Made by a program: the position numbers and the translations under genes. This document shows, piece after piece, positions 1 to 64,000 of a DNA stretch of 64,000 nt (within the stretch, counting starts at the first letter, position 1; every line of letters starts with the position of its first letter). The notes under the pieces are model-generated. The model had not been told where the DNA came from and did not search any database. It worked only from the letters and a program-made list of their open reading frames with translations. Source of the DNA: an uncultured Peptoniphilaceae bacterium (GTDB lineage: Bacteria > Bacillota > Clostridia > Tissierellales > Peptoniphilaceae); contig CAYSPO010000001.1 of assembly GCA_964432945.1 (NCBI GenBank), positions 21,506-85,505 on the forward strand, in the 5' to 3' direction.

Positions 1-825
1 GTAACGGATGGAATACTTATTTATTCTAGAGTAAAAAAATCTTTAGATAGTGAAATTCATATATCTGCAGGTGAAGGTGTTGGAATAATAACAAGAAAAA
101 ATTTATTCGGTGAAATAGGCGATCCAGCTATAAATCCAGTTCCCTTAAAGATGATTAGAAAAGAATTAGAAAATCTTGGTGGTGAACTTAGTGCAGAAAT
201 CTATGTACCAGAAGGTGAGGCTATTGCCAAGAGAACCTTCAATAGTCAATTAGGAATTAAAGGTGGAATTTCAATAATCGGGACTACTGGTTTAGTTAAG
301 CCAATGAGTACAGAAGCCTTGCTAAAAACTATTTACTTAGAAATAGATATGATTGCAGAAGAAAATATAAATAAGGGTATAGCCTTTGTTCCTGGTTCTT
401 ATGGAGAAGAACTTTATAGAAAAAGTAATATAAATCTTCAAGTAGTCAAAGTTTCTAACTATATGGGAGATGCTTTGATGTATGCAGCTAGTCTTGGTTT
501 TAAGAAAGTTGTTATATTTGGTCATGTAGGAAAATTATCTAAATTATCTATAGGAATTTTCAATACCCATAATAGAATTGCCGATGGAAGAAAAGAGTCT
601 TTTATTTATTATCTTGCTTTAGAAGGAGAAAATAAGCAAATTATAAATGCAGTTAATAAAAGCCAATCAGCTGAGCAAATTGTGGAGATTTTACTAGATA
701 AAGGGAAAAAATATATATTTGAAGAAATGAAAAAGGGAATTGAGGAAAGAGTAAAGTCTTACTTAAAGGATTCATCTCTTGATGTTAGTGTTTATATCTA
801 CTCAATGGAAAGAGGATTATTATGA
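1..825 (+). CDS. cbiD: cobalt-precorrin-5B C1-methyltransferase CbiD (5' end outside window)
   Basis: Frame 1 is open from base 1 and continuous with track ORF 151..825. Motifs GEGVGIITRK...AINPVP and IIGTTGLVKPMS are typical of CbiD. The TGA stop overlaps the next ATG (ATGA at 822..825). Confidence 0.85.
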   Translation, partial: VTDGILIYSRVKKSLDSEIHISAGEGVGIITRKNLFGEIGDPAINPVPLKMIRKELENLGGELSAEIYVPEGEAIAKRTFNSQLGIKGGISIIGTTGLVKPMSTEALLKTIYLEIDMIAEENINKGIAFVPGSYGEELYRKSNINLQVVKVSNYMGDALMYAASLGFKKVVIFGHVGKLSKLSIGIFNTHNRIADGRKESFIYYLALEGENKQIINAVNKSQSAEQIVEILLDKGKKYIFEEMKKGIEERVKSYLKDSSLDVSVYIYSMERGLL

Positions 826-1412
826 TAAAGGTTTGCGGAATTGGTCCAGGACATCCTGATTATTTAACTTTTGAGTCCTATAAAATAATTAAAGAATCAG
901 AGAAAGTTTATGCATTCAAAAGGGCTAAAGAAACTTTAAAAAATATAAGAGATGATATTATTGAAATTTCTTCTTTGAAAAATCTACTTCCTTTAGGAAA
1001 TGAAAATATAACAATACTTGCCTCAGGTGATCCTTTGTTTTTTGGAATTTGTAAGTATCTTAAAGATAAGGGAGTAGAAATAGAATCAGTTTCCCCTGGG
1101 ATCAGTTCTTACCAATATCTTATGGCTAAGCTAAATTTACCTTGGCAAGATGCCTTTCTTGGTTCACTTCATAATAGAGAAATAGATTTCAAAAATCTTT
1201 TAAGGGAAGAACTTATAATTTTACTTACTGATTTAGAAAATAATCCAAATTATATTTCTAAAGAACTGTCTAAAATAGGATTTCAAGGAAAAATAATAGC
1301 TGGTTATGACCTTTCTTATCCAGAAGAGAAAATTATAGAAAAAACTATTGGTGAGAGTTTTGATGAAAAAAATGGACTTGCAGTTGTGGTGGTAATAAAT
1401 GAGATGGTTTAA
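822..1412 (+). CDS. cbiE: cobalt-precorrin-7 C5-methyltransferase CbiE
   Basis: N-terminal tetrapyrrole-methylase motif VCGIGPGHPDYLT and ASGDPLFFG. It is translationally coupled between cbiD and cbiT. Confidence 0.85.
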   Translation: MIKVCGIGPGHPDYLTFESYKIIKESEKVYAFKRAKETLKNIRDDIIEISSLKNLLPLGNENITILASGDPLFFGICKYLKDKGVEIESVSPGISSYQYLMAKLNLPWQDAFLGSLHNREIDFKNLLREELIILLTDLENNPNYISKELSKIGFQGKIIAGYDLSYPEEKIIEKTIGESFDEKNGLAVVVVINEMV

Positions 1413-1959
1413 AGATGAAGATTTTATAAGAGATAAAGTGCCTATGTCAAAAGAGGAAGTCAGATTTATAACTTCTGCTCTTTTTCAAATAAAAGAAGGG
1501 GATAAAATACTTGATATCGGTACTGGAACTGGCTCGATGTCTTGTCAGTTTGCAGAACTTGGAGCGGATGTATATGGTATTGAGTCAAAAGAGTTAGCTT
1601 ATGATCTAACTATAAAGAATTTCGAAAACTTTGGACTTAAAGGCAAGTTTATAAAGGGATTTGCTCCTGAAGATCTAGATAAGTTAGGAGAAAACTCTTA
1701 CGATAAAGTTTTTATTGGAGGATCAAGAGGTAGACTAGAAGAAATCTTTCTTTACTTAGATAAAAATTTAAAAAACAGAGGAATTTTAATAGGAAATTTT
1801 ATTAGCCTTGATAATCTAAGTGAGTTTAGACATCTATTAAAGAAAAACTCATATTCAGATATTTCTTGTAGGCTAGTTCAAGTCTCTAAAGAAGATAAGC
1901 TGGGACTTATGAGGGGAGAAAACCCGATTTATATAATAAAAGGAGTAAAAAATGATTAG
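1399..1959 (+). CDS. cbiT: cobalt-precorrin-6B C15-methyltransferase (decarboxylating) CbiT
   Basis: Class I SAM-binding motif ILDIGTGTGSMS. Size and position directly after cbiE match the split cbiE/cbiT arrangement. Confidence 0.85.
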   Translation: MRWFKDEDFIRDKVPMSKEEVRFITSALFQIKEGDKILDIGTGTGSMSCQFAELGADVYGIESKELAYDLTIKNFENFGLKGKFIKGFAPEDLDKLGENSYDKVFIGGSRGRLEEIFLYLDKNLKNRGILIGNFISLDNLSEFRHLLKKNSYSDISCRLVQVSKEDKLGLMRGENPIYIIKGVKND

Positions 1960-2704
1960 TTTTGTAGGAGCAGGGCCAGGAGATCCGGATTTAATAACGG
2001 TTAAAGGAAGACGAATTTTAGAAAATGCAGATGTAATTATTTATGCTGGAAGTCTTGTTGATCCTTCTCATTTAGAAGTTAATCAAGAAGCAGAGATTTA
2101 TAATTCAGCCAAAATGAACTTAGATGAAGTTTTAGATGTAATGGTTAGGGCTGACAAGGCTGGCAAGGATGTTTGTAGGTTACATACTGGGGATCCAACT
2201 ATTTATGGAGCTATCCAAGAACAGATGGATTATTTAGAAAAACTAGATATTTCCTATGAACTAATTCCTGGAGTAAGTTCTTTTTCAGCTGCAGCTTGTG
2301 CAATTAAAAGAGAATTTACTTTGCCTGATGTAAGTCAAACTATAATTTTAACGAGAATTGCAGGAAGAACTCCAGTACCTGAGAAAGAAAAACTCTCTAG
2401 CCTTGCTCAGCATAGGGCGTCAATGGCAATCTTTCTTTCTGTCCAAGATATTGAATCGGTGGTAGGAGAACTTTTAGAATCTTATAGGGAAGATACACCT
2501 GTAGCAGTTGTTTATAGGGCGAGTTGGTCTGATGAAAAGATTGTAATTTCAATCTTAAAAGATATAGCTGAAAAAGTTAAAGATGCAGATATAAATAGAC
2601 AGGCTCAAATCCTTGTAGGAGATTTTATAGACACAGAATATTCTAAATCTAAACTTTACGATAAAAACTTCACTACTGGATATCGAAAGGCTGAAGATGA
2701 TTAG
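1952..2704 (+). CDS. cbiF: cobalt-precorrin-4 C11-methyltransferase CbiF
   Basis: Has FVGAGPGDPDLITVKG, HTGDPTIYGA and PGVSSF motifs of tetrapyrrole methylases, and CbiF-like length. Confidence 0.9.
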   Translation: MISFVGAGPGDPDLITVKGRRILENADVIIYAGSLVDPSHLEVNQEAEIYNSAKMNLDEVLDVMVRADKAGKDVCRLHTGDPTIYGAIQEQMDYLEKLDISYELIPGVSSFSAAACAIKREFTLPDVSQTIILTRIAGRTPVPEKEKLSSLAQHRASMAIFLSVQDIESVVGELLESYREDTPVAVVYRASWSDEKIVISILKDIAEKVKDADINRQAQILVGDFIDTEYSKSKLYDKNFTTGYRKAEDD

Positions 2705-3683
2705 CATAATTTCATTTACTTCTAGTGGATTTAAAATTGGGAAGAAAATAGAAAATCATTTTGAAAATTGTAAGCATTATTATCATAAAGACTTAGGCGT
2801 AAAAGTTAGCTCTTTAATGAAAGATATATACGAAGAAAGCCAAGCAATAGTTTTTATTTCGGCAACTGGTATAGCTGTTAGAATGATTAGCCCCTATATA
2901 AAGAATAAAAAAGTTGATCCAGCTGTTTTAGTTATAGATGACCAAGGTAGATTTATAATTCCTTTATTTAGTGGTCACTTGGGAGGAGCCAATGAACTTA
3001 GCAAAAAAATTACAGAGCTTTTTCCTAAATCTACACTCGTTATAACTACAGCTTCTGATTCAAGAGGCTTTATAAGTCCTGACTTATTTGTAAAAGATAT
3101 GGGTTTTTATTTTTACAACGAAGAAAAATTAACGGAATTTACTTCGGCCATGGTAGAAGGAGAAAAGATTTATTTATATAGTGAAGTAGAGATTAATTGG
3201 GACTATCCAAACTTTATAAGGATAGATAGTCTTGAAAACATAAAAGATTCTGAAAAACTTATTTATATATCTTCTAGGAAAATTTCAGGGAAATATAATT
3301 ATTTACAAATTATTCCTAAAAATCTCCACCTAGGGATTGGTTGTAGAAGAGGAGTTAGCTCTAAGCTTATGAGAGAGTTTGTTGAAGAAGTATTTAAGGA
3401 TAATAAACTTTTACCAGAGGCTATAGAAAGTATTTCTTCAATAGATCTAAAATCTGATGAGCAAGGAATTTTAGAGTTAGCTAAGAATTACAAAGCTAAA
3501 ACTATTTTTTATAGAACAGAAGAATTACAGGAAGTTGAATATATGTTTGAGATTTCAGAATTTGTAAGAAAAACTGTAGGAACAGGATCTGTGGCAGAAG
3601 CTTCATGCTATTTAACTAGTAAAAATATTATTGTTGATAAAAAAAATGCTCCTAGTATGACGCTCGCTGTAGGGAGGAAATAA
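2697..3683 (+). CDS. cbiG: cobalt-precorrin-5A hydrolase CbiG
   Basis: Two-domain 328-aa protein with a C-terminal LGIGCRRG motif and GTGSVAEA. It lies between cbiF and cbiH. Confidence 0.8.
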   Translation: MISIISFTSSGFKIGKKIENHFENCKHYYHKDLGVKVSSLMKDIYEESQAIVFISATGIAVRMISPYIKNKKVDPAVLVIDDQGRFIIPLFSGHLGGANELSKKITELFPKSTLVITTASDSRGFISPDLFVKDMGFYFYNEEKLTEFTSAMVEGEKIYLYSEVEINWDYPNFIRIDSLENIKDSEKLIYISSRKISGKYNYLQIIPKNLHLGIGCRRGVSSKLMREFVEEVFKDNKLLPEAIESISSIDLKSDEQGILELAKNYKAKTIFYRTEELQEVEYMFEISEFVRKTVGTGSVAEASCYLTSKNIIVDKKNAPSMTLAVGRK

Positions 3684-4426
3684 TGAATAAACTTTATATT
3701 ATAGGTATAGGACCAGGTGGAGCTGGCTCTATGACTTTAGATGCTATTGATAAGATTAAAGAATCGGATGCTATTGTTGCTTATGGCCCATATTTAGATT
3801 ATATAAAAGAAGCTATTGATATTGAAGGAAAAGAAACTTTTACTTCAGGAATGACTAAAGAAATAGAAAGATGTCAAAAGGCAATAGATTTAGCTTTAGA
3901 AGGAAAAACAACTTCTATTCTTTCTACAGGAGATGCTGGTCAATATGGAATGGCAGGTCCCATTTATGAGCTTTTAATTGAACAAGGAAAGATTAATAAA
4001 GTGTGTGTAGAGGTTATTCCTGGTGTTGGAGCTATATATGCAGCAGCTGCAGAAGTTGGAGCTCCGATAATGATGGACCTTGCTTTAATTAGTCTTTCTG
4101 ATTTATTAGTTCCTTGGGAAACAATTGAAAAAAGATTAGATAAGGCAGCAGATGCTGATTTTGTTATAGGAATATACAACCCTAGATCTAAAACTAGAGT
4201 TAAGCATTTACCGAGAGCTTTAGAGATAATAGGGAAATATAGAGATAAGGAAACTCCTGTAGCTTTAGTAAGAAATGCAGGAAGAGATGATACTTATATT
4301 GAATTAAGTAATTTAAATGATTTTGACTATGAAAAAGCTGATATGAAATCCTTGGTTATAGTGGGTAACTCTACAAGTATGATAAAAGAGGGACTGATGA
4401 TTACCAAAAGGGGATACAATATTTGA
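3683..4426 (+). CDS. cbiH: cobalt-precorrin-3B C17-methyltransferase CbiH
   Basis: Has YIIGIGPGG, STGDAGQYGMAG and PGVGAIYAAAA motifs. ATG overlaps the cbiG stop. Confidence 0.9.
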   Translation: MNKLYIIGIGPGGAGSMTLDAIDKIKESDAIVAYGPYLDYIKEAIDIEGKETFTSGMTKEIERCQKAIDLALEGKTTSILSTGDAGQYGMAGPIYELLIEQGKINKVCVEVIPGVGAIYAAAAEVGAPIMMDLALISLSDLLVPWETIEKRLDKAADADFVIGIYNPRSKTRVKHLPRALEIIGKYRDKETPVALVRNAGRDDTYIELSNLNDFDYEKADMKSLVIVGNSTSMIKEGLMITKRGYNI

Positions 4427-5154
4427 TTTGGTTAATTGGCGGGACTAGTGAAGCTAAACAATTTGTGGATAAGTTTCCTATGTCAGAAAAATTAATAGTA
4501 AGTGTTACTACAAACTATGGAGCGTCTTTAATTAAAGACTGTAAAGTAAAAATATCTGCTATGGATTACGAAGAAATGAAAGAATTTGTAGAGGAAAATA
4601 ACATCAGTGGAATCATAGATATGTCCCATCCATTTGCAGAAATAGTAACAAGTAATGCTCAAAAAATATCTAAGGACATGAAAATTAAATACCTTAGATA
4701 CATAAGACCTATTACCTCTAAGGCTGATTATAGTTTTAAAGAAATGAAAGAATTTGAAAAGTTTTCTAAAGAGAATAAAGGTACATATTTCATTACCGTT
4801 GGAAGTAAAATGATTGGGGAACTTGAAAGTATAAAAAACAAGAATAGATTTATTTATAGGATTCTTCCAATGACTAAAAGTATAGAAATTTGTAGAAAAT
4901 ATAATATTAAATTAGAGGATATTGTTTGTATGAAAGGACCTTTTTCTTTAGATATGAATATAGCTTTTCTAAAAGAATTTTCTGCTGATTATATGCTTAT
5001 GAAAGATAGTGGAGAAGCTGGAGGAATGGAAGCTAAGTTAGGAGCTTGTGAAAAATTAGGAATAAATTCTTTAGCTTTTACCAGAAAATCAGAAGAAGGA
5101 ATACAAGATATAGATGAACTTATATACAAAGCTATTGTTCTATTAGGAGAATAG
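4423..5154 (+). CDS. cbiJ: cobalt-precorrin-6A reductase CbiJ
   Basis: TTG start overlaps the cbiH stop (TTGA). Has N-terminal LIGGTSEA and MKDSGEAGG motifs of the CobK/CbiJ family. Confidence 0.8.
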   Translation: MIWLIGGTSEAKQFVDKFPMSEKLIVSVTTNYGASLIKDCKVKISAMDYEEMKEFVEENNISGIIDMSHPFAEIVTSNAQKISKDMKIKYLRYIRPITSKADYSFKEMKEFEKFSKENKGTYFITVGSKMIGELESIKNKNRFIYRILPMTKSIEICRKYNIKLEDIVCMKGPFSLDMNIAFLKEFSADYMLMKDSGEAGGMEAKLGACEKLGINSLAFTRKSEEGIQDIDELIYKAIVLLGE

Positions 5155-5158
5155 GAAA

Positions 5159-5836
5159 ATGTATATTCCAATAATGTTAAAAGTAAAAAATAAAAAAGTT
5201 AAAGTTTTTGGGGGAGGGCCTGTTGCTTATAGAAAATCTAAGAAATTTTTAGATGAAGGAGCAGAAGTAACAGTTATAAGCCCTGATTTTATAAAAAAAT
5301 TTGAAGATATAAAAGATTTTTGTATAAAAAGACCTTACAAGAAAAGTGATTTACTAGATATAGATATAGTTATAGCTGCCACTAATGATAGAAATATAAA
5401 CTTAGAAATTTCATCTTACTGCGAGGATAAAGGTATTCTTGTTAATGTTGCAGACTCTAAAGAAGAGTCCAGCTTCATACTACCTTCAAAAATAGATACA
5501 GGTGGTTTAGTAATTTCTTTTTCTACATTAGGAAAATATCCAGCATTATCTAGGTCTTTAAGAATGGAATTAGAAGATAAGTTTTCAATTTATGATAAAG
5601 AATATTTAGATTTATTAGAATTATATAGGCAAAAAATATTAAAAGAAAACCCTGAAAATAAGCTGGAGCTTCTTAGACAGGCACTAACTTATAGTAAGGG
5701 GGAAATTGAAAATTTGCTATATTTAATATTTTATAATATAGATGGGAATGAGGTTAGAATCCTCAGCAGCCCCGCTACTGTATTACTGAGCAAACCTAGA
5801 TATGCCACTGAAAGGGAAGGCCTAGGTAAGCTTTGA
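5159..5836 (+). CDS. precorrin-2 dehydrogenase / sirohydrochlorin ferrochelatase (SirC / CysG N-terminal type)
   Basis: Rossmann motif VFGGGPVAYRKSKKFLDEGAEVTVISP and AATNDRNIN resemble the siroheme-synthase N-terminal domain. The last ~30 codons read into the riboswitch aptamer. Confidence 0.7.
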   Translation: MYIPIMLKVKNKKVKVFGGGPVAYRKSKKFLDEGAEVTVISPDFIKKFEDIKDFCIKRPYKKSDLLDIDIVIAATNDRNINLEISSYCEDKGILVNVADSKEESSFILPSKIDTGGLVISFSTLGKYPALSRSLRMELEDKFSIYDKEYLDLLELYRQKILKENPENKLELLRQALTYSKGEIENLLYLIFYNIDGNEVRILSSPATVLLSKPRYATEREGLGKL

Positions 5837-5870
5837 CGTTAAGCCAGGACACCAGAATTCTTCGGAGGGA
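5735..5870 (+). promoter_or_regulatory. cobalamin (B12) riboswitch upstream of cbiMNQO
   Basis: Conserved blocks are present: GGGAAUGAGGUUAGAAUCCUC, GCCCCGCUACUGUA, GCCACUG, GGGAAGGC, and the B12 box AAGCCAGGACACC. The downstream CUUCUCCU (5882..5889) could pair with the cbiM RBS AGGAGGG (5901..5907). Confidence 0.85.
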
Positions 5871-5911
5871 AGTATATTTACTTCTCCTAGCAAAAATAAT
5901 AGGAGGGAAAA

Positions 5912-6637
5912 ATGAAGAAAAAAGCTAAAAAATTATTAAAAGTTTATGTGTTATTAGCTGTCATTTTATTGCCAACAATGGCAGGAGCTATGCACATAAT
6001 GGAAGGATATCTACCAAAGGTACATTCATTAATTTGGTCATTGATTTCACTTCCATTTGTAATCTACGGTGCAAAGAGTGCATCAAAAGTAACAAAGGAG
6101 TACCCTGATAAAAAGCTATTACTAGCAATGGCAGGTGCTTTTACATTTTTATTATCATCATTAAAAATACCATCAGTAACAGGATCTTGTTCTCATCCAA
6201 CTGGTATAGGTTTTGGAGCAATTATATTTGGGCCAGGACCGATGTTTATAATTGGAGTTATTGTTTTATTATTCCAAGCTTTGTTATTAGCTCATGGAGG
6301 AATTACAACTCTTGGAGCAAATACTTTTTCAATGGCTATTGTTGGTTCTCTAGTTTCTTATGGACTATTTAAGTCACTGAAAAAAACAGGAATAAATGAA
6401 TATGTAAATGTATTTATTGCTGTAACTCTAGGAAATCTTGCAACTTATGCAACAACTGCTCTGCAATTAGCAATAGCTTTTCCAGCAGGAAATTTTGCAG
6501 GTGAATTAGTTAAGTACCTTTCAATATTTGCTCTAACCCAAGTTCCTATTGCAATAGTAGAAGGTTTATTATCTACTTTAATTTATGAAAGAGTTAAGAA
6601 ATATGACGGTGGAGGTTTATTATATGAAAACATCTAG
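5912..6637 (+). CDS. cbiM: cobalt ECF transporter substrate-capture component CbiM
   Basis: After the signal-like N-terminus there is an MHIMEGYLP motif. Polytopic membrane protein, followed by cbiN/Q/O. Confidence 0.9.
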   Translation: MKKKAKKLLKVYVLLAVILLPTMAGAMHIMEGYLPKVHSLIWSLISLPFVIYGAKSASKVTKEYPDKKLLLAMAGAFTFLLSSLKIPSVTGSCSHPTGIGFGAIIFGPGPMFIIGVIVLLFQALLLAHGGITTLGANTFSMAIVGSLVSYGLFKSLKKTGINEYVNVFIAVTLGNLATYATTALQLAIAFPAGNFAGELVKYLSIFALTQVPIAIVEGLLSTLIYERVKKYDGGGLLYENI

Positions 6638-6908
6638 TAAGGTAATAATTATAATTTTAATCCTAGCAATTATAATTGCTCCGCTTTATCTGCTTCCAGA
6701 TGCAGATTTCGAAGGAGCAGATGATGAAGGTATGGACACTCTTGCTGAAAATAACCCAGAATATGAAGCATGGGCAGAACCATTTATTGAACCAGCTAGT
6801 GGGGAAATAGAATCACTTTTATTTGCCAGCCAAGCAGCTCTAGGAGCATCTGTAATTGGATATTATTTTGGAGTAAGTAAAGGTAAAAGAAATGTTGAAG
6901 ATAGATAA
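6624..6908 (+). CDS. cbiN: cobalt transport protein CbiN
   Basis: Small two-TM protein. I prefer ATG 6624, preceded by GGAGG, over the track start 6585. Confidence 0.8.
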   Translation: MKTSSKVIIIILILAIIIAPLYLLPDADFEGADDEGMDTLAENNPEYEAWAEPFIEPASGEIESLLFASQAALGASVIGYYFGVSKGKRNVEDR

Positions 6909-7569
6909 ACTTGCCTATGAGAATAATTTATTTAAAATTAGGCCAAGTTTAAAAGTGGGCATGAGTATGTTATTACTCATGCTCTCTATTATTATAGACA
7001 ATAATTTTATTAAGTTTAATATAGTATTATTAAATATTTTAGTTTGTATAGTTTTTGCTAAAATTCCTTTTTTAGAATATTTGAAGTTATATAGAATACC
7101 TTTAGTTTTTCTTATATTAGGTCTGGTTAGTATGATTTTATCAATAAGTAAAGACAACAGGGACTATATATTTTCCTTTAATGTTTTTAATTTTTATCTT
7201 GGAGTCTCTGAGAATTCTCTGATTAATGGATTTAACACTTTTATTAGGTCTATTTCAGCATTAAGTTCTACCTATTCTTTGATATTAACTACTCCAATTA
7301 ACCAGCTTATTAATTTTCTGAAATCCATAAAATTTCCTATTATAATTACTGAACAGCTACTGCTTATATACAGATTTATAAATGTATTTTTAGAAGAACT
7401 AGAAAAAATGAAAATAGCAATGGAGTTAAAGCAAGGATATGGTAAAAAGAAAAATTGGATAAAAAGTCTTTCTCTTATAGGAAGTTCATTGTTTATAAAA
7501 ATAATGAATTCTTTTAAGGATTATTCTTTAACACTTGAACTTAAACACTTTAATGGAGACTTTTATTAG
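6892..7569 (+). CDS. cbiQ: cobalt ECF transporter T component CbiQ
   Basis: Polytopic membrane protein of about 225 aa between cbiN and the ECF ATPase. Overlaps the cbiN end. Confidence 0.8.
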   Translation: MLKIDKLAYENNLFKIRPSLKVGMSMLLLMLSIIIDNNFIKFNIVLLNILVCIVFAKIPFLEYLKLYRIPLVFLILGLVSMILSISKDNRDYIFSFNVFNFYLGVSENSLINGFNTFIRSISALSSTYSLILTTPINQLINFLKSIKFPIIITEQLLLIYRFINVFLEELEKMKIAMELKQGYGKKKNWIKSLSLIGSSLFIKIMNSFKDYSLTLELKHFNGDFY

Positions 7570-7577
7570 GTGATTTT

Positions 7578-8393
7578 ATGATAGAGATTAAAAACTTGTG
7601 CTTTAAATATGACAATGGATATGAAGCTTTAAAAAATATTAATATGGAAATTAAAGAAGGACAAATTATCGGACTTATTGGAGAGAACGGATCTGGTAAA
7701 TCAACTCTTTTCCTTTCTATCCTAGGAATTAACAAAAAATCTCAAGGTGATATTTTATTCAGAGGTGAAAGTATCTCTTACAAGAAAACTTTTATGAGAG
7801 ATTATAGAAAAAAAGTAAATATGGTATTGCAAGATCCAGACAAACAAATATTTTATTCTGATGTCTATTCAGATATAGCCTTTGGACTTAAAAATTTAGG
7901 ATTAAGCGATAATGAGATTAAAAAAAGAGTAAATTCATCTTTGGAAGATTTAGAAATAAGTAATTTGAAAGATAAGGCTGTTCATTACTTAAGCTATGGC
8001 CAAAAGAAACGGCTTACGATTGCAGGGGTATTAGCTATGAATCCAGAGCTTATTCTATTAGATGAGCCTACAGCAGGCCTAGACCCTAGGCTTACCAAAC
8101 AGATGGTTAAAACCATTAAAAAATTAAAAGATAATAGTAAAACTATTTTAGTTTCATCTCATGATATGGATTTTATTTATGAAGTTTGTGACTATATATA
8201 TGTTATCAATAAAGGACAAATTATTAGTAATGGAAAGCCAGAAGAAGTTTTTATAGATGAAGAAAAAATTATATCTGCAGGTTTAAGTTTACCAATGTTA
8301 GTTAAACTCCATGTTAATACAAATTTACCTCTTTTTAAAGATGAAGATAGACTTTATAAATATATAAATAAATATAAAAATAATAATCAGTAA
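7578..8393 (+). CDS. cbiO: cobalt ECF transporter ATPase CbiO
   Basis: Walker A GENGSGKST, signature LSYGQKKR, Walker B LILLDEPTAGLD. Confidence 0.85.
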   Translation: MIEIKNLCFKYDNGYEALKNINMEIKEGQIIGLIGENGSGKSTLFLSILGINKKSQGDILFRGESISYKKTFMRDYRKKVNMVLQDPDKQIFYSDVYSDIAFGLKNLGLSDNEIKKRVNSSLEDLEISNLKDKAVHYLSYGQKKRLTIAGVLAMNPELILLDEPTAGLDPRLTKQMVKTIKKLKDNSKTILVSSHDMDFIYEVCDYIYVINKGQIISNGKPEEVFIDEEKIISAGLSLPMLVKLHVNTNLPLFKDEDRLYKYINKYKNNNQ

Positions 8394-8502
8394 CATAAAC
8401 TAATAAGTTATTACAGTAAAGTAATATATTAAAGCAAAAGAAATATTGAGTTACAGAGTTATTCAAGTTAAATAACATGTTATTTCTAAAATAAATATTA
8501 AT

Positions 8503-8545
8503 AAAATAGCTTACTATAAAGAAAGTTTATAGTAAGCTATTTTGT
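8503..8545 (+). terminator. rho-independent terminator after cbiO
   Basis: About 18-bp stem AAATAGCTTACTATAAA / TTTATAGTAAGCTATTT with loop GAAAG, followed by a T run. Confidence 0.75.
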
Positions 8546-8665
8546 TCTTATAAAATTTATCAAAGAATTATTGTAATATATTACTTGCGTGGTAAATTAA
8601 AACAATATATCACTATTATATTAAGAATAAAAAGGTTTATATGTAAAAATACAAGAGGTGAAAAA

Positions 8666-9832
8666 ATGAAAAAAGGATTAATATTAACTTTATTATCATT
8701 TGTTTTAGTTTTTTCAGTAGGTTGTAATCAAACAACAGAAACTGAAGCTACAACTGAAGGAAATAAAGAAGTAGCAGAAACTACCGAAGCTACAACTGAA
8801 GAAGAAAAAGTAACACAAACTGAAGAAGTTTCAGAAACAGAAGAATCTGAAGAAGAAGAAACTGAAAAAGTTTGGCCAGAAGAATTAAAAGGTAAACTAA
8901 CTTTTGAAGTGGATCTTTCAAAACACGAATCAGATAAACCAGTTCGCCTATGGCTACCAGCAGCTCAGTCAGATGAATATCAAGAAATTTCTAATGTTGA
9001 AGTAGTAGTTGATGAACAAACAGCTACAACACAAACAAATAAAGATGACTTAGGAAATGAAATGATATACATTGAATTTTCTCCTGAAGCTAAAGAACGT
9101 AAAGCAATATATTCTTTTGACCTAGTTAGAAAAGAAATCAAAGCTCCTAAATTTGCTGAAGAAGAAGATTTTGATGCAGCAGAATATGAAGAATATCTTT
9201 CATCATCTAACCTAATGCCTTTAGATGGTAAAATTAAAGAACTTTCTGATGAAATAACAAAAGGAAAAGAAACAGTAGAAGATAAGGCTTTAGCTATCCA
9301 CGAATGGATTTTTGAAAATATGGTTCGTAATGATGATGTAACAGGATGTGGTCTAGGAGATGTGGAAAGCACATTAGTATCTTTAGATGGTAAATGTACT
9401 GATATTGGATCAGTTAATATAGCATTATTAAGAGCTGCAGGAATACCAGCAAGAGAAATATTTGGTGTTCGTTTGAAAGACGAATCAGGCGTTTCTGATG
9501 TTACTAAAAGCCAACACTGTTGGGTTGAATATTATCAACCAGGAACAGGCTGGGTAACAACAGATGTTGCAGATGTTCTAAGAGCTGTTCTATATGAAGA
9601 TTTAGAAAAAGATGGAGATAAAGCACAAGAAATAAAAGAATTCTACTTTGGAAATCTAGATGCTGTTCGTGTTGGATTAACAACAGGAAGAGATTTAACT
9701 TTAGTTCCAGAACAAGAAGCTCCATTTGTAAATCAATTTGGCTACCCATATGCTGAAGTTGATGGAGAACCTCTTGATTTCTATAATTCTGAAGAATTCG
9801 CATACAGCATAACTTTTGAAAAAGCTGAATAA
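8666..9832 (+). CDS. transglutaminase-like lipoprotein
   Basis: ATG 8666 gives a signal peptide plus lipobox (LVFSVGC). An acidic T/E-rich linker follows. Cys-His-Asp core GKCTDIGS...QHCWVEYY...GWVTTD matches the transglutaminase-like fold. Confidence 0.7.
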   Translation: MKKGLILTLLSFVLVFSVGCNQTTETEATTEGNKEVAETTEATTEEEKVTQTEEVSETEESEEEETEKVWPEELKGKLTFEVDLSKHESDKPVRLWLPAAQSDEYQEISNVEVVVDEQTATTQTNKDDLGNEMIYIEFSPEAKERKAIYSFDLVRKEIKAPKFAEEEDFDAAEYEEYLSSSNLMPLDGKIKELSDEITKGKETVEDKALAIHEWIFENMVRNDDVTGCGLGDVESTLVSLDGKCTDIGSVNIALLRAAGIPAREIFGVRLKDESGVSDVTKSQHCWVEYYQPGTGWVTTDVADVLRAVLYEDLEKDGDKAQEIKEFYFGNLDAVRVGLTTGRDLTLVPEQEAPFVNQFGYPYAEVDGEPLDFYNSEEFAYSITFEKAE

Positions 9833-9855
9833 TCCTAAAAAAATCTAAAATATTA

Positions 9856-9889
9856 AACCACCTAGATTTAGGTGGTTTTTCTTTTTTTA
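9856..9889 (+). terminator. rho-independent terminator
   Basis: AACCACCTA-GATT-TAGGTGGTT stem-loop followed by TTTTCTTTTTTT. Confidence 0.7.
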
Positions 9890-10005
9890 TAAGTAAATCT
9901 GAATATTAAATAAAATTATAATTTTTTATAATATTTTGCTTATAAAAAGAAGAATTTTTGAGCTTTTGACTTTCAAATAAGAAATAAAATCTCAGAGATA
10001 TTTAT

Positions 10006-10034
10006 TTGATTAATTATAAATTAGTATATATAAT
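10006..10034 (+). promoter_or_regulatory. candidate sigma-A promoter for the first Cys-Sec-COOH gene
   Basis: TTGATT, 17 nt, TATAAT, about 38 nt upstream of ATG 10073. AT-rich context makes chance matches common. Confidence 0.4.
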
Positions 10035-10072
10035 CAATTGAAAATAAATAATCTTAAAAAAAGGTGTGAAAT

Positions 10073-10576
10073 ATGGATCTTAAAAAGCTAAAAATTAAAA
10101 ATATATTACTAGTTATATTTGCTATAGGAGTGTTATATATAGGATTTACCAGCTTTAATACTGGAACAGAAGATGACGTAGTGGATATAGGTGTATCTGA
10201 AGATAATGAATTATTGAAGTATTTTAGAAAAAGCTATCCTGATTATGAGGTTCTCAAAGCTGGTGAAGAAGATGTAGATGCAAATGGATTTAATGATCTA
10301 GTTGTTATTTATAATATTTCAAGAGATAAGCTAGGTTACCCTACAAAAAACGAAATGTTAGTTATATTAAATAATAATGGTGTTTATGAAATGACTCAAT
10401 CTACAAGAGCACCTATTGAAAAACATGTAATACAGTTTCAAAACATTGAAAATGATGATAGGTATGAAATAACAGTCTCTGGTTCAAAAAGAGGGCAATA
10501 TGGTTTTGGTATATATGAAATAAAAGACAATGCTCTTGTGAATATATATGGTGAAGGAATGGAAAAATGCTGATAG
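10073..10576 (+). CDS. membrane-anchored protein ending in Cys-Sec-COOH (TGA 10571..10573 read as selenocysteine, real stop TAG 10574..10576)
   Basis: Has an N-terminal TM helix. It is a paralogue of 15355..15897, and both end ...GEGM(E/D)xC with the identical hexamer context TGC-TGA-TAG. A hairpin follows in the 3' UTR. This may correspond to the family I recall being named 'Cys-Cys-COOH (seleno)protein SaoC'; I cannot verify that here. Confidence 0.7.
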
Positions 10577-10585
10577 AAAATATGT

Positions 10586-10602
10586 ATGCTTAGGATAAGC
10601 AT
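10586..10602 (+). promoter_or_regulatory. candidate SECIS hairpin (3' of TGA 10571)
   Basis: ATGCTTA-GGA-TAAGCAT, starting 15 nt after the TGA. The apical loop contains GG. Confidence 0.5.
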
Positions 10603-10650
10603 GAATAAGAAAACTTTATATAAGAATAAAAAATTAAAATGATACAATCG

Positions 10651-10681
10651 TTGGGTTAAAGTCGACTTTAATGTTTATACT
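10651..10681 (+). promoter_or_regulatory. MerR-type promoter/operator P1
   Basis: TTGGGT (-35), a 19-nt spacer, then TATACT (-10). The perfect 16-bp palindrome TTAAAGTCGACTTTAA (10656..10671) lies inside the spacer. Confidence 0.6.
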
Positions 10682-10696
10682 TAGAAGGAGGTGAAT

Positions 10697-11248
10697 ATGA
10701 TGAAAATCAAAGATGTAAGTGAATTGACAGGTTTAGCTGGATCCACTATAAGATATTATGATAGCTTAGGACTATTAGGTCCTATAGATAGATTATCAAA
10801 TAATTATAGAAAATTCAATAAACATGATGTAGATATACTTAATTTTATCTCTGAGTCTAGAGATCTTGGTTTTTCTCTTGCCGAAGTTAAAGAAATTTTG
10901 CAAATGAAAAATAGCGGTAAAGAGCCATGTGCGTATGTTGAGAATAAGATTAAGGAAAAAATTACCTTAATAGATGAACATATAAAAGATTTGGAAAAGA
11001 AAAGAGTTGAACTTAACAAGCACTTAGAAATTGGACATTCTGTTTGTGGTTGTCATGGTAATGTTTGTCATTATATTGAAGGCTTAGTTGGAGTAGAAGA
11101 GGAGGATTCATCGACTTGTTCCTGTGGGTGTGAAGAAGAAATAGAGAAATCATCAGGATGTTCTTGTGGATGTGAAGAAGAAACTGAGTTAGACAATTCT
11201 TGTTCATCAAAGAATTCTTCTAAAAACAAGGGTTGTAGCTGCTGTTAG
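10697..11248 (+). CDS. MerR-family metal-responsive transcriptional regulator with a Cys-rich C-terminal tail
   Basis: HTH MKIKDVSELTGLAGSTIRYYDSLGLL. Cys residues in EPCAY and VCGCHGNVCH sit at positions comparable to the three metal-ligand cysteines of MerR. The tail has SCGCEEE repeats and ends GCSCC. Start is ATG 10697 or 10700, after AAGGAGG. Confidence 0.85.
   Translation: MMKIKDVSELTGLAGSTIRYYDSLGLLGPIDRLSNNYRKFNKHDVDILNFISESRDLGFSLAEVKEILQMKNSGKEPCAYVENKIKEKITLIDEHIKDLEKKRVELNKHLEIGHSVCGCHGNVCHYIEGLVGVEEEDSSTCSCGCEEEIEKSSGCSCGCEEETELDNSCSSKNSSKNKGCSCC
11117..11188 (+). repeat. tandem 42-nt-period coding repeat (CSCGCEEExE twice) in the regulator tail
   Basis: TGTTCCTGTGGGTGTGAAGAAGAAATAGAG (11117..11146) and TGTTCTTGTGGATGTGAAGAAGAAACTGAG (11159..11188). 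Confidence 0.8.
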
Positions 11249-11279
11249 GCTGAATTACTTATCTTACCTATAGAAAGTT

Positions 11280-12080
11280 GTGATTATGGGAAAAATAAAG
11301 ATAGAGAATTTCAGAAATTTTATCAATTTATTTTTAATAGCTATAATTATTGGACTATCTATAATAATTTTTAAAAATAATAATCCAAAAATAAAAGAAA
11401 ATAATAATAAGCCTGTAATCAGAATTGGTGCAGGTGATGATATATCAGGAATTGTTCTTGACTATATGCAGTCAGAAACTAATGAATTTAAGTTAGAACC
11501 TTATTTTATCAAAGATTGCTGAGCGACTACTTCTCAATGGGCATTGAGTAGTAATGCGTATTCTATGGCAATTGTTTGTAAAGATGCTGCAAAAAAGTAT
11601 ATAGACACAAGTCCTGATTTTGAAATTATAGGACCTGTAATTATGAATTCAGACATAGTTTTAGAGTCGACTAGAGATATTACAAGTGTAGGTATTACAA
11701 GTAAGAAAAGTTATCACAGAGATTTTGTTCGTGAATTATATGGTGAAGATGTTGAAATTATTGAGCTTATGCCTCAAAGTTTGCCATATGTTTATGAAAC
11801 AGCAAGAGTCGATGCAATAATAACTGATATAACAAAATTTACGAGTAACATAAAAGGAGAAGTGAAAAGTCCTAGTCAGGAAGATTATGTAACAAATATT
11901 TTAATAGCAAGAAGTGATTTTATTGGAACTAAAGAATATAAAGATTTTGTTAATAAATATAATGAAATCGTAAATGAACTAAATTCTGAAGGTCTTCCTA
12001 TTGATTATATAGAGAAAAAAACAAATTTAGATGAAGGGAGTTATGAGTATTGGAAAGTAAAGCTACTAACAATAAAGTAG
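11280..12080 (+). CDS. membrane-anchored ABC substrate-binding-like selenoprotein (Cys-Sec at TGC-TGA 11517..11522)
   Basis: Track ORFs 11280..11522 and 11544..12080 are in the same frame, separated only by the TGA and 7 sense codons. Joined length is about 266 aa with an N-terminal TM anchor. It lies directly upstream of the cognate permease and ATPase. A hairpin follows the TGA. Confidence 0.65.
11528..11553 (+). promoter_or_regulatory. candidate SECIS hairpin (3' of TGA 11520)
   Basis: TACT/AGTA plus CTCAAT/ATTGAG stems with one T-T mismatch. Apical loop is GGGC. Confidence 0.5.
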
Positions 12081-12847
12081 TCTCATTTTTTCAAGATGAG
12101 ACTACCAAACATACATTAGCAAGATTACTTACATATGGAACACTCATTTTAGTTTGGCATCTTTTAGCCACTTATATCGATATACCACTTGTTTTGCCCG
12201 CTCCATTAGATACATTAAGGGCTTTTATAGACAGTATCATCGATATTAAAGTTATGAGCAATGTTGGTATAACTTTAATGAGAGTTCTAAAGGGATGGGG
12301 ATTAGCCTTAGTCTTTGGAATACCTATCGGTATTGCAATGGGATTATCTCCTATTTTTGACAGTGTTTTTGGAGGTATAGTTAACTCTTTAAGACAAGTG
12401 CCAATGATGGCTTGGGTACCTCTTTCAATTATTTGGTTTGGAATTGGTGATGGTCCAACGTTATTTATGATTGCACTAAATGGAGTTTTCCAAATCATTA
12501 TGAATACATCTTCAGGTGTGGCTAATATTTCTGAAGATTATTATAATGCAGCCAAAAGCATGGGTGCTAGTAAACTAAGTATCTTTAAGAACATTATTAT
12601 CCCAGCAGCTCTACCAGATATGTTAACTGGAGCAAGATTAGCCATTGGAGCTGGCTGGATGTCTGTTATCTGAGCGGAGTTCATTGCGACAAGTGCCGGG
12701 CTCGGCTACGAAATGATAGAAGCACAATCTATGATGCAAACTAATAAACTTATAGCGTTAATGTTTTTAGCAGCATTTATAGGGTTTTTAATTGACAATG
12801 TAATACAATTTCTAAATAAGAAATTAACAAAATGGAGATATGTATAG
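12050..12847 (+). CDS. ABC transporter permease (NitT/TauT-SsuC type) with in-frame TGA 12671..12673 read as selenocysteine
   Basis: TTG start 9 nt after GAAGGGAG. After the TGA, 57 further sense codons (AEFIATSAGLGYEMIEAQ...LMFLAAFIGFLIDNVIQ...) run to TAG 12845..12847. They align residue-for-residue with the C-terminus of the paralogue at 30608..31453 (VAAEMLPGSMSGLGYLIAHA...IICIGLIGALFDAIYS). The next gene starts at 12848. Confidence 0.75.
12693..12709 (+). promoter_or_regulatory. candidate SECIS hairpin (3' of TGA 12671)
   Basis: A locally GC-rich hairpin, GTGCCG-GGCT-CGGC(T)AC, in an otherwise AT-rich gene. The loop contains GG. Confidence 0.45.
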
Positions 12848-13633
12848 ATGAAATTAGTTGTTGATAATTTATGTAAATCTTATTCGAATTCAGGAGAAGA
12901 TAATCATGTTTTAGAAAATATTAGCTTTTCAGTTGAAGAAGGAGAGGTTGTAACCCTTTTAGGTCCATCAGGATGTGGAAAGACAACAACTTTAACTATT
13001 ATAGCAGGTTTCAATGATTATGATTCAGGTCAAGTTTTATTAAATGGAGAATTAACAGACAAACCAGGTCCTAATAAGGGTTTTATGTTTCAAAACTATG
13101 CATTATTTCCTTGGATGACGGTAGAAGAAAATATTCGCTTTCCAATGAAGCAATTAAAATATGATAAAGAAAAAATCGATAAAAGAACTAAGTATTTATT
13201 AGATCTGGCTAGGTTGACTAAATACAAGGATTATTACCCTCATCAAATATCTGGGGGTATGAAACAAAGAAATTCTTTGGTGAGAGCATTAGCTCTTGAG
13301 CCAGAAATTTTATTGATGGATGAACCTCTTGGGGCTTTAGATATTGAAATGAGACAAAGTCTTCAAGATCAATTATTAGAAATATTTGATGATCTAAAAT
13401 TAACAGTAATAATAGTAACCCATGATGTGGAAGAAGCAATTTACTTGAGCGATAGAGTAATACTTATGTCCACAAATAAGGGTGAGATTATTTTGAACGA
13501 AAAAATAACTATGCCTCACCCAAGAAAAAGAAAAGATCCTCAATACCAACAATATGTAGATTTGTTATCAGAAAAGTTTATAGAAGCAAGTAAAAAAGGA
13601 GCACAAGCTCAAGGAAGTAGTGAAGATGAATAG
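12848..13633 (+). CDS. ABC transporter ATP-binding protein (NitT/TauT family)
   Basis: Walker A GPSGCGKTT, signature ISGGMKQR, Walker B LLMDEPLGALD. Confidence 0.9.
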   Translation: MKLVVDNLCKSYSNSGEDNHVLENISFSVEEGEVVTLLGPSGCGKTTTLTIIAGFNDYDSGQVLLNGELTDKPGPNKGFMFQNYALFPWMTVEENIRFPMKQLKYDKEKIDKRTKYLLDLARLTKYKDYYPHQISGGMKQRNSLVRALALEPEILLMDEPLGALDIEMRQSLQDQLLEIFDDLKLTVIIVTHDVEEAIYLSDRVILMSTNKGEIILNEKITMPHPRKRKDPQYQQYVDLLSEKFIEASKKGAQAQGSSEDE

Positions 13634-14270
13634 TAAAATAGATATTTCAGAAGTTCTTACACATGAAGATAATTTAACTTCAGATGAAAAGTTTTATAGA
13701 TTAAAAATTGTAGAAAAACTGGCAACAGAAGATAGACCTATTAGATTAAATGAGCTTCCAGAAATAAGCTCTCAAATGTATGAAATTCTCCACGACAAAG
13801 GAGCTATTGTATTAGATGAAAATAAAGAAAATATAATGTATGCTTACCCTGTTTCAGGGCCGCATACAAACCATGAAATTCATTTGGCAGATGGCAGGGT
13901 CTTTCATTCTATGTGTGCTATAGACTCTCTTGGCTCTACTTTTACCTTTGGACAAGATTTAACTATAAAATCTCAGTGTTCTACCAGTGGAAAAGAAGTT
14001 ATTGTAGAAATAGAGAATGGAAAAATTAAATCTACAAATGCTGATGATATTTATGCTATTCATGTTGATTTAAATGCATTTGAAGAATGGTCAGCTAGCT
14101 GCTGAAATGTTATGAATTTTTTCCGTGGGAAAGAAAACATGATTGAATATTACGAAGGAAATGAACTTGACGAAAAGACTAGCTTTGGTCTTGATTTAGA
14201 TACAGCATTTAAAGTAGGAAAAAAAGTTTTTAGTGTTGAACATACCTTATATGAATTTGTAGTTAAGTAA
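13620..14270 (+). CDS. organomercurial-lyase (MerB) family selenoprotein (Cys-Sec at TGC-TGA 14100..14105)
   Basis: FHSMCAIDSL matches MerB YAWCALDTL (Cys96/Asp99). SASC-U-NVMNFF matches MerB SFCCHVHFF (Cys159/Cys160). Reading through the TGA adds 54 codons to TAA 14268..14270, giving 216 aa, which is MerB-like length. Start is GTG 13620 or ATG 13626. Confidence 0.75.
14112..14140 (+). promoter_or_regulatory. candidate SECIS hairpin (3' of TGA 14103)
   Basis: ATG..TTTTTTCC-GTG-GGAAAGAA..CAT imperfect hairpin with a G-rich apex. Confidence 0.4.
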
Positions 14271-14281
14271 GGAGGGATTGG

Positions 14282-15352
14282 ATGTTTTTGTCATATATTA
14301 AAGAAATTTTACTCGCTTCATTAGATTTACTTAACGGTACATCCGCTTGGCTTATTGCAAGTTACCTTTTAGCAGGACTTACAAGAGATATAATTTCACC
14401 AGCTAGGCTGCAAAAGTCTTTAGGGAATACAAAAATATCCTCTATTATAAAATCTACATTACTAAGTATGTGTTTACCTGTATGTAGCTGTGGATCAGTT
14501 CCCTTAGGTATAAGTATGTATGAATCAGGGGCTTATGTCGGGCCAACCTTAGCATTTTTTGCAGGCTCTCCTATCTTAAATCCAGCTTCAATTATTTTGA
14601 GCTTTGGTTTGTTAGGTAAAGAAATCACTCTTATAAATATTGGAGCAGGTTTAATTTTACCTATTATAATCGGAGTTTTGGGAAATAAATTAGCTGGCGA
14701 TGAGCTTATGGATACCAAAATTCAAAAAGAGATAGAAAATATTAAAATTGAAAAAGATGAAAGATCTATTTTCTCAAAAATGAAATCAGGACTTAAATGG
14801 GTAAATAGTGAATTTGCTGTTAATTCTAGCAAATATATAGTTTTTGGTATGCTTTTTGGAGGGTTTTTATTAGTATCTTTTCCTCAAGCATTTATTCAAA
14901 AATATCTCGGTGATCCGGGAGTTATGACACTTTGGAATGTTGCACTTCTGGCTACTCTTATGTATGTATGTGCAGTAGGGCATATTCCTTTTATTGCAGC
15001 TTTGATAGCTAGTGGGGCATCCCCTGGAGCAGCTATAACATTTTTAATGGCAGGAGCAGCAACAAATATTCCAGAAATTATAAGTATAGGATCAATGATT
15101 GGTAAAAAAACAGCAGCCATCTATACTATTGTAATTAGTTCATTTTCTATGCTTGTAGGTATGATTACAAACAAGTTATTAATGCCTGGGTTTCAAAGGC
15201 AAATTGAATATGATGAAGTTGATAAAGCTATAAATACTGCTAATAGTCTTTTATTAAGTTTTCCTGATTGGGTTAAAAACTTATGTACTGCTATTGTAAT
15301 AATTTATTTTCTAAAGGCAATGTATAATTCTTTAATTAGAGATAGGATTTAA
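14282..15352 (+). CDS. polytopic permease, DUF318/ArsP-like family, CxC motif
   Basis: About 10 TM segments in a two-repeat architecture. Motif LPVCSCGSVPLG. Paralogue of 18162..19256 and more distantly of 46081..47121 (FCSCSSIP). Good RBS AGGAGGG. Confidence 0.8.
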   Translation: MFLSYIKEILLASLDLLNGTSAWLIASYLLAGLTRDIISPARLQKSLGNTKISSIIKSTLLSMCLPVCSCGSVPLGISMYESGAYVGPTLAFFAGSPILNPASIILSFGLLGKEITLINIGAGLILPIIIGVLGNKLAGDELMDTKIQKEIENIKIEKDERSIFSKMKSGLKWVNSEFAVNSSKYIVFGMLFGGFLLVSFPQAFIQKYLGDPGVMTLWNVALLATLMYVCAVGHIPFIAALIASGASPGAAITFLMAGAATNIPEIISIGSMIGKKTAAIYTIVISSFSMLVGMITNKLLMPGFQRQIEYDEVDKAINTANSLLLSFPDWVKNLCTAIVIIYFLKAMYNSLIRDRI

Positions 15353-15354
15353 CT

Positions 15355-15897
15355 ATGATTAATCTAGATAGGGAAAAGAGAATTATAAATATTTATTATA
15401 AGGAAAAGCTAGTTTTAACAATAGACGCAAGCTTAATGACTAAATTTTTTCTTACAGTAATAGTTATTCTAGTTGGTTATATAGGCTATATTCAAAACGC
15501 TAGTTTTAAAGAAGCAGATTTTGGAGTTGAAAAAGATAATCCACTTTTACTTTATTTTGAAGAAGAATTTCCTAATAATCCTGTTATCAAATGTAAATTA
15601 GGTGATGTAAATAACGATGGTAGAGATGATTTAATAGTTATTTACCAAATGCAGTTTCAAGATGGTAATGAATTGCGAGTGGTCTTTGATACAGATAATG
15701 GATATGAAGTTTCTAATCAAAATAGAGCTCCTTATGAAAACCAAACTATTGAATTAATTGATATAGATAATTCTCCTCCTATGGAATTTATTGCATCTGG
15801 CTCTAAAAGAGGAAGATATGGCTATGAGATTTATAGGGTTGATAATTCTACTCAGTTAGCCAGCGTCTTTGGAGAGGGAATGGATGTGTGCTGATAG
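15355..15897 (+). CDS. membrane-anchored protein ending in Cys-Sec-COOH (TGA 15892..15894 read as Sec, stop TAG 15895..15897)
   Basis: Paralogue of 10073..10576. They share blocks DVNNDGRDDLIVIY / DANGFNDLVVIY, SGSKRG(R/Q)YG and GEGM. Same TGC-TGA-TAG ending, with a downstream hairpin. Confidence 0.7.
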
Positions 15898-15906
15898 GTT
15901 TATAAA

Positions 15907-15922
15907 AAGTTCAGGTGAGCTT
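15907..15922 (+). promoter_or_regulatory. candidate SECIS hairpin (3' of TGA 15892)
   Basis: AAGTTC-AGGT-GAGCTT hairpin 13 nt after the TGA. The loop contains GGU. Confidence 0.45.
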
Positions 15923-15970
15923 ATATATAAGAAAATCTTATCCATTATAAATTAGCATAAGTAAATATTA

Positions 15971-16003
15971 TTAGACTATAAAGACGACTTTATAGTTTAT
16001 AAT
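15971..16003 (+). promoter_or_regulatory. second MerR-type operator/promoter P2
   Basis: ACTATAAAGACGACTTTATAGT (15975..15996) has core TAAAGACGACTTTA, matching 13 of 14 positions of the P1 core TAAAGTCGACTTTA. Its centre lies at the same distance from a -10 hexamer (TATAAT 15998..16003) as in P1. It could also fold as an RNA hairpin. Confidence 0.55.
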
Positions 16004-16075
16004 AATATTATGATATTGAGTATATATATATTCAACAAATAATGTTATACATAGGTAAAACTTTTAGGAGGAAAT

Positions 16076-17329
16076 ATGAAAAAGAAAGTATTAGCAAGCA
16101 TATTAGCTTGTACTCTTATTCTTTCATCTTTTACTGCTTGTAAAAACTCTGGAACATCATCTGTAGAAAAAATCGAATATGATCCTGTAGCAGAGCTTGA
16201 AAATTTCGAATTAAGAGAAATACCAGAAGCAGATAAAGATTTCAAAATTGAGATGGGCTATAATAACTGTGACCATATGGTTGGAGCTATTATAGGGGAA
16301 GAAGCAGGAATTTATGACGCTTTAGACTTAAATGTAAATGTAACTCAAACTAACAATACAAACATAGCTCAAGCCATGTCAACTAATGAAATGCAAGTTG
16401 GTTATATGGGAATTGACGGAGCAATAAGATCTCACAATGAAGGAGCACCTCTATTTATGAGTGCTGCAAATCATATTGGTGGATCAAGATACTTAGTAGC
16501 TTCTAATGATATTAAAAAGCCAGAAGATTTAATTGGTAAAACATTAGGAATTTCTCAAGATACAGCGAATAACCCAGAATGGTTACAATGGGCAAAAGAA
16601 TTAGGAATTCCAGCAGAAGCTGAAAACTATGAAATAGTAGAAATAGCACAAAAAGATGGACCTTTAGCTTTAAAAGCAGGACAAATAGATGCATTCGCTT
16701 GCTGTGATCCGTTTGCTTCACAATCAGAGCTTATGGAAGTTGGCCACATTATGGCAATAGGTTGGGGAACTGATGTAGAACAAGCTGAAAGTAATGATGC
16801 ATGGGGCATGTGCTGTATACATGCTATGAACCAAAACTTTGAAAAAGAACATCCAGAACTAGCTCAAAGACTTATGGTAGCTCATATATTAGCAGTTCAA
16901 TACTTATATGAACATCCATACAATGCGGCTATGATGTTTGCTGAAGGGTTTGGGACAACACCAGAAGTTGGTTTATTAACAGTATATATGAAGACTGTTG
17001 CTGAAGGTAGAACAATAACTTGGGAATTTGATGAAGAAAACCTTAAAAACTTCGTAAAAGAGTATGAAGATTGGAATGTTGATCCAGAGAAAATTCCTGA
17101 TTTAAGTAAAATAGAATCATTTATGGGTAAAAATATGCTTGAAGAAAGCAATATTATGCACTTTGAGGATTACCTAGAAGAATCAAATTTAGATGAAGTA
17201 TTCCCACTTGGAATGCCATTTGAAGATTGGTTAGCGAAAGCTAAAGCAATAGATGGTATTGATAATGAAATGGGTAATGATATTAAAGTTCCAGAAATTT
17301 ACCAAGAACAAGGATACTCAGCTAACTAA
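16076..17329 (+). CDS. ABC substrate-binding lipoprotein (NMT1/SsuA-like, NitT/TauT family)
   Basis: Signal peptide plus lipobox SSFTAC. About 417 aa and SsuA/NMT1-like (...GQIDAFACCDPFASQ...). Strong RBS AGGAGG. Confidence 0.75.
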   Translation: MKKKVLASILACTLILSSFTACKNSGTSSVEKIEYDPVAELENFELREIPEADKDFKIEMGYNNCDHMVGAIIGEEAGIYDALDLNVNVTQTNNTNIAQAMSTNEMQVGYMGIDGAIRSHNEGAPLFMSAANHIGGSRYLVASNDIKKPEDLIGKTLGISQDTANNPEWLQWAKELGIPAEAENYEIVEIAQKDGPLALKAGQIDAFACCDPFASQSELMEVGHIMAIGWGTDVEQAESNDAWGMCCIHAMNQNFEKEHPELAQRLMVAHILAVQYLYEHPYNAAMMFAEGFGTTPEVGLLTVYMKTVAEGRTITWEFDEENLKNFVKEYEDWNVDPEKIPDLSKIESFMGKNMLEESNIMHFEDYLEESNLDEVFPLGMPFEDWLAKAKAIDGIDNEMGNDIKVPEIYQEQGYSAN

Positions 17330-17340
17330 AAAATTAAAAT

Positions 17341-17369
17341 AATAGGATCATTTATGATCCTATTATTTT
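17341..17369 (+). terminator. rho-independent terminator
   Basis: AATAGGATCA-TTTA-TGATCCTATT followed by ATTTTG. Confidence 0.6.
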
Positions 17370-17466
17370 GTTATTATCAATTAGTATAAGAAATTTTTAT
17401 GATAAAGAATGATTATGCTTAATGAAATTAAACTATGCTAAAATATAGTAAGTAAGAGGAGTGTGT

Positions 17467-17730
17467 ATGAGAGATAAGGTTTTAGTGGAATTTATCAACA
17501 CTTGACCTAGTTGTGATTCACTTGGCAGGTCGGTTCAAGAAGTAGCATCACAATTTGGAGATAAGGTCGAGGTAAAGCTTTATTTCGCAGGAAAAGATGT
17601 TGAATATATTGCCAAATATGGAATGATATATTCAGGGACGATGATAATTAATGAAACTAAAAAAGTACAAAGACTTAGCAGATCTAATATTGAAAAAGAA
17701 ATTAGGGCTGCAGTAGAAGAAATTCAGTAA
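17467..17730 (+). CDS. small thioredoxin-fold selenoprotein with UxxC motif (TGA 17503..17505); not in the ORF track
   Basis: ATG 17467 follows AGAGGAG. Translation is MRDKVLVEFINT-U-PSCDSLGRSVQEVASQFGDKVEVKLYF...GTMIINE...EEIQ, 87 aa, stop TAA 17728..17730. It aligns with the CxxC protein at 45731..46069 (ILGSGCAKCKQLE...). A long hairpin follows the TGA. Confidence 0.7.
17511..17553 (+). promoter_or_regulatory. candidate SECIS hairpin (3' of TGA 17503)
   Basis: Outer stem TTGTGAT/ATCACAA and inner stem CTTG/CAAG. The apical region is GCAGGUCGGUU, which contains GGUC. Confidence 0.5.
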
Positions 17731-17747
17731 AATATTGGAGGTATTTA

Positions 17748-18080
17748 ATGAGAGTTGCTTACGTAATGGGTTCAGAAAATGCTAGAAAGACAGTTAGAGA
17801 TATGATAGTTCCACAAATGGAAGCAAGGGAACATGTTGCAGAAGTTGTAGCAATGTTTTTTACATATGACACAACTTTTATGCTGTTAAAAGATACTGAT
17901 CTTGGAAATAGACTTCAAAAGTTAGCTGATGAAAAAGGCTTGATGATAGTTGCTTGTGACCAATGTGTTATTGAAAGGGAAATTGATGATAAGCTTATTC
18001 CTGCAGCAAGTTTAGGATGCTTTCCAATGGTTTATGGAGCATTAAATAGTGCAGATATAGACCAAGTTATATCCATCTAA
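17748..18080 (+). CDS. DsrE/DsrF-like sulfur(selenium)-relay family protein
   Basis: 110 aa with a DsrE-like pattern (MRVAYVM..., IVACDQCV active-site-like Cys). RBS GGAGG. Confidence 0.6.
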   Translation: MRVAYVMGSENARKTVRDMIVPQMEAREHVAEVVAMFFTYDTTFMLLKDTDLGNRLQKLADEKGLMIVACDQCVIEREIDDKLIPAASLGCFPMVYGALNSADIDQVISI

Positions 18081-18098
18081 TCGGATTAATGTACTTGA

Positions 18099-18140
18099 AA
18101 TAAGCATCAATCTTAAATTAGATTGATGCTTATTATTTTT
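18099..18140 (+). terminator. rho-independent terminator
   Basis: 15-bp stem AATAAGCATCAATCT / AGATTGATGCTTATT followed by ATTTTT. Confidence 0.7.
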
Positions 18141-18161
18141 GCGAAATATGAGAGGTGAGAA

Positions 18162-19256
18162 GTGAATTTTATTAGAGAAGTAATTTTAACAGCATTAGAA
18201 CTATTAAACGGAACATCAACATGGATAGTAGTAAGTTACATAATAGCTGGACTACTTCATGATGTTATATCACCAGTAAGGTTTCAAAAAGGCTTAGGTA
18301 ATACTAAATTTTCTTCTATTGTAAAGGCAACCTTATCTGCTATGATTATTCCTATATGTAGCTGTGGATCTGTTCCTTTAGGAATCAGCTTATATTATTC
18401 GGGAGCTTATCTAGGGCCAACCCTAGCATTCTTAGCATCGAGCCCATTTTTAAATCCAGCAGCAATTATTATGAGTCTAGGACTTTTAGGTTGGGAGATA
18501 ACTTTAATTAATATAATAGCAGGGCTTTTCCTTCCTCTTTTAATAGGGGTAATTGGAAATAAAATAGGTGGAGATGAATTAAGAAAGCCTATGCTAGAAG
18601 AAGAAATAGTTAATATTTCTTTAGAAGAATCAGACGATAGAAGTCTTGTTGAAAAATTTAAATCAGGATTAATTTGGGTTTCTAATGATCTTGCATTAAC
18701 TTTAAGTAAATATACAGTCTTGGGAATGCTTTTAGGAGGATTGATATTATCTATTTTTCCAGAAAGCTTTATTCAAGAATATTTAGGTAATCCTTCATTA
18801 TTATCCTTGATGAATGTAGCAGTAATGGGAACGATAATGTATGTTTGTGCAGTAGGACATATTCCATTTATTGCAGCTTTAATAGTAAGCGGAGCATCTC
18901 CAGGCTCAGCTATTACTTTTTTAATGGCAGGAGCAGCAACAAATGTTCCAGAATTATATAGTATATATAAAATGATAGGAAAGAAAACAGCAGCTATATA
19001 TGGATTTATTGTAACAATTTATGCTTTTATTATCGGATATATCACAAACTTAATTTTAATGCCAGGATTTAAGCCAGTAGCTGATTTTTCTCAAGCAAAT
19101 AAATCGATTGAAATTGCAAACAGATTTCAATTTACAATTCCAGATCCAATTAACTGGATTTGTACAGTAATATTATTAATATTTTTTATAAAAAGTATTC
19201 GTCCATTTTTAGAAGATTTTGCTTACAAAATAAAAGGATTTTTTATAGAAGATTAA
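18162..19256 (+). CDS. polytopic permease, DUF318/ArsP-like family, CxC motif (paralogue 2)
   Basis: GTG start after GAGAGGTGAG. Motif IPICSCGSVPLG. Collinear and highly similar to 14282..15352. Confidence 0.8.
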   Translation: MNFIREVILTALELLNGTSTWIVVSYIIAGLLHDVISPVRFQKGLGNTKFSSIVKATLSAMIIPICSCGSVPLGISLYYSGAYLGPTLAFLASSPFLNPAAIIMSLGLLGWEITLINIIAGLFLPLLIGVIGNKIGGDELRKPMLEEEIVNISLEESDDRSLVEKFKSGLIWVSNDLALTLSKYTVLGMLLGGLILSIFPESFIQEYLGNPSLLSLMNVAVMGTIMYVCAVGHIPFIAALIVSGASPGSAITFLMAGAATNVPELYSIYKMIGKKTAAIYGFIVTIYAFIIGYITNLILMPGFKPVADFSQANKSIEIANRFQFTIPDPINWICTVILLIFFIKSIRPFLEDFAYKIKGFFIED

Positions 19257-19821
19257 TAAAAAGTAAAACTCAGAAAAAATAGATAATATATTGTAAAAAT
19301 AACTATATTTAATTCTAATAAAAGATATGGTTATTTTTATTTGTTTTTATAAATACACTTATTGAAAATAATAATATCTCTCAAATTATTAAGTTAAATT
19401 AACAAAGAATTAACAAAATATAAAAATATTTTTGAAAAATATGATAAATTTTGTTTATGATATAGTCTTTAATTTATAAATCATATTAATTACATCTAAA
19501 ATAGGCTATTTATAATAAGCTATGCTTATCAAATGAGTTATGAATAAAATAACATAATCTAAAAAGTAGTTTATATATGTTAAATTTAAATCGACCGAGA
19601 TATTTATCTAAGGTAAATAAATTTTTAATCGTTATAATATTTTTCTAAAAATAAATTAATTTAGAAAATTTTTTATTGTGTAAAAGTAAAGTTTTTGTAT
19701 TTTTAAGAAAGATTTGAATAATTTATTTTCTTTATTATAAATAAGTATTTAGAAAAATATTTATATATAAATTAATTAAATATTAATCTATAAAAATAGG
19801 TTAAGGATAGTAGGTTATTGT

Positions 19822-20787
19822 ATGAAAAGTTATTTAAGAAAAAGAATATTAACAAGTATTTTTACAATTTCCTTTGCTTTTGTTCTTACATTTTTCTTAG
19901 TTAGACTAGCACCAGGAAATCCAGTTAGAATGCTTGCTGGGGTAGATTCACCTAACCCAAAGCAAATAGAAAAATTAAACGAAGTTTATGGCTTAGATCA
20001 GCCTGTAGGAGTACAGTTTGCTAACCATATAAAAGAAATATTCAAAGGGAATTTTGGATATTCTTATAAGAGCAATAGACCAGTTACTGAGATTATTTTA
20101 GAAAAGGTTGGACCTACTCTTATATTATCTTTAACAGCCAGTATTATTTCTGTAATTTTAGGAACTATATTAGGGCTTTATGCCGGACGAAACCAAGGAT
20201 CTGTATTTGATAGGGTACTTATAAGTATTTCTTATTTTACTGATGCCTTGCCTGTCTTTTGGTTAGCTTTGATGTTAATAGTTATATTTGCTACTAAACT
20301 TGGCTGGCTTCCTACAAGTGGAATGTATAGTGTAAGAAATAGTTATGAAGGTGTTGATAAGTTTTTAGATCTTCTGAAACATATGATTTTACCTATAGCA
20401 ACTATTGTAATTGTCAGAATACCTTACTTTTTTAGGATAACCAGATCTTCAGTAATTGGAGTTATGAATGACAATTTTATTAGAACATTACGTGCTACTG
20501 GTATGGACGAAGATTACATATTCAACAAATACGTCCTTAGAAATGCTTTAATACCTGTAATAACTGCTTTTAGTATGTCTTTAGCATCAGTTATAGCAGG
20601 AGTTACTTTAATTGAGATAGTTTTTGCATGGCCAGGAATGGGAAGAGTTTTAATGGATGCTATAACTGGGAGAGATTACTCTGTTATTTCAGGCTTATAT
20701 CTGATGATATCAATTTCTATCTCAGTTTTTATGCTTTTTACAGATATTATTTATGTACTGGTAGATCCAAGGATGAAATTAGAATGA
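19822..20787 (+). CDS. Opp/Dpp/Nik-type ABC permease (OppB-like)
   Basis: N-terminal MKSYLRKRILTSI...RLAPGNP pattern typical of OppB/DppB/NikB. Six TM segments. Confidence 0.85.
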   Translation: MKSYLRKRILTSIFTISFAFVLTFFLVRLAPGNPVRMLAGVDSPNPKQIEKLNEVYGLDQPVGVQFANHIKEIFKGNFGYSYKSNRPVTEIILEKVGPTLILSLTASIISVILGTILGLYAGRNQGSVFDRVLISISYFTDALPVFWLALMLIVIFATKLGWLPTSGMYSVRNSYEGVDKFLDLLKHMILPIATIVIVRIPYFFRITRSSVIGVMNDNFIRTLRATGMDEDYIFNKYVLRNALIPVITAFSMSLASVIAGVTLIEIVFAWPGMGRVLMDAITGRDYSVISGLYLMISISISVFMLFTDIIYVLVDPRMKLE

Positions 20788-21596
20788 TGAAAAAAATAAA
20801 AAAAGTGCCTATTGAATTTAAATTAGGCTTAATCTTAATTGGTTTATTGGTTTTGATAGCAATATTTTCTGACCAGATTGTTACTTATAGTCCAAAGAAA
20901 TTAAATGACGATATTCTTCATCCCCCTTCTTCAAGTTATTATTTTGGTACTGATGGGATTGGAAGAGATGTGTTCAGTATGATTATTACTGGAACAAAAA
21001 CCTCTCTTTATGTAGGTTTAACTGCAGCTTTAATCTCTATGCTTATAGGTACAGTGGTTGGTGCTATTGCTGGATATTTTGGAGGTTGGGCAGATAGAAT
21101 AATTTATGAAATATTGAATGTTTTTTCTATGGTTCCTACCTTATTTCTTATAATTATGGTTATTTCTGCTTTTGGAAGTAGCTTAAGAAATACAGTTATA
21201 GTAATTGGATTAACTAGCTGGACAGGAACAGCTAGATTAATGCGTGGGCAAACAAAGAGCTTAAAAGAGAGAACCTTTATAAAGGCTGCTAGAGTTAGTG
21301 GTGAAAGTGATGCTAAGATTTTATTTAGTCATATAATCCCCCATGGAATTTCACCAATTTTAGTTAATGCTGCCTTATCTGTTTCTAATGCAATTTTATA
21401 TGAGGCAAGTTTGGCCTTTATTGGCTTAGGGGATCCCAATGTTATTAGCTGGGGACAGCTTATAAATAACGGTAGAGCCTATATATTAAGCGGTTGGTGG
21501 GTTATTACTTTTCCTGGTTTAGCCATAGTTATTATAGTAATTGGTTTTCATTTGTTAGCTGAAGGTCTTAACAAAATGATTAACCCTAATAACTAA
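20784..21596 (+). CDS. Opp/Dpp/Nik-type ABC permease (OppC-like)
   Basis: ATG 20784 overlaps the upstream stop. The track's longer N-terminus (20628) is an out-of-frame overlap artefact. GTDGIGRDVFS motif. Confidence 0.85.
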   Translation: MMKKIKKVPIEFKLGLILIGLLVLIAIFSDQIVTYSPKKLNDDILHPPSSSYYFGTDGIGRDVFSMIITGTKTSLYVGLTAALISMLIGTVVGAIAGYFGGWADRIIYEILNVFSMVPTLFLIIMVISAFGSSLRNTVIVIGLTSWTGTARLMRGQTKSLKERTFIKAARVSGESDAKILFSHIIPHGISPILVNAALSVSNAILYEASLAFIGLGDPNVISWGQLINNGRAYILSGWWVITFPGLAIVIIVIGFHLLAEGLNKMINPNN

Positions 21597-21606
21597 AGGA
21601 GTATAA

Positions 21607-22566
21607 ATGATAGAGATAAAAAATTTAAATATAAAATATATTTCTGATGAAAATAAGGTCTGGGCTGTAAGAGATGTAGACTTACAACTAGAGCAAGGTA
21701 AATCCTACGGTATTGTAGGGGAGTCAGGATCAGGTAAGACAACATTGGCAATGGCAGTATTAAAGTTGTTGCCTAAGACCTGTGAAATTAATGGAGAAAT
21801 CTTTTATAAAGATATTGATTTATTAGATATAAGTGAAGATGAGTTTAAAAAATATAGATGGAAAGATTTTTCAGTAGTTTTTCAAGGCTCTATGGATAGT
21901 TTTAGTCCTGTTCATAGGCTAAGAACTCAGTTTAGAGATATTTACCATGTTCATTATCCGAAAAAATCAAACGATGAAATAGATAAGGAAGTTTTAGAAT
22001 TATTTAATAAGTTTTCTCTACCTCCAAATGCTTATAAGTCCTATCCTCATGAGCTTTCAGGAGGAATGATACAAAGGGTTGCCATTGTGTTAAGTTTGAT
22101 ACTTAGGCCAAATGTTTTGGTTTTAGATGAAGCTACAACAGCCCTTGATTTAATAAATGAAAGGCAAATTTTAGAGACGATTAATGATATAGAAGAAGAG
22201 GTTAGTTTAATTAGGATTAATATCACTCATGATATATCCGTTGTTTATTCCTCTTGTTCAGATGTGATAGTAATGTATGCTGGACATTTGCTTGAGAAAG
22301 GTCCAACTGATGAAGTTTTTAAATCTCCTAGACACCCTTATACAAAAGGATTACTTGATTCTTATCCAGATATTGCTAAAAGAGAAGGAGAAATAAAAGG
22401 CATTAAAGGAACTCTTCCTGATCTAACTAAAGAATATAATTCCTGCATATTTTATTCTAGGTGTCCTTATAGGCTAGATAAATGTAAAAATATTAAACCA
22501 GAACTAGAAACTGAAGGAAATAGAGTATTTAAGTGCCATAATCCTATAGGTGTGAATTATGAATAA
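21607..22566 (+). CDS. Opp/Dpp/Nik-type ABC ATPase (OppD-like)
   Basis: Walker A GESGSGKTT, signature LSGGMIQRV, and a C-terminal oligopeptide-transporter extension with HPYT. Confidence 0.85.
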   Translation: MIEIKNLNIKYISDENKVWAVRDVDLQLEQGKSYGIVGESGSGKTTLAMAVLKLLPKTCEINGEIFYKDIDLLDISEDEFKKYRWKDFSVVFQGSMDSFSPVHRLRTQFRDIYHVHYPKKSNDEIDKEVLELFNKFSLPPNAYKSYPHELSGGMIQRVAIVLSLILRPNVLVLDEATTALDLINERQILETINDIEEEVSLIRINITHDISVVYSSCSDVIVMYAGHLLEKGPTDEVFKSPRHPYTKGLLDSYPDIAKREGEIKGIKGTLPDLTKEYNSCIFYSRCPYRLDKCKNIKPELETEGNRVFKCHNPIGVNYE

Positions 22567-23515
22567 TTATATAAAAATAAAAGATGTAAAAAAATATTAT
22601 AAATCTTCATCTCATAAAGACTGGGTTAAGGCTTTAGATGGAATTGATTTAGAGATTAAAGAAGGAGAAATCTTAGGCTTAATTGGGGAATCTGGATGTG
22701 GAAAATCAACTTTAGGAAAGTTACTAGTTGGAATTGAAAAGCCCACTGATGGCGAAATATTATTTGATGATGAAAATCAGCTTGATATTTTGAAGAAAGA
22801 TAGAAAAATATTCTATAAAAATGTTCAAATGATTTTTCAAAATCCTTATGATGTTTTTGACAATAGGTTTACCATTGAAAGAATTTTTGAAAGAATTTTA
22901 AAAAATTATAAACTTGGCGAAAATGCAAATGAAAGAAATAAAATAATGGAAGAAGCCCTAGAGAATGCTTCTTTATATCCTGCTAAAGATTACTTAGGGA
23001 GACTTCCTAGGGAATTATCAGGAGGACAGCTCCAAAGAATAGCTATAATGAGATCTATGCTTCTTCAACCAAAGTTTTTAGTAGCAGATGAACCTATAAC
23101 TATGCTTGATGTTTCTGTAAGATCAGAAATTATAAAATTACTTTTGAAAATGACTAAGGAAAATAATACATCTATACTTTTCATAAGCCATGATATTGCT
23201 ACTACAAGTTATATATCTGATAGAATAGCAATTATGTATCTAGGTCAAATAGTAGAAGAAGCCAATACAGATGAAATTATCAATAATCCTTGTCACCCTT
23301 ATACAAAAGCTCTTTTATCAAATGTTGTTAGTTTAACTGAAGAAAATGATGAAAGAATTTCGTTAAAGGGAGATCCGCCTTCTCCTATAGGAATAAATAA
23401 TAAATGTTATTTTTCTGATAGGTGCTATATGGCTAAAGAACGTTGCTTTAAAGAATGTCCTGAACTAATAGATGAGGAAGGTAATCATAAGGTTAGATGT
23501 TTTTATTATAAATAG
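22559..23515 (+). CDS. Opp/Dpp/Nik-type ABC ATPase (OppF-like)
   Basis: Walker A GESGCGKST, signature LSGGQLQRI, C-terminal HPYTKAL. Confidence 0.85.
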   Translation: MNNYIKIKDVKKYYKSSSHKDWVKALDGIDLEIKEGEILGLIGESGCGKSTLGKLLVGIEKPTDGEILFDDENQLDILKKDRKIFYKNVQMIFQNPYDVFDNRFTIERIFERILKNYKLGENANERNKIMEEALENASLYPAKDYLGRLPRELSGGQLQRIAIMRSMLLQPKFLVADEPITMLDVSVRSEIIKLLLKMTKENNTSILFISHDIATTSYISDRIAIMYLGQIVEEANTDEIINNPCHPYTKALLSNVVSLTEENDERISLKGDPPSPIGINNKCYFSDRCYMAKERCFKECPELIDEEGNHKVRCFYYK

Positions 23516-23567
23516 AATATACCCCGATACAGGGATATATATAAATTATTACTTAATAGGAGGAAAA

Positions 23568-25229
23568 ATGTTTAAAAAATTATCAAAATTAAAAATGTTT
23601 GTATTATTAGTTCTTGCAACAGCTATGATTTTTACAGGTTGTTCAGATAATAATGCAAAAAAAGATGATGTAACTGAAGCTGAAAAAACAGAAGCTGTTA
23701 CTGAAGCTGAGAAAACAGAAGAAACAAAAGAAGAAACTGAAGAAGCTAAAGATGATGAAACAGCTGGAGAAGGTGGAGTATTTGTTAGAGCTTTAACTAA
23801 GGAACCTCAAGGTTACAACCCAAATGCTGCTCCAGATAATGCAGCTTACCAAATCCATCAAAATATTTCTAATAAATTATTAAAAATCAATGGAAATGAC
23901 CAAGTTGTTCCAGATATCGCAGAAAGCTGGGAATTTTCAGAAGATGGAAAAGTTTTAACATTCAAATTACATGAAGCTAAATGGCATGATGGGGAAGACT
24001 TTACTGCAGACGATGTTAAATGGACATTTGATACTATCTTAGCTGAAGAAGGTTTTGCATCAGCTTCTCTTGAAGATATTACTGAAGTTAATGTTATTGA
24101 TGATAGAACAGTTGAGTTTGTTTTAGATCAACCAAATGCAGGAATATTAGGAAGTATCGCATGGCAAGGAACTTACATTATGCCAGAACATATTTATGCA
24201 GGAACTGATTGGTTAACTAATGAAGCTAACCAAAATCCAATAGGAACAGGTCCTTTCAAATTTGTTGAACATAAACCAGGAGAAAGCATAACTTTAACTA
24301 GAAATGATGACTTCTTTGGTGATGTAGCAAAATTAGACGAAGTTAAATATGTAATTATGCCTGATGGTGCTACAGCATACCAAGCATGGTTAAATGGAGA
24401 AATCGATGATGGTGGCTCTATTCCAGAAGAAGAAAAAGATGGTTTAAGAGATAATCCTGATTATATTGAAATTGAAAAATCATGGCCAAATAAATCTTAC
24501 TTCTGCTTTAATGTTAAAGAAGGTAAATTTGCAGATCCATTAGTAAGAGAAGCTGTTTTATATGGTATTGACCTTGATGATATTTTCAATAGAGCATATA
24601 AAGGTGTAGGTAAAAATCAAGAATACTTTATTCCTTGGCAATATGACTGGGCTTTAAATGAAGATGTTAAGAGTCCAGAAAGAGATATTGAAAAAGCTAA
24701 GAGTCTTCTTGAACAAGCTGGATATGAAGCAGATGCAGATGGTTACTACTTTGAAACAACTCTAGATACTTTCCCAGGATGGGACGAAACATTCCCAATC
24801 TTCCAATCTCAATTTAAAGAATTTGGAATTAAATTAAACCATAATTCAATGGATGATGCAACTTATGATAAGAAAGTCCTTGAAGATCAAGATTTTGAAT
24901 TAACTTGTCTAGGCGGATATATTGGACCAGATATATCATCAATTTCAAATAGAATTGGAACAGATGGTTTTATGAACTACGGTTTATATAGTTCAGAAGA
25001 AATGGACGCTTTATTAGAAGAAGGTTTAAGAACAACTGATGAAGCTGAAAGAGCAGTTCCATACCAAAAAATTCAAGAATTATTAAGAAAAGATTTACCA
25101 GTTGTTTACTTTAGAGATATGTTTGCAACAGATTTCTTAAAATCATATGTTAAGGATCATCCTTCAACAGAAGGTGTTAGAGATAAATGTTCTGAATCAG
25201 AATATACTTACCTATGGTTAGATAAATAA
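23568..25229 (+). CDS. family-5 (peptide/nickel) substrate-binding lipoprotein
   Basis: ATG 23568 follows AGGAGG. Lipobox IFTGC, acidic linker, SBP_bac_5-like body. The binding protein is encoded last in the operon. Confidence 0.85.
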   Translation: MFKKLSKLKMFVLLVLATAMIFTGCSDNNAKKDDVTEAEKTEAVTEAEKTEETKEETEEAKDDETAGEGGVFVRALTKEPQGYNPNAAPDNAAYQIHQNISNKLLKINGNDQVVPDIAESWEFSEDGKVLTFKLHEAKWHDGEDFTADDVKWTFDTILAEEGFASASLEDITEVNVIDDRTVEFVLDQPNAGILGSIAWQGTYIMPEHIYAGTDWLTNEANQNPIGTGPFKFVEHKPGESITLTRNDDFFGDVAKLDEVKYVIMPDGATAYQAWLNGEIDDGGSIPEEEKDGLRDNPDYIEIEKSWPNKSYFCFNVKEGKFADPLVREAVLYGIDLDDIFNRAYKGVGKNQEYFIPWQYDWALNEDVKSPERDIEKAKSLLEQAGYEADADGYYFETTLDTFPGWDETFPIFQSQFKEFGIKLNHNSMDDATYDKKVLEDQDFELTCLGGYIGPDISSISNRIGTDGFMNYGLYSSEEMDALLEEGLRTTDEAERAVPYQKIQELLRKDLPVVYFRDMFATDFLKSYVKDHPSTEGVRDKCSESEYTYLWLDK

Positions 25230-25237
25230 ATAAAGTA

Positions 25238-25268
25238 GAAACCCTAGATATCTAGGGTTTCTTTTTTT
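25238..25268 (+). terminator. rho-independent terminator
   Basis: GAAACCCTAGA..TCTAGGGTTTC followed by TTTTTTT. Confidence 0.75.
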
Positions 25269-25436
25269 GTATTATAAAATCTTATTTTGCTGGTTATTCA
25301 TAATTAAAATTAATTAAAAATTTGGCTAAAATGTTATATATTTAATATACTTACATAGAGAGTCCTCAATATATTTTGATTTAATTAATGGAACAATATA
25401 CTATGTAATAGCAAATATTATTAGAAGGAGAATATA

Positions 25437-26093
25437 ATGGAAAATAAAGAAAGACTAGATGGACAAAAAGACCACTGGAATTCAATGCTTGGAAAAAACA
25501 AAGAAATGTTTGGAGAAGATCCAAGTTTTTCAGGAATAAAAGCTGCCGAAGTGTTTAAGGAAAATGGGGTTAAAACAATTTTAGAGCTTGGTGCTGGACA
25601 AGGAAGAGATACCTTTTATTTTATAAAAGAAGGCTTCAATGTTCATGTCCTTGATTACTCTCAAGAAGGACTAAACGATATAAAAGCTAAAGCTAAGGCG
25701 TTGGGCGTAGAAGATAAAATAAAGTGTGATCTTGTAGATTTAAGAAAAGAAATATCACTGGAAGATGAATCTTTTGATGCTTGTTACTCTCATATGCTAT
25801 ATTGCATGGCATTTACAAAAGCTGAATTAAAGCATCTTACAAATGAAGTTAAAAGAGTATTAAAAGTAGGAGGTATTCAGGCATATACTTCACGAAATAC
25901 TAGGGATTCTGACTTTGGAAAGGGAGATCATCTAGGAGATAATCTTTATGTAGATGGTGGATTTATCATTGAATTTATAGATGAAGAAATGATAAAAGAT
26001 TATTCAGAAGGTTTTGAAATTATAGAAAATACTGAATTTGAAGAAGGAGGATTACCAAGAGTTCTAACTTTAATTATTCAAAAAAAATTATAA
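25437..26093 (+). CDS. class I SAM-dependent methyltransferase
   Basis: Motif I ILELGAGQGRD plus an acidic post-I residue (VLDYS). About 218 aa. Confidence 0.75.
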   Translation: MENKERLDGQKDHWNSMLGKNKEMFGEDPSFSGIKAAEVFKENGVKTILELGAGQGRDTFYFIKEGFNVHVLDYSQEGLNDIKAKAKALGVEDKIKCDLVDLRKEISLEDESFDACYSHMLYCMAFTKAELKHLTNEVKRVLKVGGIQAYTSRNTRDSDFGKGDHLGDNLYVDGGFIIEFIDEEMIKDYSEGFEIIENTEFEEGGLPRVLTLIIQKKL

Positions 26094-26283
26094 ATACATA
26101 AACTGCCTTAAAGGAAGTTTTTATAACACAGTCCAAGAATATACATTCTTGGACTATGGAATAAGTATTTATTTTGTGGATAACTTTTGTATCTTTTTTA
26201 ATTTATAAATATAGAATTATCCCTAGGATACTCAGGATAATACCAAAAATAAGTTCTAATTTGCCAATCTTTTTAGCATAACT

Positions 26284-26418
26284 TTAATTTTTTATTTCTC
26301 TTTTTTTATTAAATTCATACATATTTATTAGATTATATTTTTCTTTGAAATAAATTAAATATCCAAAACTTATGAAAGTTAGTCCTATTAAAATAATCAA
26401 TACTTCTATAAAAATCAT
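26284..26418 (-). CDS. possible 44-aa single-TM peptide downstream of the reductase gene
   Basis: Translation is MIFIEVLIILIGLTFISFGYLIYFKEKYNLINMYEFNKKREIKN. It starts 5 nt after the upstream stop. No homology support is possible here. Confidence 0.25.
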   Translation of the reverse strand: MIFIEVLIILIGLTFISFGYLIYFKEKYNLINMYEFNKKREIKN

Positions 26419-26422
26419 ATAT

Positions 26423-27595
26423 TTATAACATTTCAATAAAAGCAGAAATTCTTGTTGCTAACTGACCTTTGTCATTATCTGAGTAATCAGTTTCTATTTT
26501 CATATAAGGAATTCCTAAGTCTTCTTTTATTCCTTTTTCCATTTTAACTGCTTCAATATTAAATGTATGGCAAGATTGTAAAACTACATCAATAACCCCA
26601 TCTACTTGATATTTTTCACAAAGGTGTTTTGTATGCTCTATTCTATCATCATTAGGAGACATAACAGCGCAGCTAATTTCTAGATATCTATCGGAAATTG
26701 CTCTTAAGATATCATCAGCCTCAGTATCTACCATCATTTTCATAGTTCTTTCTCCACCACAGTTATCGTTACTAACTATGATAGCACCATTTTGTTCAAT
26801 CACATTACATACCTTATCTATAACTCCTCCAGTTGGACAGCCTGTAACTAGAATTCTTGGGGTATTAGGAGCTACGAGATAATTAGGATCTTTGGAATAT
26901 TGTTCTAAGGCTTGATCGATTGTGTTGCTAACTAACTCCGTTGAGTCTTCAACGGTGAATTGAAAAACATTTCTTTGAAGTGAAAGTGCAACTTGGCTAC
27001 CTGTTATTGCGGGTGGATTATATCCTTGAATTTCCATTAACTTCACATAACCTTCTCTCCAAGCATTTCTTCTTTTAGCAGCATTTCTAAGGTCTTCATC
27101 AGTAATTTCTATATCAAATAATTCTTCCAATTTCTCTTTTAAAAGTTTACATTCTTCATACCATATATCCCTTGCATAAGACCTATTTTGTGCTTGGGGT
27201 AGTTGCATTATATGAACATCTTTTAATTCCCCAAGAAGTTCATACATTTTTTTCTTACCATCACAAGTAGTTTCACCGATAATTAAATCAGAGAACCAAG
27301 TATAAGGACAGGTTTCAGTATAAGCAAAACCATATGTACTTTTAATAAGGGGACACATATTTTTAGGAAGAACTTTTTCTGCATCAGGTATAACTGAATC
27401 AGAAGTCCCACATAGACCAACAGCTGAAGCTCCTGCTGCTTCTATAATTTCAGTAGGAGTATAGGAACAAAGAGTTCCAATTAGTCTGCCACCATTTTCT
27501 TTAAACTCTTTTACATTTACAAAGCCTTCCTTTCTAGCTTCTTCAAATTCTTCAAAAGTTTTAGGAAGTAGGGCTTTTTCTTTTACTTTTTCCAT
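26423..27595 (-). CDS. double-cubane-cluster / 2-hydroxyacyl-CoA dehydratase (HgdB/BcrB) family anaerobic reductase, copy 1
   Basis: 390 aa with Cys-rich motifs LCSYTP, GLCGTS, NMCPLIKS and GETTCDGKKK typical of this family. Paralogue of 32316..33485. Confidence 0.7.
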   Translation of the reverse strand: MEKVKEKALLPKTFEEFEEARKEGFVNVKEFKENGGRLIGTLCSYTPTEIIEAAGASAVGLCGTSDSVIPDAEKVLPKNMCPLIKSTYGFAYTETCPYTWFSDLIIGETTCDGKKKMYELLGELKDVHIMQLPQAQNRSYARDIWYEECKLLKEKLEELFDIEITDEDLRNAAKRRNAWREGYVKLMEIQGYNPPAITGSQVALSLQRNVFQFTVEDSTELVSNTIDQALEQYSKDPNYLVAPNTPRILVTGCPTGGVIDKVCNVIEQNGAIIVSNDNCGGERTMKMMVDTEADDILRAISDRYLEISCAVMSPNDDRIEHTKHLCEKYQVDGVIDVVLQSCHTFNIEAVKMEKGIKEDLGIPYMKIETDYSDNDKGQLATRISAFIEML

Positions 27596-27743
27596 ATATT
27601 ACCTCTTTTCCTTATTTTCAAATATTATTATATCAAATTTCCAAGATGTTTTATATTTAATATCTAAGAATATATAAAAAAAGCGTTTTATTATTTGTCT
27701 TACTTCCTATATAATTAAAGAAGGATAATTATTAGGAGGAAAA

Positions 27744-28922
27744 ATGAAATATAATTTTGAAACATTTCAAGATAGAAGAAATCTAGGTTCATCTAAATAC
27801 GAACTTATGCTGAAACAAAAGCCTGATGTTAGCGGGGAGATAGTTCCTCTTTCTACTGCAGATATGGAGTTTAATATAGCACCTGAAATTCAAGAAGGAT
27901 TAAAAGAGTTTATAACAGACGCTATTCTAGGTTATCAAATTCCTACAGATTCTTATAAAAAAGCAGTAGTTAATTGGTTTAAAAAAAGATACAATACAGA
28001 TATAAAGCCAGAGTGGATTACTACATCTTCAGGGGTTGTAAATGGTTTTAATGGTGGAGTTTTAGCTTTTAGTAAACCAGGAGATGGAGTTATATTAATG
28101 CCACCTGTATATGGCCCGTTTTTCGCTGCAATAGAAAACCATAATAGAAAGCCTGTAGCTTGTAATCTTATAGAAGAAGATAACTATTATAAAATTGACT
28201 TTGATAAATTTGAAGAACTTGCTAAAGATGAAAATAATAAAATACTGATGTTTTGTAACCCTCACAACCCTGCAGGAAGGGTGTGGGCTAAAGAAGAATT
28301 AGAGAAACTTGCTGAAATAGCTTTAGCCAATGATTTAATAATAATATCTGATGAAATACATTCAGATTTTATTTTATCTGGTAATGAATTTACTTCTTTC
28401 TTAAATGTATCAGAAGAAATTCTAAACAATTTATTAGTGTGCCATGCACCTAATAAAACTTTCAATATAGCAGGACTTTCAGCTGGAAATAATATTGTTC
28501 CAAACCCTGAACTAAAAGAGATTTATGATGAAACTATGAATAAATATAGACTACAAGGAACAAATTCATTAGCTTTAAAAGCAACAGAAATAGCATATAC
28601 AAAGTGTGAGGAATGGGTAGATGAATTAGTAAAAGTAATAGAAGGAAATATTGATTACTTTATAGAAAGAGTAGAAAAACAATTACCTGAGATAAGAGTA
28701 TTCAAACCTGAAGGGGGATATCTAGTTTGGATGGATATGTGTCCACTAGGATATTCAGGAGAAGAATTAGATGAGATTTTGATAAATGAAGCTGAATTAT
28801 TTTTAAATCCAGGATCTTTCTTTAAAGTAGATGGAGATTGCTATAAAAGAGTAAATTTAGCTTGCCCAAGATATGTAGTAGAAGATTCGGTAGATAGATT
28901 AGTGAAAACATTCCAAAAATAA
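27744..28922 (+). CDS. PatB/MalY-type PLP-dependent C-S lyase (aminotransferase class I/II)
   Basis: About 392 aa. Has CNPHNPAGRVW, SDEIHSDF and the PLP-lysine context APNKTFNIAGL, typical of MalY/PatB cystathionine beta-lyases. Confidence 0.8.
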   Translation: MKYNFETFQDRRNLGSSKYELMLKQKPDVSGEIVPLSTADMEFNIAPEIQEGLKEFITDAILGYQIPTDSYKKAVVNWFKKRYNTDIKPEWITTSSGVVNGFNGGVLAFSKPGDGVILMPPVYGPFFAAIENHNRKPVACNLIEEDNYYKIDFDKFEELAKDENNKILMFCNPHNPAGRVWAKEELEKLAEIALANDLIIISDEIHSDFILSGNEFTSFLNVSEEILNNLLVCHAPNKTFNIAGLSAGNNIVPNPELKEIYDETMNKYRLQGTNSLALKATEIAYTKCEEWVDELVKVIEGNIDYFIERVEKQLPEIRVFKPEGGYLVWMDMCPLGYSGEELDEILINEAELFLNPGSFFKVDGDCYKRVNLACPRYVVEDSVDRLVKTFQK

Positions 28923-28925
28923 AAA

Positions 28926-28957
28926 CAAAAGTCCTTGGCTTTAGCCAAGGACTTTTG
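28926..28957 (+). terminator. rho-independent terminator
   Basis: CAAAAGTCCTTGGC-TTTA-GCCAAGGACTTTTG. Confidence 0.7.
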
Positions 28958-29159
28958 TTATAGATATTGTATTTTAGTATAATCAATATCTATTAAATAT
29001 TTTTAGATTCTTATCAAACTTAAATATATATTGTTTTATCTATTAAGTATAGTTATGGAGATTTTGTAAGGATAGAAAAAAATTATAAATATTGATTATT
29101 ATTTAATAACATATATCATATAGTGAGGAGTTGATATTATTAATATAAGGAGGATTGGA

Positions 29160-30401
29160 ATGAAAAAGAGAGTTTTACTATTAATTACTATGATATTTTC
29201 ATTAGTAATGGTTAGTGCGTGTAGTAATGGAAATGAAACGACAGAAGAAGTTAAAGATGACCAAGTATCAGAAACAGAAGCAGTAGAGAAAACTGAAAAT
29301 AAAACTGAAACTGAAACAGATAAAGAAAAAGAAGATTCAGAAGATGCAAAAAAAGATGAGGATAATAAAGATATACCTGTTATAAAAGTTGGTTGGAATA
29401 ATGAATTACATACAGGTAATATGCATTTAGCTTTTAAAGCACCTGAAGAGTTTGAAAATAATGATGTTTATTTAAGACCAATTTCTGATCAACAATTAGA
29501 GCTTGTAAAAGATGGAGAACCACTAGCTATTTTAGAGTTTACTTTAGTTAAAGGAGCTTCAGAATCTGTTACTTTAATGACACAAGGACATATGGATATC
29601 GCATATGGATCTAGTACAGCTTATATGACAGCTGCAGATCAAGGCTTAGAATGCTCTATTTTATGTCCTGTACAAAGTGGTGGCGTATCTATAGTTGCTT
29701 CTAAAGATGCACCTTACTCTAATTTTGATGAGCTTGTGGAATACGCAAAATCTGAAGAAGTACCTATAAAAGCTGGATATCATTCACCTATTTCTAGTCC
29801 AAGAATAGTTTTAGAATATGCTTTAAAAGAAGCTGGCTTAAATGTTACTGAAGATACTTCAGATTACCAAGCAGATGTAGTTATGACTGACTTAAAAGGA
29901 TTAAGTAACTTAGTACCATCATTAAGTTCAAATCAAGTTGAATTATGGGCAGGCCCAGTTCCTCACCCTCAAAATGCTGAGATACAAGGGGTAGGCAAAA
30001 TTATCGCAACTTTAGATGAACTGCCAGGTGGAAAATGGGTTGATTTCCCTTGCTGTACAATGAATGTTACAAATGAACTTATTGATACACACCCAGAAAT
30101 TGTTGAAGCAATGGTAAAAGCTACTACAGATATTCATGATTTTGCACAAGAAAATAGAGAAGCAACAGCTGACTATTTAGCAGAATTTATGGGATTAGAA
30201 AAAGAAGTAATCATGAATAATGATACAACTTATTCAACAACTCCTAGCGACAATTTCAAAAATGGTATGAGAATTTACTATGATGCTATGACAGAAATGG
30301 GTAAATTCACAGGAGAATTCCAAGGCAAAGAATTTGATGATATAAAGGATCAAGTATTTGATCTAACTTTTATTGAAAATGTCATCAAAAATAAAGAATA
30401 A
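29160..30401 (+). CDS. ABC substrate-binding lipoprotein (NMT1/SsuA-like)
   Basis: Lipobox MVSAC with an acidic linker. Encoded upstream of a NitT/TauT-type permease and ATPase. Confidence 0.75.
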   Translation: MKKRVLLLITMIFSLVMVSACSNGNETTEEVKDDQVSETEAVEKTENKTETETDKEKEDSEDAKKDEDNKDIPVIKVGWNNELHTGNMHLAFKAPEEFENNDVYLRPISDQQLELVKDGEPLAILEFTLVKGASESVTLMTQGHMDIAYGSSTAYMTAADQGLECSILCPVQSGGVSIVASKDAPYSNFDELVEYAKSEEVPIKAGYHSPISSPRIVLEYALKEAGLNVTEDTSDYQADVVMTDLKGLSNLVPSLSSNQVELWAGPVPHPQNAEIQGVGKIIATLDELPGGKWVDFPCCTMNVTNELIDTHPEIVEAMVKATTDIHDFAQENREATADYLAEFMGLEKEVIMNNDTTYSTTPSDNFKNGMRIYYDAMTEMGKFTGEFQGKEFDDIKDQVFDLTFIENVIKNKE

Positions 30402-30538
30402 TTAGCAAGTTATATAATAATAAATTTTTAAATTTCTTATTATATTTTTAGCTTATAGAAATAAGTTCATATTAAAAATAATAGGTATTTATTATAAGAA
30501 AATATGGTTTTGGTAAGGGTATAGAATAATATGTTAGG

Positions 30539-30570
30539 GATAAAGGCTTTCAAAATTGAAAGCCTTTATC
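30539..30570 (+). other. perfect 13-bp-stem hairpin between the binding-protein and permease genes
   Basis: GATAAAGGCTTTC-AAAATT-GAAAGCCTTTATC with no clear U tract. It could be an attenuator or mRNA-stabilising element. Confidence 0.4.
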
Positions 30571-30607
30571 TATTGAATAAGATAAGGTAGGGGTTGAAGA
30601 AATATAT

Positions 30608-31453
30608 ATGGAAAAAAACAAAAAAAATATTTCATCTTTTATTGTTCCAATGATAGCTCCAATATTATTTATAATATTGTGGGAGTTCCTTGCAATTAAA
30701 GTAGATAATAATGCAGTTCTTCCTAGAGTAACAAGAGTTGCCCAGCATTTTATTAATATAAATGAAGATATAATAGGAATAGGAACAATATCAAAAAACA
30801 TCTTATATAGCTTAATAAGAGTTTTTATTGGATATATTTTAGCAATAATTATTGGTCTACCTCTTGGATTATTAATGGGATACTCAAAGGGAGCTAAAGA
30901 ATCTTTAAACTTATTTATAAGTATTTTTCAGCCAGTTCCTGCAATTGCTTGGAGACCTCTAGTTTTAGGGTGGTTTGGAGTAAGTTCACTTGCTACAATT
31001 TTAAAACTCGATTATGGACAAACTTATGCAATTATGGATAATTTTAAAATGTCTATGATATTTTTGATTTTTTTAGGGGCGTTTTTTCCAATATGGGGAA
31101 ATACTATGTTTGGAGTAAGTAGTGTAAGAGATGTTTTAGTAGAAAGTGCTCAAGTATTAGGAGCAACAGAAAAAGATATTTTTCTTCATGTTCTATTACC
31201 TGGGGCAGGTCCAAATGTAGTTAATGGATTAAAGTCTGGTTTAACTGCAGCATGGAGCTGTTTGGTGGCAGCAGAGATGCTTCCTGGAAGTATGAGTGGA
31301 TTAGGGTATCTTATAGCCCATGCTTATGAGCTGGCCAGAATGGATTTGGTAATCGTAGGGATAATATGTATAGGATTGATTGGTGCATTATTTGATGCAA
31401 TATATAGTATGATATTTAATAAATATTTTGCTTGGCAAAGGCTTGTAAGGTAG
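30608..31453 (+). CDS. ABC transporter permease (NitT/TauT-SsuC type)
   Basis: Six TM segments with an EAA-like region. All-Cys/Ala paralogue of 12050..12847. Confidence 0.85.
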   Translation: MEKNKKNISSFIVPMIAPILFIILWEFLAIKVDNNAVLPRVTRVAQHFININEDIIGIGTISKNILYSLIRVFIGYILAIIIGLPLGLLMGYSKGAKESLNLFISIFQPVPAIAWRPLVLGWFGVSSLATILKLDYGQTYAIMDNFKMSMIFLIFLGAFFPIWGNTMFGVSSVRDVLVESAQVLGATEKDIFLHVLLPGAGPNVVNGLKSGLTAAWSCLVAAEMLPGSMSGLGYLIAHAYELARMDLVIVGIICIGLIGALFDAIYSMIFNKYFAWQRLVR

Positions 31454-31458
31454 ATAAT

Positions 31459-32232
31459 ATGAAAGAAACTGTATTTAAATTAAATAATATCGATAAATTA
31501 TATAACCAAGGTGAACATAATGAAATTCAAGTTATAAAAGATTTTAATTTGGAGATAAAAGAAAAAGAATTTGTTTGTTTAATAGGACCATCTGGTTGTG
31601 GGAAATCTACCTTACTAAGGATGCTTTCGGGGTTAGAAAGACCAAGTAATGGAGAAATTTATCACAGAAACGAAATTTTAATGAAGCCAAAAAAAGATAT
31701 AGGAATGGTTTTTCAAAATTATTCACTTATGCCATGGCTTTCTGTTGAAGATAATATAGCTTTAGGGTTAAAATTTCAAAATCTTTCTCAAGAAAAGCAA
31801 AAAGAAATTGTAGATGAATATTTAAATATTATAGGTTTAAATAAATTCAGAAAAAATAAGCCTTACGAACTTTCAGGAGGAATGCAGCAAAGAGTTGCAA
31901 TAGCAAGATCTTTAGCTAATGATCCAGACATTGTACTAATGGATGAGCCTTTTGGAGCCCTTGATGCTTATACAAGGATACAGCTACAAAAAGAATTACT
32001 TAGAACTTGGGAAACTCATAAAAAGACGATAGTATTTGTAACTCATAGTGTAGATGAAGCTATATACTTAGCAGATAGAATAATTATGATGAGTAAAGAT
32101 AGTGGTAAAATCGCATTAGATATACAAGTGGACATGCCTAGAGAAAGAGATAGAGCTAATCCAAAATTTGCTCAATTAAATCAAGATTTGTTGAATGAAT
32201 TAGAGAAATTAAATTCGAACACTCCTAGATAG
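31459..32232 (+). CDS. ABC transporter ATP-binding protein (NitT/TauT family)
   Basis: I prefer ATG 31459 to the track TTG 31432. Walker A GPSGCGKST, signature LSGGMQQRV. Confidence 0.85.
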   Translation: MKETVFKLNNIDKLYNQGEHNEIQVIKDFNLEIKEKEFVCLIGPSGCGKSTLLRMLSGLERPSNGEIYHRNEILMKPKKDIGMVFQNYSLMPWLSVEDNIALGLKFQNLSQEKQKEIVDEYLNIIGLNKFRKNKPYELSGGMQQRVAIARSLANDPDIVLMDEPFGALDAYTRIQLQKELLRTWETHKKTIVFVTHSVDEAIYLADRIIMMSKDSGKIALDIQVDMPRERDRANPKFAQLNQDLLNELEKLNSNTPR

Positions 32233-32281
32233 AATACTTTTATTTATTATTAATAAATAATATAAATATAGAATAAAAAGC

Positions 32282-32313
32282 AAAAAGTCCTTGGGCAAAT
32301 CCAAGGACTTTTT
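32282..32313. terminator. bidirectional terminator between convergent genes
   Basis: AAAAAGTCCTTGG-GCAAAT-CCAAGGACTTTTT. The stem is nearly the same sequence as the terminator at 28926..28957. Confidence 0.7.
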
Positions 32314-32315
32314 TA

Positions 32316-33485
32316 TTATAGCATCTCTATAAAAGCAGATATACGCGTAGTTAATTGACCTTTATCATTATCTGAGTAGTCAGTTTCTATTTTCATATAA
32401 GGAATTCCTAAATCTTCTTTAATTCCTTTTTCCATTCTAACTGCTTCTATATTAAAAGTATGGCAAGATTGTAAAACTACATCAATAACTCCATCAACTT
32501 CATATTTCTCGCAAAGCTCTTTTGTATGTTCCACTCTATTAGTGTTTGGAGACATAACAGCACAACTAATTTCAAGATACCTATCAGAAATTGCTCTTAA
32601 GATATCATCAGCTTCAGGATCTATCATCATATTCATAGTACGTTCACCGCCGCAATTATCATTACTTACAATAACTGCACCATTAGCTTCGATCACATTA
32701 CATACCTTGTCTATAACTCCACCAGTTGGGCAGCCTGTAACTAATATTCTTTTATTTGAAGGATCTACAGGATAGATTCCATTTTTATGATTTTCTAAAG
32801 CTTCTTCAATTGTATTATCTATTGTCTCTGTAACATCATTTACATCAAAACTGAATAGATTTTTTTGCATAGCTAGTGCAACTTCGCTACCAGTAATAGC
32901 AGGAGGATTCATTCCTTGAAGGGCAAATAATTTTTTATATGCTTCTCTTTGTTTATTTCTTTTTCTAACTGCTTCTCTTAAATCTTCATCAGTTATTTTT
33001 ATGTCATAAATATTTTCTAACTTTTCTTTTAGAAGCTTACATTCCTCATACCAAGCATCACTTGCCCATTCTCTATTTTGAGCTTGAGGTAATTGCATTA
33101 CATAAGTTTCTTTTATATCATTTAGAAGTTCATACATTTTTTTCTTTCCATCACAAGTAGTTTCACCTATGATTAAATCAGAAAACCAAGTATATGGGCA
33201 AGTTTCAGTATAAGCAAAGCCATATGTACTTTTGATAAGAGGACACATATTCTTAGGAAGAACTTTTTCTGCATCTGGAACAACCGCATTTGACGTACCA
33301 CAAAGCGCTACTCCAGAAGCTCCTGCTGCCTCTATAATTTCAAGAGGTGTATAAGAACAAAGGAAACCTACAACTCTTCCTCCATTTTCTTTGTATTCTT
33401 TTACATGAATAAATCCAGCTTGCCTAGCTTCTTCAAACTCATCAAAAGTCTTAGGTAAGACTTGTTTTTCTTTAACTTTATCCAA
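32316..33485 (-). CDS. double-cubane-cluster / HgdB-BcrB family anaerobic reductase, copy 2
   Basis: 389 aa, collinear with copy 1. The last ~55 residues are almost identical. Confidence 0.7.
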   Translation of the reverse strand: MDKVKEKQVLPKTFDEFEEARQAGFIHVKEYKENGGRVVGFLCSYTPLEIIEAAGASGVALCGTSNAVVPDAEKVLPKNMCPLIKSTYGFAYTETCPYTWFSDLIIGETTCDGKKKMYELLNDIKETYVMQLPQAQNREWASDAWYEECKLLKEKLENIYDIKITDEDLREAVRKRNKQREAYKKLFALQGMNPPAITGSEVALAMQKNLFSFDVNDVTETIDNTIEEALENHKNGIYPVDPSNKRILVTGCPTGGVIDKVCNVIEANGAVIVSNDNCGGERTMNMMIDPEADDILRAISDRYLEISCAVMSPNTNRVEHTKELCEKYEVDGVIDVVLQSCHTFNIEAVRMEKGIKEDLGIPYMKIETDYSDNDKGQLTTRISAFIEML

Positions 33486-33679
33486 AAAATCACCTTTTCT
33501 ATATCTATAATTGTTTTTTCCTACATATAATATTATAAGACATAAAAATACAAGTATAATATTTTAATTTTGTATATATAAGTTAACAGATAAGCAAATC
33601 TAATCCATAGTTAAAAAAATATTTTATATACCTATGATATACTTAATAAAGATAATAAATTATAGATGAGAGGGAAATA

Positions 33680-35410
33680 ATGTTTAAAAAATACCTAGAT
33701 CCATATAAGAAAGATATAAGTATTAATTTAGTAATTAAATCAATAGGAACATTAATGGAAATTTTATTACCTGCAATTTTAGCTTATATTATCGATACAG
33801 TTGTTCCACGTGAAGATAAAAACGCTATCATAATGGGTGGATTATTAATGGTAGTTATTGCTATAGTAGCTTGGATCTTGAATATAATAGCTAACAGAAT
33901 GTCTGCAAAGCTATCTACATCAATAATTTTTCAGTTAAGACAAGACTTGTTTTCTAAATCATTAAATTTATCACCTAGACAAGTGGATATGTTTGGAGCA
34001 TCTTCTTTAGAATCGAGACTAACATCTGATACTTACACTGTCCACAGATTTTTAGCTGGATCTTTAAGAATGGGAATAAGAGTTTTACTAGTATTCTTTG
34101 GGGGTATATTTTTCTGTTTTGTTCTTAGCCCAAAGCTTGCTTCAATTCTAATTTTTATGATTATAGCGATTCTATTTTTTGTAGGTAGAATTTTTTCTAA
34201 AGGATTACCTTTATTTAGAGCTGTTCAAGAAAAGTTAGACAATATGGTTCAAATAATAAGGGAAAACATAAGTGGTATAAGGATTATAAAAGCATTAAAT
34301 AAAACAGATTATGAAAAAGAAAGATATAGTGAAGCTAACCATATATATAAAGATGTAGAAATATCTGCATCATATACTATGGCAGCTTTAAGGCCAGTAG
34401 TTAACTCTATTTTATTTACAGGTCTTGCTTTTGTTTTGGTATATGGATCTGTATTGGTTAAAAGAGGAGAAATAAATACAGGTGTAATAATGGCTTTTAT
34501 GACATATTTTATTCAAATTACAAATTCTTTTATAGGTCTTAACTTTATCTTCAATATATACAATAGGGCTTCTGCTTGTTGGGATAGAATAGAAGAAGTA
34601 TTAGTAACTCCTTTAGATGATAATCAACTTGAGAAAAAAGATACAGTTAAACTTCCAGAAGCCTCAGCTAGTGTACCGGAAATAGAATTTAAGAATGTTT
34701 CTTTTTCATATCTTGGAGAAAAAAATAATCTGGAAAATATTAGCTTTAAGATATATCCTGGACAAACACTTGGAATTATGGGATCTACGGGCTCAGGTAA
34801 AACAACTATAATTAGACTTATGCTAAGGCAATACGATGCAACAGAAGGTCAGGTGCTAATAAGAGGAGTAGATATAAAAGATTTAGCTATAGAAGATATT
34901 AAAAGAATATTTTCAGGAGCTTTCCAAAGTGATTTCTTATATGCAGGAACAATTAGAGAAAATATTTCATTCGGTAGAGATTTAAGCCAAAGCGAAATTG
35001 AAGAAGCAGTTAGTTATGCAATGGCAAATGAATTTGTTTATGAAAAAGAAAATAATCTTGATTTTGAACTCGCATCAAAAGGAGTAAATCTTTCAGGAGG
35101 TCAAAAGCAAAGGCTTATTTTAGCGAGAGCTTTAGCTGCTAAGCCAGAAATTCTTATTCTTGATGACTCAACATCTGCCTTAGACTTTAAGACAGAATCA
35201 AAGGTTAGAAAGGTCTTAAAGGAAAATTTTGAAAATACCACTAGTATAATAATAGGACAAAGGGTGGCATCAGTTGCTGAGGCAGATCTTATATTAATTT
35301 TAAATGAGGGAAGATGTATAGCTTTAGGAAGCCACGAAGAATTGATGAAAGAAAGTCCTTTATATAAAGAAATATTCCAAATGCAATTAGGGAAAGGGAG
35401 GGATATTTAA
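33680..35410 (+). CDS. ABC exporter, fused permease/ATPase (heterodimer half 1)
   Basis: Six-TM domain followed by Walker A GSTGSGKTT and signature LSGGQKQR. Confidence 0.85.
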   Translation: MFKKYLDPYKKDISINLVIKSIGTLMEILLPAILAYIIDTVVPREDKNAIIMGGLLMVVIAIVAWILNIIANRMSAKLSTSIIFQLRQDLFSKSLNLSPRQVDMFGASSLESRLTSDTYTVHRFLAGSLRMGIRVLLVFFGGIFFCFVLSPKLASILIFMIIAILFFVGRIFSKGLPLFRAVQEKLDNMVQIIRENISGIRIIKALNKTDYEKERYSEANHIYKDVEISASYTMAALRPVVNSILFTGLAFVLVYGSVLVKRGEINTGVIMAFMTYFIQITNSFIGLNFIFNIYNRASACWDRIEEVLVTPLDDNQLEKKDTVKLPEASASVPEIEFKNVSFSYLGEKNNLENISFKIYPGQTLGIMGSTGSGKTTIIRLMLRQYDATEGQVLIRGVDIKDLAIEDIKRIFSGAFQSDFLYAGTIRENISFGRDLSQSEIEEAVSYAMANEFVYEKENNLDFELASKGVNLSGGQKQRLILARALAAKPEILILDDSTSALDFKTESKVRKVLKENFENTTSIIIGQRVASVAEADLILILNEGRCIALGSHEELMKESPLYKEIFQMQLGKGRDI

Positions 35411-37167
35411 TGGAAAAAGAAAATTTAAATACTAATAATAAAAGTTATAAAAGAACTATTAACGGTATAATTGAATATCTTAAACCTCATAAATCAAAAC
35501 TATTTCTCCTAATTGTACTTTTAATTTCAGCAAATACAGTAGTTTTATTAGGTCCATACATGAGTGGGCTTGCTATTGACGCTATGGCTGAAGGAAAAGA
35601 AATAAATGAAGTAATTAAGTATTCTGTTTTTATGGCATTAGCCTATGTTGGAGCTGGTGGCTTGCAGTATATAATGTCTAGGTTAGTTGTTCGAGTTGCT
35701 CAAACAACAACTGCAACCATGAGACAAGATACATTTAATAAAATAGTAGAACTTCCTATTAGTTATATAGATACGCATCAGACAGGAGACTTAGTTTCAA
35801 GGATTTCCTATGATTTAAATCTAGTTAATCAAGCTATTAACAATGATATTGTTCAGATGTTTGCTAGTGCTATTACAGTTATAGGATCACTCGTAATGAT
35901 GATTAGAATATCTCCAACTATGTCTTTGATATTTATTATATTAGTTCCAGTAACAGTTTTATTTACAGCTTATAGGATAAAAAAGACAAGACCTTTATTT
36001 TCAAAAAGATCAAAAAAGCTAGGAGAGATGAATGGCTATGTAGAAGAAATTTTACATGGACAAAAGACTATATCTTCTTATAATAAAGAAGATTATTTCA
36101 CCGAAGAATTTGAACATAGAAATAAAGATAGTATGGAGGCTTATTATCATGCAGATTATCAAGCATCTATTAACGGGCCATCTGTTTCTTTAATAACGAA
36201 TCTTTCTTTAGCTCTAATATCAATGTTTGGCGCACTCCTTTTCCTAGATGGAAGGGTTAGTATAGGTAATTTAACATCTTTTATTCTTTATTCTAGAAGA
36301 TTTGCAGGACCAATAAATGAAATGGCAGCAGTTATAGCTGAACTTCAATCAGCCCTATCTGCAGGAGATAGAGTATTTAAACTTTTAGATGAACCATCTG
36401 AGCCAAAGGATATAGAAAATGCAATAGACTTAAAAAATGTAGATGGAGAGATCGTATTTAACGATATCAAATTCTCCTATGAAGAAGATAAAAATATAAT
36501 AAAAGACTTCTCAATAGATATAAAAGAAGGAGAACTGACAGCTATTGTTGGACCAACAGGTTCAGGTAAATCAACAATAATAAATTTATTAATGAGATTT
36601 TATGATCCACAAGATGGAGAAATTTTAATAGATGGAATACCTATAGAAAAGATAACAAGGAAAAGCTTAAGAGATTCATTTGCAATGGTGCTTCAAGATA
36701 CTTGGTTTTTTAAAGGAACTATTAAAGAAAATATTGCATATGGGAGACCAGATGCAAGTGATGAGGAAATTAAAAAAGCTGCAGAAGCAGCTAATATAGC
36801 TAATTTTATTGAAAACCTACCTGATGGATATGACAGTATTATTTCAGATGGAGCAGGAAATTTATCTCAAGGTCAAAAGCAGCTTTTATCAATCGCAAGA
36901 GCTATGCTTATTGATGCTCCAATGTTAATTTTAGATGAAGCAACTTCAAATGTAGACTCAAAAACAGAAATAATAATACAAGAAGCAATGTCTAGATTAA
37001 TAGAAGGTAGAACTTCCTTAGTGATTGCCTATAGATTATCTACAATAAAAAATGCAGATAATATTATCGTTCTCGTAGATGGGATAATAAGAGAAGAAGG
37101 TAATCATGAGGAGTTAATGGAAAATGAATCATATTATAGAGAACTTTATAGTTCTCAGTTTGCTTAA
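35410..37167 (+). CDS. ABC exporter, fused permease/ATPase (heterodimer half 2)
   Basis: TAATG overlap with half 1. Walker A GPTGSGKST, signature LSQGQKQL. Confidence 0.85.
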   Translation: MEKENLNTNNKSYKRTINGIIEYLKPHKSKLFLLIVLLISANTVVLLGPYMSGLAIDAMAEGKEINEVIKYSVFMALAYVGAGGLQYIMSRLVVRVAQTTTATMRQDTFNKIVELPISYIDTHQTGDLVSRISYDLNLVNQAINNDIVQMFASAITVIGSLVMMIRISPTMSLIFIILVPVTVLFTAYRIKKTRPLFSKRSKKLGEMNGYVEEILHGQKTISSYNKEDYFTEEFEHRNKDSMEAYYHADYQASINGPSVSLITNLSLALISMFGALLFLDGRVSIGNLTSFILYSRRFAGPINEMAAVIAELQSALSAGDRVFKLLDEPSEPKDIENAIDLKNVDGEIVFNDIKFSYEEDKNIIKDFSIDIKEGELTAIVGPTGSGKSTIINLLMRFYDPQDGEILIDGIPIEKITRKSLRDSFAMVLQDTWFFKGTIKENIAYGRPDASDEEIKKAAEAANIANFIENLPDGYDSIISDGAGNLSQGQKQLLSIARAMLIDAPMLILDEATSNVDSKTEIIIQEAMSRLIEGRTSLVIAYRLSTIKNADNIIVLVDGIIREEGNHEELMENESYYRELYSSQFA

Positions 37168-37170
37168 AAT

Positions 37171-37197
37171 AAAAAAAGACCATAATGGTCTTTTTTT
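37171..37197. terminator. bidirectional terminator
   Basis: AAAAAAAGACCA-TAA-TGGTCTTTTTTT between convergent genes. Confidence 0.7.
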
Positions 37198-37198
37198 A

Positions 37199-38542
37199 TT
37201 ACTCGAATTCTAATTCTAAATCATTTAGTCTTCCCCTAAGAACAAGATAGAAAACTAGTCCTTTTAATATACTACTTATAGACATTGACATCCATATCCC
37301 TAGAACACCAAAATATCTCATAAAGAAAAGAGCCATAGGTATTCTTAAAAGATTTAGAAGAGAACCAGCAACACCTGGAAATCTGGTTTGTCCTATTCCA
37401 TTAAAGACCCCACTAGATCCTGTTTCTATATTCATAAGAGGTTGGCTTACTCCTAAAATTATAAAGTATTTAACACCTAATTTTACTGCTTCAGGATCAT
37501 TAGGAAGAAATATATTGAAAATTTCATTTCCAAAAAATATAAAAGCTAACATTACAACAGTTCCTGCAGCAAACATCATAGATAAGGATTTTTTTGCCAT
37601 TTCCCTTATTCTATCAAATTTTCTAGCTCCAAAGTTTTGGCCAGCGAATGCAGTTATTGCCGAAGCAAATCCTTCAGATGTTAACCAAGATATAGACTCT
37701 ACTTGGCTTCCTACACTATATACTGCAATTGGCATAGAACCATAAATTGAAGTGAATTTATTTAATACCATGGTAACTATTGCTTGAATACCTGAGCTTA
37801 AAGCTCCTGGAATACCTAATTTTGTTATTTTCTTAAGTTCATCTAAGGATGGAGCTTGGGAATAGTTTGCATGATACAATAAATCATTCTCTCTTATTAT
37901 GAAAGTGATAAAAAGTATGGTTACTATAAATTGAGCAAAGACAGTTGCTATAGCTGCTCCAGTTATTCCTAAAGCAGGGATAGGCCCATATCCAAAGATT
38001 AGTACAGGATCTAGAATAATATTTGTTATAAGTCCTATTATGTTGTACTTAAATGGTGTAAGGGAATTTCCCATAGATCCATAGCAAGCTGAAATAATTG
38101 GATTAAGGAATGTAAAGGCAAAACCAAGAGCAATTATAGTAAAGTAATCAAGACCCATTTGATGTACATTTGCTTCAAAATTATATATTCCTATTAAAGA
38201 TTCTCTAAAAGTTATACATAAGATTGAAAGAATTATACTCAAAAATACCCCATATTGCAGGGCATTTCTAAAAGATTTCTTGGTTTGTTCGTAGTCTCCT
38301 GCTCCATAAGATTGACTTCCTCTTATGCTAACGCCTATTTTAGGTATAAGCATAATTGAGTTTATTAGCCATACATATGTACCAACAGTTCCTGCAGCTG
38401 CAACAGCATTAGTACCAAGCCGCCCTAACCACATCATATCAACTAGTGCGTATGTAACTTGAACAAATGATGTTGCCATCAGTGGCCAAGCTAATTTTAA
38501 AAGACTTGGCAATATTTTTTCTCTTAATAAATCTACTTTCAT
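37199..38542 (-). CDS. MATE family efflux transporter
   Basis: 447 aa, 12 predicted TM segments. N-terminal ...LAWPLM...VDMMWLGRLG pattern typical of the MATE/NorM family. Confidence 0.85.
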   Translation of the reverse strand: MKVDLLREKILPSLLKLAWPLMATSFVQVTYALVDMMWLGRLGTNAVAAAGTVGTYVWLINSIMLIPKIGVSIRGSQSYGAGDYEQTKKSFRNALQYGVFLSIILSILCITFRESLIGIYNFEANVHQMGLDYFTIIALGFAFTFLNPIISACYGSMGNSLTPFKYNIIGLITNIILDPVLIFGYGPIPALGITGAAIATVFAQFIVTILFITFIIRENDLLYHANYSQAPSLDELKKITKLGIPGALSSGIQAIVTMVLNKFTSIYGSMPIAVYSVGSQVESISWLTSEGFASAITAFAGQNFGARKFDRIREMAKKSLSMMFAAGTVVMLAFIFFGNEIFNIFLPNDPEAVKLGVKYFIILGVSQPLMNIETGSSGVFNGIGQTRFPGVAGSLLNLLRIPMALFFMRYFGVLGIWMSMSISSILKGLVFYLVLRGRLNDLELEFE

Positions 38543-38760
38543 TTCATCACCTATTTTTATGCTAAGTGTTATTATAAATGATTAAATGATTAAATGAAAG
38601 CTTTTATCAAATCAACTATAAAAAATTATTATAATTATAAAAGATTATAAAATATTCTAATATTTTTGAAATTTATTTTAAGTAATATATAATAGGATAA
38701 AGCGATAATTTAAATGTTATAATAGTAGAGTACTTGAGATTAGCAAAGAGGGGAGTTGTC

Positions 38761-39840
38761 ATGAAGAAATTAAAATATATTGGGGAAATTAATTCTAATG
38801 ATAAAGTTTTAGATGTTTTTATTAAAGAAGATGATACTTTTTTTTATATTGAAAAACAAGCTTGCTCTCATTGCAAATCTTGTGATAATAAAAATAAAGA
38901 AGAAGAGTGGGGTAAATCCTTATTTAAGGACAAGGAATTAGAAAAAATCGTAAGGTTATCTTTAGATAATTATCCAGGAGATTTAAATCAAAATCATTTA
39001 GATGAAATAGAAGAAATAGATTTTTCTGCAAGTGAGATTAGAGATTTTTCTGGGCTTGATAAGCTTAGAAATTTAAAAACGCTTCGACTTTGGTCTTGTC
39101 CAATGTTTTCTATATTTTTACACATTATTAAAAAATTTAAACAGTTAGAGTATATTGATTTAGGAAATTGTGATTTAAAAAATATAAGTTGCGATACCTT
39201 TGAAGGATTAGAGAATCTAAAAGAAATTGCTTTAGATGACAATAACTTATATGAACTTCCTAATGACCTTTTTATTACTAATAAAAACTTAAAATGGCTT
39301 CATGTAGATAACACAGGAGTTATAAACCTTGAGTTCTTAACAGGACTTGATAATCTTGAAGCTCTTTACGCTGAAGAAAATAGGATAACTAATATAAGAG
39401 GGTTAAGATATACCTCAAACTTGAAGACACTTAGGCTTTCTCATAATAAAATTAGAAATATAGATGCAATAAGGAGTCTTTATAAACTAGAAAGACTACA
39501 TATTGATAACAACCAAATAACAGATATCAGAGCTTTGGAATCTTTATCTAAGCTCAAAAGATTAAGAGCACATAATAACTCAATTATCGATATACATTCA
39601 TTAAAACCTTTAAAAAACATTGAAATTTTGAACTTAGATGATAATAAAATACAAGATATTTCACCGTTAAGATATAAAGTAAATTTAGAGCAGCTCCAAA
39701 TAAGAAATAATAAACTTAAAACAGTTGAGCCGCTCCATAAACTAAATAAACTAAAAGTTCTTTGCTTAGAAGGAAATAGATTAATAGATTTTAGTCATTT
39801 AGATGGTATATATGATGGACTTAAAAATAAAGATTTTTAA
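38761..39840 (+). CDS. leucine-rich-repeat (internalin-type LRR) protein, no signal peptide
   Basis: ATG 38761 follows GAGGGGAG. About ten 22-residue LxxLxxLxLxxNxIxDIxxL units lie between roughly 39000 and 39800. N-terminal CSHCKSC motif. Confidence 0.75.
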   Translation: MKKLKYIGEINSNDKVLDVFIKEDDTFFYIEKQACSHCKSCDNKNKEEEWGKSLFKDKELEKIVRLSLDNYPGDLNQNHLDEIEEIDFSASEIRDFSGLDKLRNLKTLRLWSCPMFSIFLHIIKKFKQLEYIDLGNCDLKNISCDTFEGLENLKEIALDDNNLYELPNDLFITNKNLKWLHVDNTGVINLEFLTGLDNLEALYAEENRITNIRGLRYTSNLKTLRLSHNKIRNIDAIRSLYKLERLHIDNNQITDIRALESLSKLKRLRAHNNSIIDIHSLKPLKNIEILNLDDNKIQDISPLRYKVNLEQLQIRNNKLKTVEPLHKLNKLKVLCLEGNRLIDFSHLDGIYDGLKNKDF

Positions 39841-39908
39841 TCTTTTATATAAAAAGTCTTTGAATTAAAATTATGGAATATTAATTATAATAGAGTATAA
39901 ATTAAAAG

Positions 39909-39940
39909 AGCTTTTATAGTAGTCTATAAAAGCTTTTTTT
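39909..39940 (+). terminator. rho-independent terminator
   Basis: AGCTTTTATAG-TAGT-CTATAAAAGCT followed by TTTTTT. Confidence 0.7.
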
Positions 39941-40239
39941 AGTGATTACATTTTTAAAATAAACTAATTATTATCAGGGGTTTTATAGATGATTCATATT
40001 AAGTTCTGAAGAAGATTAAGAATAAATAGAGATTTTAAGATTTTATTTAACTCTTATAAATTATATAAAAGCAGATTTTATGTCGTATTAGTGTTTTAAA
40101 TATATCCCTGTTAAGAGCATAGGAATATATAATACTATTATTTTGTTATTGTAATATTTAATATGAATGTGTAATTTATCAAATTCACTAGTTAAAGTGA
40201 TATACTTTATATTGAATATTATAATAACTAGGAGGGCTT

Positions 40240-41979
40240 ATGAAAAAATTTGTTTCTAAGATATTAGCGGTCACTTTAACATTAGGGATGACAATTAGTG
40301 TTGCTAATGCAGTTGATAATGTAAATAGGGTTTCTGGTAAAGATAAGTATAAAACAGCTATTGAGGTATCTAAAAGTAACTATACTAATTCAGAAAATGT
40401 GATACTTGCTAGTGGTGATGAATTTGCAGATGCTTTAGCTGGAGGTCAGCTATCTTTAAATCTTGATGCACCTATCCTTTTAGTAGGAAAAGGGCCAATA
40501 AGTTCTGATCTTAAAGAAGAGATTAAAAGATTGGAAGCTAAAAATATTTATATTCTAGGAGAGAAAAATTCTATTTCAAAAGAAATAGAAGATAATCTAG
40601 ATAAAGATTATAAAATTATAAGACTTGGTGGAAAAGATAGATATGAGACTTCTAAACTTATAATGAAAGAAACTGAAAAATTAGGTGAGTTTGATAAGTT
40701 AGTTTTAGTTAGTGGAATAGATTTTGCAGATGCACTTTCTTCATCTAACTATCTAGCAAAGAATAGTGCTCTTTTAATGTTATCAAATGGTAAAGAACTT
40801 CCAAAAACAGATAAAGAAATTATAGTTATTGGCGGAAAAGAGAAAATAGAACTTCCGGATTTTAAGGGAAGAAGGATAGCAGGTAAAGATAGATATGAAA
40901 CTTCAATGTTATTATTAGATGAGTTTTTCAAAGATGCTAAAAATGGTGTTTTAGTAAGCGGGGAGAGATATCCTGATGGACTTACTTCAGTTTCATTTTT
41001 AAATAAATTTGAATCACCTATTATATTAACTAGGAAAGGTGCATTAGATGATGAAGCAAAATCTTATATAGATAAACTAGAAAAGCTAGTTATAGTTGGA
41101 GGAGAACAAACTATATCTGAAGATATACTTAAAGATGACGAAACTCCAATAGATATAGAAGGCAGAGTTTTAGACGCTAAAGAAGTTACTAAAATGATAA
41201 AAAAAGAAGATGTTAAAGTTTTTGATCTTAGAAAACCAGAAGATTACGAACTTGGACATATACCTGGCGCTTTAAATATTAGTAACAAGGAATTTGAAGA
41301 TCCAGACAATCCAATAGATGGAGAACTTGCAACTCCACAACAATTTGAAGAATTAATGTCTTCATATGGTATAAAAAATACAGATACAATAATAGTTTAT
41401 TCTCAAGCTTCAAAGCCTCAAATGGCTCCAAGACTTATTTGGACATTAGAAGCATACGGTCATACAAATACTTATATCTTAGATGGTCATTACGATAAGT
41501 GGTCAAATGGAGAATTTGAGATAGAAGAGGGGCCTCAAAAAGAACAAGTTAAATCAGAATATAAAATAATAACTCAAGAAAACACAATAAATGTAGATAA
41601 AAATTATGTTATCGATATTATAGATGGGAAAATAGATGCTATATTATTAGATTGTAGGCCAGCAGAACAGTATGCTAGCAAAGAGCCAACTAGTGGTGGG
41701 AATGCTAAGGGTGGTCATATACCAGGAGCTGTAAATGTTCCATATATGTCTACTGTTGGAGAAGACGGTAGATTTTTATCAGCTGAAGAATTAAAACAGC
41801 TATATTCTGAAGTAGGAATCAATGAAGATTCAGATGTAGTAGTTTACTGTCAAAGAGGGCATAGAGCTTCTCATTCTTGGTTTGTTCTTAAATATGTTTT
41901 AGGATATGAAAATATAAAAGTATATGATGGCTCAATGATGGAATGGAGCAATCTCGAGGATCAAAAAGTTGAATTTTAA
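40240..41979 (+). CDS. secreted cell-wall-binding (3x CWB2) protein fused to tandem rhodanese domains (sulfurtransferase)
   Basis: Signal peptide ...ISVANA. Three G(K)D(K/R)Y(K/E)T(A/S) CWB2 repeats. The C-terminal rhodanese pair has the active-site loop CQRGHRAS. Confidence 0.75.
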   Translation: MKKFVSKILAVTLTLGMTISVANAVDNVNRVSGKDKYKTAIEVSKSNYTNSENVILASGDEFADALAGGQLSLNLDAPILLVGKGPISSDLKEEIKRLEAKNIYILGEKNSISKEIEDNLDKDYKIIRLGGKDRYETSKLIMKETEKLGEFDKLVLVSGIDFADALSSSNYLAKNSALLMLSNGKELPKTDKEIIVIGGKEKIELPDFKGRRIAGKDRYETSMLLLDEFFKDAKNGVLVSGERYPDGLTSVSFLNKFESPIILTRKGALDDEAKSYIDKLEKLVIVGGEQTISEDILKDDETPIDIEGRVLDAKEVTKMIKKEDVKVFDLRKPEDYELGHIPGALNISNKEFEDPDNPIDGELATPQQFEELMSSYGIKNTDTIIVYSQASKPQMAPRLIWTLEAYGHTNTYILDGHYDKWSNGEFEIEEGPQKEQVKSEYKIITQENTINVDKNYVIDIIDGKIDAILLDCRPAEQYASKEPTSGGNAKGGHIPGAVNVPYMSTVGEDGRFLSAEELKQLYSEVGINEDSDVVVYCQRGHRASHSWFVLKYVLGYENIKVYDGSMMEWSNLEDQKVEF

Positions 41980-41991
41980 AAAATAATCACT

Positions 41992-42023
41992 TAGAAGCTA
42001 GGACTGTCCTAGCTTCTATTTTT
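41992..42023 (+). terminator. rho-independent terminator
   Basis: TAGAAGCTAGG-ACTGT-CCTAGCTTCTA followed by TTTTT. Confidence 0.75.
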
Positions 42024-42176
42024 AGGTATAAAGATAAATAATAATTATATAAGATAAATTAATCATAATAAACAAATGTTACATATATACTATATAGAAG
42101 AGAAACAGAGCAATTGCCTTGTTTATTTTTATTTTACATAGAATTATGTTTCCCTGAAAATAATAAAGGAGGATTT

Positions 42177-44318
42177 ATGTCAGAAATATCAAATAAGATG
42201 GAGATAATAGAGGGTATATGCGGTATATGCCCTGGAAACTGTGCTGTTGAAATACATAAAATAGATGGAAAGATTGATAAGGTATTAAAATCTGAAAAGA
42301 ATAAATATGGATTAATTTGCCTAAGGGCATCAAAAGCTAAGGAAATAGTTTATTCTGAAGATAGAATAACAACTCCACTAATAAGAACAGGTAAAAAAGG
42401 TACAAAAGATTTTAGAGAAGCAACATGGGAAGAAGCTTTAAGCTATGCAAGTGAAGGTTTTTTGAAAATAAAAGATAAATATGGAGCACAGTCTTTAGCA
42501 AGTCATTACGGACGAGGTGCTTTTGATCAGCAATTTGAAGATTTTTTCTCTGGAACTGGCGACAATAAATATGGTGGAATATTTGGCTATCTTGGATCTC
42601 CAAATACTGGAAGTGTAGGCTCCCTTTGTTATGTTTCATATGGAGTTTTTGCTCCTATACCTACAATGGGAATACCATCAAGTTTTATAAACGCGGATAT
42701 AGAAAATGCAGATACTATATTTGTATGGGGAACAAATCCTCCAGCAGCTTCACCTCCTCTTAAGTATCATAGAATTAAAGAAGCAAGAAAAAGAGGAGCA
42801 AAAGTTATAACCGTTGACCACTATAAGTCTATAATGGCAGATAATTCTAATGAAGTTGTATTAGTAAACTCTGGGACAGATGGATTTCTAATATTTGGAC
42901 TGATAAATTATTTAATCGAAAATAATAAATATAATAAAGAGTTTGTTGAAGAATATACTTATGGTTTTGAAGAATTAAAAAAATATGTAAAAGATTTTAC
43001 TTTGGATAAAGTTTTAGATGTATGTGGAATAAAGGAAGAAGATTTTTATCTAATAGCTAGAGAATTGTCCAAAGAAAAAGTAACACTTTTAACTTATACA
43101 GGACTAGAGTATTCAAATTGTGGAGTTCAAACAATTAGAGCTATTTATTCATTGTGGGCAATGACAGGTCATTTAGATGAAAAAGGAGGATTAATTCTAG
43201 ATAAAGCTAAAAAAGAAGAATATTCATTAAAAAAAGAAAGAAGTCTAGAAGAAAATCTTCCAGTTGGTTATAAAAATTATCCTTTATTCTGTGATCTTAC
43301 TGGAAATATGCAATTTAATAGTTTTCCAAAAGCTGTATTGGAAGAAAAACCATATAAGATTGCAGGACTTTTTAATGTTGGATCAGTAATAAGCATAAAT
43401 TATCCTTCAAGCCAACTTTATGAAGAAGCATTAAAATCTTTAGAAATGTTTGTAACAGTGGATAGATTTATGTCTAAAGATACACTTTATGCAGATGTTG
43501 TATTACCAGCAACTACTTATTTTGAAGATGAATCTTACGCTTGTTATCCCGATATGGTAAGAAAAAGGGAAAGAATAATTGAGCCAATTGGTCAAGCTAA
43601 GTCTCATATTGAAATCATCCATGCTTTAGCTGAAAAACTGGGATATGGAGATAATTATCCTGAGAATTCAGAAGAATTACTTCAAGCTAAATTTGGTTCA
43701 GATCCTGAACTTCTAAAAGCAATACTAGAAAATCCACAAGGAGTAAGCTTAGACAAAGGTGAAAGAACTTATTATAAATATAAAACAGGTGGGCTTAGAA
43801 ATGACAAAAAGGCTGGGTTTCCTACACAAAGTGGCAAGTTTGAATTTAAATCTTCTATGCTAGAATCCTATGGATTTGATGGTTTACCTAAATTTGAATT
43901 TTCTAAAGAAGGTAGAATAAATAATCCAGACTTGGCAGAAAAATATCCATTAATTTTAAATTCAGGAGCGAGAATTCAAAGCACATTTAGAACTCAGCAT
44001 CTAAATATTCCAGAATTAGTAAAATTTCAAGAATCACCTCATATAATTATGAATATAGAAGATGCAACAGAAAGAGAAATTTCAACTGGAGATGAAGTAA
44101 TAGTTTCAACATTAAGAGGAGAAATAAAAGTTATTGCTAATGTAATAGAAGGTATTAATAAAGGTGATACAGAAATAAATGTAGGTGGAGGTCAAGATTT
44201 TCAACTTGGCTTATGGAAAGATGCAAATACAAACTATTTAACAGATATAGAAAATGTTGATCCTATAAGTGGTTTTCCTGTATTAAAAAATTTACTTTGT
44301 GAAGTTAGAAAAGCTTAG
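42177..44318 (+). CDS. molybdopterin oxidoreductase (DMSO-reductase superfamily), cytoplasmic
   Basis: ATG 42177 follows AAGGAGG. N-terminal 4Fe-4S motif CGICPGNCAV...C. About 713 aa with a C-terminal MGD-binding beta-barrel-like region. No twin-arginine signal. Confidence 0.75.
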   Translation: MSEISNKMEIIEGICGICPGNCAVEIHKIDGKIDKVLKSEKNKYGLICLRASKAKEIVYSEDRITTPLIRTGKKGTKDFREATWEEALSYASEGFLKIKDKYGAQSLASHYGRGAFDQQFEDFFSGTGDNKYGGIFGYLGSPNTGSVGSLCYVSYGVFAPIPTMGIPSSFINADIENADTIFVWGTNPPAASPPLKYHRIKEARKRGAKVITVDHYKSIMADNSNEVVLVNSGTDGFLIFGLINYLIENNKYNKEFVEEYTYGFEELKKYVKDFTLDKVLDVCGIKEEDFYLIARELSKEKVTLLTYTGLEYSNCGVQTIRAIYSLWAMTGHLDEKGGLILDKAKKEEYSLKKERSLEENLPVGYKNYPLFCDLTGNMQFNSFPKAVLEEKPYKIAGLFNVGSVISINYPSSQLYEEALKSLEMFVTVDRFMSKDTLYADVVLPATTYFEDESYACYPDMVRKRERIIEPIGQAKSHIEIIHALAEKLGYGDNYPENSEELLQAKFGSDPELLKAILENPQGVSLDKGERTYYKYKTGGLRNDKKAGFPTQSGKFEFKSSMLESYGFDGLPKFEFSKEGRINNPDLAEKYPLILNSGARIQSTFRTQHLNIPELVKFQESPHIIMNIEDATEREISTGDEVIVSTLRGEIKVIANVIEGINKGDTEINVGGGQDFQLGLWKDANTNYLTDIENVDPISGFPVLKNLLCEVRKA

Positions 44319-44514
44319 AGGTTAATGCGAATTAAAAAAGATTTATTTTAGAGTAGTATTGAATTTAGTTAAACATTAATACTACTTTTTATTTTAAGTT
44401 AATAAGCAAAGTATATATAAGTTTATTTGCATAGAGTAATTTTATAACTGCTAATCATTATCAGTGATATGCTTTTAATAAGTATAACAGAATAAACTTT
44501 AAGGAAGTGAAAGT

Positions 44515-45630
44515 ATGGATTATTCAGTAATAGAAAAAGACATGGAAAATTATGTACCAGAAATGACATCATCAGAAAGAATGAAAAAATATATAAGTGG
44601 CGAAAGAGTGGATCATATACCTTATATGCTTCATCTACCAGATTTTGCAGTTGCACAAATTCTAGGTCACAAAATAGAAGACTTGCAAGATTTAGATGTT
44701 TATAGTGAAATTGTTGCTTATATAAAAGATGAATTAGGTGTGGAAGGGTTAAGTAATAGACTAAGCTTAAGAACTATGGGAGCTGCTGTTGGATCTAAGC
44801 TTCATTACCCAGAAGATGGAATTGATATAATCGTCGAAAGAGTTTTAGAAGATTATAATGATTTTTATAAAATCGAAAAAATTGATCCTTGGAATAATGA
44901 AATTCTAACTCCTTTAATGAAAAGGGGAATGGCTATAAGAGAAAAATTTCCTGATGTAAAAGTTACTACTGGGGTAGTTTGTCCTTTATCTACAGCTGTT
45001 GCAATTAGACCAATTGAAAAAATCTTAAAGGATACTAGAAAAAATAAAGAAGAACTTCATAAATTATTACAGCTTTGTGTTGATCATAATTTAACTTGGG
45101 TTAGAGCCTTTACAGAAGAATTCGGTCCCGGTCCTACTTCTATTTCGGCTCCTTTAACAAGCACTGATATTTTAAGTAAAGAACAATTTAAAGAATTTTC
45201 TTATCCTTATATGGAAAAATTAGTAGATGGATTAATTGAAATAACTGGCATAAAACCGAGCCTACATATATGTGGCCATACTAAAGGAATCTGGGAAGAT
45301 ATTAAAAAATTAAATGTTGCTTCTTTTAGTGTAGATAATGTTGAAGATTTAGGAGAATTAAAGGAAGTTTTAGGTGATATTATGCCTATTCTAGGCAATG
45401 TTCCACCTGTTGAAGTTATGAGATTTGGAAGTGTAGATGATGTAATCGAAGCTTGTAAGTCTTGTATAAGAAAAGGTTCCACTTCTCAAAGGGGATATAT
45501 TTTAGGAACAGGATGTCAAATTCCTCCTGGAACTAGCGAAAAAAATCTTAAAGCTTTCGTTTGGGCTGCTAGAACTTATGGGGCTGGAGCTAAGCTTGGC
45601 GAAATGCCTGAAGGTATGAAAGAAGATTAG
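44515..45630 (+). CDS. URO-D/MtaA-family corrinoid methyltransferase (paralogue A)
   Basis: SERMKKYISGERVDHIP N-terminus. Zn motif LHICGHTKG...GTGCQIP. Paralogous to 54647..55768 and 55854..56924. Confidence 0.75.
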   Translation: MDYSVIEKDMENYVPEMTSSERMKKYISGERVDHIPYMLHLPDFAVAQILGHKIEDLQDLDVYSEIVAYIKDELGVEGLSNRLSLRTMGAAVGSKLHYPEDGIDIIVERVLEDYNDFYKIEKIDPWNNEILTPLMKRGMAIREKFPDVKVTTGVVCPLSTAVAIRPIEKILKDTRKNKEELHKLLQLCVDHNLTWVRAFTEEFGPGPTSISAPLTSTDILSKEQFKEFSYPYMEKLVDGLIEITGIKPSLHICGHTKGIWEDIKKLNVASFSVDNVEDLGELKEVLGDIMPILGNVPPVEVMRFGSVDDVIEACKSCIRKGSTSQRGYILGTGCQIPPGTSEKNLKAFVWAARTYGAGAKLGEMPEGMKED

Positions 45631-45730
45631 AAGTTAATTACAATGAATTTATTAATAAAAACCTCCTACACTTTAATATATTTGTGTAGGAGTTTTACAT
45701 TTATAGGAAGGACCAATATAGTTTACTATT

Positions 45731-46069
45731 TTATATTCTATCTTTTAAAAGTTCTTTTATTTCCTCAGTTTTTAATACTTTTCCATAGGAAAGGACTTCT
45801 CCATCTAACACTAGGGCTGGTGTTGTCATTACACCATAGCTTGCTATTTCAGAAAAATCTGTTACATGCTCTACTTCTAAATCAAGATTTAATTCTGAGA
45901 TTGCTTTTATAGTGGCTTTTTCTAATTGTTTGCATTTTGCACAACCAGATCCTAGTATTTTTATTCCTTCGTTATTTTTTCTATCTTCTTCTTTGCTAAT
46001 TTTAATTGGAGTATCACTTGAACAACAACTACATTCTTTTGGTTTTTTATTTTTACCAAATAATTTCAT
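45731..46069 (-). CDS. thioredoxin-fold 'redox-active disulfide protein 2'-like protein with a Cys-rich N-terminal extension
   Basis: Core IKILGSGCAKCKQLE...TPALVLDGEV. Has a ~35-aa extension containing ECSCCSS. Confidence 0.7.
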   Translation of the reverse strand: MKLFGKNKKPKECSCCSSDTPIKISKEEDRKNNEGIKILGSGCAKCKQLEKATIKAISELNLDLEVEHVTDFSEIASYGVMTTPALVLDGEVLSYGKVLKTEEIKELLKDRI

Positions 46070-46080
46070 ATTATTCTCCT

Positions 46081-47121
46081 TTATATTAAAACTGGACTAA
46101 AAATATTAAAAATATAACCTACAATAATGATTCCTAAGGTACATATTGTGAAGAATAAAGCAAGTAGCTTAGGCTTTACGACTTTCTTTAACATTATTAA
46201 TGAAGGTAAACTTAAAGTAGTAACTGCCATCATAAAGGACAGTACAGTTCCTAATTGGGCACCTTTTGCTAGTAGGGCTTCGGCAACTGGAATTGTTCCG
46301 AAGATATCGGCATACATCGGTACACCAACAAGTGTTGCTAAGATTACTCCAAATGGATTATCTTGACCTAAAATACTTTCAATCCATTCTTGAGGTAGCC
46401 AATTATGTATAAATGCTCCTATTCCAACTCCTAATATAATATAAGGAAAAACTTTTTTAAAAGTTCCTACTACTTGTTCTTTAGCAAAATTTAATCTGTC
46501 TTTTTTATTTAGTGTTGGTGAGTTAATATCTACATTACCAGCCTCTGTTACAAAGCCTTCGACATATTCTTCCATGTGCATTTTTTCTATTAAGCTACCA
46601 CCAACAACTGCGATTACTAAACCTAGTAATACATAGGCAATTGCAATTTTTGCACCAAAAATACTCATTAACAAGACAAGACTTCCTAGATCAACCATAG
46701 GAGAAGATATTAGAAAAGAAAATGTAACACCTAGAGGTAGTCCTGCACTAGTGAATCCTATAAAAATTGGAATCGATGAACATGAACAAAACGGGGTTAT
46801 CGTTCCTAAAAGGGCAGATATGATGTTGGCTCCAAGTCCATTGAAACGACCTAGGATTTTTTTGCTTCTTTCTGGTGGGAAAAAGCTTTGTATATACGAA
46901 ATTATAAAAATAAGTAAACATAAGAGTATAGTTATTTTGATAACATCGTAGAAGAAAAATTGTAGACTTCCACCGACTTTACTAGTAATATCAATTCCAA
47001 AATTTGATAAGATATTACCTACCAGTTTGTTTAACCACTTCATACCTAGTACTTGGTTTTGAATGAATAGCCAAATAGAACTAAATAAATTCATAGAATC
47101 ACACTCCATTATTTTTTTCAT
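46081..47121 (-). CDS. polytopic permease, DUF318/ArsP-like family
   Basis: Motif TPFCSCSSIPIF. Two-repeat membrane protein. The true start may be ATG 47094 (MNLFSS...), because an operator-like repeat abuts ATG 47121. Confidence 0.75.
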   Translation of the reverse strand: MKKIMECDSMNLFSSIWLFIQNQVLGMKWLNKLVGNILSNFGIDITSKVGGSLQFFFYDVIKITILLCLLIFIISYIQSFFPPERSKKILGRFNGLGANIISALLGTITPFCSCSSIPIFIGFTSAGLPLGVTFSFLISSPMVDLGSLVLLMSIFGAKIAIAYVLLGLVIAVVGGSLIEKMHMEEYVEGFVTEAGNVDINSPTLNKKDRLNFAKEQVVGTFKKVFPYIILGVGIGAFIHNWLPQEWIESILGQDNPFGVILATLVGVPMYADIFGTIPVAEALLAKGAQLGTVLSFMMAVTTLSLPSLIMLKKVVKPKLLALFFTICTLGIIIVGYIFNIFSPVLI

Positions 47122-47137
47122 ATCAAATAAATTTGAT
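47122..47137. promoter_or_regulatory. ArsR-operator-like inverted repeat, copy 1
   Basis: ATCAAATAAATTTGAT (14 of 16 positions palindromic), immediately upstream of the permease ORF. Confidence 0.4.
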
Positions 47138-47174
47138 GTATAAAGTATTTTAAAAAGCCATCGAAAGATGACTT

Positions 47175-47480
47175 TTATTTAAAGCATTCTAATTTTTCTT
47201 TTGTATTGGAAAGTGATAATTCTAATACTCTATTAGAAGCATATTTAATACCTTCTTTATTAAGGCTATAATGTGTCCATTTTCCCTCTTGTCTACTAGA
47301 AACTATCCCAGATTCACATAATATTTTCATATGATAGGATAGAGCAGATTGTCCCATGTCCATATAGTCTATTAGAACACATGCACATTTTTCTCCGTTT
47401 TTTAAGTGGTCTAGAATTCTTAACCTTTTTTCATCGGCAAGAGCTTTAAAAATTTGAGCATCTCTAGAAAAATCTGTCAT
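47175..47480 (-). CDS. ArsR/SmtB-family metal(loid)-responsive repressor
   Basis: Winged-helix ...LADEKRLRILDHL..GEKCACVLIDYMDMGQSALSYHMKIL, with a CxC sensing pair at the alpha-3 position. Confidence 0.85.
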   Translation of the reverse strand: MTDFSRDAQIFKALADEKRLRILDHLKNGEKCACVLIDYMDMGQSALSYHMKILCESGIVSSRQEGKWTHYSLNKEGIKYASNRVLELSLSNTKEKLECFK

Positions 47481-47493
47481 ATTTTCACCCCTT

Positions 47494-47515
47494 ACATCAA
47501 AAATATTTGATATGT
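47494..47515. promoter_or_regulatory. ArsR-operator-like inverted repeat, copy 2
   Basis: ACATCAAAAATATTTGATATGT, 14 nt upstream of the arsR-like start codon. Confidence 0.4.
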
Positions 47516-47550
47516 ATATCTTACTCCTTTATTTATCTATTGTCAATAAT

Positions 47551-47572
47551 TACATCAAATAAATTTTATGTA
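47551..47572. promoter_or_regulatory. ArsR-operator-like inverted repeat, copy 3
   Basis: TACATCAAATAAATTTTATGTA, in the same family as copies 1 and 2. Confidence 0.35.
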
Positions 47573-47709
47573 TTAGTTATTTTAATACTCACATATTAAT
47601 ATAAGTTATACATATATATGTGTTATAAAAAAACATAATCCTACTATATTATAATAAATGATACACTGTTTAAGTGAAAGAGTAATGATAACTATTATAG
47701 GAGGTGATT

Positions 47710-49098
47710 ATGAAAGGTTATTTATTTGTAGACTTTGGAAGTACCAATACTAAACTTACTTTAGTGGATATAGATAAAGAAGAAATTGCTGCAACAGCTA
47801 GATCTTATACAACGGTTGAAACAGATGTTATGGAAGGCTTTCATATTGCCCTTGATGAAATAAAATCTAAAGTAGATGAAGAAATTGAAATAGTGAAAAC
47901 TTCAGTTTGTTCATCAGCTGCAGGTGGACTTCAAATAATTGCGATTGGTCTTGTTCCAGCTTTAACATCTGAAGCAGCTAAAAGAGCAGCTTTAGGTGCA
48001 GGAGCTAAGATTACAGGAGTTTATTCTCATGAGCTTAATAGAGCAGAACTTGAAGAAATTGTTTCTTCAAATCCAGATATTGTTCTTTTAGCAGGTGGAA
48101 CCAATGGAGGCAATAAGGAAGTTATAATACATAACGCAAGAATGCTTAGAGAAAATAATATTAAATGTCCTATTGTAGTTGCTGGAAATAAATCAGTTAA
48201 TGATGAAATCTCTAAAATCTTTGAGGGTAGTATTGAATATTTTATAACTGAGAACGTTATGCCTAAAATCAATGAGCTAAATGTAGAGCCTTGCAGGGAG
48301 ACTATAAGGGAAATCTTTATGGATAATATTGCCAAGGCAAAGGGAATGGAAAAGATAGAAGAAGAGATAGGTCAAGTTGTTATGCCAACCCCTGCAGCTG
48401 TTCTTACAGCAGCTGAAACTTTATCTAAAGGAAACAAAAATGAAGAAGGCTTTGGAGATTTAGCTGTTGTTGATATTGGTGGGGCAACAACAGATATTCA
48501 TTCAATTGCCAAGGGTTGGCCAAGTAATCCTTCTGTAAGTTTTAAGGGGCTTGAAGAGCCTTTCGCTAAACGAACTGTAGAAGGCGATTTAGGTATGAGA
48601 TATTCTTGTCCTCATGTTTATGAAGCTAATCCTGAAATGTTTGAAAATTACTTAGGTGATAAGTGGGATTATGAAATAGATAAAGAAATAGAAAAGAGAA
48701 TTGATAATCCATCTTTTATTGCAACAGAAGATAGAGATCTAAATTTTGATATAAGTATAGCAAAAGTGTGTTCTAGGCTTTCTATGACTAGACATGCAGG
48801 TATTGTTAAAGAAGTATATTCGCCGATTGGGCCAATATTCCAGCAAACAGGAAAAGATTTACTTAATCTCCCAGTTGTAATAGGAACTGGTGGTGTTCTT
48901 GTTAACACAAACTATCCTTATGAAATCTTAAAATCTACAGTTTATAATACAGAAGAATCTGATTCGCTAAAACCTCAAAATCCTGAGTTCTATATAGATG
49001 AGAATTATGTGCTATCTGCGATGGGACTTTTATCTATGATTGATGAAGATTTAGCTGTTAGGGTGATGAAGAAGAATTTGAAATTAATTAAAAAATAA
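47710..49098 (+). CDS. GlmL/MutL-like ASKHA-fold protein (glutamate-mutase accessory family)
   Basis: ATG 47710 follows AGGAGG. Has LFVDFGSTNTKLTLVD and VVDIGGATTDIHS phosphate-binding motifs. Size is about 460 aa. Confidence 0.6.
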   Translation: MKGYLFVDFGSTNTKLTLVDIDKEEIAATARSYTTVETDVMEGFHIALDEIKSKVDEEIEIVKTSVCSSAAGGLQIIAIGLVPALTSEAAKRAALGAGAKITGVYSHELNRAELEEIVSSNPDIVLLAGGTNGGNKEVIIHNARMLRENNIKCPIVVAGNKSVNDEISKIFEGSIEYFITENVMPKINELNVEPCRETIREIFMDNIAKAKGMEKIEEEIGQVVMPTPAAVLTAAETLSKGNKNEEGFGDLAVVDIGGATTDIHSIAKGWPSNPSVSFKGLEEPFAKRTVEGDLGMRYSCPHVYEANPEMFENYLGDKWDYEIDKEIEKRIDNPSFIATEDRDLNFDISIAKVCSRLSMTRHAGIVKEVYSPIGPIFQQTGKDLLNLPVVIGTGGVLVNTNYPYEILKSTVYNTEESDSLKPQNPEFYIDENYVLSAMGLLSMIDEDLAVRVMKKNLKLIKK

Positions 49099-49099
49099 T

Positions 49100-49280
49100 A
49101 TTGAAGGAATCTGGTTAGAATCCAGAACAGCTTACTCTACTGTGTGATTGACGATAAGGCAGGAGCCACTTAACGGGAAGGCGCTTTAATTCGGTTGAAA
49201 TCAAGTCAGGATACCTCAAGAACTTTTTTCGGTAAGGATTAAAAAGTGGCCTAACCTCTTTTTGCTTATCGTTTTTTTTA
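49100..49280 (+). promoter_or_regulatory. cobalamin (B12) riboswitch upstream of the methyltransferase operon
   Basis: Conserved blocks GGAAUCUGGUUAGAAUCCAGAACAGC, CUACUGU, GAGCCACU, GGGAAGGCG, and the B12 box AAGUCAGGAUACCUC. The expression platform ends in a U8 run (49272..49279). Its exact folding is unresolved. Confidence 0.85.
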
Positions 49281-49389
49281 TACAAAAATATATTTTAATT
49301 ACTGATTAATAATACCAGTAATTAGATTGTTATTATAGGAATTAAAATTTTTTACACATATTAGATTTAATTTAGTTAAATTAAAGGAG

Positions 49390-50277
49390 ATGAATATTTT
49401 AGTGGAAAATATGAAAATAAGGGACTACTCTTGTTTTAATGACAATCCAACAACTATTAATCCAGAGGTAAAACAATCTTTGAATTTACAATTTCCGGAT
49501 GCTTACAAAGAGGCTAAGTCTATGGCTAATATTTCAAAGTATATAAGGCAGAAAAATGAAACGCCTTATGCCACACTTCCTTTTTGTTATACAGTTGAAG
49601 GGGAAGCCTTTGGAGGAAATGTGAACTATGGTGATGAAAATATTGGTCCAAGGGGTGCAAATCCAATTTTCAAAAATCTTGAAGAATTTTTAAAAATTCC
49701 TGACATAGATTTTTCTAAAGGAAGAATTAAGGAAGTTTTAGATGCTATTGAAATTCTTAAAGAAGATGGCGAAGATGTAATACTTAAGGTTTCAGGGCCT
49801 ATTGCAGTTTTGAATATTTTAACTGAGCCTAAAAATATATTTAAGACTATGCGAAGAAATCCTGAACTAATGGATAAGGTTTATGAAAAAGTCCATAGAA
49901 ATATAAAGGCCTATATCCAAGAGGGAATAAAAAGAGGAGCAGATATTATATCTTATGGGGACTCTGCAGTATCAGTGAGTATTTTAGGGGATAAGATGAT
50001 GGTTCAATATATAGATAATTTTCTTGTAGATTTTCTTAAGGATTTAGAAAATACTCTAGAGAAGAAAGTTCCTATACATATATGTCCTAAGTTAACTTAT
50101 GGCTTAATAGATTCAGGGAGAGCTGAATTTGTTGATGTAGCTGTTGATGAAAATCTTAACTATGGAGAAGCTTTTCCAGAAGTTCTAGATGAAGGAATTC
50201 TTATAGGTTCTAGATGTATCAATAATATTAAAAGTCATATGAAAAGTGGAAAAATAGAAGTTATTAAAATTAAATAA
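49390..50277 (+). CDS. URO-D-like methyltransferase (short paralogue; candidate substrate:corrinoid MT)
   Basis: 295 aa. VSGPIAVLNIL, ADIISYGDSA and IHICPK motifs resemble MtaA/URO-D TIM-barrel methyltransferases. The start is uncertain (ATG 49390, GTG 49402 or ATG 49411). Confidence 0.5.
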   Translation: MNILVENMKIRDYSCFNDNPTTINPEVKQSLNLQFPDAYKEAKSMANISKYIRQKNETPYATLPFCYTVEGEAFGGNVNYGDENIGPRGANPIFKNLEEFLKIPDIDFSKGRIKEVLDAIEILKEDGEDVILKVSGPIAVLNILTEPKNIFKTMRRNPELMDKVYEKVHRNIKAYIQEGIKRGADIISYGDSAVSVSILGDKMMVQYIDNFLVDFLKDLENTLEKKVPIHICPKLTYGLIDSGRAEFVDVAVDENLNYGEAFPEVLDEGILIGSRCINNIKSHMKSGKIEVIKIK

Positions 50278-50297
50278 AAAATAAAGGAGAGATAAAA

Positions 50298-50954
50298 ATG
50301 ACAAGATCAAAAGATGAATTATTATTAGAATTAAAAAACATGGTAATTGATATGGAAGATGAAGAAATAGCCGAAGTTGCTCAAGAATACATAGATGCAG
50401 GATATGATGCCTATGAAGGTATTATGGAAGGACTTGTAGCAGGAATGAATGTTGTATCTGAGTATTATGATGAAGGTGAATATTTTATAACTGACGTTTT
50501 AATTGCATCTGATGCAATGTATAACGGTCTTGATGTTATTCAACCACACCTAGAAAAAAATGATGATGAGAAAAAAGTAACAGGAGTTATCGGTGTTGTT
50601 GAAGGAGATACTCATGATATTGGTAAGAACCTTGTTAAAATTATGATGGAAACAGCTGGTTTTAATATGATTGACTTAGGTAGAGATGTTCCTCTTTCTC
50701 AATTTGTAGATGCAGCTATTGAGTCTGATGCTCAGTTAGTTTGTATGTCCACTTTAATGACTACAACAATGGGTGGAATGGAAACTGTTATCCAACACTT
50801 AGAAGAAGCAGGAATTAGAGATAAAGTAAAAGTTATGATTGGTGGAGGCCCAATTTCAAATAAATTTGCAGAGAAAATTGGAGCAGATGCATATACTGAA
50901 AATGCAGTTGAAGCAGCAAAAAGAGCAAAAGAATTGCTTAATATAGGAGCATAG
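50298..50954 (+). CDS. corrinoid (B12-binding) protein
   Basis: B12-binding signature GDTHDIGKN (DxHxxG), with MSTLMTTT and MIGGGPI. Has the N-terminal helical cap domain. Confidence 0.85.
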   Translation: MTRSKDELLLELKNMVIDMEDEEIAEVAQEYIDAGYDAYEGIMEGLVAGMNVVSEYYDEGEYFITDVLIASDAMYNGLDVIQPHLEKNDDEKKVTGVIGVVEGDTHDIGKNLVKIMMETAGFNMIDLGRDVPLSQFVDAAIESDAQLVCMSTLMTTTMGGMETVIQHLEEAGIRDKVKVMIGGGPISNKFAEKIGADAYTENAVEAAKRAKELLNIGA

Positions 50955-50961
50955 GTGAAAT

Positions 50962-51975
50962 ATGAATTCTAAAGCCAGACTTATTGAAGTATTAAGAGGC
51001 AACGATGTAGACAGACCTCCTGTTATGTGTCCAGGGGGAATGATGAATATGATTACTAAAGATCTTCAAGATATTTCTGGAATTGATTACGAAGAAGCCC
51101 ACTGGGATGCAGAAAAAATGGCTGGGCTTGCCATGGCAGTTGTTGAGAACAATATTTTTGAAAATTATGGTATTCCGTTTGATATGACTGCTGAATCTGA
51201 AGATATGGGAGCTGAGGTTGATTTAGGAACTGATATTTATGAACCACATGTTTCAGGATATCCTATAAAATCAGTTGAACATTACAATATTCTAAAACCT
51301 ATTAACTTTGATGAAGGTAGGTGTAAGGTTGTAATTGATGGGATAAAGATACTTAAAGAAAAAGGAAATCCTGATATACCAATAGTAGGAAATGTTACAG
51401 GACCTTTTTCAACTGCAGGATCTGTTATGGATCCGGTGCCATTTTATAAAGAATTAATTAGAAAAAGAGAAATGGCTCATGAATATATGGAATTTATAAC
51501 TGAACAAGTTGTAGCTTTTGCTGTAAAACAAGCAGAGGCTGGAGCCGATATAATTTCTATTTCTGATCCTACTGCTACTGGAGAGTTATTAGGGCCAAAA
51601 ATGTTTGTGGAATATGCAGTTCCGTACTTAAATAAGGTTCTCGATGCTCTTCCTGATGATGTATTTACCATAGTTCATATATGCGGTAGGATGCAGGCTG
51701 TTTTGAAAGAATTTGATGCTGTCAAAGCAGATGCTCTAAGTTTTGATTCCTATGTTCCTATCTCTAAGGTAAAAGAAGTTTTAGGTCATAGAGTAGTTAT
51801 GGGAAATGTTAGCACATATTCTTTGGAATTTATGGATCCAGAGAAAATTAGGTCTCTTACTAGAAACACTATAAATAATGGAACAGATATAGTAGCACCT
51901 GCTTGTGGAATTGGTATGAAGACTCCAATTGAAAATTTAAAAGCAATGTTAGAAGAAGTTAAGGAAGAAGATTAG
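50962..51975 (+). CDS. MtaA/URO-D-family methylcorrinoid methyltransferase
   Basis: 337 aa. Zn motif VHICGRM...APACGIG. PPVMCPGGMMN N-terminus. Confidence 0.75.
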   Translation: MNSKARLIEVLRGNDVDRPPVMCPGGMMNMITKDLQDISGIDYEEAHWDAEKMAGLAMAVVENNIFENYGIPFDMTAESEDMGAEVDLGTDIYEPHVSGYPIKSVEHYNILKPINFDEGRCKVVIDGIKILKEKGNPDIPIVGNVTGPFSTAGSVMDPVPFYKELIRKREMAHEYMEFITEQVVAFAVKQAEAGADIISISDPTATGELLGPKMFVEYAVPYLNKVLDALPDDVFTIVHICGRMQAVLKEFDAVKADALSFDSYVPISKVKEVLGHRVVMGNVSTYSLEFMDPEKIRSLTRNTINNGTDIVAPACGIGMKTPIENLKAMLEEVKEED

Positions 51976-53598
51976 ATGAAAAAAGTTAAGATTTTTAATG
52001 AAGATATTAGCTTTGAAGTAGAAGACGATGTAACTTTATTAGAAGCACTTGTTAACCATGGGCATTTTATAGATAATCCTTGCAATGGAAAAGGAACTTG
52101 TGGTAAGTGTAAGGTTAAAATTCATTCAGGAGATCCGGGAGAAATCGGTATTTCTGAAAGAAAACATATTAGAGAAAAAGACGAAGCAGAAGGAATAAGA
52201 CTATCTTGTTTAATCACTGATTGGACTGAGCTCGAGGTAGAACTTATTCAAAATGAAAGAAAAACAAAAGTATTAACTAAAGGATATATTCCAGAATTCG
52301 AAATGCATTTTAAAGAAGGATATGGAATTTCTATTGATATAGGAACAACTACTGTAGCAGTATCTTTAATTGATTTAAGAGATGGAGAAACTAAGGCAGA
52401 CGCTTCTATGGTTAATATGCAAAAGAACTTTGGACTTGATGTTTTAACAAGGATTTCTTATGCAGCTGACCACCCTGATGGGAAGGATAAGTTACAAGAA
52501 GCAATTGTAGGCTCTATCAATAGCATGATAAGTTTACTTGTTGAAGAAGCTAAAATTGATCCAGATGAAATACTAGAAATAATTATTTCAGCTAACACAA
52601 CTATGGCTCACTTACTTATGGGAATAGATTCAACAAGTATGGGAAGATACCCATATAAACCAGCTTTTACTAAAAGTCAAAAAGTTCTTGCTAGCGAAAT
52701 AGGTTTAGAAGCTGGAAAAGATACTATTCTTTATACATTACCTCATGTTTCAGCTTTTATAGGCTCAGATGTTGTAGCTGGAGTATATGTAGCAGAGATG
52801 GAAAAGAAAAAAGAAAACCAACTTTTCATCGATATTGGAACAAATGGTGAAATTGTTTTAGCTAAAGAGGGTAAACTTTATTCTTGTTCATGTGCTGCAG
52901 GTCCAGCTTTGGAAGGAATGAATATTTCTTGCGGTATGAGAGCAGAGCCAGGTGCCATTGAAGATATTACTATAAGTGAAGAAGGCGTAAAGCTGAAAAC
53001 AATAGATGATGAAGATCCTATAGGTATTTGTGGCTCAGGTATTTTAGCAGTTGTTAAAGAATTACTTAAGGTTGGCTTAGTAAAAGATAGAGGAGTTTTT
53101 ATTAAAAAAGAAGATTTATCTGAAGATGATTATAGGTATGACCTTATCGAACTTGATGGTAAAAAAAGGGAATTCTTAATGAATGAATCTCCAAGACTTG
53201 TTATAACTCAAGATGATGTTAGGCAAGTTCAGCTAGCTAAAGGAGCAATCTTGTCAGGATTTTTAGCTCTTCTTAATGTAGCGGGTATTACTATGGATGA
53301 CCTTGATGTTGTCTATGTTGCTGGTCAATTCGGTTCTCATCTGCCAGCAGATTCATTAGTTGGGACTGGAATTCTTCCAGCAGGAGTTAAAGATAAGATT
53401 CAATATCTTGGGAACTCTGCCAAGACAGGAGCATATATGGCTCTTATGAATAATGATATAAAAGAAGAATTAAATAGAATTGCAAAAGATATAGAATATG
53501 TTGAATTGGCTGTTACTGAAAATTATGAAAGTATATTTAGAAATTCAATGATATATCCTAAGTTTAAAGATGGAAAATTGATAGAGGAGATAAAATGA
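51976..53598 (+). CDS. RACE-type reductive activator of corrinoid enzymes (2Fe-2S ferredoxin + ASKHA ATPase)
   Basis: N-terminal plant-type 2Fe-2S motif CNGKGTCGKCKV...SC. ASKHA motifs ISIDIGTTTVAV and FIDIGTNGEIVL. Confidence 0.8.
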   Translation: MKKVKIFNEDISFEVEDDVTLLEALVNHGHFIDNPCNGKGTCGKCKVKIHSGDPGEIGISERKHIREKDEAEGIRLSCLITDWTELEVELIQNERKTKVLTKGYIPEFEMHFKEGYGISIDIGTTTVAVSLIDLRDGETKADASMVNMQKNFGLDVLTRISYAADHPDGKDKLQEAIVGSINSMISLLVEEAKIDPDEILEIIISANTTMAHLLMGIDSTSMGRYPYKPAFTKSQKVLASEIGLEAGKDTILYTLPHVSAFIGSDVVAGVYVAEMEKKKENQLFIDIGTNGEIVLAKEGKLYSCSCAAGPALEGMNISCGMRAEPGAIEDITISEEGVKLKTIDDEDPIGICGSGILAVVKELLKVGLVKDRGVFIKKEDLSEDDYRYDLIELDGKKREFLMNESPRLVITQDDVRQVQLAKGAILSGFLALLNVAGITMDDLDVVYVAGQFGSHLPADSLVGTGILPAGVKDKIQYLGNSAKTGAYMALMNNDIKEELNRIAKDIEYVELAVTENYESIFRNSMIYPKFKDGKLIEEIK

Positions 53599-54491
53599 AA
53601 GTTGATATAATATCAGGATTTTTAGGGGCAGGAAAAACAAGCTTTATTAATAAATATCTTCCATTAATAGAAGGAAAGTCAGCTTTAATAGAAAATGAAT
53701 TTGGAGATGTTTCTATTGATACAGACCTAATAATAGAAGAAGTGCCTGTAAAAGAGATTTTTGCTGGCTGCATTTGCTGTACTCTCAGAGGTGATTTTGC
53801 TAGTGGAATAAAGGAAATTCATGATGAATTTAATCCAGAAACCATAGTAATAGAGCCATCAGGTGTTGGTAGATTGTCTGATGTTATTCAAGGCATAAAA
53901 GATGCAAGTAGGATGACAAACATTAATCTTGAAATAAATAAATTAGTTTCATTAGTAGATATAGATACTTACTGGGACTATAAAGAAAATTTCGGACCAT
54001 TTTATCTAGATCAAATAGAGAATGCAAATATAATATTTTTAACTAACTTAGAAGATTTTTCAGATGAAGAAATATCAAAGGTAGCCAAGGATATAGCACA
54101 GCTTAATAGCAAGGCAGTTGTTTTCTCATCAGATTATAGAAAGCTAGATAAAGAAGATTTAATTCAAGTAATAGATACAGCAGAAATTGGTTTTTTAGGG
54201 GAAGAAGAAAAATCAGTTTCAAACCCTGCTGATTTAGTTTTCTCTAGCTTTAGTATAGAGAGTAAAGGATTAACTGAAGAAAAGATAACTGAATGTATAG
54301 AAGAAATTGAAAAAGGTGAATTTGGAAAGCTTCTAAGGTTAAAAGGTTTTATAAATGATGGAGGAGGTAAAATTATTAATTACACTCCTTCAAAACTAGA
54401 TATAGAAGAAACTGATAAAAACCTTGATGAAGTTATTGTAATCATAGGAACGGATTTAAAGAGAAAGAACATTAAAGATTTATTTAATTAA
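53595..54491 (+). CDS. CobW/COG0523-family G3E GTPase metallochaperone
   Basis: P-loop GFLGAGKTSF and the CxCC motif GCICCTLRGDF. ATGA overlap with the upstream gene. Confidence 0.75.
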   Translation: MKVDIISGFLGAGKTSFINKYLPLIEGKSALIENEFGDVSIDTDLIIEEVPVKEIFAGCICCTLRGDFASGIKEIHDEFNPETIVIEPSGVGRLSDVIQGIKDASRMTNINLEINKLVSLVDIDTYWDYKENFGPFYLDQIENANIIFLTNLEDFSDEEISKVAKDIAQLNSKAVVFSSDYRKLDKEDLIQVIDTAEIGFLGEEEKSVSNPADLVFSSFSIESKGLTEEKITECIEEIEKGEFGKLLRLKGFINDGGGKIINYTPSKLDIEETDKNLDEVIVIIGTDLKRKNIKDLFN

Positions 54492-54646
54492 GGAGAAAAC
54501 ACAATATATCATTGGAAAAACAATATAAAGGATTAAACTAAGCTTTAGTTTAAAAGTAAGCACTTAAAATGTATCTTTTTATAGATGCTAAATATTTACA
54601 CTTAATATAAAGGCTTTCAAATAAAACAAATAATTAGGGAGGCAAT

Positions 54647-55768
54647 ATGGAGAAAATAAATTACAGAGAAGAAGTTGCAAACTATAAAGAAGCAATGACA
54701 GATTCTGAAAGAATGAAGAAATATATGTCAGGAGAAGTAGTCGATCATTTACCTTTTAGCTTTTTATCTGCAGAGCAAGCTTTTGCTAATATTTTAGGTT
54801 ATACAACAAGTGAGATAAATAATGATGTTGAAAAATTTGCAGAAGTTGTTAAGAAAAAAGTCAGCCAATATGGAGTTGGTGCAGGTATAAATGTAGGACT
54901 TAGTCTAAGAACAGTAGGGGCTTCTGTAGGTTCTGAGTTATCTTTTCCCGAAAATGGAGTTGACCATGTTGAAAGATATATTCTTGACTATGAACTTGAT
55001 GTAGATTCTTTAGAGTTACCTGATCCATATAACAATAAAGTATTAACTCCCTTGTTAGAACGAGCAAGAAAGCTAAAAGAGATATTTCCTGATGAAGTTA
55101 TCTCAACTTCTGTAACAGGACCTATTTCTAATGCAACATCTATTAGACCAATAGAGAAATTACTTAAAGATACAAGGAAGAACTGGGATGAAGTCGCTAA
55201 ACTGCTAGAGTTTTGCAATGAAGTTTCTATCCTTTGGGTAGAAGCATTCGTAAAAGAGTTTGGTCCTTGTCCAACTAGTATTGCAGATCCTGTAAGCTGT
55301 ACAGATATCCTAAGTCCAAAACAATTTGAAAAAATATCTTTTCCTTATCTCTCAGACCTAGCTATAAGATTAGAAGAGGTAGGTAAAAGTAAGCCAGCCC
55401 TACATATATGTGGCCATACGAAAGGCATTTGGCCATATCTTAGAGAATTAAATATTTCATCATTCTCTGTTGATAATTGGGAGGATATAGGAGAAACAAA
55501 AGAAGCCTTTGGAGATAAGATGCCGATTGTAGGGAATATTCCTCCTACCGATGTTTTGCTTTTAGGAAAACCAGAAGATGTTATAGAGTCTGTAAAAACT
55601 TGTATAAAAAAAGCTGCTGATAGTCCTTGTGGATATATTGTTAACTCAGGTTGTCAAATTGTATTTTCAACTCCTAGGGAAAATCTTGATGCATATACTT
55701 ATGCTATAAGAAAATATGGAGCAAATGCTAAATTAGGAGAAATACCTGAGGCTGTTTTCCAAGATTAA
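54647..55768 (+). CDS. URO-D/MtaA-family corrinoid methyltransferase (paralogue B)
   Basis: SERMKKYMSGEVVDHLP N-terminus. LHICGHTKG...NSGCQIV Zn motif. Confidence 0.75.
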   Translation: MEKINYREEVANYKEAMTDSERMKKYMSGEVVDHLPFSFLSAEQAFANILGYTTSEINNDVEKFAEVVKKKVSQYGVGAGINVGLSLRTVGASVGSELSFPENGVDHVERYILDYELDVDSLELPDPYNNKVLTPLLERARKLKEIFPDEVISTSVTGPISNATSIRPIEKLLKDTRKNWDEVAKLLEFCNEVSILWVEAFVKEFGPCPTSIADPVSCTDILSPKQFEKISFPYLSDLAIRLEEVGKSKPALHICGHTKGIWPYLRELNISSFSVDNWEDIGETKEAFGDKMPIVGNIPPTDVLLLGKPEDVIESVKTCIKKAADSPCGYIVNSGCQIVFSTPRENLDAYTYAIRKYGANAKLGEIPEAVFQD

Positions 55769-55853
55769 ATAATTTAAGGAAAATAATAAATATTAGGTGG
55801 TAAAAATGTAAGAAATTAATTATATAGAAGAATTTAAGAACTACAAATCAAAG

Positions 55854-56924
55854 ATGACTGAAGCAGAGAGAATGGAAAAATACTTTGCAGGAGAAAGAGT
55901 AGACCATATTCCATTTCAAATAGAAGAATTTGATATGCCTTTTTGGAATAATCAAGGGTATACAACTCGTGAGGTAAACAATAATTTTGATTTATTTGTT
56001 GACCTACAAGAGAAAAAATTTAAAGAATATGATTTAAATGGCCTAGCTTTAGGTTATGGTCTTCAAAACTTTGGTGAAGCTCTAGGATCTGAATTAACTG
56101 AGCCGGAAAATGGTGTTAGTAGAATAACTAGACATGCAATGGCAGGTGGAATAGATTTAGAGAATTTTGAAGTTCCAACTCGAGCGAATAATGAATATGT
56201 AAGGGATATGTTTGAAGAAGCAAAGAAATTAAAAGAAAGATTCCCAAATCAAGATATCAATCCTTTTACTGTTGGACCAATTTCTCTTGCAACTGAATTA
56301 AGACCAATTGAAAAGTTTTTAAGAGATCTTAGAAAAGACCCAGAAAGTGCTAAAGAATTATTAGACTTTGTAACAAAGTCATCTTTAACTTTTATAGAAG
56401 AATTTACTAGAGAGTTTGGTAAGGCTGAAGCCTATATACCTGATCCAATAAGTTCGTCAGACCTTTTGAGTGAAGATCAGTTTGCGAATTACTCATTCCC
56501 ATATTTAAACGAGTTAATTGATGGAATTAATGAAATTACTGGATATAAACCTACTCTTCATATTTGTGGATATACAAAGAAATTCTGGTCATACTTATAT
56601 GAATTAAATATTTCTTCTTTCTCAGTAGATAACTGCGAAGACATAGGAGAAACTAAGGAAAAATTTGGAGATAAATTCACTGTTATAGGGAATATTCCTC
56701 CAACAGAAATAATGAGATTCGGTAGCCCTGCAGATGTTGTGGAAGCAGTAAAAGATTGTATAAAAAAAGCAGCTGATAGTCCAAATGGATATATCTTAAA
56801 CCTTGGTTGCGATATGCCTATTGGAACTAGCGAAGAAAATATAGCAGCATTTTTCTATGCAGCTAGAAAATATGGTGCAGATGCAAAAATGGGCGAAATC
56901 CCTGAAGCAGTTTATCAAGATTAA
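55854..56924 (+). CDS. URO-D/MtaA-family corrinoid methyltransferase (paralogue C, N-terminally shortened)
   Basis: AERMEKYFAGERVDHIP N-terminus. LHICGYTKK...NLGCDMP Zn motif. An in-frame ATG-TAA lies 16 codons upstream (55806..55811). Confidence 0.7.
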   Translation: MTEAERMEKYFAGERVDHIPFQIEEFDMPFWNNQGYTTREVNNNFDLFVDLQEKKFKEYDLNGLALGYGLQNFGEALGSELTEPENGVSRITRHAMAGGIDLENFEVPTRANNEYVRDMFEEAKKLKERFPNQDINPFTVGPISLATELRPIEKFLRDLRKDPESAKELLDFVTKSSLTFIEEFTREFGKAEAYIPDPISSSDLLSEDQFANYSFPYLNELIDGINEITGYKPTLHICGYTKKFWSYLYELNISSFSVDNCEDIGETKEKFGDKFTVIGNIPPTEIMRFGSPADVVEAVKDCIKKAADSPNGYILNLGCDMPIGTSEENIAAFFYAARKYGADAKMGEIPEAVYQD

Positions 56925-56929
56925 AATTA

Positions 56930-56965
56930 AAGAACCAACCCTTATTTAGGTTGGTTCTTTTTATT
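56930..56965 (+). terminator. rho-independent terminator
   Basis: AAGAACCAACC-loop-GGTTGGTTCTT followed by TTTATTT. Confidence 0.75.
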
Positions 56966-57154
56966 TGAATTTTATAATAGAAAATAAATGTTTATTACCT
57001 ATATCTTAAGAATTCGAATCAAATAAATTAATCTATTAGTTAAACTTATGGTAAATTATTTTCTTAATAATTGCTTATAACCATTGCAGTTATCAAATCC
57101 TAAGCATATACTCAAATTGTCATATTATCATATTTATAATAAAGGAGTGGTTTA

Positions 57155-57715
57155 ATGGTTGAAACAAACAAAACAAAAATAATGGTTTTTGGTGCATTGG
57201 CTATTGTCTTAAATGTAGTATTAGGTCTTGCTGTATCTTCTTTAAAAATACCTCTACTATTTTTAGACACAATGGGTACTATTTTTATGGCGGCTTGTTA
57301 TGGTACTGGATGGGGAATATTAGTTGCAATTGGAACTCATTTACTTATGGGTATTATGGATGGCTTCGTTGCTTTTCCTTTTGTATTAGTTAGTATAGCA
57401 ACTGCTATTGTTGTGGGAATTATGGCAAAAGATGGTAAATTTGATTACAAAAAAGCTCTTATAACTGGATTAATTCTTGCTATTGTAAGCCCACTAATTG
57501 GAACTCCAATAAGGTTAATTTTATTTGGAGGATTTACAGGCTCTGGTGCAGATATTATTATTGCTGGATTAAGGGCTGCTGGTCAAGAAATATTTGCTTC
57601 TACATTTATTGGTGTAGTTGTATCAAATTTTGTAGATAAAATAGTTTCTTGCCTATTGGTTTCATTACTTATCCAAAAACTCCCTCATAATTTATTAGGA
57701 AGAGAAAATGCGTAG
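57155..57715 (+). CDS. ECF-transporter S-component-like membrane protein
   Basis: 186 aa, about 6 TM segments, glycine-rich helices. It resembles what I recall as the 'CD3073 family putative ECF S component'; I cannot verify that here. Confidence 0.5.
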   Translation: MVETNKTKIMVFGALAIVLNVVLGLAVSSLKIPLLFLDTMGTIFMAACYGTGWGILVAIGTHLLMGIMDGFVAFPFVLVSIATAIVVGIMAKDGKFDYKKALITGLILAIVSPLIGTPIRLILFGGFTGSGADIIIAGLRAAGQEIFASTFIGVVVSNFVDKIVSCLLVSLLIQKLPHNLLGRENA

Positions 57716-58196
57716 TAGGAAATTAATAGCTGTATCTTATTGCTGTCTTAATCAGAATTCAGTTTTACCAAAGTGGGAAAGAGCTAGAGGGGCATATCCA
57801 TTTATGGATAAGTTAGTAAAAGAAGGATACGGAATTATTCAATTAGATTGTCCAGAACTTTTGAGCAAGGGGCTTGATAGACCTCCTTTAGCTTACCAAG
57901 ATTATAATATTGCTAGTCATAGGAGTTTATGTAGAAAATTAGTTTCTAATAGTATTGATACTATTAAGGCTCATATAGCTGGTGGTGATGAATTTATAGG
58001 CATTATTGGAATAGAATCTAGCCCTAATTGTGCTATAGATATTCCAAGTGGTGTATTTATGGAAGAATTAATTAGATCTTTAAGAGAAGTTAATATCTAT
58101 CCGAAATATATAGAAGTTCCTGAGACATATATAGAGAATAATGAAAAAGAAGAAGGCGATTTTGAGATAATACTAGATAATTGGTTGAAAGAATAA
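57708..58196 (+). CDS. DUF523/TudS-related putative Fe-S desulfidase
   Basis: Overlaps the upstream gene by 8 nt. Cys residues in SYCCLNQNS, LDCPE and SPNCA could ligate a 4Fe-4S cluster as in TudS-type proteins. This is a recollection-level assignment. Confidence 0.4.
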   Translation: MRSRKLIAVSYCCLNQNSVLPKWERARGAYPFMDKLVKEGYGIIQLDCPELLSKGLDRPPLAYQDYNIASHRSLCRKLVSNSIDTIKAHIAGGDEFIGIIGIESSPNCAIDIPSGVFMEELIRSLREVNIYPKYIEVPETYIENNEKEEGDFEIILDNWLKE

Positions 58197-58197
58197 T

Positions 58198-58236
58198 AAA
58201 AAACATTGCTAATATAATAAATTAGCAATGTTTTTT
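58198..58236 (+). terminator. rho-independent terminator
   Basis: AAAAAACATTGCTAAT-ATAATAA-ATTAGCAATGTTTTTT. Confidence 0.75.
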
Positions 58237-58697
58237 ATTAAGTACTATTATACTTGATATATATTATTAATTAGAAACATTTATGTGTGAGATAAAAGAT
58301 TAGATTTTTCTATAACAATTTTTTTGTTTTACATATATACTAATAGTGTTAACAATTTTACTTGATTAAAACAAGTGCATAAATTCGAAAAAATAATATT
58401 AAAGGATTAACAGATAATTTTATATAGATATATATTTTTTATTGATGTTTAACTTTTTTTATAAAGGAAAGGCTTTAAAAATTAGTTTTTTCTTTTTTTA
58501 TATGCCTAGATTTACTAGAGTATAATATATGAATAAGTTTATTGTGTTAATAACAAGGCTCTAATATACATTGTATATTTTATCAGCTAAGCTTATGATT
58601 GCATAAGATATAATTATCATTATAACTTTAAGTTTTTTATCTTTTACTATAAACTGATAGTATATCTTTAACTAAAAATAAAAGGAGAGGAGGTTAT

Positions 58698-60185
58698 ATG
58701 AAAAGAAAAATTATTTTATTTGCTAGAGCACCTAGATTAGGGTTTGGAAAAGCTAGGATGTCCGAACTTCTTAATGAAGAAGAAAGATTGGAGCTGGTTA
58801 AGCGGCTACTTCATAATACATTATCCATAATCAAAGAAACAAATATACCTTATTCAATACATTATATTGGAGAAGAAGAAGATATTAAAAGTTTAACAGA
58901 TTCTTTAATAGTTAAGCAGACAGGAGAAAATCTCGGTGACAGAATGTTTAATACTTTGGCCTATGAACTTAAGAACAATGACTCGGTAGTTCTTGTAGGA
59001 TCTGATTTAATTAATTTGAATGCTTCTTATATAGAAGAAGCTTTTTCTTATTTAGAAAATAATCAAATTGTAATTGGGCCTAGTGAAGATGGTGGTTATG
59101 GTTTAATAGGAATGAATAGTGCTAATGATGTTTTTTCTGGTATAACATATAGTCGATCAGATGTTTGTGAAAATACAGTGAAAACAGCTGAAAAACTTGG
59201 GAAAAAAACTAAGATTTTATCTTTATTAAGAGATTTGGACTATCCTGAAGACTTAGTTAGGGAAGAAGTTGGGGCTAATGAAGTAAGCATTCTTGGTCAT
59301 GGAGAGTATAATCTAAACTATAGGTATGATAAAGATTATGTATTTAGAATCAATATAGGTAGTCAGCTTCATCTTGAGGATAATCAGATAGTTTATGAAT
59401 ATCAGGCTCTTAAGAAACTAGAAAATTCAGGCGTTACTCCAAAGGTTTACAAAGTCCAAAAAAAAGGTAAATGGATCCCTAAAGGTTTTTTGACGATGGA
59501 ATTTTTAGAAGGCAAGCCTCTTAATTACGATACAGATTTGGATATAGCAGCCTATCTATTAGCCAAAGTACATAATCAACCATTTACAAATGATGGAATG
59601 ATATTAGCAGATGAGCCTTTCAAAGTTATGTATGATGAATTTATTACTATGTTTAGTGTATATAAAGCTTGGGATAATAAAGATATTAAACTTGAAAGGT
59701 CTATTGAAAACTTACTTAGAATAGCAAAAAGCCGTGGACTTTATGATGAAGTAAAAAGACCATGTATTATAAATACTGAACTTAATAATAGGAATTTTAT
59801 TATTGGGAAAGATAAAGAAAGCTCTTATATAATAGATTGGGAAAAGCCTTTAATTGGAGACTGTGAACAAGATTTAGCTCACTTTACAGCTCCTACTACT
59901 ACAAATTGGAAAACTGAAAAGATAATGACTAGAAAAGAAATTGATAGTTTTCTTGATGAATACGAAAATTATAGATCTATTGATAGAATACTTTTCGATA
60001 AATACTATATGTTCAACTGCTTAAGAGGACTAACTTGGTGCAGTATGGCAAAAGTTGAATATGAAAGTGGTAGGACTTTATCAAATGATGAAACGTTGGC
60101 AAAAATAAATCTTTTCCTATCTGAAGAATTTATTAACTTTATTTACAAAGAATTTTATGAGGTGTATGATGAAAAAAACAACTAA
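58698..60185 (+). CDS. fusion protein: DUF2064 (TIGR04282-like GT-A/nucleotidyltransferase fold) + APH/choline-kinase-like phosphotransferase
   Basis: N-terminus ILFARAPRLGFGKARM...VLVGSDL...DGGYGLIG is a DUF2064 pattern. The C-terminus has IIDWEKPLIGDCEQDLAHF (the APH-family IDWE...D motif), with NTELNNRN in place of HxDxxxxN. Confidence 0.65.
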   Translation: MKRKIILFARAPRLGFGKARMSELLNEEERLELVKRLLHNTLSIIKETNIPYSIHYIGEEEDIKSLTDSLIVKQTGENLGDRMFNTLAYELKNNDSVVLVGSDLINLNASYIEEAFSYLENNQIVIGPSEDGGYGLIGMNSANDVFSGITYSRSDVCENTVKTAEKLGKKTKILSLLRDLDYPEDLVREEVGANEVSILGHGEYNLNYRYDKDYVFRINIGSQLHLEDNQIVYEYQALKKLENSGVTPKVYKVQKKGKWIPKGFLTMEFLEGKPLNYDTDLDIAAYLLAKVHNQPFTNDGMILADEPFKVMYDEFITMFSVYKAWDNKDIKLERSIENLLRIAKSRGLYDEVKRPCIINTELNNRNFIIGKDKESSYIIDWEKPLIGDCEQDLAHFTAPTTTNWKTEKIMTRKEIDSFLDEYENYRSIDRILFDKYYMFNCLRGLTWCSMAKVEYESGRTLSNDETLAKINLFLSEEFINFIYKEFYEVYDEKNN

Positions 60186-60891
60186 GAAAAAAATTGTACT
60201 GTTGTCAATCGTAGGTATTATTGCATTAATTTATTTATTTGTTGAACCAGTTAGAACTGAAATAAACACAGCTGTAAAAGTTCTAACATCTATGGGAATT
60301 GATGGGGTTATTGAATATATTAGAGGATATGGTTCTTATGCAGCTGTAGTTTCTTTTTTACTAATGATCTTACAATCAATTATCTCGCCTATTCCTGCAT
60401 TTTTAATAACACTTTCAAATGCTGCAATATTTGGATGGGTAAAAGGAGCTATTTTGTCTTGGACTTCTTCAATGGTGGGAGCAGTAATGTGTTTTTATAT
60501 TTCAAGAATTTTAGGAAGAGATGTTGCTGTTAAATTTACTGGAAGAGAAGGATTAAGACAAGTAGATGTGTTTTTTGAAGATTATGGTAAGTATGCAATT
60601 TTAGTTGCAAGACTACTTCCTTTTATATCTTTTGATATAGTTAGTTATGCAGCAGGTCTTACTTCAATGAGTCTACCTGCTTTTGTAATAGCAACAGGTC
60701 TAGGTCAGCTTCCTGCAACAATAGTGTATTCATATGTTGGAGGATCACTAACAGGTGGAGCTCAAAAACTTATGATAGCTTTACTACTTCTTTTCGCTTT
60801 AAGTATTGTTATATATGCAGGAAAAAAATATATGAATGATAAGCAAAAGAAAAAAGAAGCTGTAAAAGAAAAAACAAATATAGAAAAATAA
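60157..60891 (+). CDS. TVP38/TMEM64 (DedA-related) family membrane protein
   Basis: Has the SPIPAFLITLSNAAIFG and ARLLPFISFDIVSYAAGLT signature. The probable true start is ATG 60166/60169, after GAGGTG. Confidence 0.75.
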   Translation: MRCMMKKTTKKKIVLLSIVGIIALIYLFVEPVRTEINTAVKVLTSMGIDGVIEYIRGYGSYAAVVSFLLMILQSIISPIPAFLITLSNAAIFGWVKGAILSWTSSMVGAVMCFYISRILGRDVAVKFTGREGLRQVDVFFEDYGKYAILVARLLPFISFDIVSYAAGLTSMSLPAFVIATGLGQLPATIVYSYVGGSLTGGAQKLMIALLLLFALSIVIYAGKKYMNDKQKKKEAVKEKTNIEK

Positions 60892-60912
60892 GAAATTTAT
60901 AAGATAAAGATT

Positions 60913-61614
60913 ATGACTAAAGATAATTTATTCAAAATATTTAAAATAGCTATTTTAATTCTAGTAATATATATAGCTTATAAACTTATACCTTATATGG
61001 ATCCTTATGTAATAAGAGACTGGGTAGATTCAAATGAATCTTTAAGTTCCGTTATTTATATACTTTTATGGGCAATATTACCTATATTTTTATTTCCAGT
61101 TCCAGCCCTTGCTTTGCCGGGAGGAATGATATTTGGTCTTGTAGAAGGAAGTATTTATACTCTTATTGGAGTATTTTTGAATTCTACAATAATGTTTTTT
61201 ATGACAAGATATCTAGCAAAGGATTCTGTGAAAGATTTTCTATATCCAAGATTGCCTGATTCAGTAAAAAATAGGCTATATCTAAAAAATCAAAAATCCT
61301 TATGGATATATTTTGCTATATTGAGATTTTTGCCAGTAATATCTTATAATTTAATTAATTATGCAGCTGGTTTAACTGAAATGAAATACAAGCACTATTT
61401 AACTTCTACTATTATCGGAGTTCTACCAGGAACTATTGCTTATATTAACTTTGGAGATAAACTTATAGAACCTAATCCTAAAGATTTAATTATAGCTATT
61501 GCTATTGTAGCTGTTGTTGTAGTTTTATCGTTAATAGTTGCAAAATTTTATATGCCTGAAGGAGAAGAAAGCCTTGAAGGAAAAGAAGATAACAATAATA
61601 GTTCCGACCTATAA
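60913..61614 (+). CDS. TVP38/TMEM64 family membrane protein (second copy)
   Basis: Has FPVPALALPGGMIFG and LRFLPVISYNLINYAAGLT. Confidence 0.75.
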   Translation: MTKDNLFKIFKIAILILVIYIAYKLIPYMDPYVIRDWVDSNESLSSVIYILLWAILPIFLFPVPALALPGGMIFGLVEGSIYTLIGVFLNSTIMFFMTRYLAKDSVKDFLYPRLPDSVKNRLYLKNQKSLWIYFAILRFLPVISYNLINYAAGLTEMKYKHYLTSTIIGVLPGTIAYINFGDKLIEPNPKDLIIAIAIVAVVVVLSLIVAKFYMPEGEESLEGKEDNNNSSDL

Positions 61615-62239
61615 TGAAATAAATAATATAGAAAAATTTGAAGATAGTATCAGTAAATTGAAGGGAAATTTTGATATTATATTTAGTGATGGTTTTAGTA
61701 AAGATGGAACTTTTGAAAAAATAAGTTATCCTAAAATTCAACAAGCCAAAGGCAGAGGTGCTCAGCTAAATGCTGGAGCTTCTTTAGCAAAAACACAGTA
61801 TCTTTGGTTTGTTCATATTGATTCTATTCCTCATCCTGATAGTATAAAGGCTATTGAGAATTCTAATGTAGATTTAGGATGTTTTACGATAAAATTTGAT
61901 AAGCAGACACCTTTAATGAAATTTGAACAATGGTGTTCTAATATTCGAGTCCCTATGAGGAATATAGCTTTTGGTGATCAAGGAATTTTTATAAAGAGAG
62001 ATCTTTTTGAAAAAATAGGTGGTTATAGAGATATTCCAATTATGGAAGATTATCAGCTTTCAATTGATATGAAAAATTTAGGAATTAAATTTAAACAGTT
62101 AAAACTTCCTATCAAAGCTTCAGCAAGAAAATTCAGAAATGAAGGAATAATTAAAATGATTGGAAAAATGCAGTATCTTCAGCACTTATATAGAAAAGGT
62201 GAGGATATCGAAAAAATTAGAGAACTATATTATGGTTAG
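61538..62239 (+). CDS. family-2 glycosyltransferase (TIGR04283-like partner of DUF2064 proteins)
   Basis: ITIIVPTYNE start of the GT2 fold, followed by FSDGFSKDGT. The real start is possibly TTG 61574, after GGAG. Confidence 0.65.
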   Translation: MQNFICLKEKKALKEKKITIIVPTYNEINNIEKFEDSISKLKGNFDIIFSDGFSKDGTFEKISYPKIQQAKGRGAQLNAGASLAKTQYLWFVHIDSIPHPDSIKAIENSNVDLGCFTIKFDKQTPLMKFEQWCSNIRVPMRNIAFGDQGIFIKRDLFEKIGGYRDIPIMEDYQLSIDMKNLGIKFKQLKLPIKASARKFRNEGIIKMIGKMQYLQHLYRKGEDIEKIRELYYG

Positions 62240-62247
62240 GGGACTTT

Positions 62248-62667
62248 ATGGATAAAGATAGACTACAATATTTAATGGAAAATAACTATAGCTGTTCTCA
62301 AGCAGTATTATGCTATTTTGCAGATAAATATGGGATAGATGAAGATAAAGCTAAAAACCTTGTAAGTGGGATGGACTGTGGAATGAGCCAAGCAAAAACC
62401 TGCGGTGCGGTAACATCAGCTTATTTAGTTTTAGGTCTTGAAGATGCATACGGTGAAAACAATAAGAATGTTAAAGATACTATTAAAATTTTTAATGAAA
62501 AATTTATAGAAGAACACAAAACTTTAGAATGCTATGAACTTCTAGGGTTAGATATTTCCACTGAAGAAGGTATGGTAGAAGCATTCAAAAACGATTTAAT
62601 AAACAAAGTTTGTGTAAATTGTATTTCAGATACAATTAATATTTTAGAAGAGATTATTAAAGAGTAA
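62248..62667 (+). CDS. C_GCAxxG_C_C family protein
   Basis: The Cys pattern NYSCSQAV...KTCGAVTSA...ECYE...CVNC matches that family's signature spacing. Confidence 0.65.
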   Translation: MDKDRLQYLMENNYSCSQAVLCYFADKYGIDEDKAKNLVSGMDCGMSQAKTCGAVTSAYLVLGLEDAYGENNKNVKDTIKIFNEKFIEEHKTLECYELLGLDISTEEGMVEAFKNDLINKVCVNCISDTINILEEIIKE

Positions 62668-62754
62668 TCTAAAGAATTTTAAAAGTATTAGTAATTATTA
62701 TAATGTTATAGATTTATATAAATAAAAAACCCGGCTTTTTTAAGCCAGATTTTT

Positions 62755-63867
62755 TTATTTGTTTATAGATTTCGCTTTATACCTATTCATCCATGAATTA
62801 ACTGATGAATAAGGTCTATAAGAAGTAAAGGCTTTTTCTTTATCATCAAAGATTAAATTTATTATATGGTCAATTTCTCTTTGATTGCCAAGTCTGTTTA
62901 CACATTCTTTACAGTAAGTAACCATTGGCTTATCTCCTTCTGAGCTTCTTCTTTTCATATGCCTTTGGCTTATTTCAGGAGAAGTTTGACTAACCATTCC
63001 TCCTGAAGAACAACAAATAGTTTTGTTTTTAGAATAATCTAGTTCTTCAATAGTAAAACCTAAGGATATTAGAATTTCTCTTATTGATTCTTGAAGTTCA
63101 TCGTCATACCTAGAAGGACAAGGATCATGAATATTTACTATATTGTCGGAATTAGAATACTTACCGATAGCTTCTTTTGGAAGATTATTTGCTAAAATTT
63201 TATAAATAGGAATAACCTCTATACCTTCGCAAAACTCTTTAAAAGTAATACTACAATTTTCGCAAGCAGTAACTATTCTTTTTACTCCTCTTTTTTCAAG
63301 TTCAGCCTTTAGCATATCCATTCTTTCATGAAATTTTTCTTCTCTACCTAGAAAATTAGTAGGCTTTCCACAGCAGCTATTCCAAAATCCAATGCCTGGA
63401 AATATTTCTTTTAAATAATCATAAGTTTTTTCTACTAAACTAGGACTATCAGCAAGAAAAGCACAGCCTGGGAAGAATATTATATCGGAATTCAAATGAC
63501 TTATAGGACTTTTGAATATTTTAGTAAAGCTTAAATCTTGATGGAAATTTGCAGGTGTCGCCTTAACATCACTTTTAATATTACCACCATTAATATATAT
63601 ATATTGTTGCCTCATTTTGAAGAATAAATCTTTAAAACTAACATCTTTCGGGCATACTTCTTCACAATAGCCGCAAAGCATACATGAATAAGGCATATTA
63701 CTAGAAAATTCTAGCTTAGCTCTTAAATCGTTCAATAGATTTTTTGGGTTTTCTGTAAACTCATCTAGCATTGGACAACCACGCATACATAGCTTACAAG
63801 CAATACATTTTTCCGATTCTTCTTCAATTAGATGACATAGCTCATGATTAAATTTTATATTTTGCAT
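62755..63867 (-). CDS. Fe-S oxidoreductase with two 4Fe-4S motifs and CCG domains (HdrD/GlpC/GlcF-like)
   Basis: CIACKLCMRGCP and CMLCGYCEEVCP ferredoxin motifs. Two CCG-type cysteine clusters (...NSCCGKP..., ...ICCSSGG...). Confidence 0.75.
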   Translation of the reverse strand: MQNIKFNHELCHLIEEESEKCIACKLCMRGCPMLDEFTENPKNLLNDLRAKLEFSSNMPYSCMLCGYCEEVCPKDVSFKDLFFKMRQQYIYINGGNIKSDVKATPANFHQDLSFTKIFKSPISHLNSDIIFFPGCAFLADSPSLVEKTYDYLKEIFPGIGFWNSCCGKPTNFLGREEKFHERMDMLKAELEKRGVKRIVTACENCSITFKEFCEGIEVIPIYKILANNLPKEAIGKYSNSDNIVNIHDPCPSRYDDELQESIREILISLGFTIEELDYSKNKTICCSSGGMVSQTSPEISQRHMKRRSSEGDKPMVTYCKECVNRLGNQREIDHIINLIFDDKEKAFTSYRPYSSVNSWMNRYKAKSINK

Positions 63868-63931
63868 AACACTTACTCCTTATTTTTTACTAATAAATAG
63901 GATAGGATATAATTAATATTAAAGAAATATT

Positions 63932-64000
63932 TTAATCTAGGCTACCGCCACAAGAAGAACCAGCTCCCGCAGTACAACCATAACAATGATAGTCTATTGC
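63932..64000 (-). CDS. 3' end of an unidentified ORF (partial)
   Basis: One open minus-strand frame reads ...AIDYHCYGCTAGAGSSCGGSLD, with stop at 63932..63934. A second frame is also open, so the assignment is weak. Confidence 0.2.
   Translation of the reverse strand, partial: AIDYHCYGCTAGAGSSCGGSLD

Follow-up and report, generated by a model that had tools for sequence, protein, structure and literature searches.

The gene saoP, which encodes the permease selenoprotein of an ABC importer, is located on the forward strand at positions 12050..12847 of the window, that is, of the whole 64 kb stretch of DNA analysed here. It was assigned using the NF040733 profile, its translation and its homologues, and comprises 265 codons with a TTG start, the sequence GGGAG 9 nt 5′ of the start, a predicted selenocysteine (Sec) at residue 208 and a TAG stop. 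In the ORF list, the gene was represented by a 207-aa ORF (12050..12673), which closes at the TGA at 12671-12673, and by a 44-aa ORF (12713..12847) beginning with the ATG at 12713. As the preliminary description had stated, the frame remains open for 57 codons past this TGA (AEFIATSAGLGYEMIEAQ...KWRYV) and ends with the TAG at 12845-12847, immediately followed by the ATG of the ATPase gene saoA at 12848. The in-frame TGA (12671..12673, forward strand) lies in the motif W-M-S-V-I-U-A-E-F-I-A-T-S and was predicted to be a Sec codon based on the aligned TGA or TGY codons of related genomes.

The saoP product matched NCBIfam NF040733 'ABC_perm_U' (SaoP) with 375.9 bits against a curated equivalog cutoff of 295, whereby residues 17-264 covered positions 3-250 of the 251 profile positions. 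It was 46-71% identical to full-length homologues and 49-70% identical to genome loci, while no species representative found was more than 65% identical. Identical sequence was also present in Logan SRR8925796, on a contig of 37.6 kb, in SRR9699875 and in ENA ERZ4218736. The preliminary description was not aware of any ABC transporter described with Sec in its membrane domain, but exactly this was described by Haft and Gwadz (2022, bioRxiv 10.1101/2022.07.06.499078; J Bacteriol 2023), who placed the Sec of the SaoP permease at the substrate-gating position and aligned Sec210 of the C. difficile SaoP to the gating residue Met163 of MetI; NF040733 likewise names SaoP. The TGA of saoP is a real feature that had been interpreted correctly, and it is already known, since the family was described in 2022.

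The surrounding genes, all on the forward strand, constitute a complete SAO locus in the order SaoC, B, P, A, L, E, C, X, T, D, E, with six candidate Sec codons. The eight partner families of SaoP (SaoA, B, L, E, C, X, T, D) were all found within 10073-19256, and the neighbours were the same as here in 44-79 of 80 related loci. The first copy of saoC (10073..10576; NF040734, 136.7 bits) ends with Cys-TGA-TAG (TGA 10571-10573), a candidate C-terminal Cys-Sec, and an 8-bp hairpin with a GGA loop follows the TGA. It precedes a MerR/CueR-family regulator with a Cys-rich C-terminal tail (10691..11248; below-cutoff matches to CueR, CadR, ZntR and MerR), and a regulator of the MerR family occurred near saoP in only seven of the 80 related loci. 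The substrate-binding selenoprotein gene saoB (11280..12080; NF040727 'SBP_SaoB_CU', 214 bits vs 140) contains a TGA at 11520-11522 (K-D-C-U-A-T-T) followed by a hairpin with a GGGC loop. Downstream of saoP, the ATP-binding subunit gene saoA (12848..13633; NF040729, 355 bits, just below the cutoff of 360) contains no Sec codon and adjoins saoP in 79 of the 80 related loci.

It is followed by saoL (13620..14270; NF040728, 145.8 bits vs 140), which encodes a MerB-like lyase selenoprotein and has a TGA at 14103-14105 (S-A-S-C-U-N-V) with a GUG-loop hairpin behind it (z = -1.75). The first copy of saoE (14282..15352; NF040736, 485 bits vs 325) encodes an efflux transporter (ArsP_1 / SO_0444-like), and the second copy of saoC (15355..15897; NF040734, 145 bits vs 80) again ends with Cys-TGA-TAG (TGA 15892-15894), a candidate C-terminal Cys-Sec, with an AGGU-loop hairpin after the TGA. 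The remaining genes are saoX, encoding an extra substrate-binding lipoprotein (16076..17329; NF040735, 459.8 bits vs 300), saoT, encoding a thioredoxin-like selenoprotein with a TGA at 17503-17505 (N-T-U-P-S-C; 17467..17730; tblastn, NF040730, 125.4 bits vs 65), saoD, encoding a DsrE-related protein (17748..18080; NF040732, 161.3 bits, below the cutoff of 169), and the second copy of saoE (18162..19256; NF040736, 506 bits). Because it is split by its TGA, saoT was missing from the ORF lists. An MduS-like ORF at 25437-26093 was considered as a seventh selenoprotein and rejected, as its stop codon is not TGA and its match extends over no more than the first 214 of the 338 positions of the profile.

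The codon aligned with the TGA of saoP was compared in 78 related species-level genomes spanning Bacillota, Fusobacteriota, Desulfobacterota and Actinomycetota. It was TGA in 73 and TGT or TGC in five of them, while TAA or TAG was found in none. At the same column, the best 120 protein homologues had Cys in 60 cases, ended exactly one residue earlier in 53 and were written with 'W' in seven, the last two groups together counting as 60 TGA cases; both of the two 'W' homologues examined proved to be TGA codons called under code 4. Sense codons at this position were thus always those of Cys and never TGG for Trp or a codon for Gly, which is the classic signature of Sec. The Cys-type homologues were single contiguous proteins of 245-283 aa, and in all 75 TGA loci the frame was open for 57-59 codons past the TGA. 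Substitutions at codon positions 1/2/3 numbered 1121/484/2027 in the 50 codons after the TGA and 1032/529/2189 upstream of it, a similarity indicating that the 50 downstream codons evolve as coding sequence.

The TGA is followed by a SECIS-like hairpin at 12693..12709 (forward strand; GUGCCG[GGCU]CGG(C)UAC), identified by folding and by its register with a hairpin conserved across 67 distinct Sec-type sequences. Its energy was -6.9 kcal/mol, and the first G of its loop lies 26 nt after the TGA; the bSECIS model of Zhang and Gladyshev reportedly has a spacing of roughly 16-37 nt and a G-containing apical loop. The conserved hairpin occupies alignment columns 21-28/33-41, in which 91.8% of the cells were paired, compared with at most 51.5% when the pairing was slid, and in loci L046 and L048 a hairpin was retained despite amino-acid changes. 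The preliminary description had pointed to a GC-rich hairpin in an AT-rich gene, and the hairpin indeed lies in a GC-rich stretch of rare codons overlying the recoding signal (12671..12709, forward strand), which has 61.5% GC against 30% in the window and is thereby among the richest 0.011% of 39-nt segments. Of the 13 codons that follow the TGA, nine have G or C at the third position (binomial P = 4e-5, given a GC3 of 0.169 in the background), and the stretch includes the rare codons GCG, CTC and GCC (2.6%, 1.9% and 7% usage).

The thermodynamic argument alone was weak, and it is conservation and codon bias that carry the case for Sec. The minimum free energy (MFE) of the 60 nt after the saoP TGA was no better than that of shuffled sequences (z = -0.34), and the corresponding values for the UGAs of the locus ranged from -0.02 to -1.8, which is not decisive. 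Rfam at gathering thresholds returned two cobalamin riboswitches and no SECIS or tRNA-Sec in the whole window, and at E values up to 10 it gave four chance-level matches and no SECIS family between 10000 and 18500. Covariation within the hairpin was sparse, with three doubly changed cells among the 67 sequences, the peptide being almost invariant. Moreover, the codons of A-G-x-G themselves predispose to a GCC...GGC stem, and high-GC Cys forms can fold the hairpin too. A second helix, formed by columns 3-9/31-37 (12673-12679/12701-12707 in the window), is mutually exclusive with the hairpin and conserved equally well, and RNAalifold on the 67 sequences produced a weak alternative helix including the UGA (-5.2 kcal/mol) in place of the hairpin. 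Given this competing conserved helix, either of the two may be the actual SECIS fold; only the hairpin accounts for the wobble bases G21, T24 and C27 being conserved. It is conceivable, though quite unlikely, that the two mutually exclusive conserved helices act together as a switch adjusting the insertion of Sec.

Homologues of the saoP product carry PF00528 (BPD_transp_1) and belong to the NitT/TauT group, with the EAA coupling loop between TM4 and TM5; profile matches were obtained to NrtB (E = 1e-41) and CmpB (E = 1e-38). The AF2 model of P0005, the closest Cys-type homologue with 71% identity, was used as the structure (pLDDT 91.4). In this model the Cys lies inside helix 154-192, and Foldseek aligned it with CmpB and NrtB at TM-scores of 0.85-0.89. 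In the alignment to NrtB, U208 corresponds to Ala220, M204 to the gatekeeper Leu216 and S205 to the cavity residue Ala217, which places Sec208 on TM5, one helical turn above the position of Leu216 in the cryo-EM structure. The residue therefore lies beside the gate residues of the homologous structure, in agreement with the location on the translocation path proposed in the preliminary description. Its alignment of the U with the first Ala of V-A-A-E was likewise reproduced, both by BLASTP against the paralogue at 30608..31453 (L-V-A-A-E) and by Ala220 of NrtB. According to the model, the 207-aa product would lose not only the last TM helix, as anticipated, but also the outer end of TM5 and the short helix after it. 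That read-through is needed for a complete permease is supported by the Sec/Cys pairing, the coding-type conservation downstream, the SECIS-like hairpin and the TM5 position, as are the decoding of the UGA as Sec and the placement of the residue in the membrane domain.

It is conceivable that the TGA is a genuine stop, so that saoP would be a pseudogene for a truncated permease or would yield two polypeptides, of 207 aa and of 44 aa from the ATG at 12713. Gene callers do annotate saoP as split in several metagenome assemblies, as 207 aa + 44 aa in L083, and the shorter ORF is also in the ORF list of the window. However, the 13 codons between the TGA and this ATG (AEFIATSAGLGYE) encode the peptide that is best conserved in the family, and their variation is mainly synonymous. 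The codon is always TGA in the 73 genomes, is replaced by Cys codons only, and was never TAA or TAG. The contiguity of the Cys-type homologues and the uniform substitution pattern on both sides of the TGA also argue against it, and judged by these comparisons a genuine stop appears close to refuted and is extremely improbable. Read-through without Sec, by near-cognate insertion of Trp or Cys or under a reassigned code (4 or 25), would account for the Trp written in the seven database homologues, and it would fit the Sec machinery being invisible within the window: selA, selB, selC and selD were not found among the annotated ORFs of the 64 kb, and ARAGORN detected no tRNA genes there, selC included. 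Yet on one of the contigs behind the two 'W' entries examined, other genes end with TAA, and TGA occurs only at the Sao Sec sites and as a terminal stop. At least five ordinary genes of the window end with TGA, about 50 long genes lack the codon inside their frames, and TGA within a gene is seen in the SAO locus only, on which basis a global reassignment to code 4 or 25 was rejected. Considering also that sense codons are restricted to Cys and that a hairpin with a G in its apical loop is conserved at the expected distance, this reading is very improbable.

The Sec codon might instead serve mainly as a selenium-dependent expression switch, whereby translation without selenium would stop at 207 aa and turn the importer off, with selenol chemistry being secondary. 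This reading overlaps with that of a Sec at the gate and does not exclude it. It would be consistent with a single locus having six UGA sites in its genes for import and processing, while the efflux pump SaoE has none, a point also stressed by Haft and Gwadz (2022). On the other hand, the position is invariantly Sec or Cys on the channel-lining face of TM5, a non-arbitrary site, which speaks for the side chain itself being directly involved, and Cys forms exist, which have no switch. As the main function of the codon, a switch is unlikely.

Almost certainly, then, the in-frame TGA of saoP specifies a selenocysteine at the transport gate, and the following scheme is, in our judgement, highly probable as a whole. 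The gene at 12050-12847 encodes SaoP, the homodimeric permease of a selenocysteine-assisted organometallic (SAO) ABC importer. The UGA at 12671-12673 would be recoded by a SelB/tRNA-Sec system that the host is assumed to provide, the SAO system being reported to co-occur with SelD and Stickland selenoproteins (Haft & Gwadz, 2022). Recoding would be directed by the hairpin at 12693-12709, which is within the coding sequence about 20 nt after the UGA, yielding a product of 265 residues with Sec208 in VI-U-AEFIATS. This residue is predicted to occupy the outer-leaflet half of TM5, the helix lining the central translocation channel, on the periplasmic side of the Leu216 position. In the dimer, we infer that two selenols would face each other at the external gate, where the pair may bind a substrate, either a soft metal or an organometallic compound, and then pass it on. 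The binding protein SaoB would deliver this substrate through its Cys-Sec motif, and the cytoplasmic MerB-like Cys-Sec lyase SaoL would receive it next, in a thiol/selenol relay that would be analogous to MerP -> MerT -> MerB/MerA.

In this organism, the SAO locus lies within an island of 64 kb dedicated to cobalt-carbon chemistry. The window contains cobalamin biosynthesis genes, a CbiMQO cobalt importer, the two cobalamin riboswitches, several MtaA/URO-D-type methyltransferases together with a B12-binding corrinoid protein, a RACo activator and CobW, as well as two double-cubane reductases. Within 8 kb of saoP, cobalamin or corrinoid genes were found in none of 80 other genomes, and this adjacency was rejected as a general feature of SAO. 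It is quite unlikely that the Sec pair of SaoP gates a methylated metal(loid) or an organometallic linked to a corrinoid, with SAO functionally coupled to corrinoid methyl transfer rather than to mercury-type detoxification.

A Sec in the membrane gate of a transporter is unusual and implies covalent or very high-affinity chemistry between selenium and substrate during transport. The SAO system is found in Clostridioides difficile, C. botulinum and other anaerobes. Publications of 2022-2023 cover the SaoP family, its gating position and the operon, all of which form part of the NCBI annotation pipeline. The window contributes only a further, fairly divergent SaoP, with 65% identity to the nearest species representative found, as well as independent support for Sec from comparative data and the mapping of the Sec position onto the newer cryo-EM structures of NrtB/CmpB. 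The practical use is the correction of annotations, as gene callers split saoP, saoB, saoL and saoT and overlook the candidate Sec at the C-terminus of either saoC product.

Among known systems, the C. difficile SaoP (WP_003430774.1) is 53-54% identical to the SaoP described here, agrees with it in length (268 aa vs 265 aa), and displays the same VI-U-AEFIATS motif with Sec/Cys alternation. The locus shares SaoB(CU), SaoA, SaoL(CU), SaoE, SaoC, SaoX, SaoT and SaoD with the described SAO system, as well as double-cubane reductase genes nearby, but it has two copies each of SaoC and SaoE, both SaoC being of the rare Cys-UGA-UAG type, contains an internal MerR-family regulator, and adjoins cobalamin and corrinoid genes. 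The cyanobacterial nitrate and bicarbonate importers NrtB and CmpB (PDB 8w9m, 8wm8, 9u9z) have the NitT/TauT-type fold in common with SaoP, together with W-x-x-x-x-[A/U]-A-E and a conserved Arg in TM5 and P-x-x-A-W in TM3. NrtB, which is no selenoprotein and has no SAO context, carries Ala220 in place of Sec and holds a small oxyanion in a hydrophobic cavity for which Leu132 and Leu216 form the gate, whereas SaoP has Met at both gates and Sec one turn above. TauC and SsuC belong to the same family and matched the saoP product with 143.7 and 128 bits, both under their cutoffs. The paralogue at 30608..31453 is 28% identical to SaoP and shares the EAA loop and the V-A-A-E region, but it has Ala for Sec/Cys and a 20-residue insertion after TM3, and its score with the SaoP model, 137.9 bits, is well short of the cutoff of 295. 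MetI of the methionine importer MetNI (PDB 3DHW, 3TUI) has a similar type I core fold (profile E = 4e-5, TM-score 0.66), but is a minimal five-helix permease and, in the alignment of Haft and Gwadz (2022), has Met where SaoP has Sec. In the Mer system, too, paired soft ligands are carried by a binder outside the cytoplasm, a transporter in the membrane and a C-metal lyase in the cytoplasm, with Cys-Cys where SAO has Cys-Sec or Sec-Sec, and a MerR-type regulator is common to it and the locus described here. MerT is not homologous to SaoP, and in contrast to Mer, SAO combines an ATP-driven ABC importer with selenium and has no MerA.

The open reading frame 12050..12673 starts with TTG, has GGGAG 9 nt upstream, and ends at the TGA codon 12671-12673. 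Past this codon, the same frame continues for 57 codons (AEFIATSAGLGYEMIEAQSMMQTNK...TKWRYV) to the TAG codon 12845-12847, which is immediately followed by the ATG of an ABC ATPase gene at 12848. The preliminary description had reported this extension, and its coordinates were verified. BLASTP placed the stop opposite the first Ala of L-V-A-A-E in the paralogous permease 30608..31453, in agreement with the earlier alignment of the U with the first Ala of a V-A-A-E motif. The GC-rich hairpin noted in this AT-rich gene was also found at 12693-12709, with the sequence GUGCCG[GGCU]CGG(C)UAC and −6.9 kcal/mol in isolation. The 39 nt starting at the TGA had a GC content of 61.5% versus 30% for the window, a value equalled by 0.011% of same-size windows. 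Of the 13 codons directly after the TGA, 9 had G or C at the third position, where the background GC3 is 0.169 (binomial P = 4e-5), and the rare codons GCG (twice; 2.6% of Ala codons), CTC (1.9% of Leu codons), and GCC (7%) were among them. All factual statements of the preliminary description were confirmed.

The read-through protein matched the NCBIfam model NF040733 'ABC_perm_U' (ABC transporter permease subunit SaoP) with 375.9 bits against a curated cutoff of 295, with the TauC, SsuC, and NtrB models ranking next, far under their own cutoffs. By this comparison, the predicted product of 12050-12847 is SaoP. The neighboring genes were assigned to SaoB (11280-12080, NF040727 'SBP_SaoB_CU'), SaoA (12848-13633, NF040729), SaoL (13620-14270, NF040728), SaoX (16076-17329, NF040735), SaoT (17467-17730, NF040730), and SaoD (17748-18080, NF040732), as well as two copies each of SaoE (14282-15352 and 18162-19256, NF040736) and SaoC (10073-10576 and 15355-15897, NF040734). 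These partners lay next to saoP in 44-79 of 80 related loci.

The feature is real and its interpretation right; the family is already described and curated, in work by Haft and Gwadz that reportedly appeared later in J Bacteriol in 2023. Their preprint, 'Eight Unexpected Selenoprotein Families in ABC transport, in Organometallic Biochemistry in Clostridium difficile and other anaerobes, and in Methylmercury Biosynthesis' (Haft & Gwadz, bioRxiv 10.1101/2022.07.06.499078), lengthened C. difficile SaoP from 209 to 268 aa via UGA read-through, and SaoP was also named in a 2026 review of prokaryotic selenoproteomes (PMC13188914). Since SaoP is included in the preprint, the earlier premise that no Sec had been described in an ABC membrane domain is out of date. 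The preprint places Sec210 of C. difficile SaoP opposite the MetI gating residue Met163, presents an AlphaFold homodimer whose two Sec side chains come together, and mentions a few Cys-type members. It describes the SAO locus as nine families, including SaoB (CU), SaoL (CU), SaoT (UXXC/CXUC), and a rare SaoC ending in UGA-UAG, and states that these proteins are now annotated by PGAP.

A search with full-length SaoP, with U written as C, returned 696 homologues at E <= 1e-20. At the TGA column, the best 120 of these carried Cys (60), ended exactly one residue earlier (53), or carried Trp (7); the DNA of two Trp-bearing homologues was inspected, and both had TGA called under genetic code 4. When one genome per species was scanned, 80 loci were found in Peptostreptococcales/Tissierellales, Clostridium, Desulfotomaculia, Fusobacteriaceae, Coriobacteriaceae, and Desulfobacterota, with the motif readable in 78. 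The aligned codon was TGA in 73, TGT in 2, and TGC in 3, and TAA or TAG occurred in none of these 78 loci. The downstream frame was open for 57-59 more codons in all 75 TGA-bearing loci. Differences from the window at codon positions 1/2/3 numbered 1121/484/2027 in the first 50 downstream codons and 1032/529/2189 in the 50 upstream codons. The open frame in all 75 loci and the matching codon-position pattern therefore indicate that translation continues past the TGA without a change of frame, which excludes a pseudogene. A genuine stop with a separately initiated downstream ORF, named earlier as a possible refutation, was not borne out in the orthologues, and in-frame translation likewise excludes a second polypeptide from ATG 12713, a codon with the most conserved family peptide upstream of it. 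Comparison of these sequences thus identifies UGA 12671 as a predicted Sec/Cys position inside a translated frame.

Genome-wide recoding of TGA was also considered, and every long frame in the window was listed with TGA set as a sense codon. Internal TGA was absent from around 50 long genes, and TGA was the terminal stop of at least five (e.g., 823, 4424, 5834, 20785, and 53596). Internal or penultimate TGAs were limited to one gene cluster, the SAO locus, which rules out recoding across the genome. The six candidate Sec codons were at 10571 and 15892 (SaoC copies), 11520 (SaoB; K-D-C-TGA-A-T-T), 12671 (SaoP), 14103 (the MerB-like SaoL; S-A-S-C-TGA-N-V), and 17503 (the small thioredoxin-like SaoT; N-T-TGA-P-S-C, found by tblastn). 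The saoT gene (125 bits) was missing from all ORF lists because the TGA at 17503-17505, giving U-P-S-C, interrupts its frame after 12 codons. In public metagenomes, the gene calls for this organism and its relatives (loci L081, L082, L083 from Logan SRR8925796, L084, and L085) showed two error routes, namely splitting of saoP into 207 + 44 aa and saoL into 159 + 52 aa, or use of genetic code 4, with Trp at the Sec position and genes running beyond true TGA stops. Such calls are a systematic artefact in protein databases.

For the recoding signal, 67 distinct Sec-type sequences of 54 nt from the TGA were stacked in a gapless alignment. Most folded the hairpin GAGUGCCG[GUCU]YGG(Y)UACUC in columns 21-41, with 91.8% standard pairs versus at most 51.5% when partners were slid. 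The window's hairpin occupies columns 23-39, and the distance from the UGA to its first loop G is 26 nt. The bacterial SECIS consensus of Zhang and Gladyshev reportedly has a G-containing apical loop roughly 16-37 nt from the UGA, which this candidate would fit. In two lineages (L046 and L048), the peptide was altered (A to Q, Y to F, S to L), yet a 7-bp hairpin was kept in the same place. The near-invariance of the peptide left few compensatory changes (3 doubly changed cells), and the GCC...GGC stem is favored by the Ala-Gly-x-Gly codons themselves. RNAalifold preferred another helix, columns 3-9 with 31-37 (alignment A3; window 12673-12707; 95% paired in 67 genes), in which the UGA-proximal GCGGAG pairs with the 3′ arm of the hairpin and excludes it; one of its pairs had 8 doubly changed cells with GC/AU/GU variation. 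This helix may have a function, may serve as another base for the SECIS, or may simply follow from the invariance of the peptide. Only the hairpin, the candidate SECIS fold, accounts for the conservation of the wobble bases G21, T24, and C27. Rfam had no family matching it, and whole-segment MFE z-scores after the UGA were unimpressive. G-containing apical loops (GGA, GGGC, GUG, AGGU) occurred at a similar distance in 4 of the 5 other UGA sites of the locus, with no clear equivalent hairpin on folding after the SaoT site 17503.

The closest Cys-type homologue, P0005 (71% identical; Cys187 corresponding to U208), was modeled with a 26-sequence alignment (mean pLDDT 91.4). Cys187 lay five residues before the end of the long helix 154-192 (TM5), which follows the EAA loop. 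Foldseek gave TM-scores of 0.85-0.89 for CmpB and NrtB and 0.66 for MetI. Profile alignment to NrtB (8w9m_B, E = 1e-41) agreed with the published numbering (Arg127, Pro131, Leu132, and Arg208 in place) and paired SaoP Met120, Met204, Ser205, and Sec208 with NrtB Leu132, Leu216, Ala217, and Ala220. In NrtBCD, TM3 and TM5 of both protomers form an outer-leaflet cavity on the twofold axis, with Leu132/Leu132′ and Leu216/Leu216′ as proposed gatekeepers and Ala217 lining the nitrate cavity (PMC10945777). By these equivalences, Sec208 is therefore predicted on TM5 in the outer leaflet, one helical turn outward of the gatekeeper on the same face. The suggestion that it lines or gates the translocation path agrees with this location, as judged from alignment and a monomer model.

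Following established bacterial Sec decoding, SelB-GTP-Sec-tRNA would bind hairpin 12693-12709 while the ribosome stays at the UGA, and the full-length SaoP homodimer would then join SaoA2. In the hypothesis of Haft and Gwadz, two gate selenols would bind a soft-metal or organometallic substrate that SaoB or SaoX delivers from its Cys-Sec site and that is then passed on to the MerB-like lyase SaoL, the released metal would be exported by SaoE, and SaoC, SaoT, and SaoD would be thiol/selenol carriers. The present sequence data are consistent with this hypothesis.

The SAO locus also contains a MerR/CueR-family regulator (10691-11248) with a long Cys-rich tail (CGCHGNVCH...CSCGCEEE...CSCGCEEE...CSCC), which could be a putative metal sensor for the operon. 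Among the 80 related loci, only 7 had a homologue in the vicinity of saoP, and the regulator is not mentioned in the SAO preprint. Cobalt/corrinoid functions lie on both sides (1-8393 and 44515-56924), including CbiD/T/F/G/H/J-type cobalamin biosynthesis genes, a cobalamin riboswitch (5695-5874) upstream of cbiM/Q/O, and a second one (49062-49234) upstream of a cluster with five URO-D/MtaA-like methyltransferases, a B12-binding protein (50298-50954), a RACo-type activator (51976-53598), and CobW (53595-54491). All 80 other genomes lacked these genes within 8 kb of saoP. A methyltransferase (25437-26093) scored 224.8 bits against NF045649 'methyltransferase domain-containing selenoprotein MduS' (cutoff 380), with the match limited to the N-terminal 214 positions of the 338-position model; the gene's stop is not TGA, and it is therefore a short, non-Sec relative. 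A secreted protein (40240-41979) that joins three CWB2 cell-wall-binding repeats to a pair of rhodanese domains is a predicted, unusual surface-anchored sulfur/selenium-transferase architecture, followed by a molybdopterin oxidoreductase (42114-44318).

The practical use of the saoP finding is annotation correction. Beyond the published description, the window adds a divergent SaoP (no more than 65% identical to the species representatives found), six candidate Sec codons within a single locus, two of them in Cys-Sec-COOH SaoC copies, a MerR-type regulator within the locus, and an unusual, corrinoid-rich neighborhood. Haft and Gwadz reported co-occurrence of SAO with double-cubane reductases (bioRxiv 10.1101/2022.07.06.499078), and the window likewise has two double-cubane [8Fe-9S] anaerobic reductase genes nearby (26423-27595 and 32316-33485, both on the minus strand; NF040772, 490 and 495 bits), separated by a PatB C-S lyase (27744-28922) and a second, non-Sec NitT/TauT ABC importer (29160-32232). 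Such genes were beside saoP in 29 of 80 related loci. Both SaoC paralogues end in Cys-TGA-TAG (10571-10576 and 15892-15897), followed by hairpins with the G-containing loops GGA and AGGU. Candidate Cys-Sec-COOH SaoC was found in only 3 of 52 species by Haft and Gwadz, who note that it is beyond annotation by PGAP (bioRxiv 10.1101/2022.07.06.499078). This rare form occurs twice in the one locus of the window.

Follow-up and report, generated by a model that had tools for sequence, protein, structure and literature searches.

A putative MerB-like organometallic lyase selenoprotein, SaoL, encoded in a selenocysteine-rich SAO locus of an uncultured Peptoniphilaceae bacterium

The gene at positions 13626..14270 of the window, by which we mean the whole 64-kb stretch of DNA that was analyzed, very probably encodes SaoL, the putative MerB-like organometallic lyase selenoprotein of the SAO operon (Table 1). 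Translation most likely inserts selenocysteine (Sec) at an in-frame UGA of this gene (14103-14105), and a hairpin situated 6-40 nt downstream of the codon would aid this recoding. The SaoL family is not new, as exactly this family was described in 2022/2023, with a curated NCBI model, by Haft & Gwadz (bioRxiv 10.1101/2022.07.06.499078; J Bacteriol 2023). The NCBI annotation pipeline already names SaoL and reads through the UGA, and as a discovery saoL itself adds little.

Table 1. Features of the saoL gene, the surrounding SAO locus and two reductase genes elsewhere in the window. Scores are in bits and are given against the curated cutoff of each model; residue numbers are those of the 216-aa form of SaoL.
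Feature	Coordinates	Strand	Evidence and remarks
saoC copy 1	10073..10576	+	NF040734, 141.9 vs cutoff 80; end TGC-TGA-TAG (Cys-Sec-COOH), then hairpin
MerR/CueR-family metal-responsive regulator, Cys-rich C-terminal tail	10691..11248	+	Profile scan; lies within the locus
saoB, substrate-binding selenoprotein	11286..12080	+	NF040727, 214.2 vs cutoff 140; CU motif at TGA 11520-11522
saoP, ABC permease selenoprotein	12050..12847	+	NF040733, 375.9 vs cutoff 295; Sec at TGA 12671-12673
saoA, ABC ATPase	12848..13633	+	NF040729, 355 vs cutoff 360 (just below); best match by a wide margin
saoL, putative MerB-like organometallic lyase selenoprotein, 214 aa	13626..14270	+	NF040728 and Pfam MerB; GTG alternative at 13620 gives 216 aa
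Codons Cys-Ala-Ile-Asp of saoL	13914..13925	+	C99 and D102, equivalent to MerB Cys96 and Asp99; invariant in 29/29 orthologues
TGC-TGA, predicted Cys161-Sec162 dipeptide of saoL	14100..14105	+	Sec aligns with MerB Cys159, Cys with MerB Phe158; TGA in 29/29 orthologous loci
SECIS-like hairpin	14109..14143	+	6-40 nt 3' of the UGA; -9.7 kcal/mol, z about -2
saoE copy 1, ArsP-family efflux permease	14282..15352	+	NF040736, 485.4 vs cutoff 325; Pfam ArsP_1
saoC copy 2	15355..15897	+	NF040734, 150.3 vs cutoff 80; end TGC-TGA-TAG, then hairpin
saoX, substrate-binding lipoprotein	16076..17329	+	NF040735, 459.9 vs cutoff 300
saoT, thioredoxin-like selenoprotein	17467..17730	+	NF040730, 125.4 vs cutoff 65; U-P-S-C, TGA 17503-17505
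saoD, DsrE-related	17748..18080	+	NF040732, 161.9 vs cutoff 169 (just below); best match
saoE copy 2	18162..19256	+	NF040736, 506.3 vs cutoff 325
Double-cubane-cluster anaerobic reductase	26423..27595	-	NF040772, 489.6 vs cutoff 350
Second double-cubane-cluster anaerobic reductase	32316..33485	-	NF040772, 494.9 vs cutoff 350

The TGA closes an open reading frame at 13620..14105 and is immediately preceded by a TGC (Cys) codon. The same frame continues past the TGA for 54 further codons (14106-14267) before a TAA at 14268-14270. Translation of this frame contained both strings cited in a preliminary description of this DNA, FHSMCAIDSL and SASC-TGA-NVMNFF. The length of 216 aa reported there holds if the GTG at 13620 is the start codon; however, 214 aa is likelier, because the spacing of a Shine-Dalgarno-like AAGGAAG (13611-13617), 8 nt upstream of the ATG at 13626, and the starts in databases, including that of the 159-aa gene call P0001, favor this ATG. 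In full-length tblastn searches of the genome collection, the identity of the protein to its counterparts in the nearest named species (Lagierella, Parvimonas and Johnsonella) was 42-49%, and the best match in the collection was 57% identical over a partial match.

Profile searches agreed with the preliminary description in placing the protein in the MerB superfamily, and they resolved its membership further. The NCBIfam model NF040728 (“MerB-like organometallic lyase SaoL”) scored 145.8 bits, above its curated cutoff of 140, with residues 17-161 covering positions 5-159 of the 159 in the profile. The Pfam MerB profile (PF03243) matched residues 81-204, a region that spans the TGA, over positions 4-125 of 126 (E=8.6e-22; 77.9 bits versus a gathering threshold of 27). 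By contrast, the scores with the two MerB equivalog models, NF033555 and NF009710, were 36.7 and 41 bits, far below their cutoffs of 200 and 193, respectively.

The MerB of plasmid R831b (organomercurial lyase, EC 4.99.1.2; PDB 1S6L and 3F0P) is in the same Pfam family as SaoL and similar in length, and SaoL has equivalents of its Cys96, Asp99, Cys117 and Cys159. However, the similarity between the two is weak (phmmer E=0.011), and SaoL has Sec in place of Cys159, Cys in place of Phe158 and Asn in place of Cys160. Haft & Gwadz likewise reported less than 15% identity between MerB and the SaoL of C. difficile. The best relative of SaoL with a solved structure was MerB2 of Bacillus megaterium (PDB 5C17; E=3.3e-10), which aligned without gaps around the site, although MerB2 has a Ser (in “CAIS”) where SaoL and MerB carry the catalytic Asp, and has neither Sec nor a vicinal Cys. 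A set of MerB-like proteins from Alphaproteobacteria and Actinomycetota (loci L032-L051) resembled SaoL in their MCAIDALG and C-terminal x-C-x-V-M-x-F-F motifs and scored 80-113 bits on an HMM of the SaoL clade, but they have Cys in place of Sec and none has SAO neighbors. Some of the genes in this set adjoin MerA and MerR, and a MerA-like reductase ending in CCAG comes after that of L038.

To place the selenium within the site, an HMM of 29 orthologues in which Sec had been masked as X was aligned to the R831b MerB. The alignment was ungapped and put C161 on Phe158, Sec162 on Cys159 and N163 on Cys160, which confirms the equivalence of Sec and Cys159 independently of the writing of Sec as Cys. 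The Sec column also takes the lone active-site Cys165 of MerB2 (5c17) and, in the alphaproteobacterial MerB-like proteins, their single Cys, and a relative (L044) has Cys-Cys at the two CU columns. The preliminary description had set SASC-U-NVMNFF against SFCCHVHFF of MerB, with the Cys-Sec pair on Cys159 and Cys160, and had proposed an alignment to characterized MerB as the means of placing the U. The masked alignment retains the Cys-Sec dipeptide at the C-terminal active-site position, but shifts the pair by one position relative to Cys159/Cys160. A gapped alignment in which the pair falls on those two residues, CC on CC, was rejected as an artifact of U being written as C.

In MerB, Cys159 is the essential catalytic thiol and Cys160 is dispensable. 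The alignment of Sec with Cys159 would therefore have selenium taking the place of the essential catalytic thiol, not of the dispensable Cys160. The predicted active site of SaoL is Cys97/99 (MerB Cys96), Asp100/102 (MerB Asp99) and Sec160/162 (MerB Cys159), the last of these directly preceded by an additional Cys (214/216-aa numbering); the alignments agreed with the earlier assignment of the first two to the CAID motif. Structural superposition by Haft & Gwadz also assigned Sec162 to Cys159, and these authors reported a CC orthologue in Jonquetella and a CU at 161-162 in the SaoL of C. difficile 630 (WP_238476746.1). Our own AF2 model was of a proxy orthologue (P0005, whose gene call reads through the codon and puts W in place of Sec; it was modeled with a shallow alignment of truncated sequences) and had a pLDDT of 57.8. 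The best 10 PDB matches to this low-confidence model in Foldseek were all MerB or MerB2, with TM scores of only 0.2-0.4. Because the model was poor, our description of the active-site geometry is based on sequence alignment and the published model.

The 29 orthologous loci, which are from Firmicutes, Spirochaetes, Deltaproteobacteria and one actinobacterial MAG, all have C-TGA-N at the identical column, and C99, D102 and C120 (equivalent to MerB Cys96, Asp99 and Cys117) are invariant among them. The identity of the orthologues to the SaoL of the window was 0.40 downstream of the TGA compared to 0.37 upstream. Conservation of the Cys96/Asp99 equivalents and of the sequence after the TGA, the two points on which the preliminary description had expected its reading to stand or fall, was thus found for both. 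Most database gene calls end at the TGA (157-159 aa), as they would if this codon were a genuine stop and the gene a pseudogene or split gene, in which a MerB-like protein cut short at 159 aa precedes an ORF of 52 codons that is unrelated or a remnant. We consider this extremely unlikely, since a product ending there would have no Cys159 equivalent and would miss the end of the MerB domain, 29 loci from several phyla keep the TGA and, at 40% identity, the sequence in frame beyond it, a conserved hairpin follows the TGA, and in-frame TGAs of the same kind, aligned with Cys, occur in five other genes of the locus.

Some gene callers used on metagenomes give products of 208-214 aa with W at this position, as they would if the organism used genetic code 4 or 25 and the TGA meant Trp or Gly, not Sec. 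The probability of such a reading is close to nil, as the position aligns with the Cys of non-recoded homologues and at least five ordinary genes of the 64-kb window end in TGA with further stops right after. These ordinary TGA stops indicate that the genetic code is the standard one and, therefore, that the TGA of saoL is a recoding site.

In the upper stem of the hairpin that follows the UGA, 14117-14124 pairs with 14128-14135, and the loop, GUG (14125-14127), lies 22-24 nt past the U of the UGA. Taken from this one sequence, statistical support for the hairpin is modest (z about -2), and the conserved NFF codons contain its 5' arm; an equivalent hairpin is present in the orthologues, with compensatory changes in four of the six consensus pairs. 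A scan of the window with Rfam at gathering thresholds identified two cobalamin riboswitches and no SECIS family. Because none of selA, selB, selC and selD was found in the 64-kb window, Sec decoding by this organism is inferred from the six recoded genes of the locus. The literature that we searched contained no biochemistry of Sec insertion, lyase activity, substrate or metal for SaoL, and a 2008 paper on the GOS selenoproteome made no mention of a MerB-like selenoprotein.

HMM searches identified all nine SAO families in one co-directional block (10073-19256), with the eight partner families (SaoA, B, P, X, E, C, T and D) all beside saoL. The order of the genes is saoC-(merR-like)-BPAL-E-C-X-T-D-E, with saoC and saoE each present in duplicate. 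Conservation of the SAO system extends to Clostridioides difficile, C. botulinum and Brachyspira. Sec is unusually abundant in the version in the window, where six genes have a TGA-Sec codon, and both SaoC copies are of the rare Cys-Sec-COOH form. A seventh selenoprotein, a methyltransferase at 25437-26093, was considered and rejected, as the MduS model matched only its N-terminal part and the frame downstream was full of stops.

The SaoL of the window and published SaoL both have the CU motif about 50 residues from the C-terminus, the conserved Cys, Asp and structural Cys, and the C-U-N-x-M-N-F-F motif, and they have in common the nine-family neighborhood and the association with double-cubane reductases, a class described by Haft & Gwadz as co-occurring with many SAO loci. 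They differ only in details of the locus (gene order, duplications, the form of SaoC and the number of Sec genes). Among relatives, SAO genes adjoin approximately 25 of 31 CU-type SaoL loci versus none of the 19 intact loci in which the MerB-like gene has no such TGA, a co-occurrence with the neighboring genes that the preliminary description had suggested looking for. A truncated copy of SaoL in which the CU motif does not remain (L030) is also inside an SAO locus.

The retention of all the MerB catalytic residues, the presence of a MerR-family regulator within the locus, and Cys/Sec-rich carriers and an efflux pump that resemble the logic of metal detoxification could together suggest that SaoL is a true organomercurial lyase for mercury resistance, with Sec replacing Cys159 and the SAO locus being an unusual mer operon. 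We regard this as unlikely for several reasons in addition to the low MerB equivalog scores. No MerA-like flavoprotein or pyridine-nucleotide disulfide oxidoreductase, MerT or MerP was identified among the scanned ORFs of at least 150 aa in the 64-kb window, of which the 1-8.4 kb block was identified solely by the Pfam labels of a near-identical contig; the absence of MerA noted in the preliminary description holds over this range. Unlike merB in a resistance operon, saoL adjoins an importer, and an ABC system built for uptake, binding proteins included, would serve no purpose in resistance. The regulator scored higher with the CueR, CadR and ZntR models than with that of MerR, while falling below the cutoff of every one. 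Finally, SAO is chromosomal and housekeeping-like in its conservation, being present in 98% of C. difficile genomes (Haft & Gwadz).

The fold and the Cys, Cys-Sec site might instead serve a non-catalytic carrier or chaperone that holds a soft metal(loid) between the importer and the exporter. MerB biochemistry shows that its Hg(II) product is held tightly, a Cys-Sec pair would by the reasoning of Haft & Gwadz bind more tightly, and seven of the 52 SAO loci in their study lack SaoL. However, the proton-donor Asp is invariant in all 29 orthologues, which is expected for catalysis and unneeded for binding alone, and this counts against a purely carrier function, making it very unlikely in our assessment.

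For SaoL as a putative lyase, the mechanism can be outlined by analogy with MerB and from the gene neighborhood. The substrate would enter through the Sec-containing ABC importer SaoB/X-SaoP-SaoA, the thiol and selenol of SaoL would bind the metal(loid) of this carbon-bound substrate, and the Asp would protonate the leaving carbon (protonolysis). The released metal may then be handed to the thiol/selenol carriers SaoC, SaoT and SaoD and expelled by SaoE, copy 1 of which, directly downstream of saoL, is the ArsP-like permease of the preliminary description. A substrate other than mercury, with hand-off and export of the product, is a reasonable idea on these analogies and is a hypothesis that Haft & Gwadz had already published for SaoL.

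The location of cbi genes just upstream raised the possibility of a link between SAO and cobalamin or cobalt. We treated this adjacency as coincidental because CbiM and CbiQ were absent from the flanks of all the related SAO loci.

The MerR-type metal sensor probably controls the SAO locus, based on its position within it. We speculate that this lineage has the most Sec-saturated version of SAO (six Sec genes, two Cys-Sec-COOH SaoC proteins and duplicated exporters), equipped with a dedicated sensor of the MerR type that has a poly-Cys tail and is undescribed for the system, and that its SaoL cleaves the bond between carbon and a metal other than Hg (e.g., As, Se/Te, Sn or Co). This combined reading is improbable; if it is true, the metal specificity of the regulator could expose the physiological metal(loid) that has long been sought for SAO systems. 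The presence of such a regulator inside the locus, in this lineage and in its Peptoniphilaceae relatives, offers a tractable route to the inducing metal of the SAO system, and a MerR-family regulator is likewise kept beside the SAO loci of Lagierella, Parvimonas and Mediannikoviicoccus.

The plus-strand open reading frame at 13620..14105 ends at a TGA (14103-14105) that is immediately preceded by a TGC codon, and the same frame continues beyond it for 54 further codons to the TAA at 14268-14270. The two strings reported in the preliminary description, FHSMCAIDSL and SASC-TGA-NVMNFF, were both present in this frame. The read-through frame was confirmed, but its product is probably 214 aa rather than the 216 aa proposed (residue numbers here follow the 216-aa form). 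This is because ATG 13626 is a more likely start than GTG 13620, based on an AAGGAAG (13611-13617) positioned 8 nt upstream and on database gene calls of the identical protein (P0001, 159 aa), which start from that Met.

The protein is SaoL. It scored 145.8 bits with the curated NCBIfam equivalog model NF040728, "MerB-like organometallic lyase SaoL" (cutoff 140), and failed two models for true MerB (36.7 and 41 bits, cutoffs 200 and 193). NCBIfam profiles also matched every other family of the SAO gene set among the neighbouring genes, as listed in the table.

Features of the SAO locus and of other genes in the window
Feature	Position	Strand	Remark
SaoC copy 1	10073-10576	+	Cys-Sec-stop end
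MerR/CueR-family regulator	10691-11248	+	embedded in SAO locus; Cys-rich C-terminal tail
SaoB	11286-12080	+	CU motif
SaoP	12050-12847	+	Sec
SaoA	12848-13633	+	profile score 5 bits below cutoff
SaoL	13626-14270	+	CU motif
SaoE copy 1	14282-15352	+	SaoE profile match
SaoC copy 2	15355-15897	+	Cys-Sec-stop end
SaoX	16076-17329	+	SaoX profile match
SaoT	17467-17730	+	U-P-S-C
SaoD	17748-18080	+	profile score 7 bits below cutoff
SaoE copy 2	18162-19256	+	SaoE profile match
Two double-cubane-cluster reductases	26423-27595 and 32316-33485	-	NF040772 profile match
Cobalamin biosynthesis and CbiMNQO cobalt-uptake genes	151-8393		just 5' of SAO locus
Cobalamin riboswitch	5695-5874		within the preceding region
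Methyltransferase	25437-26093		partial match to NF045649
Second SsuA/TauT-type ABC transporter	29160-32232		between the reductases
Cell-wall-anchored protein	40240-41979	+	three CWB2 repeats, two rhodanese domains
Third ArsP_1-family permease	46081-47121	-	116 bits on SaoE model
Second cobalamin riboswitch and corrinoid methyltransferase cluster	49062-56924		riboswitch ahead of cluster

The SAO system, including SaoL, was described by Haft and Gwadz (bioRxiv 10.1101/2022.07.06.499078; J Bacteriol 2023), who found that 45 of 52 SAO loci encode SaoL, with Sec in 44 cases, and linked SAO loci to double-cubane proteins. A 2026 review counts SaoL with the known prokaryotic selenoproteins. Published work and NCBI annotation models already cover the family, the Sec, the operon and the speculation on function; no experimental work on any Sao protein was found in the literature searched, and SAO biochemistry remains of interest in its own right. 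Features particular to this locus are minor. Six sao genes encode Sec, and saoC and saoE are each present twice. Both SaoC paralogues end in TGC-TGA-TAG (10568-10576 and 15889-15897), giving a single locus two examples of the Cys-Sec-COOH form, for which Haft and Gwadz report just 3 species out of 52. Behind the TGA of each copy is a 6-8 bp hairpin whose G-rich loop lies about 20 nt past the UGA.

The genetic code is standard, given that TGA, with more stops right behind, terminates no fewer than five ordinary genes of the window. The saoL TGA is a recoding site, reflecting neither an alternative code nor a true stop. Directly 3' of it lies an RNA hairpin (14109-14143) with an 8-bp upper stem (-9.7 kcal/mol, z about -2) and a GUG loop 22-24 nt past the UGA. 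The majority of SaoL orthologues have a predicted hairpin at the equivalent position despite divergent sequence (e.g., UUUCUUC-UGUAC-GAAGAAA, CGCCUUC-UGUGC-GAAGGCG and UUCUUUG-GUU-CAAAGAA), and compensatory double changes occur in four of the six pairs of the consensus fold. The saoL hairpin was undetected by any Rfam model. Neither tRNA-Sec nor sel genes were found within the 64-kb window; the six recoded genes suggest that the host can insert Sec. SaoL of Lagierella and Parvimonas (loci L001, L003-L005 and L009; locus positions about 10600-10627) has a second in-frame TGA, probably a real stop, two codons ahead of TAA/TAG (SEVLK-TGA-GAA-stop). Gene callers that apply code 4 read both TGAs as W, giving SaoL products of 208 aa (P0005).

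Membership of the MerB family, as claimed previously, was borne out by Pfam PF03243, which matched residues 81-204 (Sec written as Cys; E=8.6e-22) across the TGA. The closest solved relatives were MerB2 (5c17, E=3.3e-10) and MerB of R831b (1s6l, E=0.011). A search for relatives in one genome per species yielded 51 loci, 31 of which had C-TGA-N at the homologous position by in-frame translation. Orthologues came from Peptoniphilaceae, Johnsonella, Brachyspira, Syntrophobacter and other Deltaproteobacteria, Syntrophomonadaceae and an actinobacterial MAG. We aligned the window protein with 28 CU-type loci, omitting those that were frameshifted or 5'-truncated; C99, D102, C120, C161, TGA162 and N163 were unchanged in all 29 sequences, and the motif around Sec was W-x-x-x-C-U-N-x-M-N-F-F. 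The preliminary description had named two findings that would count against it, loss of the Cys96/Asp99 equivalents and an unconserved sequence after the TGA. Neither was seen, because C99 and D102 were invariant and mean identity to the window SaoL was 0.40 after the TGA versus 0.37 before it.

The proposed equivalence of the C-U pair with MerB Cys159/Cys160 did not hold. It appeared in a gapped phmmer alignment and was an artefact of writing U as C. When Sec was masked as X in the 29 sequences, the HMM built from them aligned without gaps to MerB R831b, placing S160 on Ser157, C161 on Phe158, Sec162 on Cys159, N163 on Cys160, and F167 and F168 on Phe164 and Phe165. The single active-site Cys165 of MerB2 (phmmer) and the single Cys of alphaproteobacterial S-L-C-T-V proteins (HMM) also fell on the Sec, and an actinobacterial relative (L044) had C-C precisely at the C161 and U162 columns. 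The structural superposition of Haft and Gwadz likewise put Cys99, Asp102 and Sec162 on Cys96, Asp99 and Cys159. Based on these alignments, matches and the superposition, selenium is predicted to stand in for the essential metal-binding nucleophile of MerB, and the vicinal pair of SaoL would lie one residue N-terminal of Cys159/Cys160. A proxy orthologue gave a poor model (pLDDT 57.8); its top ten hits in the PDB were MerB or MerB2 without exception, but with TM scores of only 0.2-0.4.

Whether SaoL is separate from true MerB and accompanied by its neighbours had also been raised. When the 51 loci and their 10 kb flanks were searched by tblastn with the Sao proteins of the window, about 25 of the 31 CU-type loci had SaoB, P, A, E, C and X within 10 kb, and most of them also SaoD and SaoT, whereas no SAO neighbours were found in any of the 19 intact loci with Cys in place of the TGA. 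Five CU-type loci lacked SAO neighbours: L022 and L031 are short contigs, and L015 (itself 5'-truncated), L019 and L023 had full flanks. The SAO set was only partly seen in L002, a 7.4 kb contig. Several Cys-type loci had MerR-like genes, and one (L038) a MerA-like reductase. On the SaoL-clade HMM, non-Sec relatives scored 50-113 bits and MerB R831b 36 bits. The co-occurrence and these scores point to SaoL being a distinct clade that goes together with Sec and with SAO neighbours. L019 and L023 are deltaproteobacterial. SaoL was frameshifted in a Lagierella MAG (L007) and, immediately past C-U-N, in Brachyspira alvinipulli ATCC 51933 (L028); in Mediannikoviicoccus vaginalis (L030) it was truncated ahead of the CU, with no CU motif left, yet a full SAO locus surrounded it. 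These three look disrupted, by assembly errors or as pseudogenes.

The mechanism of MerB is established and served as our model for SaoL, a MerB-superfamily domain with the full catalytic residue set, Sec at the Cys159 position and an additional neighbouring Cys. By analogy, thiol and selenol would hold the metal of the substrate, Asp would give a proton to carbon with release of the hydrocarbon, and the metal would stay chelated until passed on. The gene lies between an uptake-type ABC transporter, with Sec in binding protein and permease, and an ArsP/SO_0444-type exporter. In this context, SaoB/X-P-A may import a substrate whose carbon-metal bond SaoL would cut; Cys and Sec carriers would then deliver the metal to SaoE for export. 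This scheme is the same as that published by Haft and Gwadz. Classical mercury resistance is argued against by the presence of an importer, by the scores of SaoL below the MerB equivalog cutoffs, and by the window ORFs scanned, among which no MerA, MerT or MerP was found. Mercury may nevertheless be the metal trafficked.

The tail of the regulator in the locus has CSCGCEEE repeats and ends in GCSCC. Its homologues (46-49% identity) adjoin SAO loci of Lagierella, Parvimonas and Mediannikoviicoccus (L001, L003-L005, L007, L009, L030), and the word "MerR" is absent from the text of the Haft and Gwadz SAO paper. The regulator could give a handle on the metal that induces the locus.

Adjacency of the cbi genes to SAO was not conserved in related SAO loci. 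The corrinoid cluster holds several URO-D/MtaA-like genes, a B12-binding protein, a RACo activator and CobW. The double-cubane reductases flank an aminotransferase and the second ABC transporter, whose permease and ATPase matched best, under cutoff, the SaoP/SaoA models and lack an in-frame TGA. The third ArsP_1-family permease is more distant. Of the 338 positions in the 'MduS' double-selenoprotein model, the methyltransferase matches 5-214 only (224.8 bits, cutoff 380); stops abound in the frame downstream, and its Sec-bearing C-terminal part therefore seems to be missing.

Follow-up and report, generated by a model that had tools for sequence, protein, structure and literature searches.

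A palindrome with perfectly complementary arms lies between a long run of genes and the gene of a lipoprotein binding protein in the window (the whole 64,000-nucleotide stretch of DNA analysed here), and the question arises whether it works as an operator in DNA, as a hairpin in RNA, or no longer works at all. The genes around it belong to an island that Pfam and NCBIfam scans identify as an SAO (selenocysteine-assisted organometallic) locus holding saoB, P, A, L, E, C, X, T and D. SAO has been defined as a nine-gene system (Haft & Gwadz 2022, bioRxiv 10.1101/2022.07.06.499078). NCBIfam cut-offs were passed by SaoC twice, SaoB, SaoL, SaoE twice, SaoX and SaoT; SaoD reached 161.9 bits, slightly below its cut-off of 169, and SaoP and SaoA were assigned from the Pfam families BPD_transp_1 and ABC_tran plus position. 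The island comprises saoC1 (10073-10573), a MerR-family metal-sensor gene on the forward strand (10697-11248; Pfam MerR_1 and MerR-DNA-bind) and, tightly packed behind this merR gene on the same strand, saoB-saoP-saoA-saoL-saoE1-saoC2 (11280-15897), which is presumed to be read as one operon from a promoter P1. No terminator was found inside this gene run, and its end lies 68-78 nt before the palindrome, which we call site 2. Further downstream are saoX on the forward strand (16076-17329), encoding a lipoprotein ABC substrate-binding protein (NCBIfam NF040735 SBP_SaoX, 459.9 bits with a cut-off of 300), saoT-saoD (17467-18080) and saoE2 (18162-19256).

Site 2 occupies positions 15975-15996 and reads ACTATAAAGACGACTTTATAGT, that is, 9-bp arms ACTATAAAG and CTTTATAGT in perfect complementarity around ACGA, with a core TAAAGACGACTTTA at 15979-15992; as a dyad it has no strand of its own. 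Direct reading of the forward strand places a -35-like hexamer, TAGACT, at 15972-15977, which aligns with TTGACC of relatives and stands 20 bp before a -10 hexamer, TATAAT, at 15998-16003, where the GTTTATAAT block is kept in all aligned promoters. We refer to this putative promoter as P2 and predict its transcription start near 16010. Its -10 hexamer ends 73 nt before the saoX ATG at 16076; the initial annotation had put the site about 80 nt upstream of the lipoprotein gene. A second element of the same build, P1, lies on the forward strand before merR (10650-10681) and consists of TTGGGT (10651-10656), a 19-bp spacer and TATACT (10676-10681). The P1 dyad TTAAAGTCGACTTTAA is perfect over 16 bp (10656-10671), with its core TAAAGTCGACTTTA at 10657-10670. 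It had been observed earlier that the cores are identical at 13 of 14 positions and that both dyad centres, between 15985 and 15986 at site 2 and between 10663 and 10664 at P1, lie 12.5 nt before the -10 hexamer; both observations were re-read and confirmed. The degenerate motif TAAAGNCGNCTTTA occurs twice in the window where 0.18 occurrences are expected, and 0 of 100 shuffled sequences reached two. Across the whole 1.43-Mb assembly it is found at four loci, the remaining two falling within open frames (438 and 315 aa), and the longer string TAAAGnCGACTTTAnnGTTTATA that is common to both sites occurs nowhere else in the assembly.

A dyad operator placed within a spacer of 19-20 bp is the signature of MerR-family promoters. 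The site 2 dyad sits between the -35 and -10 hexamers, as do those of P1 and of 13 relatives, and the spacers exceed the optimal 17 bp, measuring 20 bp at P2 and in all relatives and 19 bp at P1. The locus has its own MerR-family gene, and gene and site occur together across genomes. As judged from sequence, site 2 is thus likely to be the operator and promoter P2 of saoX, with a dyad for the MerR-family sensor of the island that is shared with P1.

The co-occurrence of site and regulator was followed in a survey of 301 Tissierellales genomes, 20 of which carry saoX. A regulator orthologue (46-56% identity) adjoins saoX in 13 of these 20, and every one of the 13 regulator-bearing loci contains the 32-nt architecture TTGAC(C/A)-TTAAAGTnnACTTTAA-GGTT-TATAAT, immediately ahead of merR-saoX in 11 genomes and of saoX itself in the two Lagierella genomes. 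Five genomes have a divergent saoX (37-40% identity) and no regulator, and in these no site of at least 10 bits was found; one more saoX locus ends at a contig edge and was left out of the site count. The first orthologues of the regulator were found in two relatives, both inside SAO loci. In one relative (G069) the promoter reads TTGACC-TTAAAGTCGACTTTAA-GGTT-TATAAT and precedes merR-saoX right after a separate, genuine terminator, and the order in Lagierella massiliensis is saoC-merR, then TTGACC-CTCAAGTTGAGTTTAA-GGTT-TACAAT, then saoX. Tissierella simiarum and T. praeacuta have two sites each, one before merR-saoX and the other before a Cys-rich CopZ/BFD-like gene that is followed in T. praeacuta by saoB-saoA...saoP. 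When eight promoters were aligned, conservation was limited to the block from -35 to -10 and the flanks were unrelated. The dyad of site 2 departs from the consensus of the relatives, TTAAAGTnnACTTTAA, only at -2 and +/-8. The two central bases of the dyad vary among relatives (CG, TG, TA, TC, CA, TT and GA), so that the search motif with a fixed central CG proposed in the initial annotation is too strict. Among 399 genomes across the class, the regulator matched at E<=1e-25 only in the genome of the window itself, which suggests that regulator and site are paired only in Tissierellales. Searching metagenomes with SaoX yielded no close relative of this genome, and a metagenome scan with TAAAGNCGACTTTANNGTTTATA returned one contig, whose promoter, MerR gene and neighbours are the same as in the G069 locus.

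These counts bear on the reading that some other, unlinked regulator binds the dyad, or that the dyad is a chance palindrome in AT-rich DNA. The composition of the genome speaks for it, since the assembly has a G+C content of 30.6% and TAAAG-N4-CTTTA occurs at 13 loci. Against this stand the presence of the element in 13/13 regulator-bearing loci and 0/5 regulator-less genomes, the spacer of 19-20 bp as a hallmark of the MerR type, the restriction of the full architecture to two sites in the genome and the absence of two core matches from the shuffled sequences; we regard this reading as highly improbable. The restriction to two sites came from a 32-nt promoter matrix built solely from six sites of other genomes, with which 2.85 million positions of the 1.43-Mb assembly were scored. 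Exactly two matches reached 12 bits or more, site 2 at 20.9 bits and P1 at 15.9 bits. The dyad alone is less distinctive at site 2, where 27-111 of the 2.85 million positions score as well, and site 2 becomes unique only once the -35/-10 geometry is counted in. P1 has the best dyad score anywhere in the genome with the matrix built from relatives.

Site 2 agrees with the 32-nt consensus at 26 of 32 positions and differs from it at -2, +/-8, +/-9 and in the -35 hexamer; the bases at -2, at +/-9 and at two -35 positions are unseen in relatives. By this comparison of sequences it is the most diverged member of the promoter set, and it can be recognised by its exact geometry and by where it stands, before saoX, the conserved target. 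Such divergence could also mean that site 2 is a decaying relic that has ceased to bind the regulator. It would have been duplicated together with a saoC paralogue, or would be a remnant of an ancestral gene order saoC-merR-P-saoX, and saoX would be transcribed by read-through or from another promoter. Both sites indeed follow the Cys-Sec-stop (TGC-TGA-TAG) of a saoC paralogue by about 85 nt with flanks that align colinearly, and site 2 is off consensus at five or six positions with a mediocre dyad score. The SaoC paralogues are however only 36% identical. Neutral DNA would have been scrambled over so long a time, whereas site 2 still has an intact TATAAT, exact spacing and its consensus matches. 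Both pairs of changes, at +/-8 and at +/-9, are moreover symmetric and preserve the dyad, and the position before saoX is that of the conserved target in all relatives. We consider decay quite unlikely on these grounds. The promoter blocks of P1 and P2 agree at 20 of 23 bases, and because the SaoC paralogues have diverged so far this near-identity must be kept up by selection and cannot be a leftover of duplication.

The putative sensor has an N-terminal winged helix-turn-helix and a dimerisation helix (Pfam MerR_1, 3.9e-17; MerR-DNA-bind, 1.8e-13), and among solved structures CueR is the nearest to it (4.7e-16). In the alignment C78 corresponds to S77 of CueR and C124 to C120, and C117/C119 adjoin the position of CueR C112; C78, C119 and C124 are invariant in three orthologues. 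A cysteine at the position of CueR Ser77 is the pattern of divalent-metal sensors such as ZntR, MerR and CadR. Every named equivalog (CueR, ZntR, CadR/PbrR and MerR) was missed, with best scores, in descending order, of 82.3, 73.3, 68.6 and 66.4 bits against cut-offs of 143-168, and since no NCBIfam cut-off was reached the regulator belongs to a distinct, unnamed subfamily. No other close MerR of this type is present in the genome, and as the single MerR-family gene of the island it is the obvious candidate to bind both sites. The protein carries a tail of its own (11095-11248, residues about 133-183), a 50-residue Cys-rich extension with a repeated CSCGCEEE and ending in GCSCC, which is missing from the orthologues (131-147 aa) and may serve as a buffer in the manner of a metallothionein or as a second sensing module. 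In all orthologues, too, 15-20 nt separate the -10 hexamer from the merR start codon (10681-10700 in the window). With the -10 so near the start codon, merR mRNA made from such a promoter would start only about 8-13 nt ahead of the gene and carry its Shine-Dalgarno sequence right at the 5' end, and the predicted P1 start point falls in or beside the merR ribosome-binding site.

A mechanism can be proposed for the two promoters by analogy with MerR, CueR and ZntR. P2 would be a sigma-70-type promoter whose over-long spacer of 20 bp (TAGACT-N20-TATAAT) holds the dyad, and the dyad would be recognised by a dimer of the MerR-family metal sensor encoded at 10697-11248. As in those systems the regulator might sit permanently on the dyad and leave the mis-spaced promoter shut as long as ligand is missing, and with a soft metal or organometal captured at Cys78/Cys119/Cys124 it would untwist the spacer and switch transcription on. 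The same protein would act at P1 (TTGGGT-N19-TATACT), the promoter in front of its own operon, merR-saoB-saoP-saoA-saoL-saoE1-saoC2, and P1 and P2 together would make up the regulon in this genome. Binding, activation by distortion of the spacer, the nature of the inducer and the transcription starts are the parts of this scheme that we infer.

The alternative that the palindrome acts as RNA had been raised in the initial annotation, where it was suggested that the element could form a hairpin after the gene at 15355-15897. It would then be a weak intrinsic terminator or a 3'-end stabilising hairpin of the merR...saoC2 operon, instead of or besides being an operator. Its location fits such a role, as site 2 follows the last gene of a long operon at the short distance given above with no other terminator before saoX, and a stretch of 46 nt around it folds at -13.5 kcal/mol (z -6.35), with a 9-bp core stem followed by UUUAUAAU. 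The 22-nt core alone reaches -6.9 kcal/mol, and with the core fixed 5-6% of shuffled or genomic flanks equal the observed extension. An intrinsic terminator combines a stable, G+C-rich stem with a U tract, whereas the site 2 stem has just two G-C pairs and its tail, UUUAUAAU, is U-rich in part only; the terminator scan passed over the site. P1 does not fold (-3.7 kcal/mol, z +0.83). The operators of relatives fold at -12.5 and -10.8 kcal/mol, in G069 despite the genuine terminator just upstream, and because they fold alike even beside such a terminator, foldability is a by-product of dyad symmetry. The position of the site in relatives also follows the downstream gene and not the upstream gene. 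Changes at +/-9 are symmetric in one site of T. praeacuta (site a) and in site 2 and asymmetric in two other relatives (G137 and G220) and in P1, and thus lend no consistent support to an RNA helix. No Rfam match was obtained at E<=1 over 9800-19400. An RNA function of the palindrome seems unlikely to us, and we keep to an operator shared with P1.

We also considered the site 2 dyad as a SECIS element of the saoC2 selenocysteine codon and rejected it. Bacterial SECIS hairpins lie about 10-40 nt after the UGA. The dyad follows the UGA (15892-15894) by about 85 nt, a separate hairpin is present 12 nt after this UGA, P1 is unfolded, and the gene ahead of the site in Tissierella and G069 is saoP, not saoC. 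The separate hairpin, AAGUUC-AGGU-GAGCUU on the forward strand (15907-15922), was identified by folding and is itself the candidate SECIS of saoC2. A counterpart is found after saoC1 at about 10585-10603, within 10581-10607, and these candidate elements of the 3' UTR are placed 12-15 nt after the penultimate UGA. Both saoC 3' regions further share the 9-mer ATAAGAAAA (10616-10624 and 15929-15937) between the SECIS-like hairpin and the promoter, which may reflect chance in AT-rich DNA or part of a 3' UTR function.

How far would transcription from P2 extend? According to the initial annotation one MerR-family protein drives two units, the second running from the lipoprotein gene through the UxxC (saoT), DsrE-like (saoD) and second permease (saoE2) genes. 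The idea of one protein for both promoters is well supported, at the level of sequence comparison, by the two copies of a MerR-type operator and by the distribution of the element among regulator-bearing and regulator-less genomes, but the extent given for the second unit did not hold. An intrinsic terminator on the forward strand (17335-17370), a 16-pair stem followed by a T run (-17.4 kcal/mol, z -7.8), closes the saoX unit, and another lies after saoD (18099-18134). No third operator was found before saoC1, saoT or saoE2, where the best scores with the full matrix are below -16 bits. Given the strong terminator after saoX and no operator for saoT-saoD or saoE2, P2 probably drives saoX alone. 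The sequence supports a regulon of P1 (merR-saoB-saoP-saoA-saoL-saoE1-saoC2) and P2 (saoX), and for annotation the transcription units of the island would be the P1 operon, saoX alone, saoT-saoD and saoE2. After saoC1 there is no terminator, so the saoC1 promoter may provide basal transcription of merR.

Close parallels to this arrangement are found in mercury resistance. In merOP of Bacillus RC607 and S. aureus pI258 and in Pmer of Tn501/Tn21 the dyad lies in an over-long spacer of 19 bp and closer to -35 than to -10. Gram-positive mer operons begin with merR, which controls them, and contain uptake components and a MerB-type lyase. The SAO island resembles merOP in the dyad within an over-long spacer, in merR leading its own operon, in the uptake genes and in the MerB-type lyase. 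It differs in the operator, here TTAAAGT-N2-ACTTTAA, in the 20-bp spacer of P2 and all relatives, and in the genes that would be controlled, which are SAO selenoprotein genes with no MerA; the regulator scores 66 bits against the NCBIfam MerR model, with a cut-off of 151. A spacer of 20 bp is also known from PzntA of E. coli. The regulator is like CueR in that this is its closest solved relative, but it stays below the NCBIfam equivalogs of both CueR (82 bits vs 147) and ZntR (68 bits vs 168), and unlike either of them this copy has the 50-residue Cys-rich tail. Whereas ZntR and CueR control efflux pumps, the targets here are the substrate-binding protein SaoX and an ABC importer with a lyase.

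We speculate that the MerR homologue is a dedicated SAO sensor (“SaoR”) whose ligand is the metal or organometal that is imported and cleaved by the SAO selenoproteins, its conserved targets being SaoX, as an extra binding protein, and the ABC importer rather than efflux or redox genes; we put this forward tentatively, as a possibility that falls a little short of being probable. If this hypothesis were correct, SAO would be a pathway for uptake and processing that is inducible and organised like a mer operon, and reporters of P1 and P2 would directly read out the natural substrate of the system. The SAO cluster combines a MerB-like lyase and an ABC importer with as many as six selenoproteins, and a MerR-type sensor encoded at the locus, together with two defined promoters, would offer a practical handle on what the cluster responds to. 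According to the survey the inducible part of SAO would include saoX in every case and, in this genome and Tissierella praeacuta, the importer as well, and among SAO lineages only Tissierellales carries the regulator. A MerR-type promoter pair for a regulator of the SAO locus, proposed here from sequence comparison, is not described in the SAO preprint (bioRxiv 10.1101/2022.07.06.499078), in whose text “MerR”, “regulator”, “promoter” and “palindrom” occur nowhere, and a 2026 selenoproteome review that lists Sao proteins makes no mention of MerR. Regulator and operator are in this sense an addition to the system as defined in the preprint, found so far only in Tissierellales.

Some further observations concern the SAO loci of relatives. 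The CopZ/BFD-like protein encoded behind the second Tissierella site has 143-155 aa, an N-terminal CPxC and a C-terminal CYC...C...CC, and resembles CopZ/BFD-like 2Fe-2S proteins; these second-site loci are at L016:181-672, L017:2532-3073 and, on the minus strand, L096/L105, and the gene is absent from the genome of the window. A second type of SAO locus within Tissierellales has a divergent saoX (37-40% identity) that is sometimes duplicated in tandem and sometimes contains an in-frame TGA, and loci of this type (L097, L100, L101, L104, L107, L116, L117 and L119) are without a MerR gene and without the operator. Finally, genes assigned by eye only to the 2-hydroxyacyl-CoA dehydratase/benzoyl-CoA reductase family lie within or beside the SAO ABC-transporter genes of T. 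simiarum and G069 (L016:719-1843, minus strand, and 3853-5009; L014:6435-7592), and the window itself contains a homologue on the minus strand at 26423-27595, about 7 kb downstream of the island.
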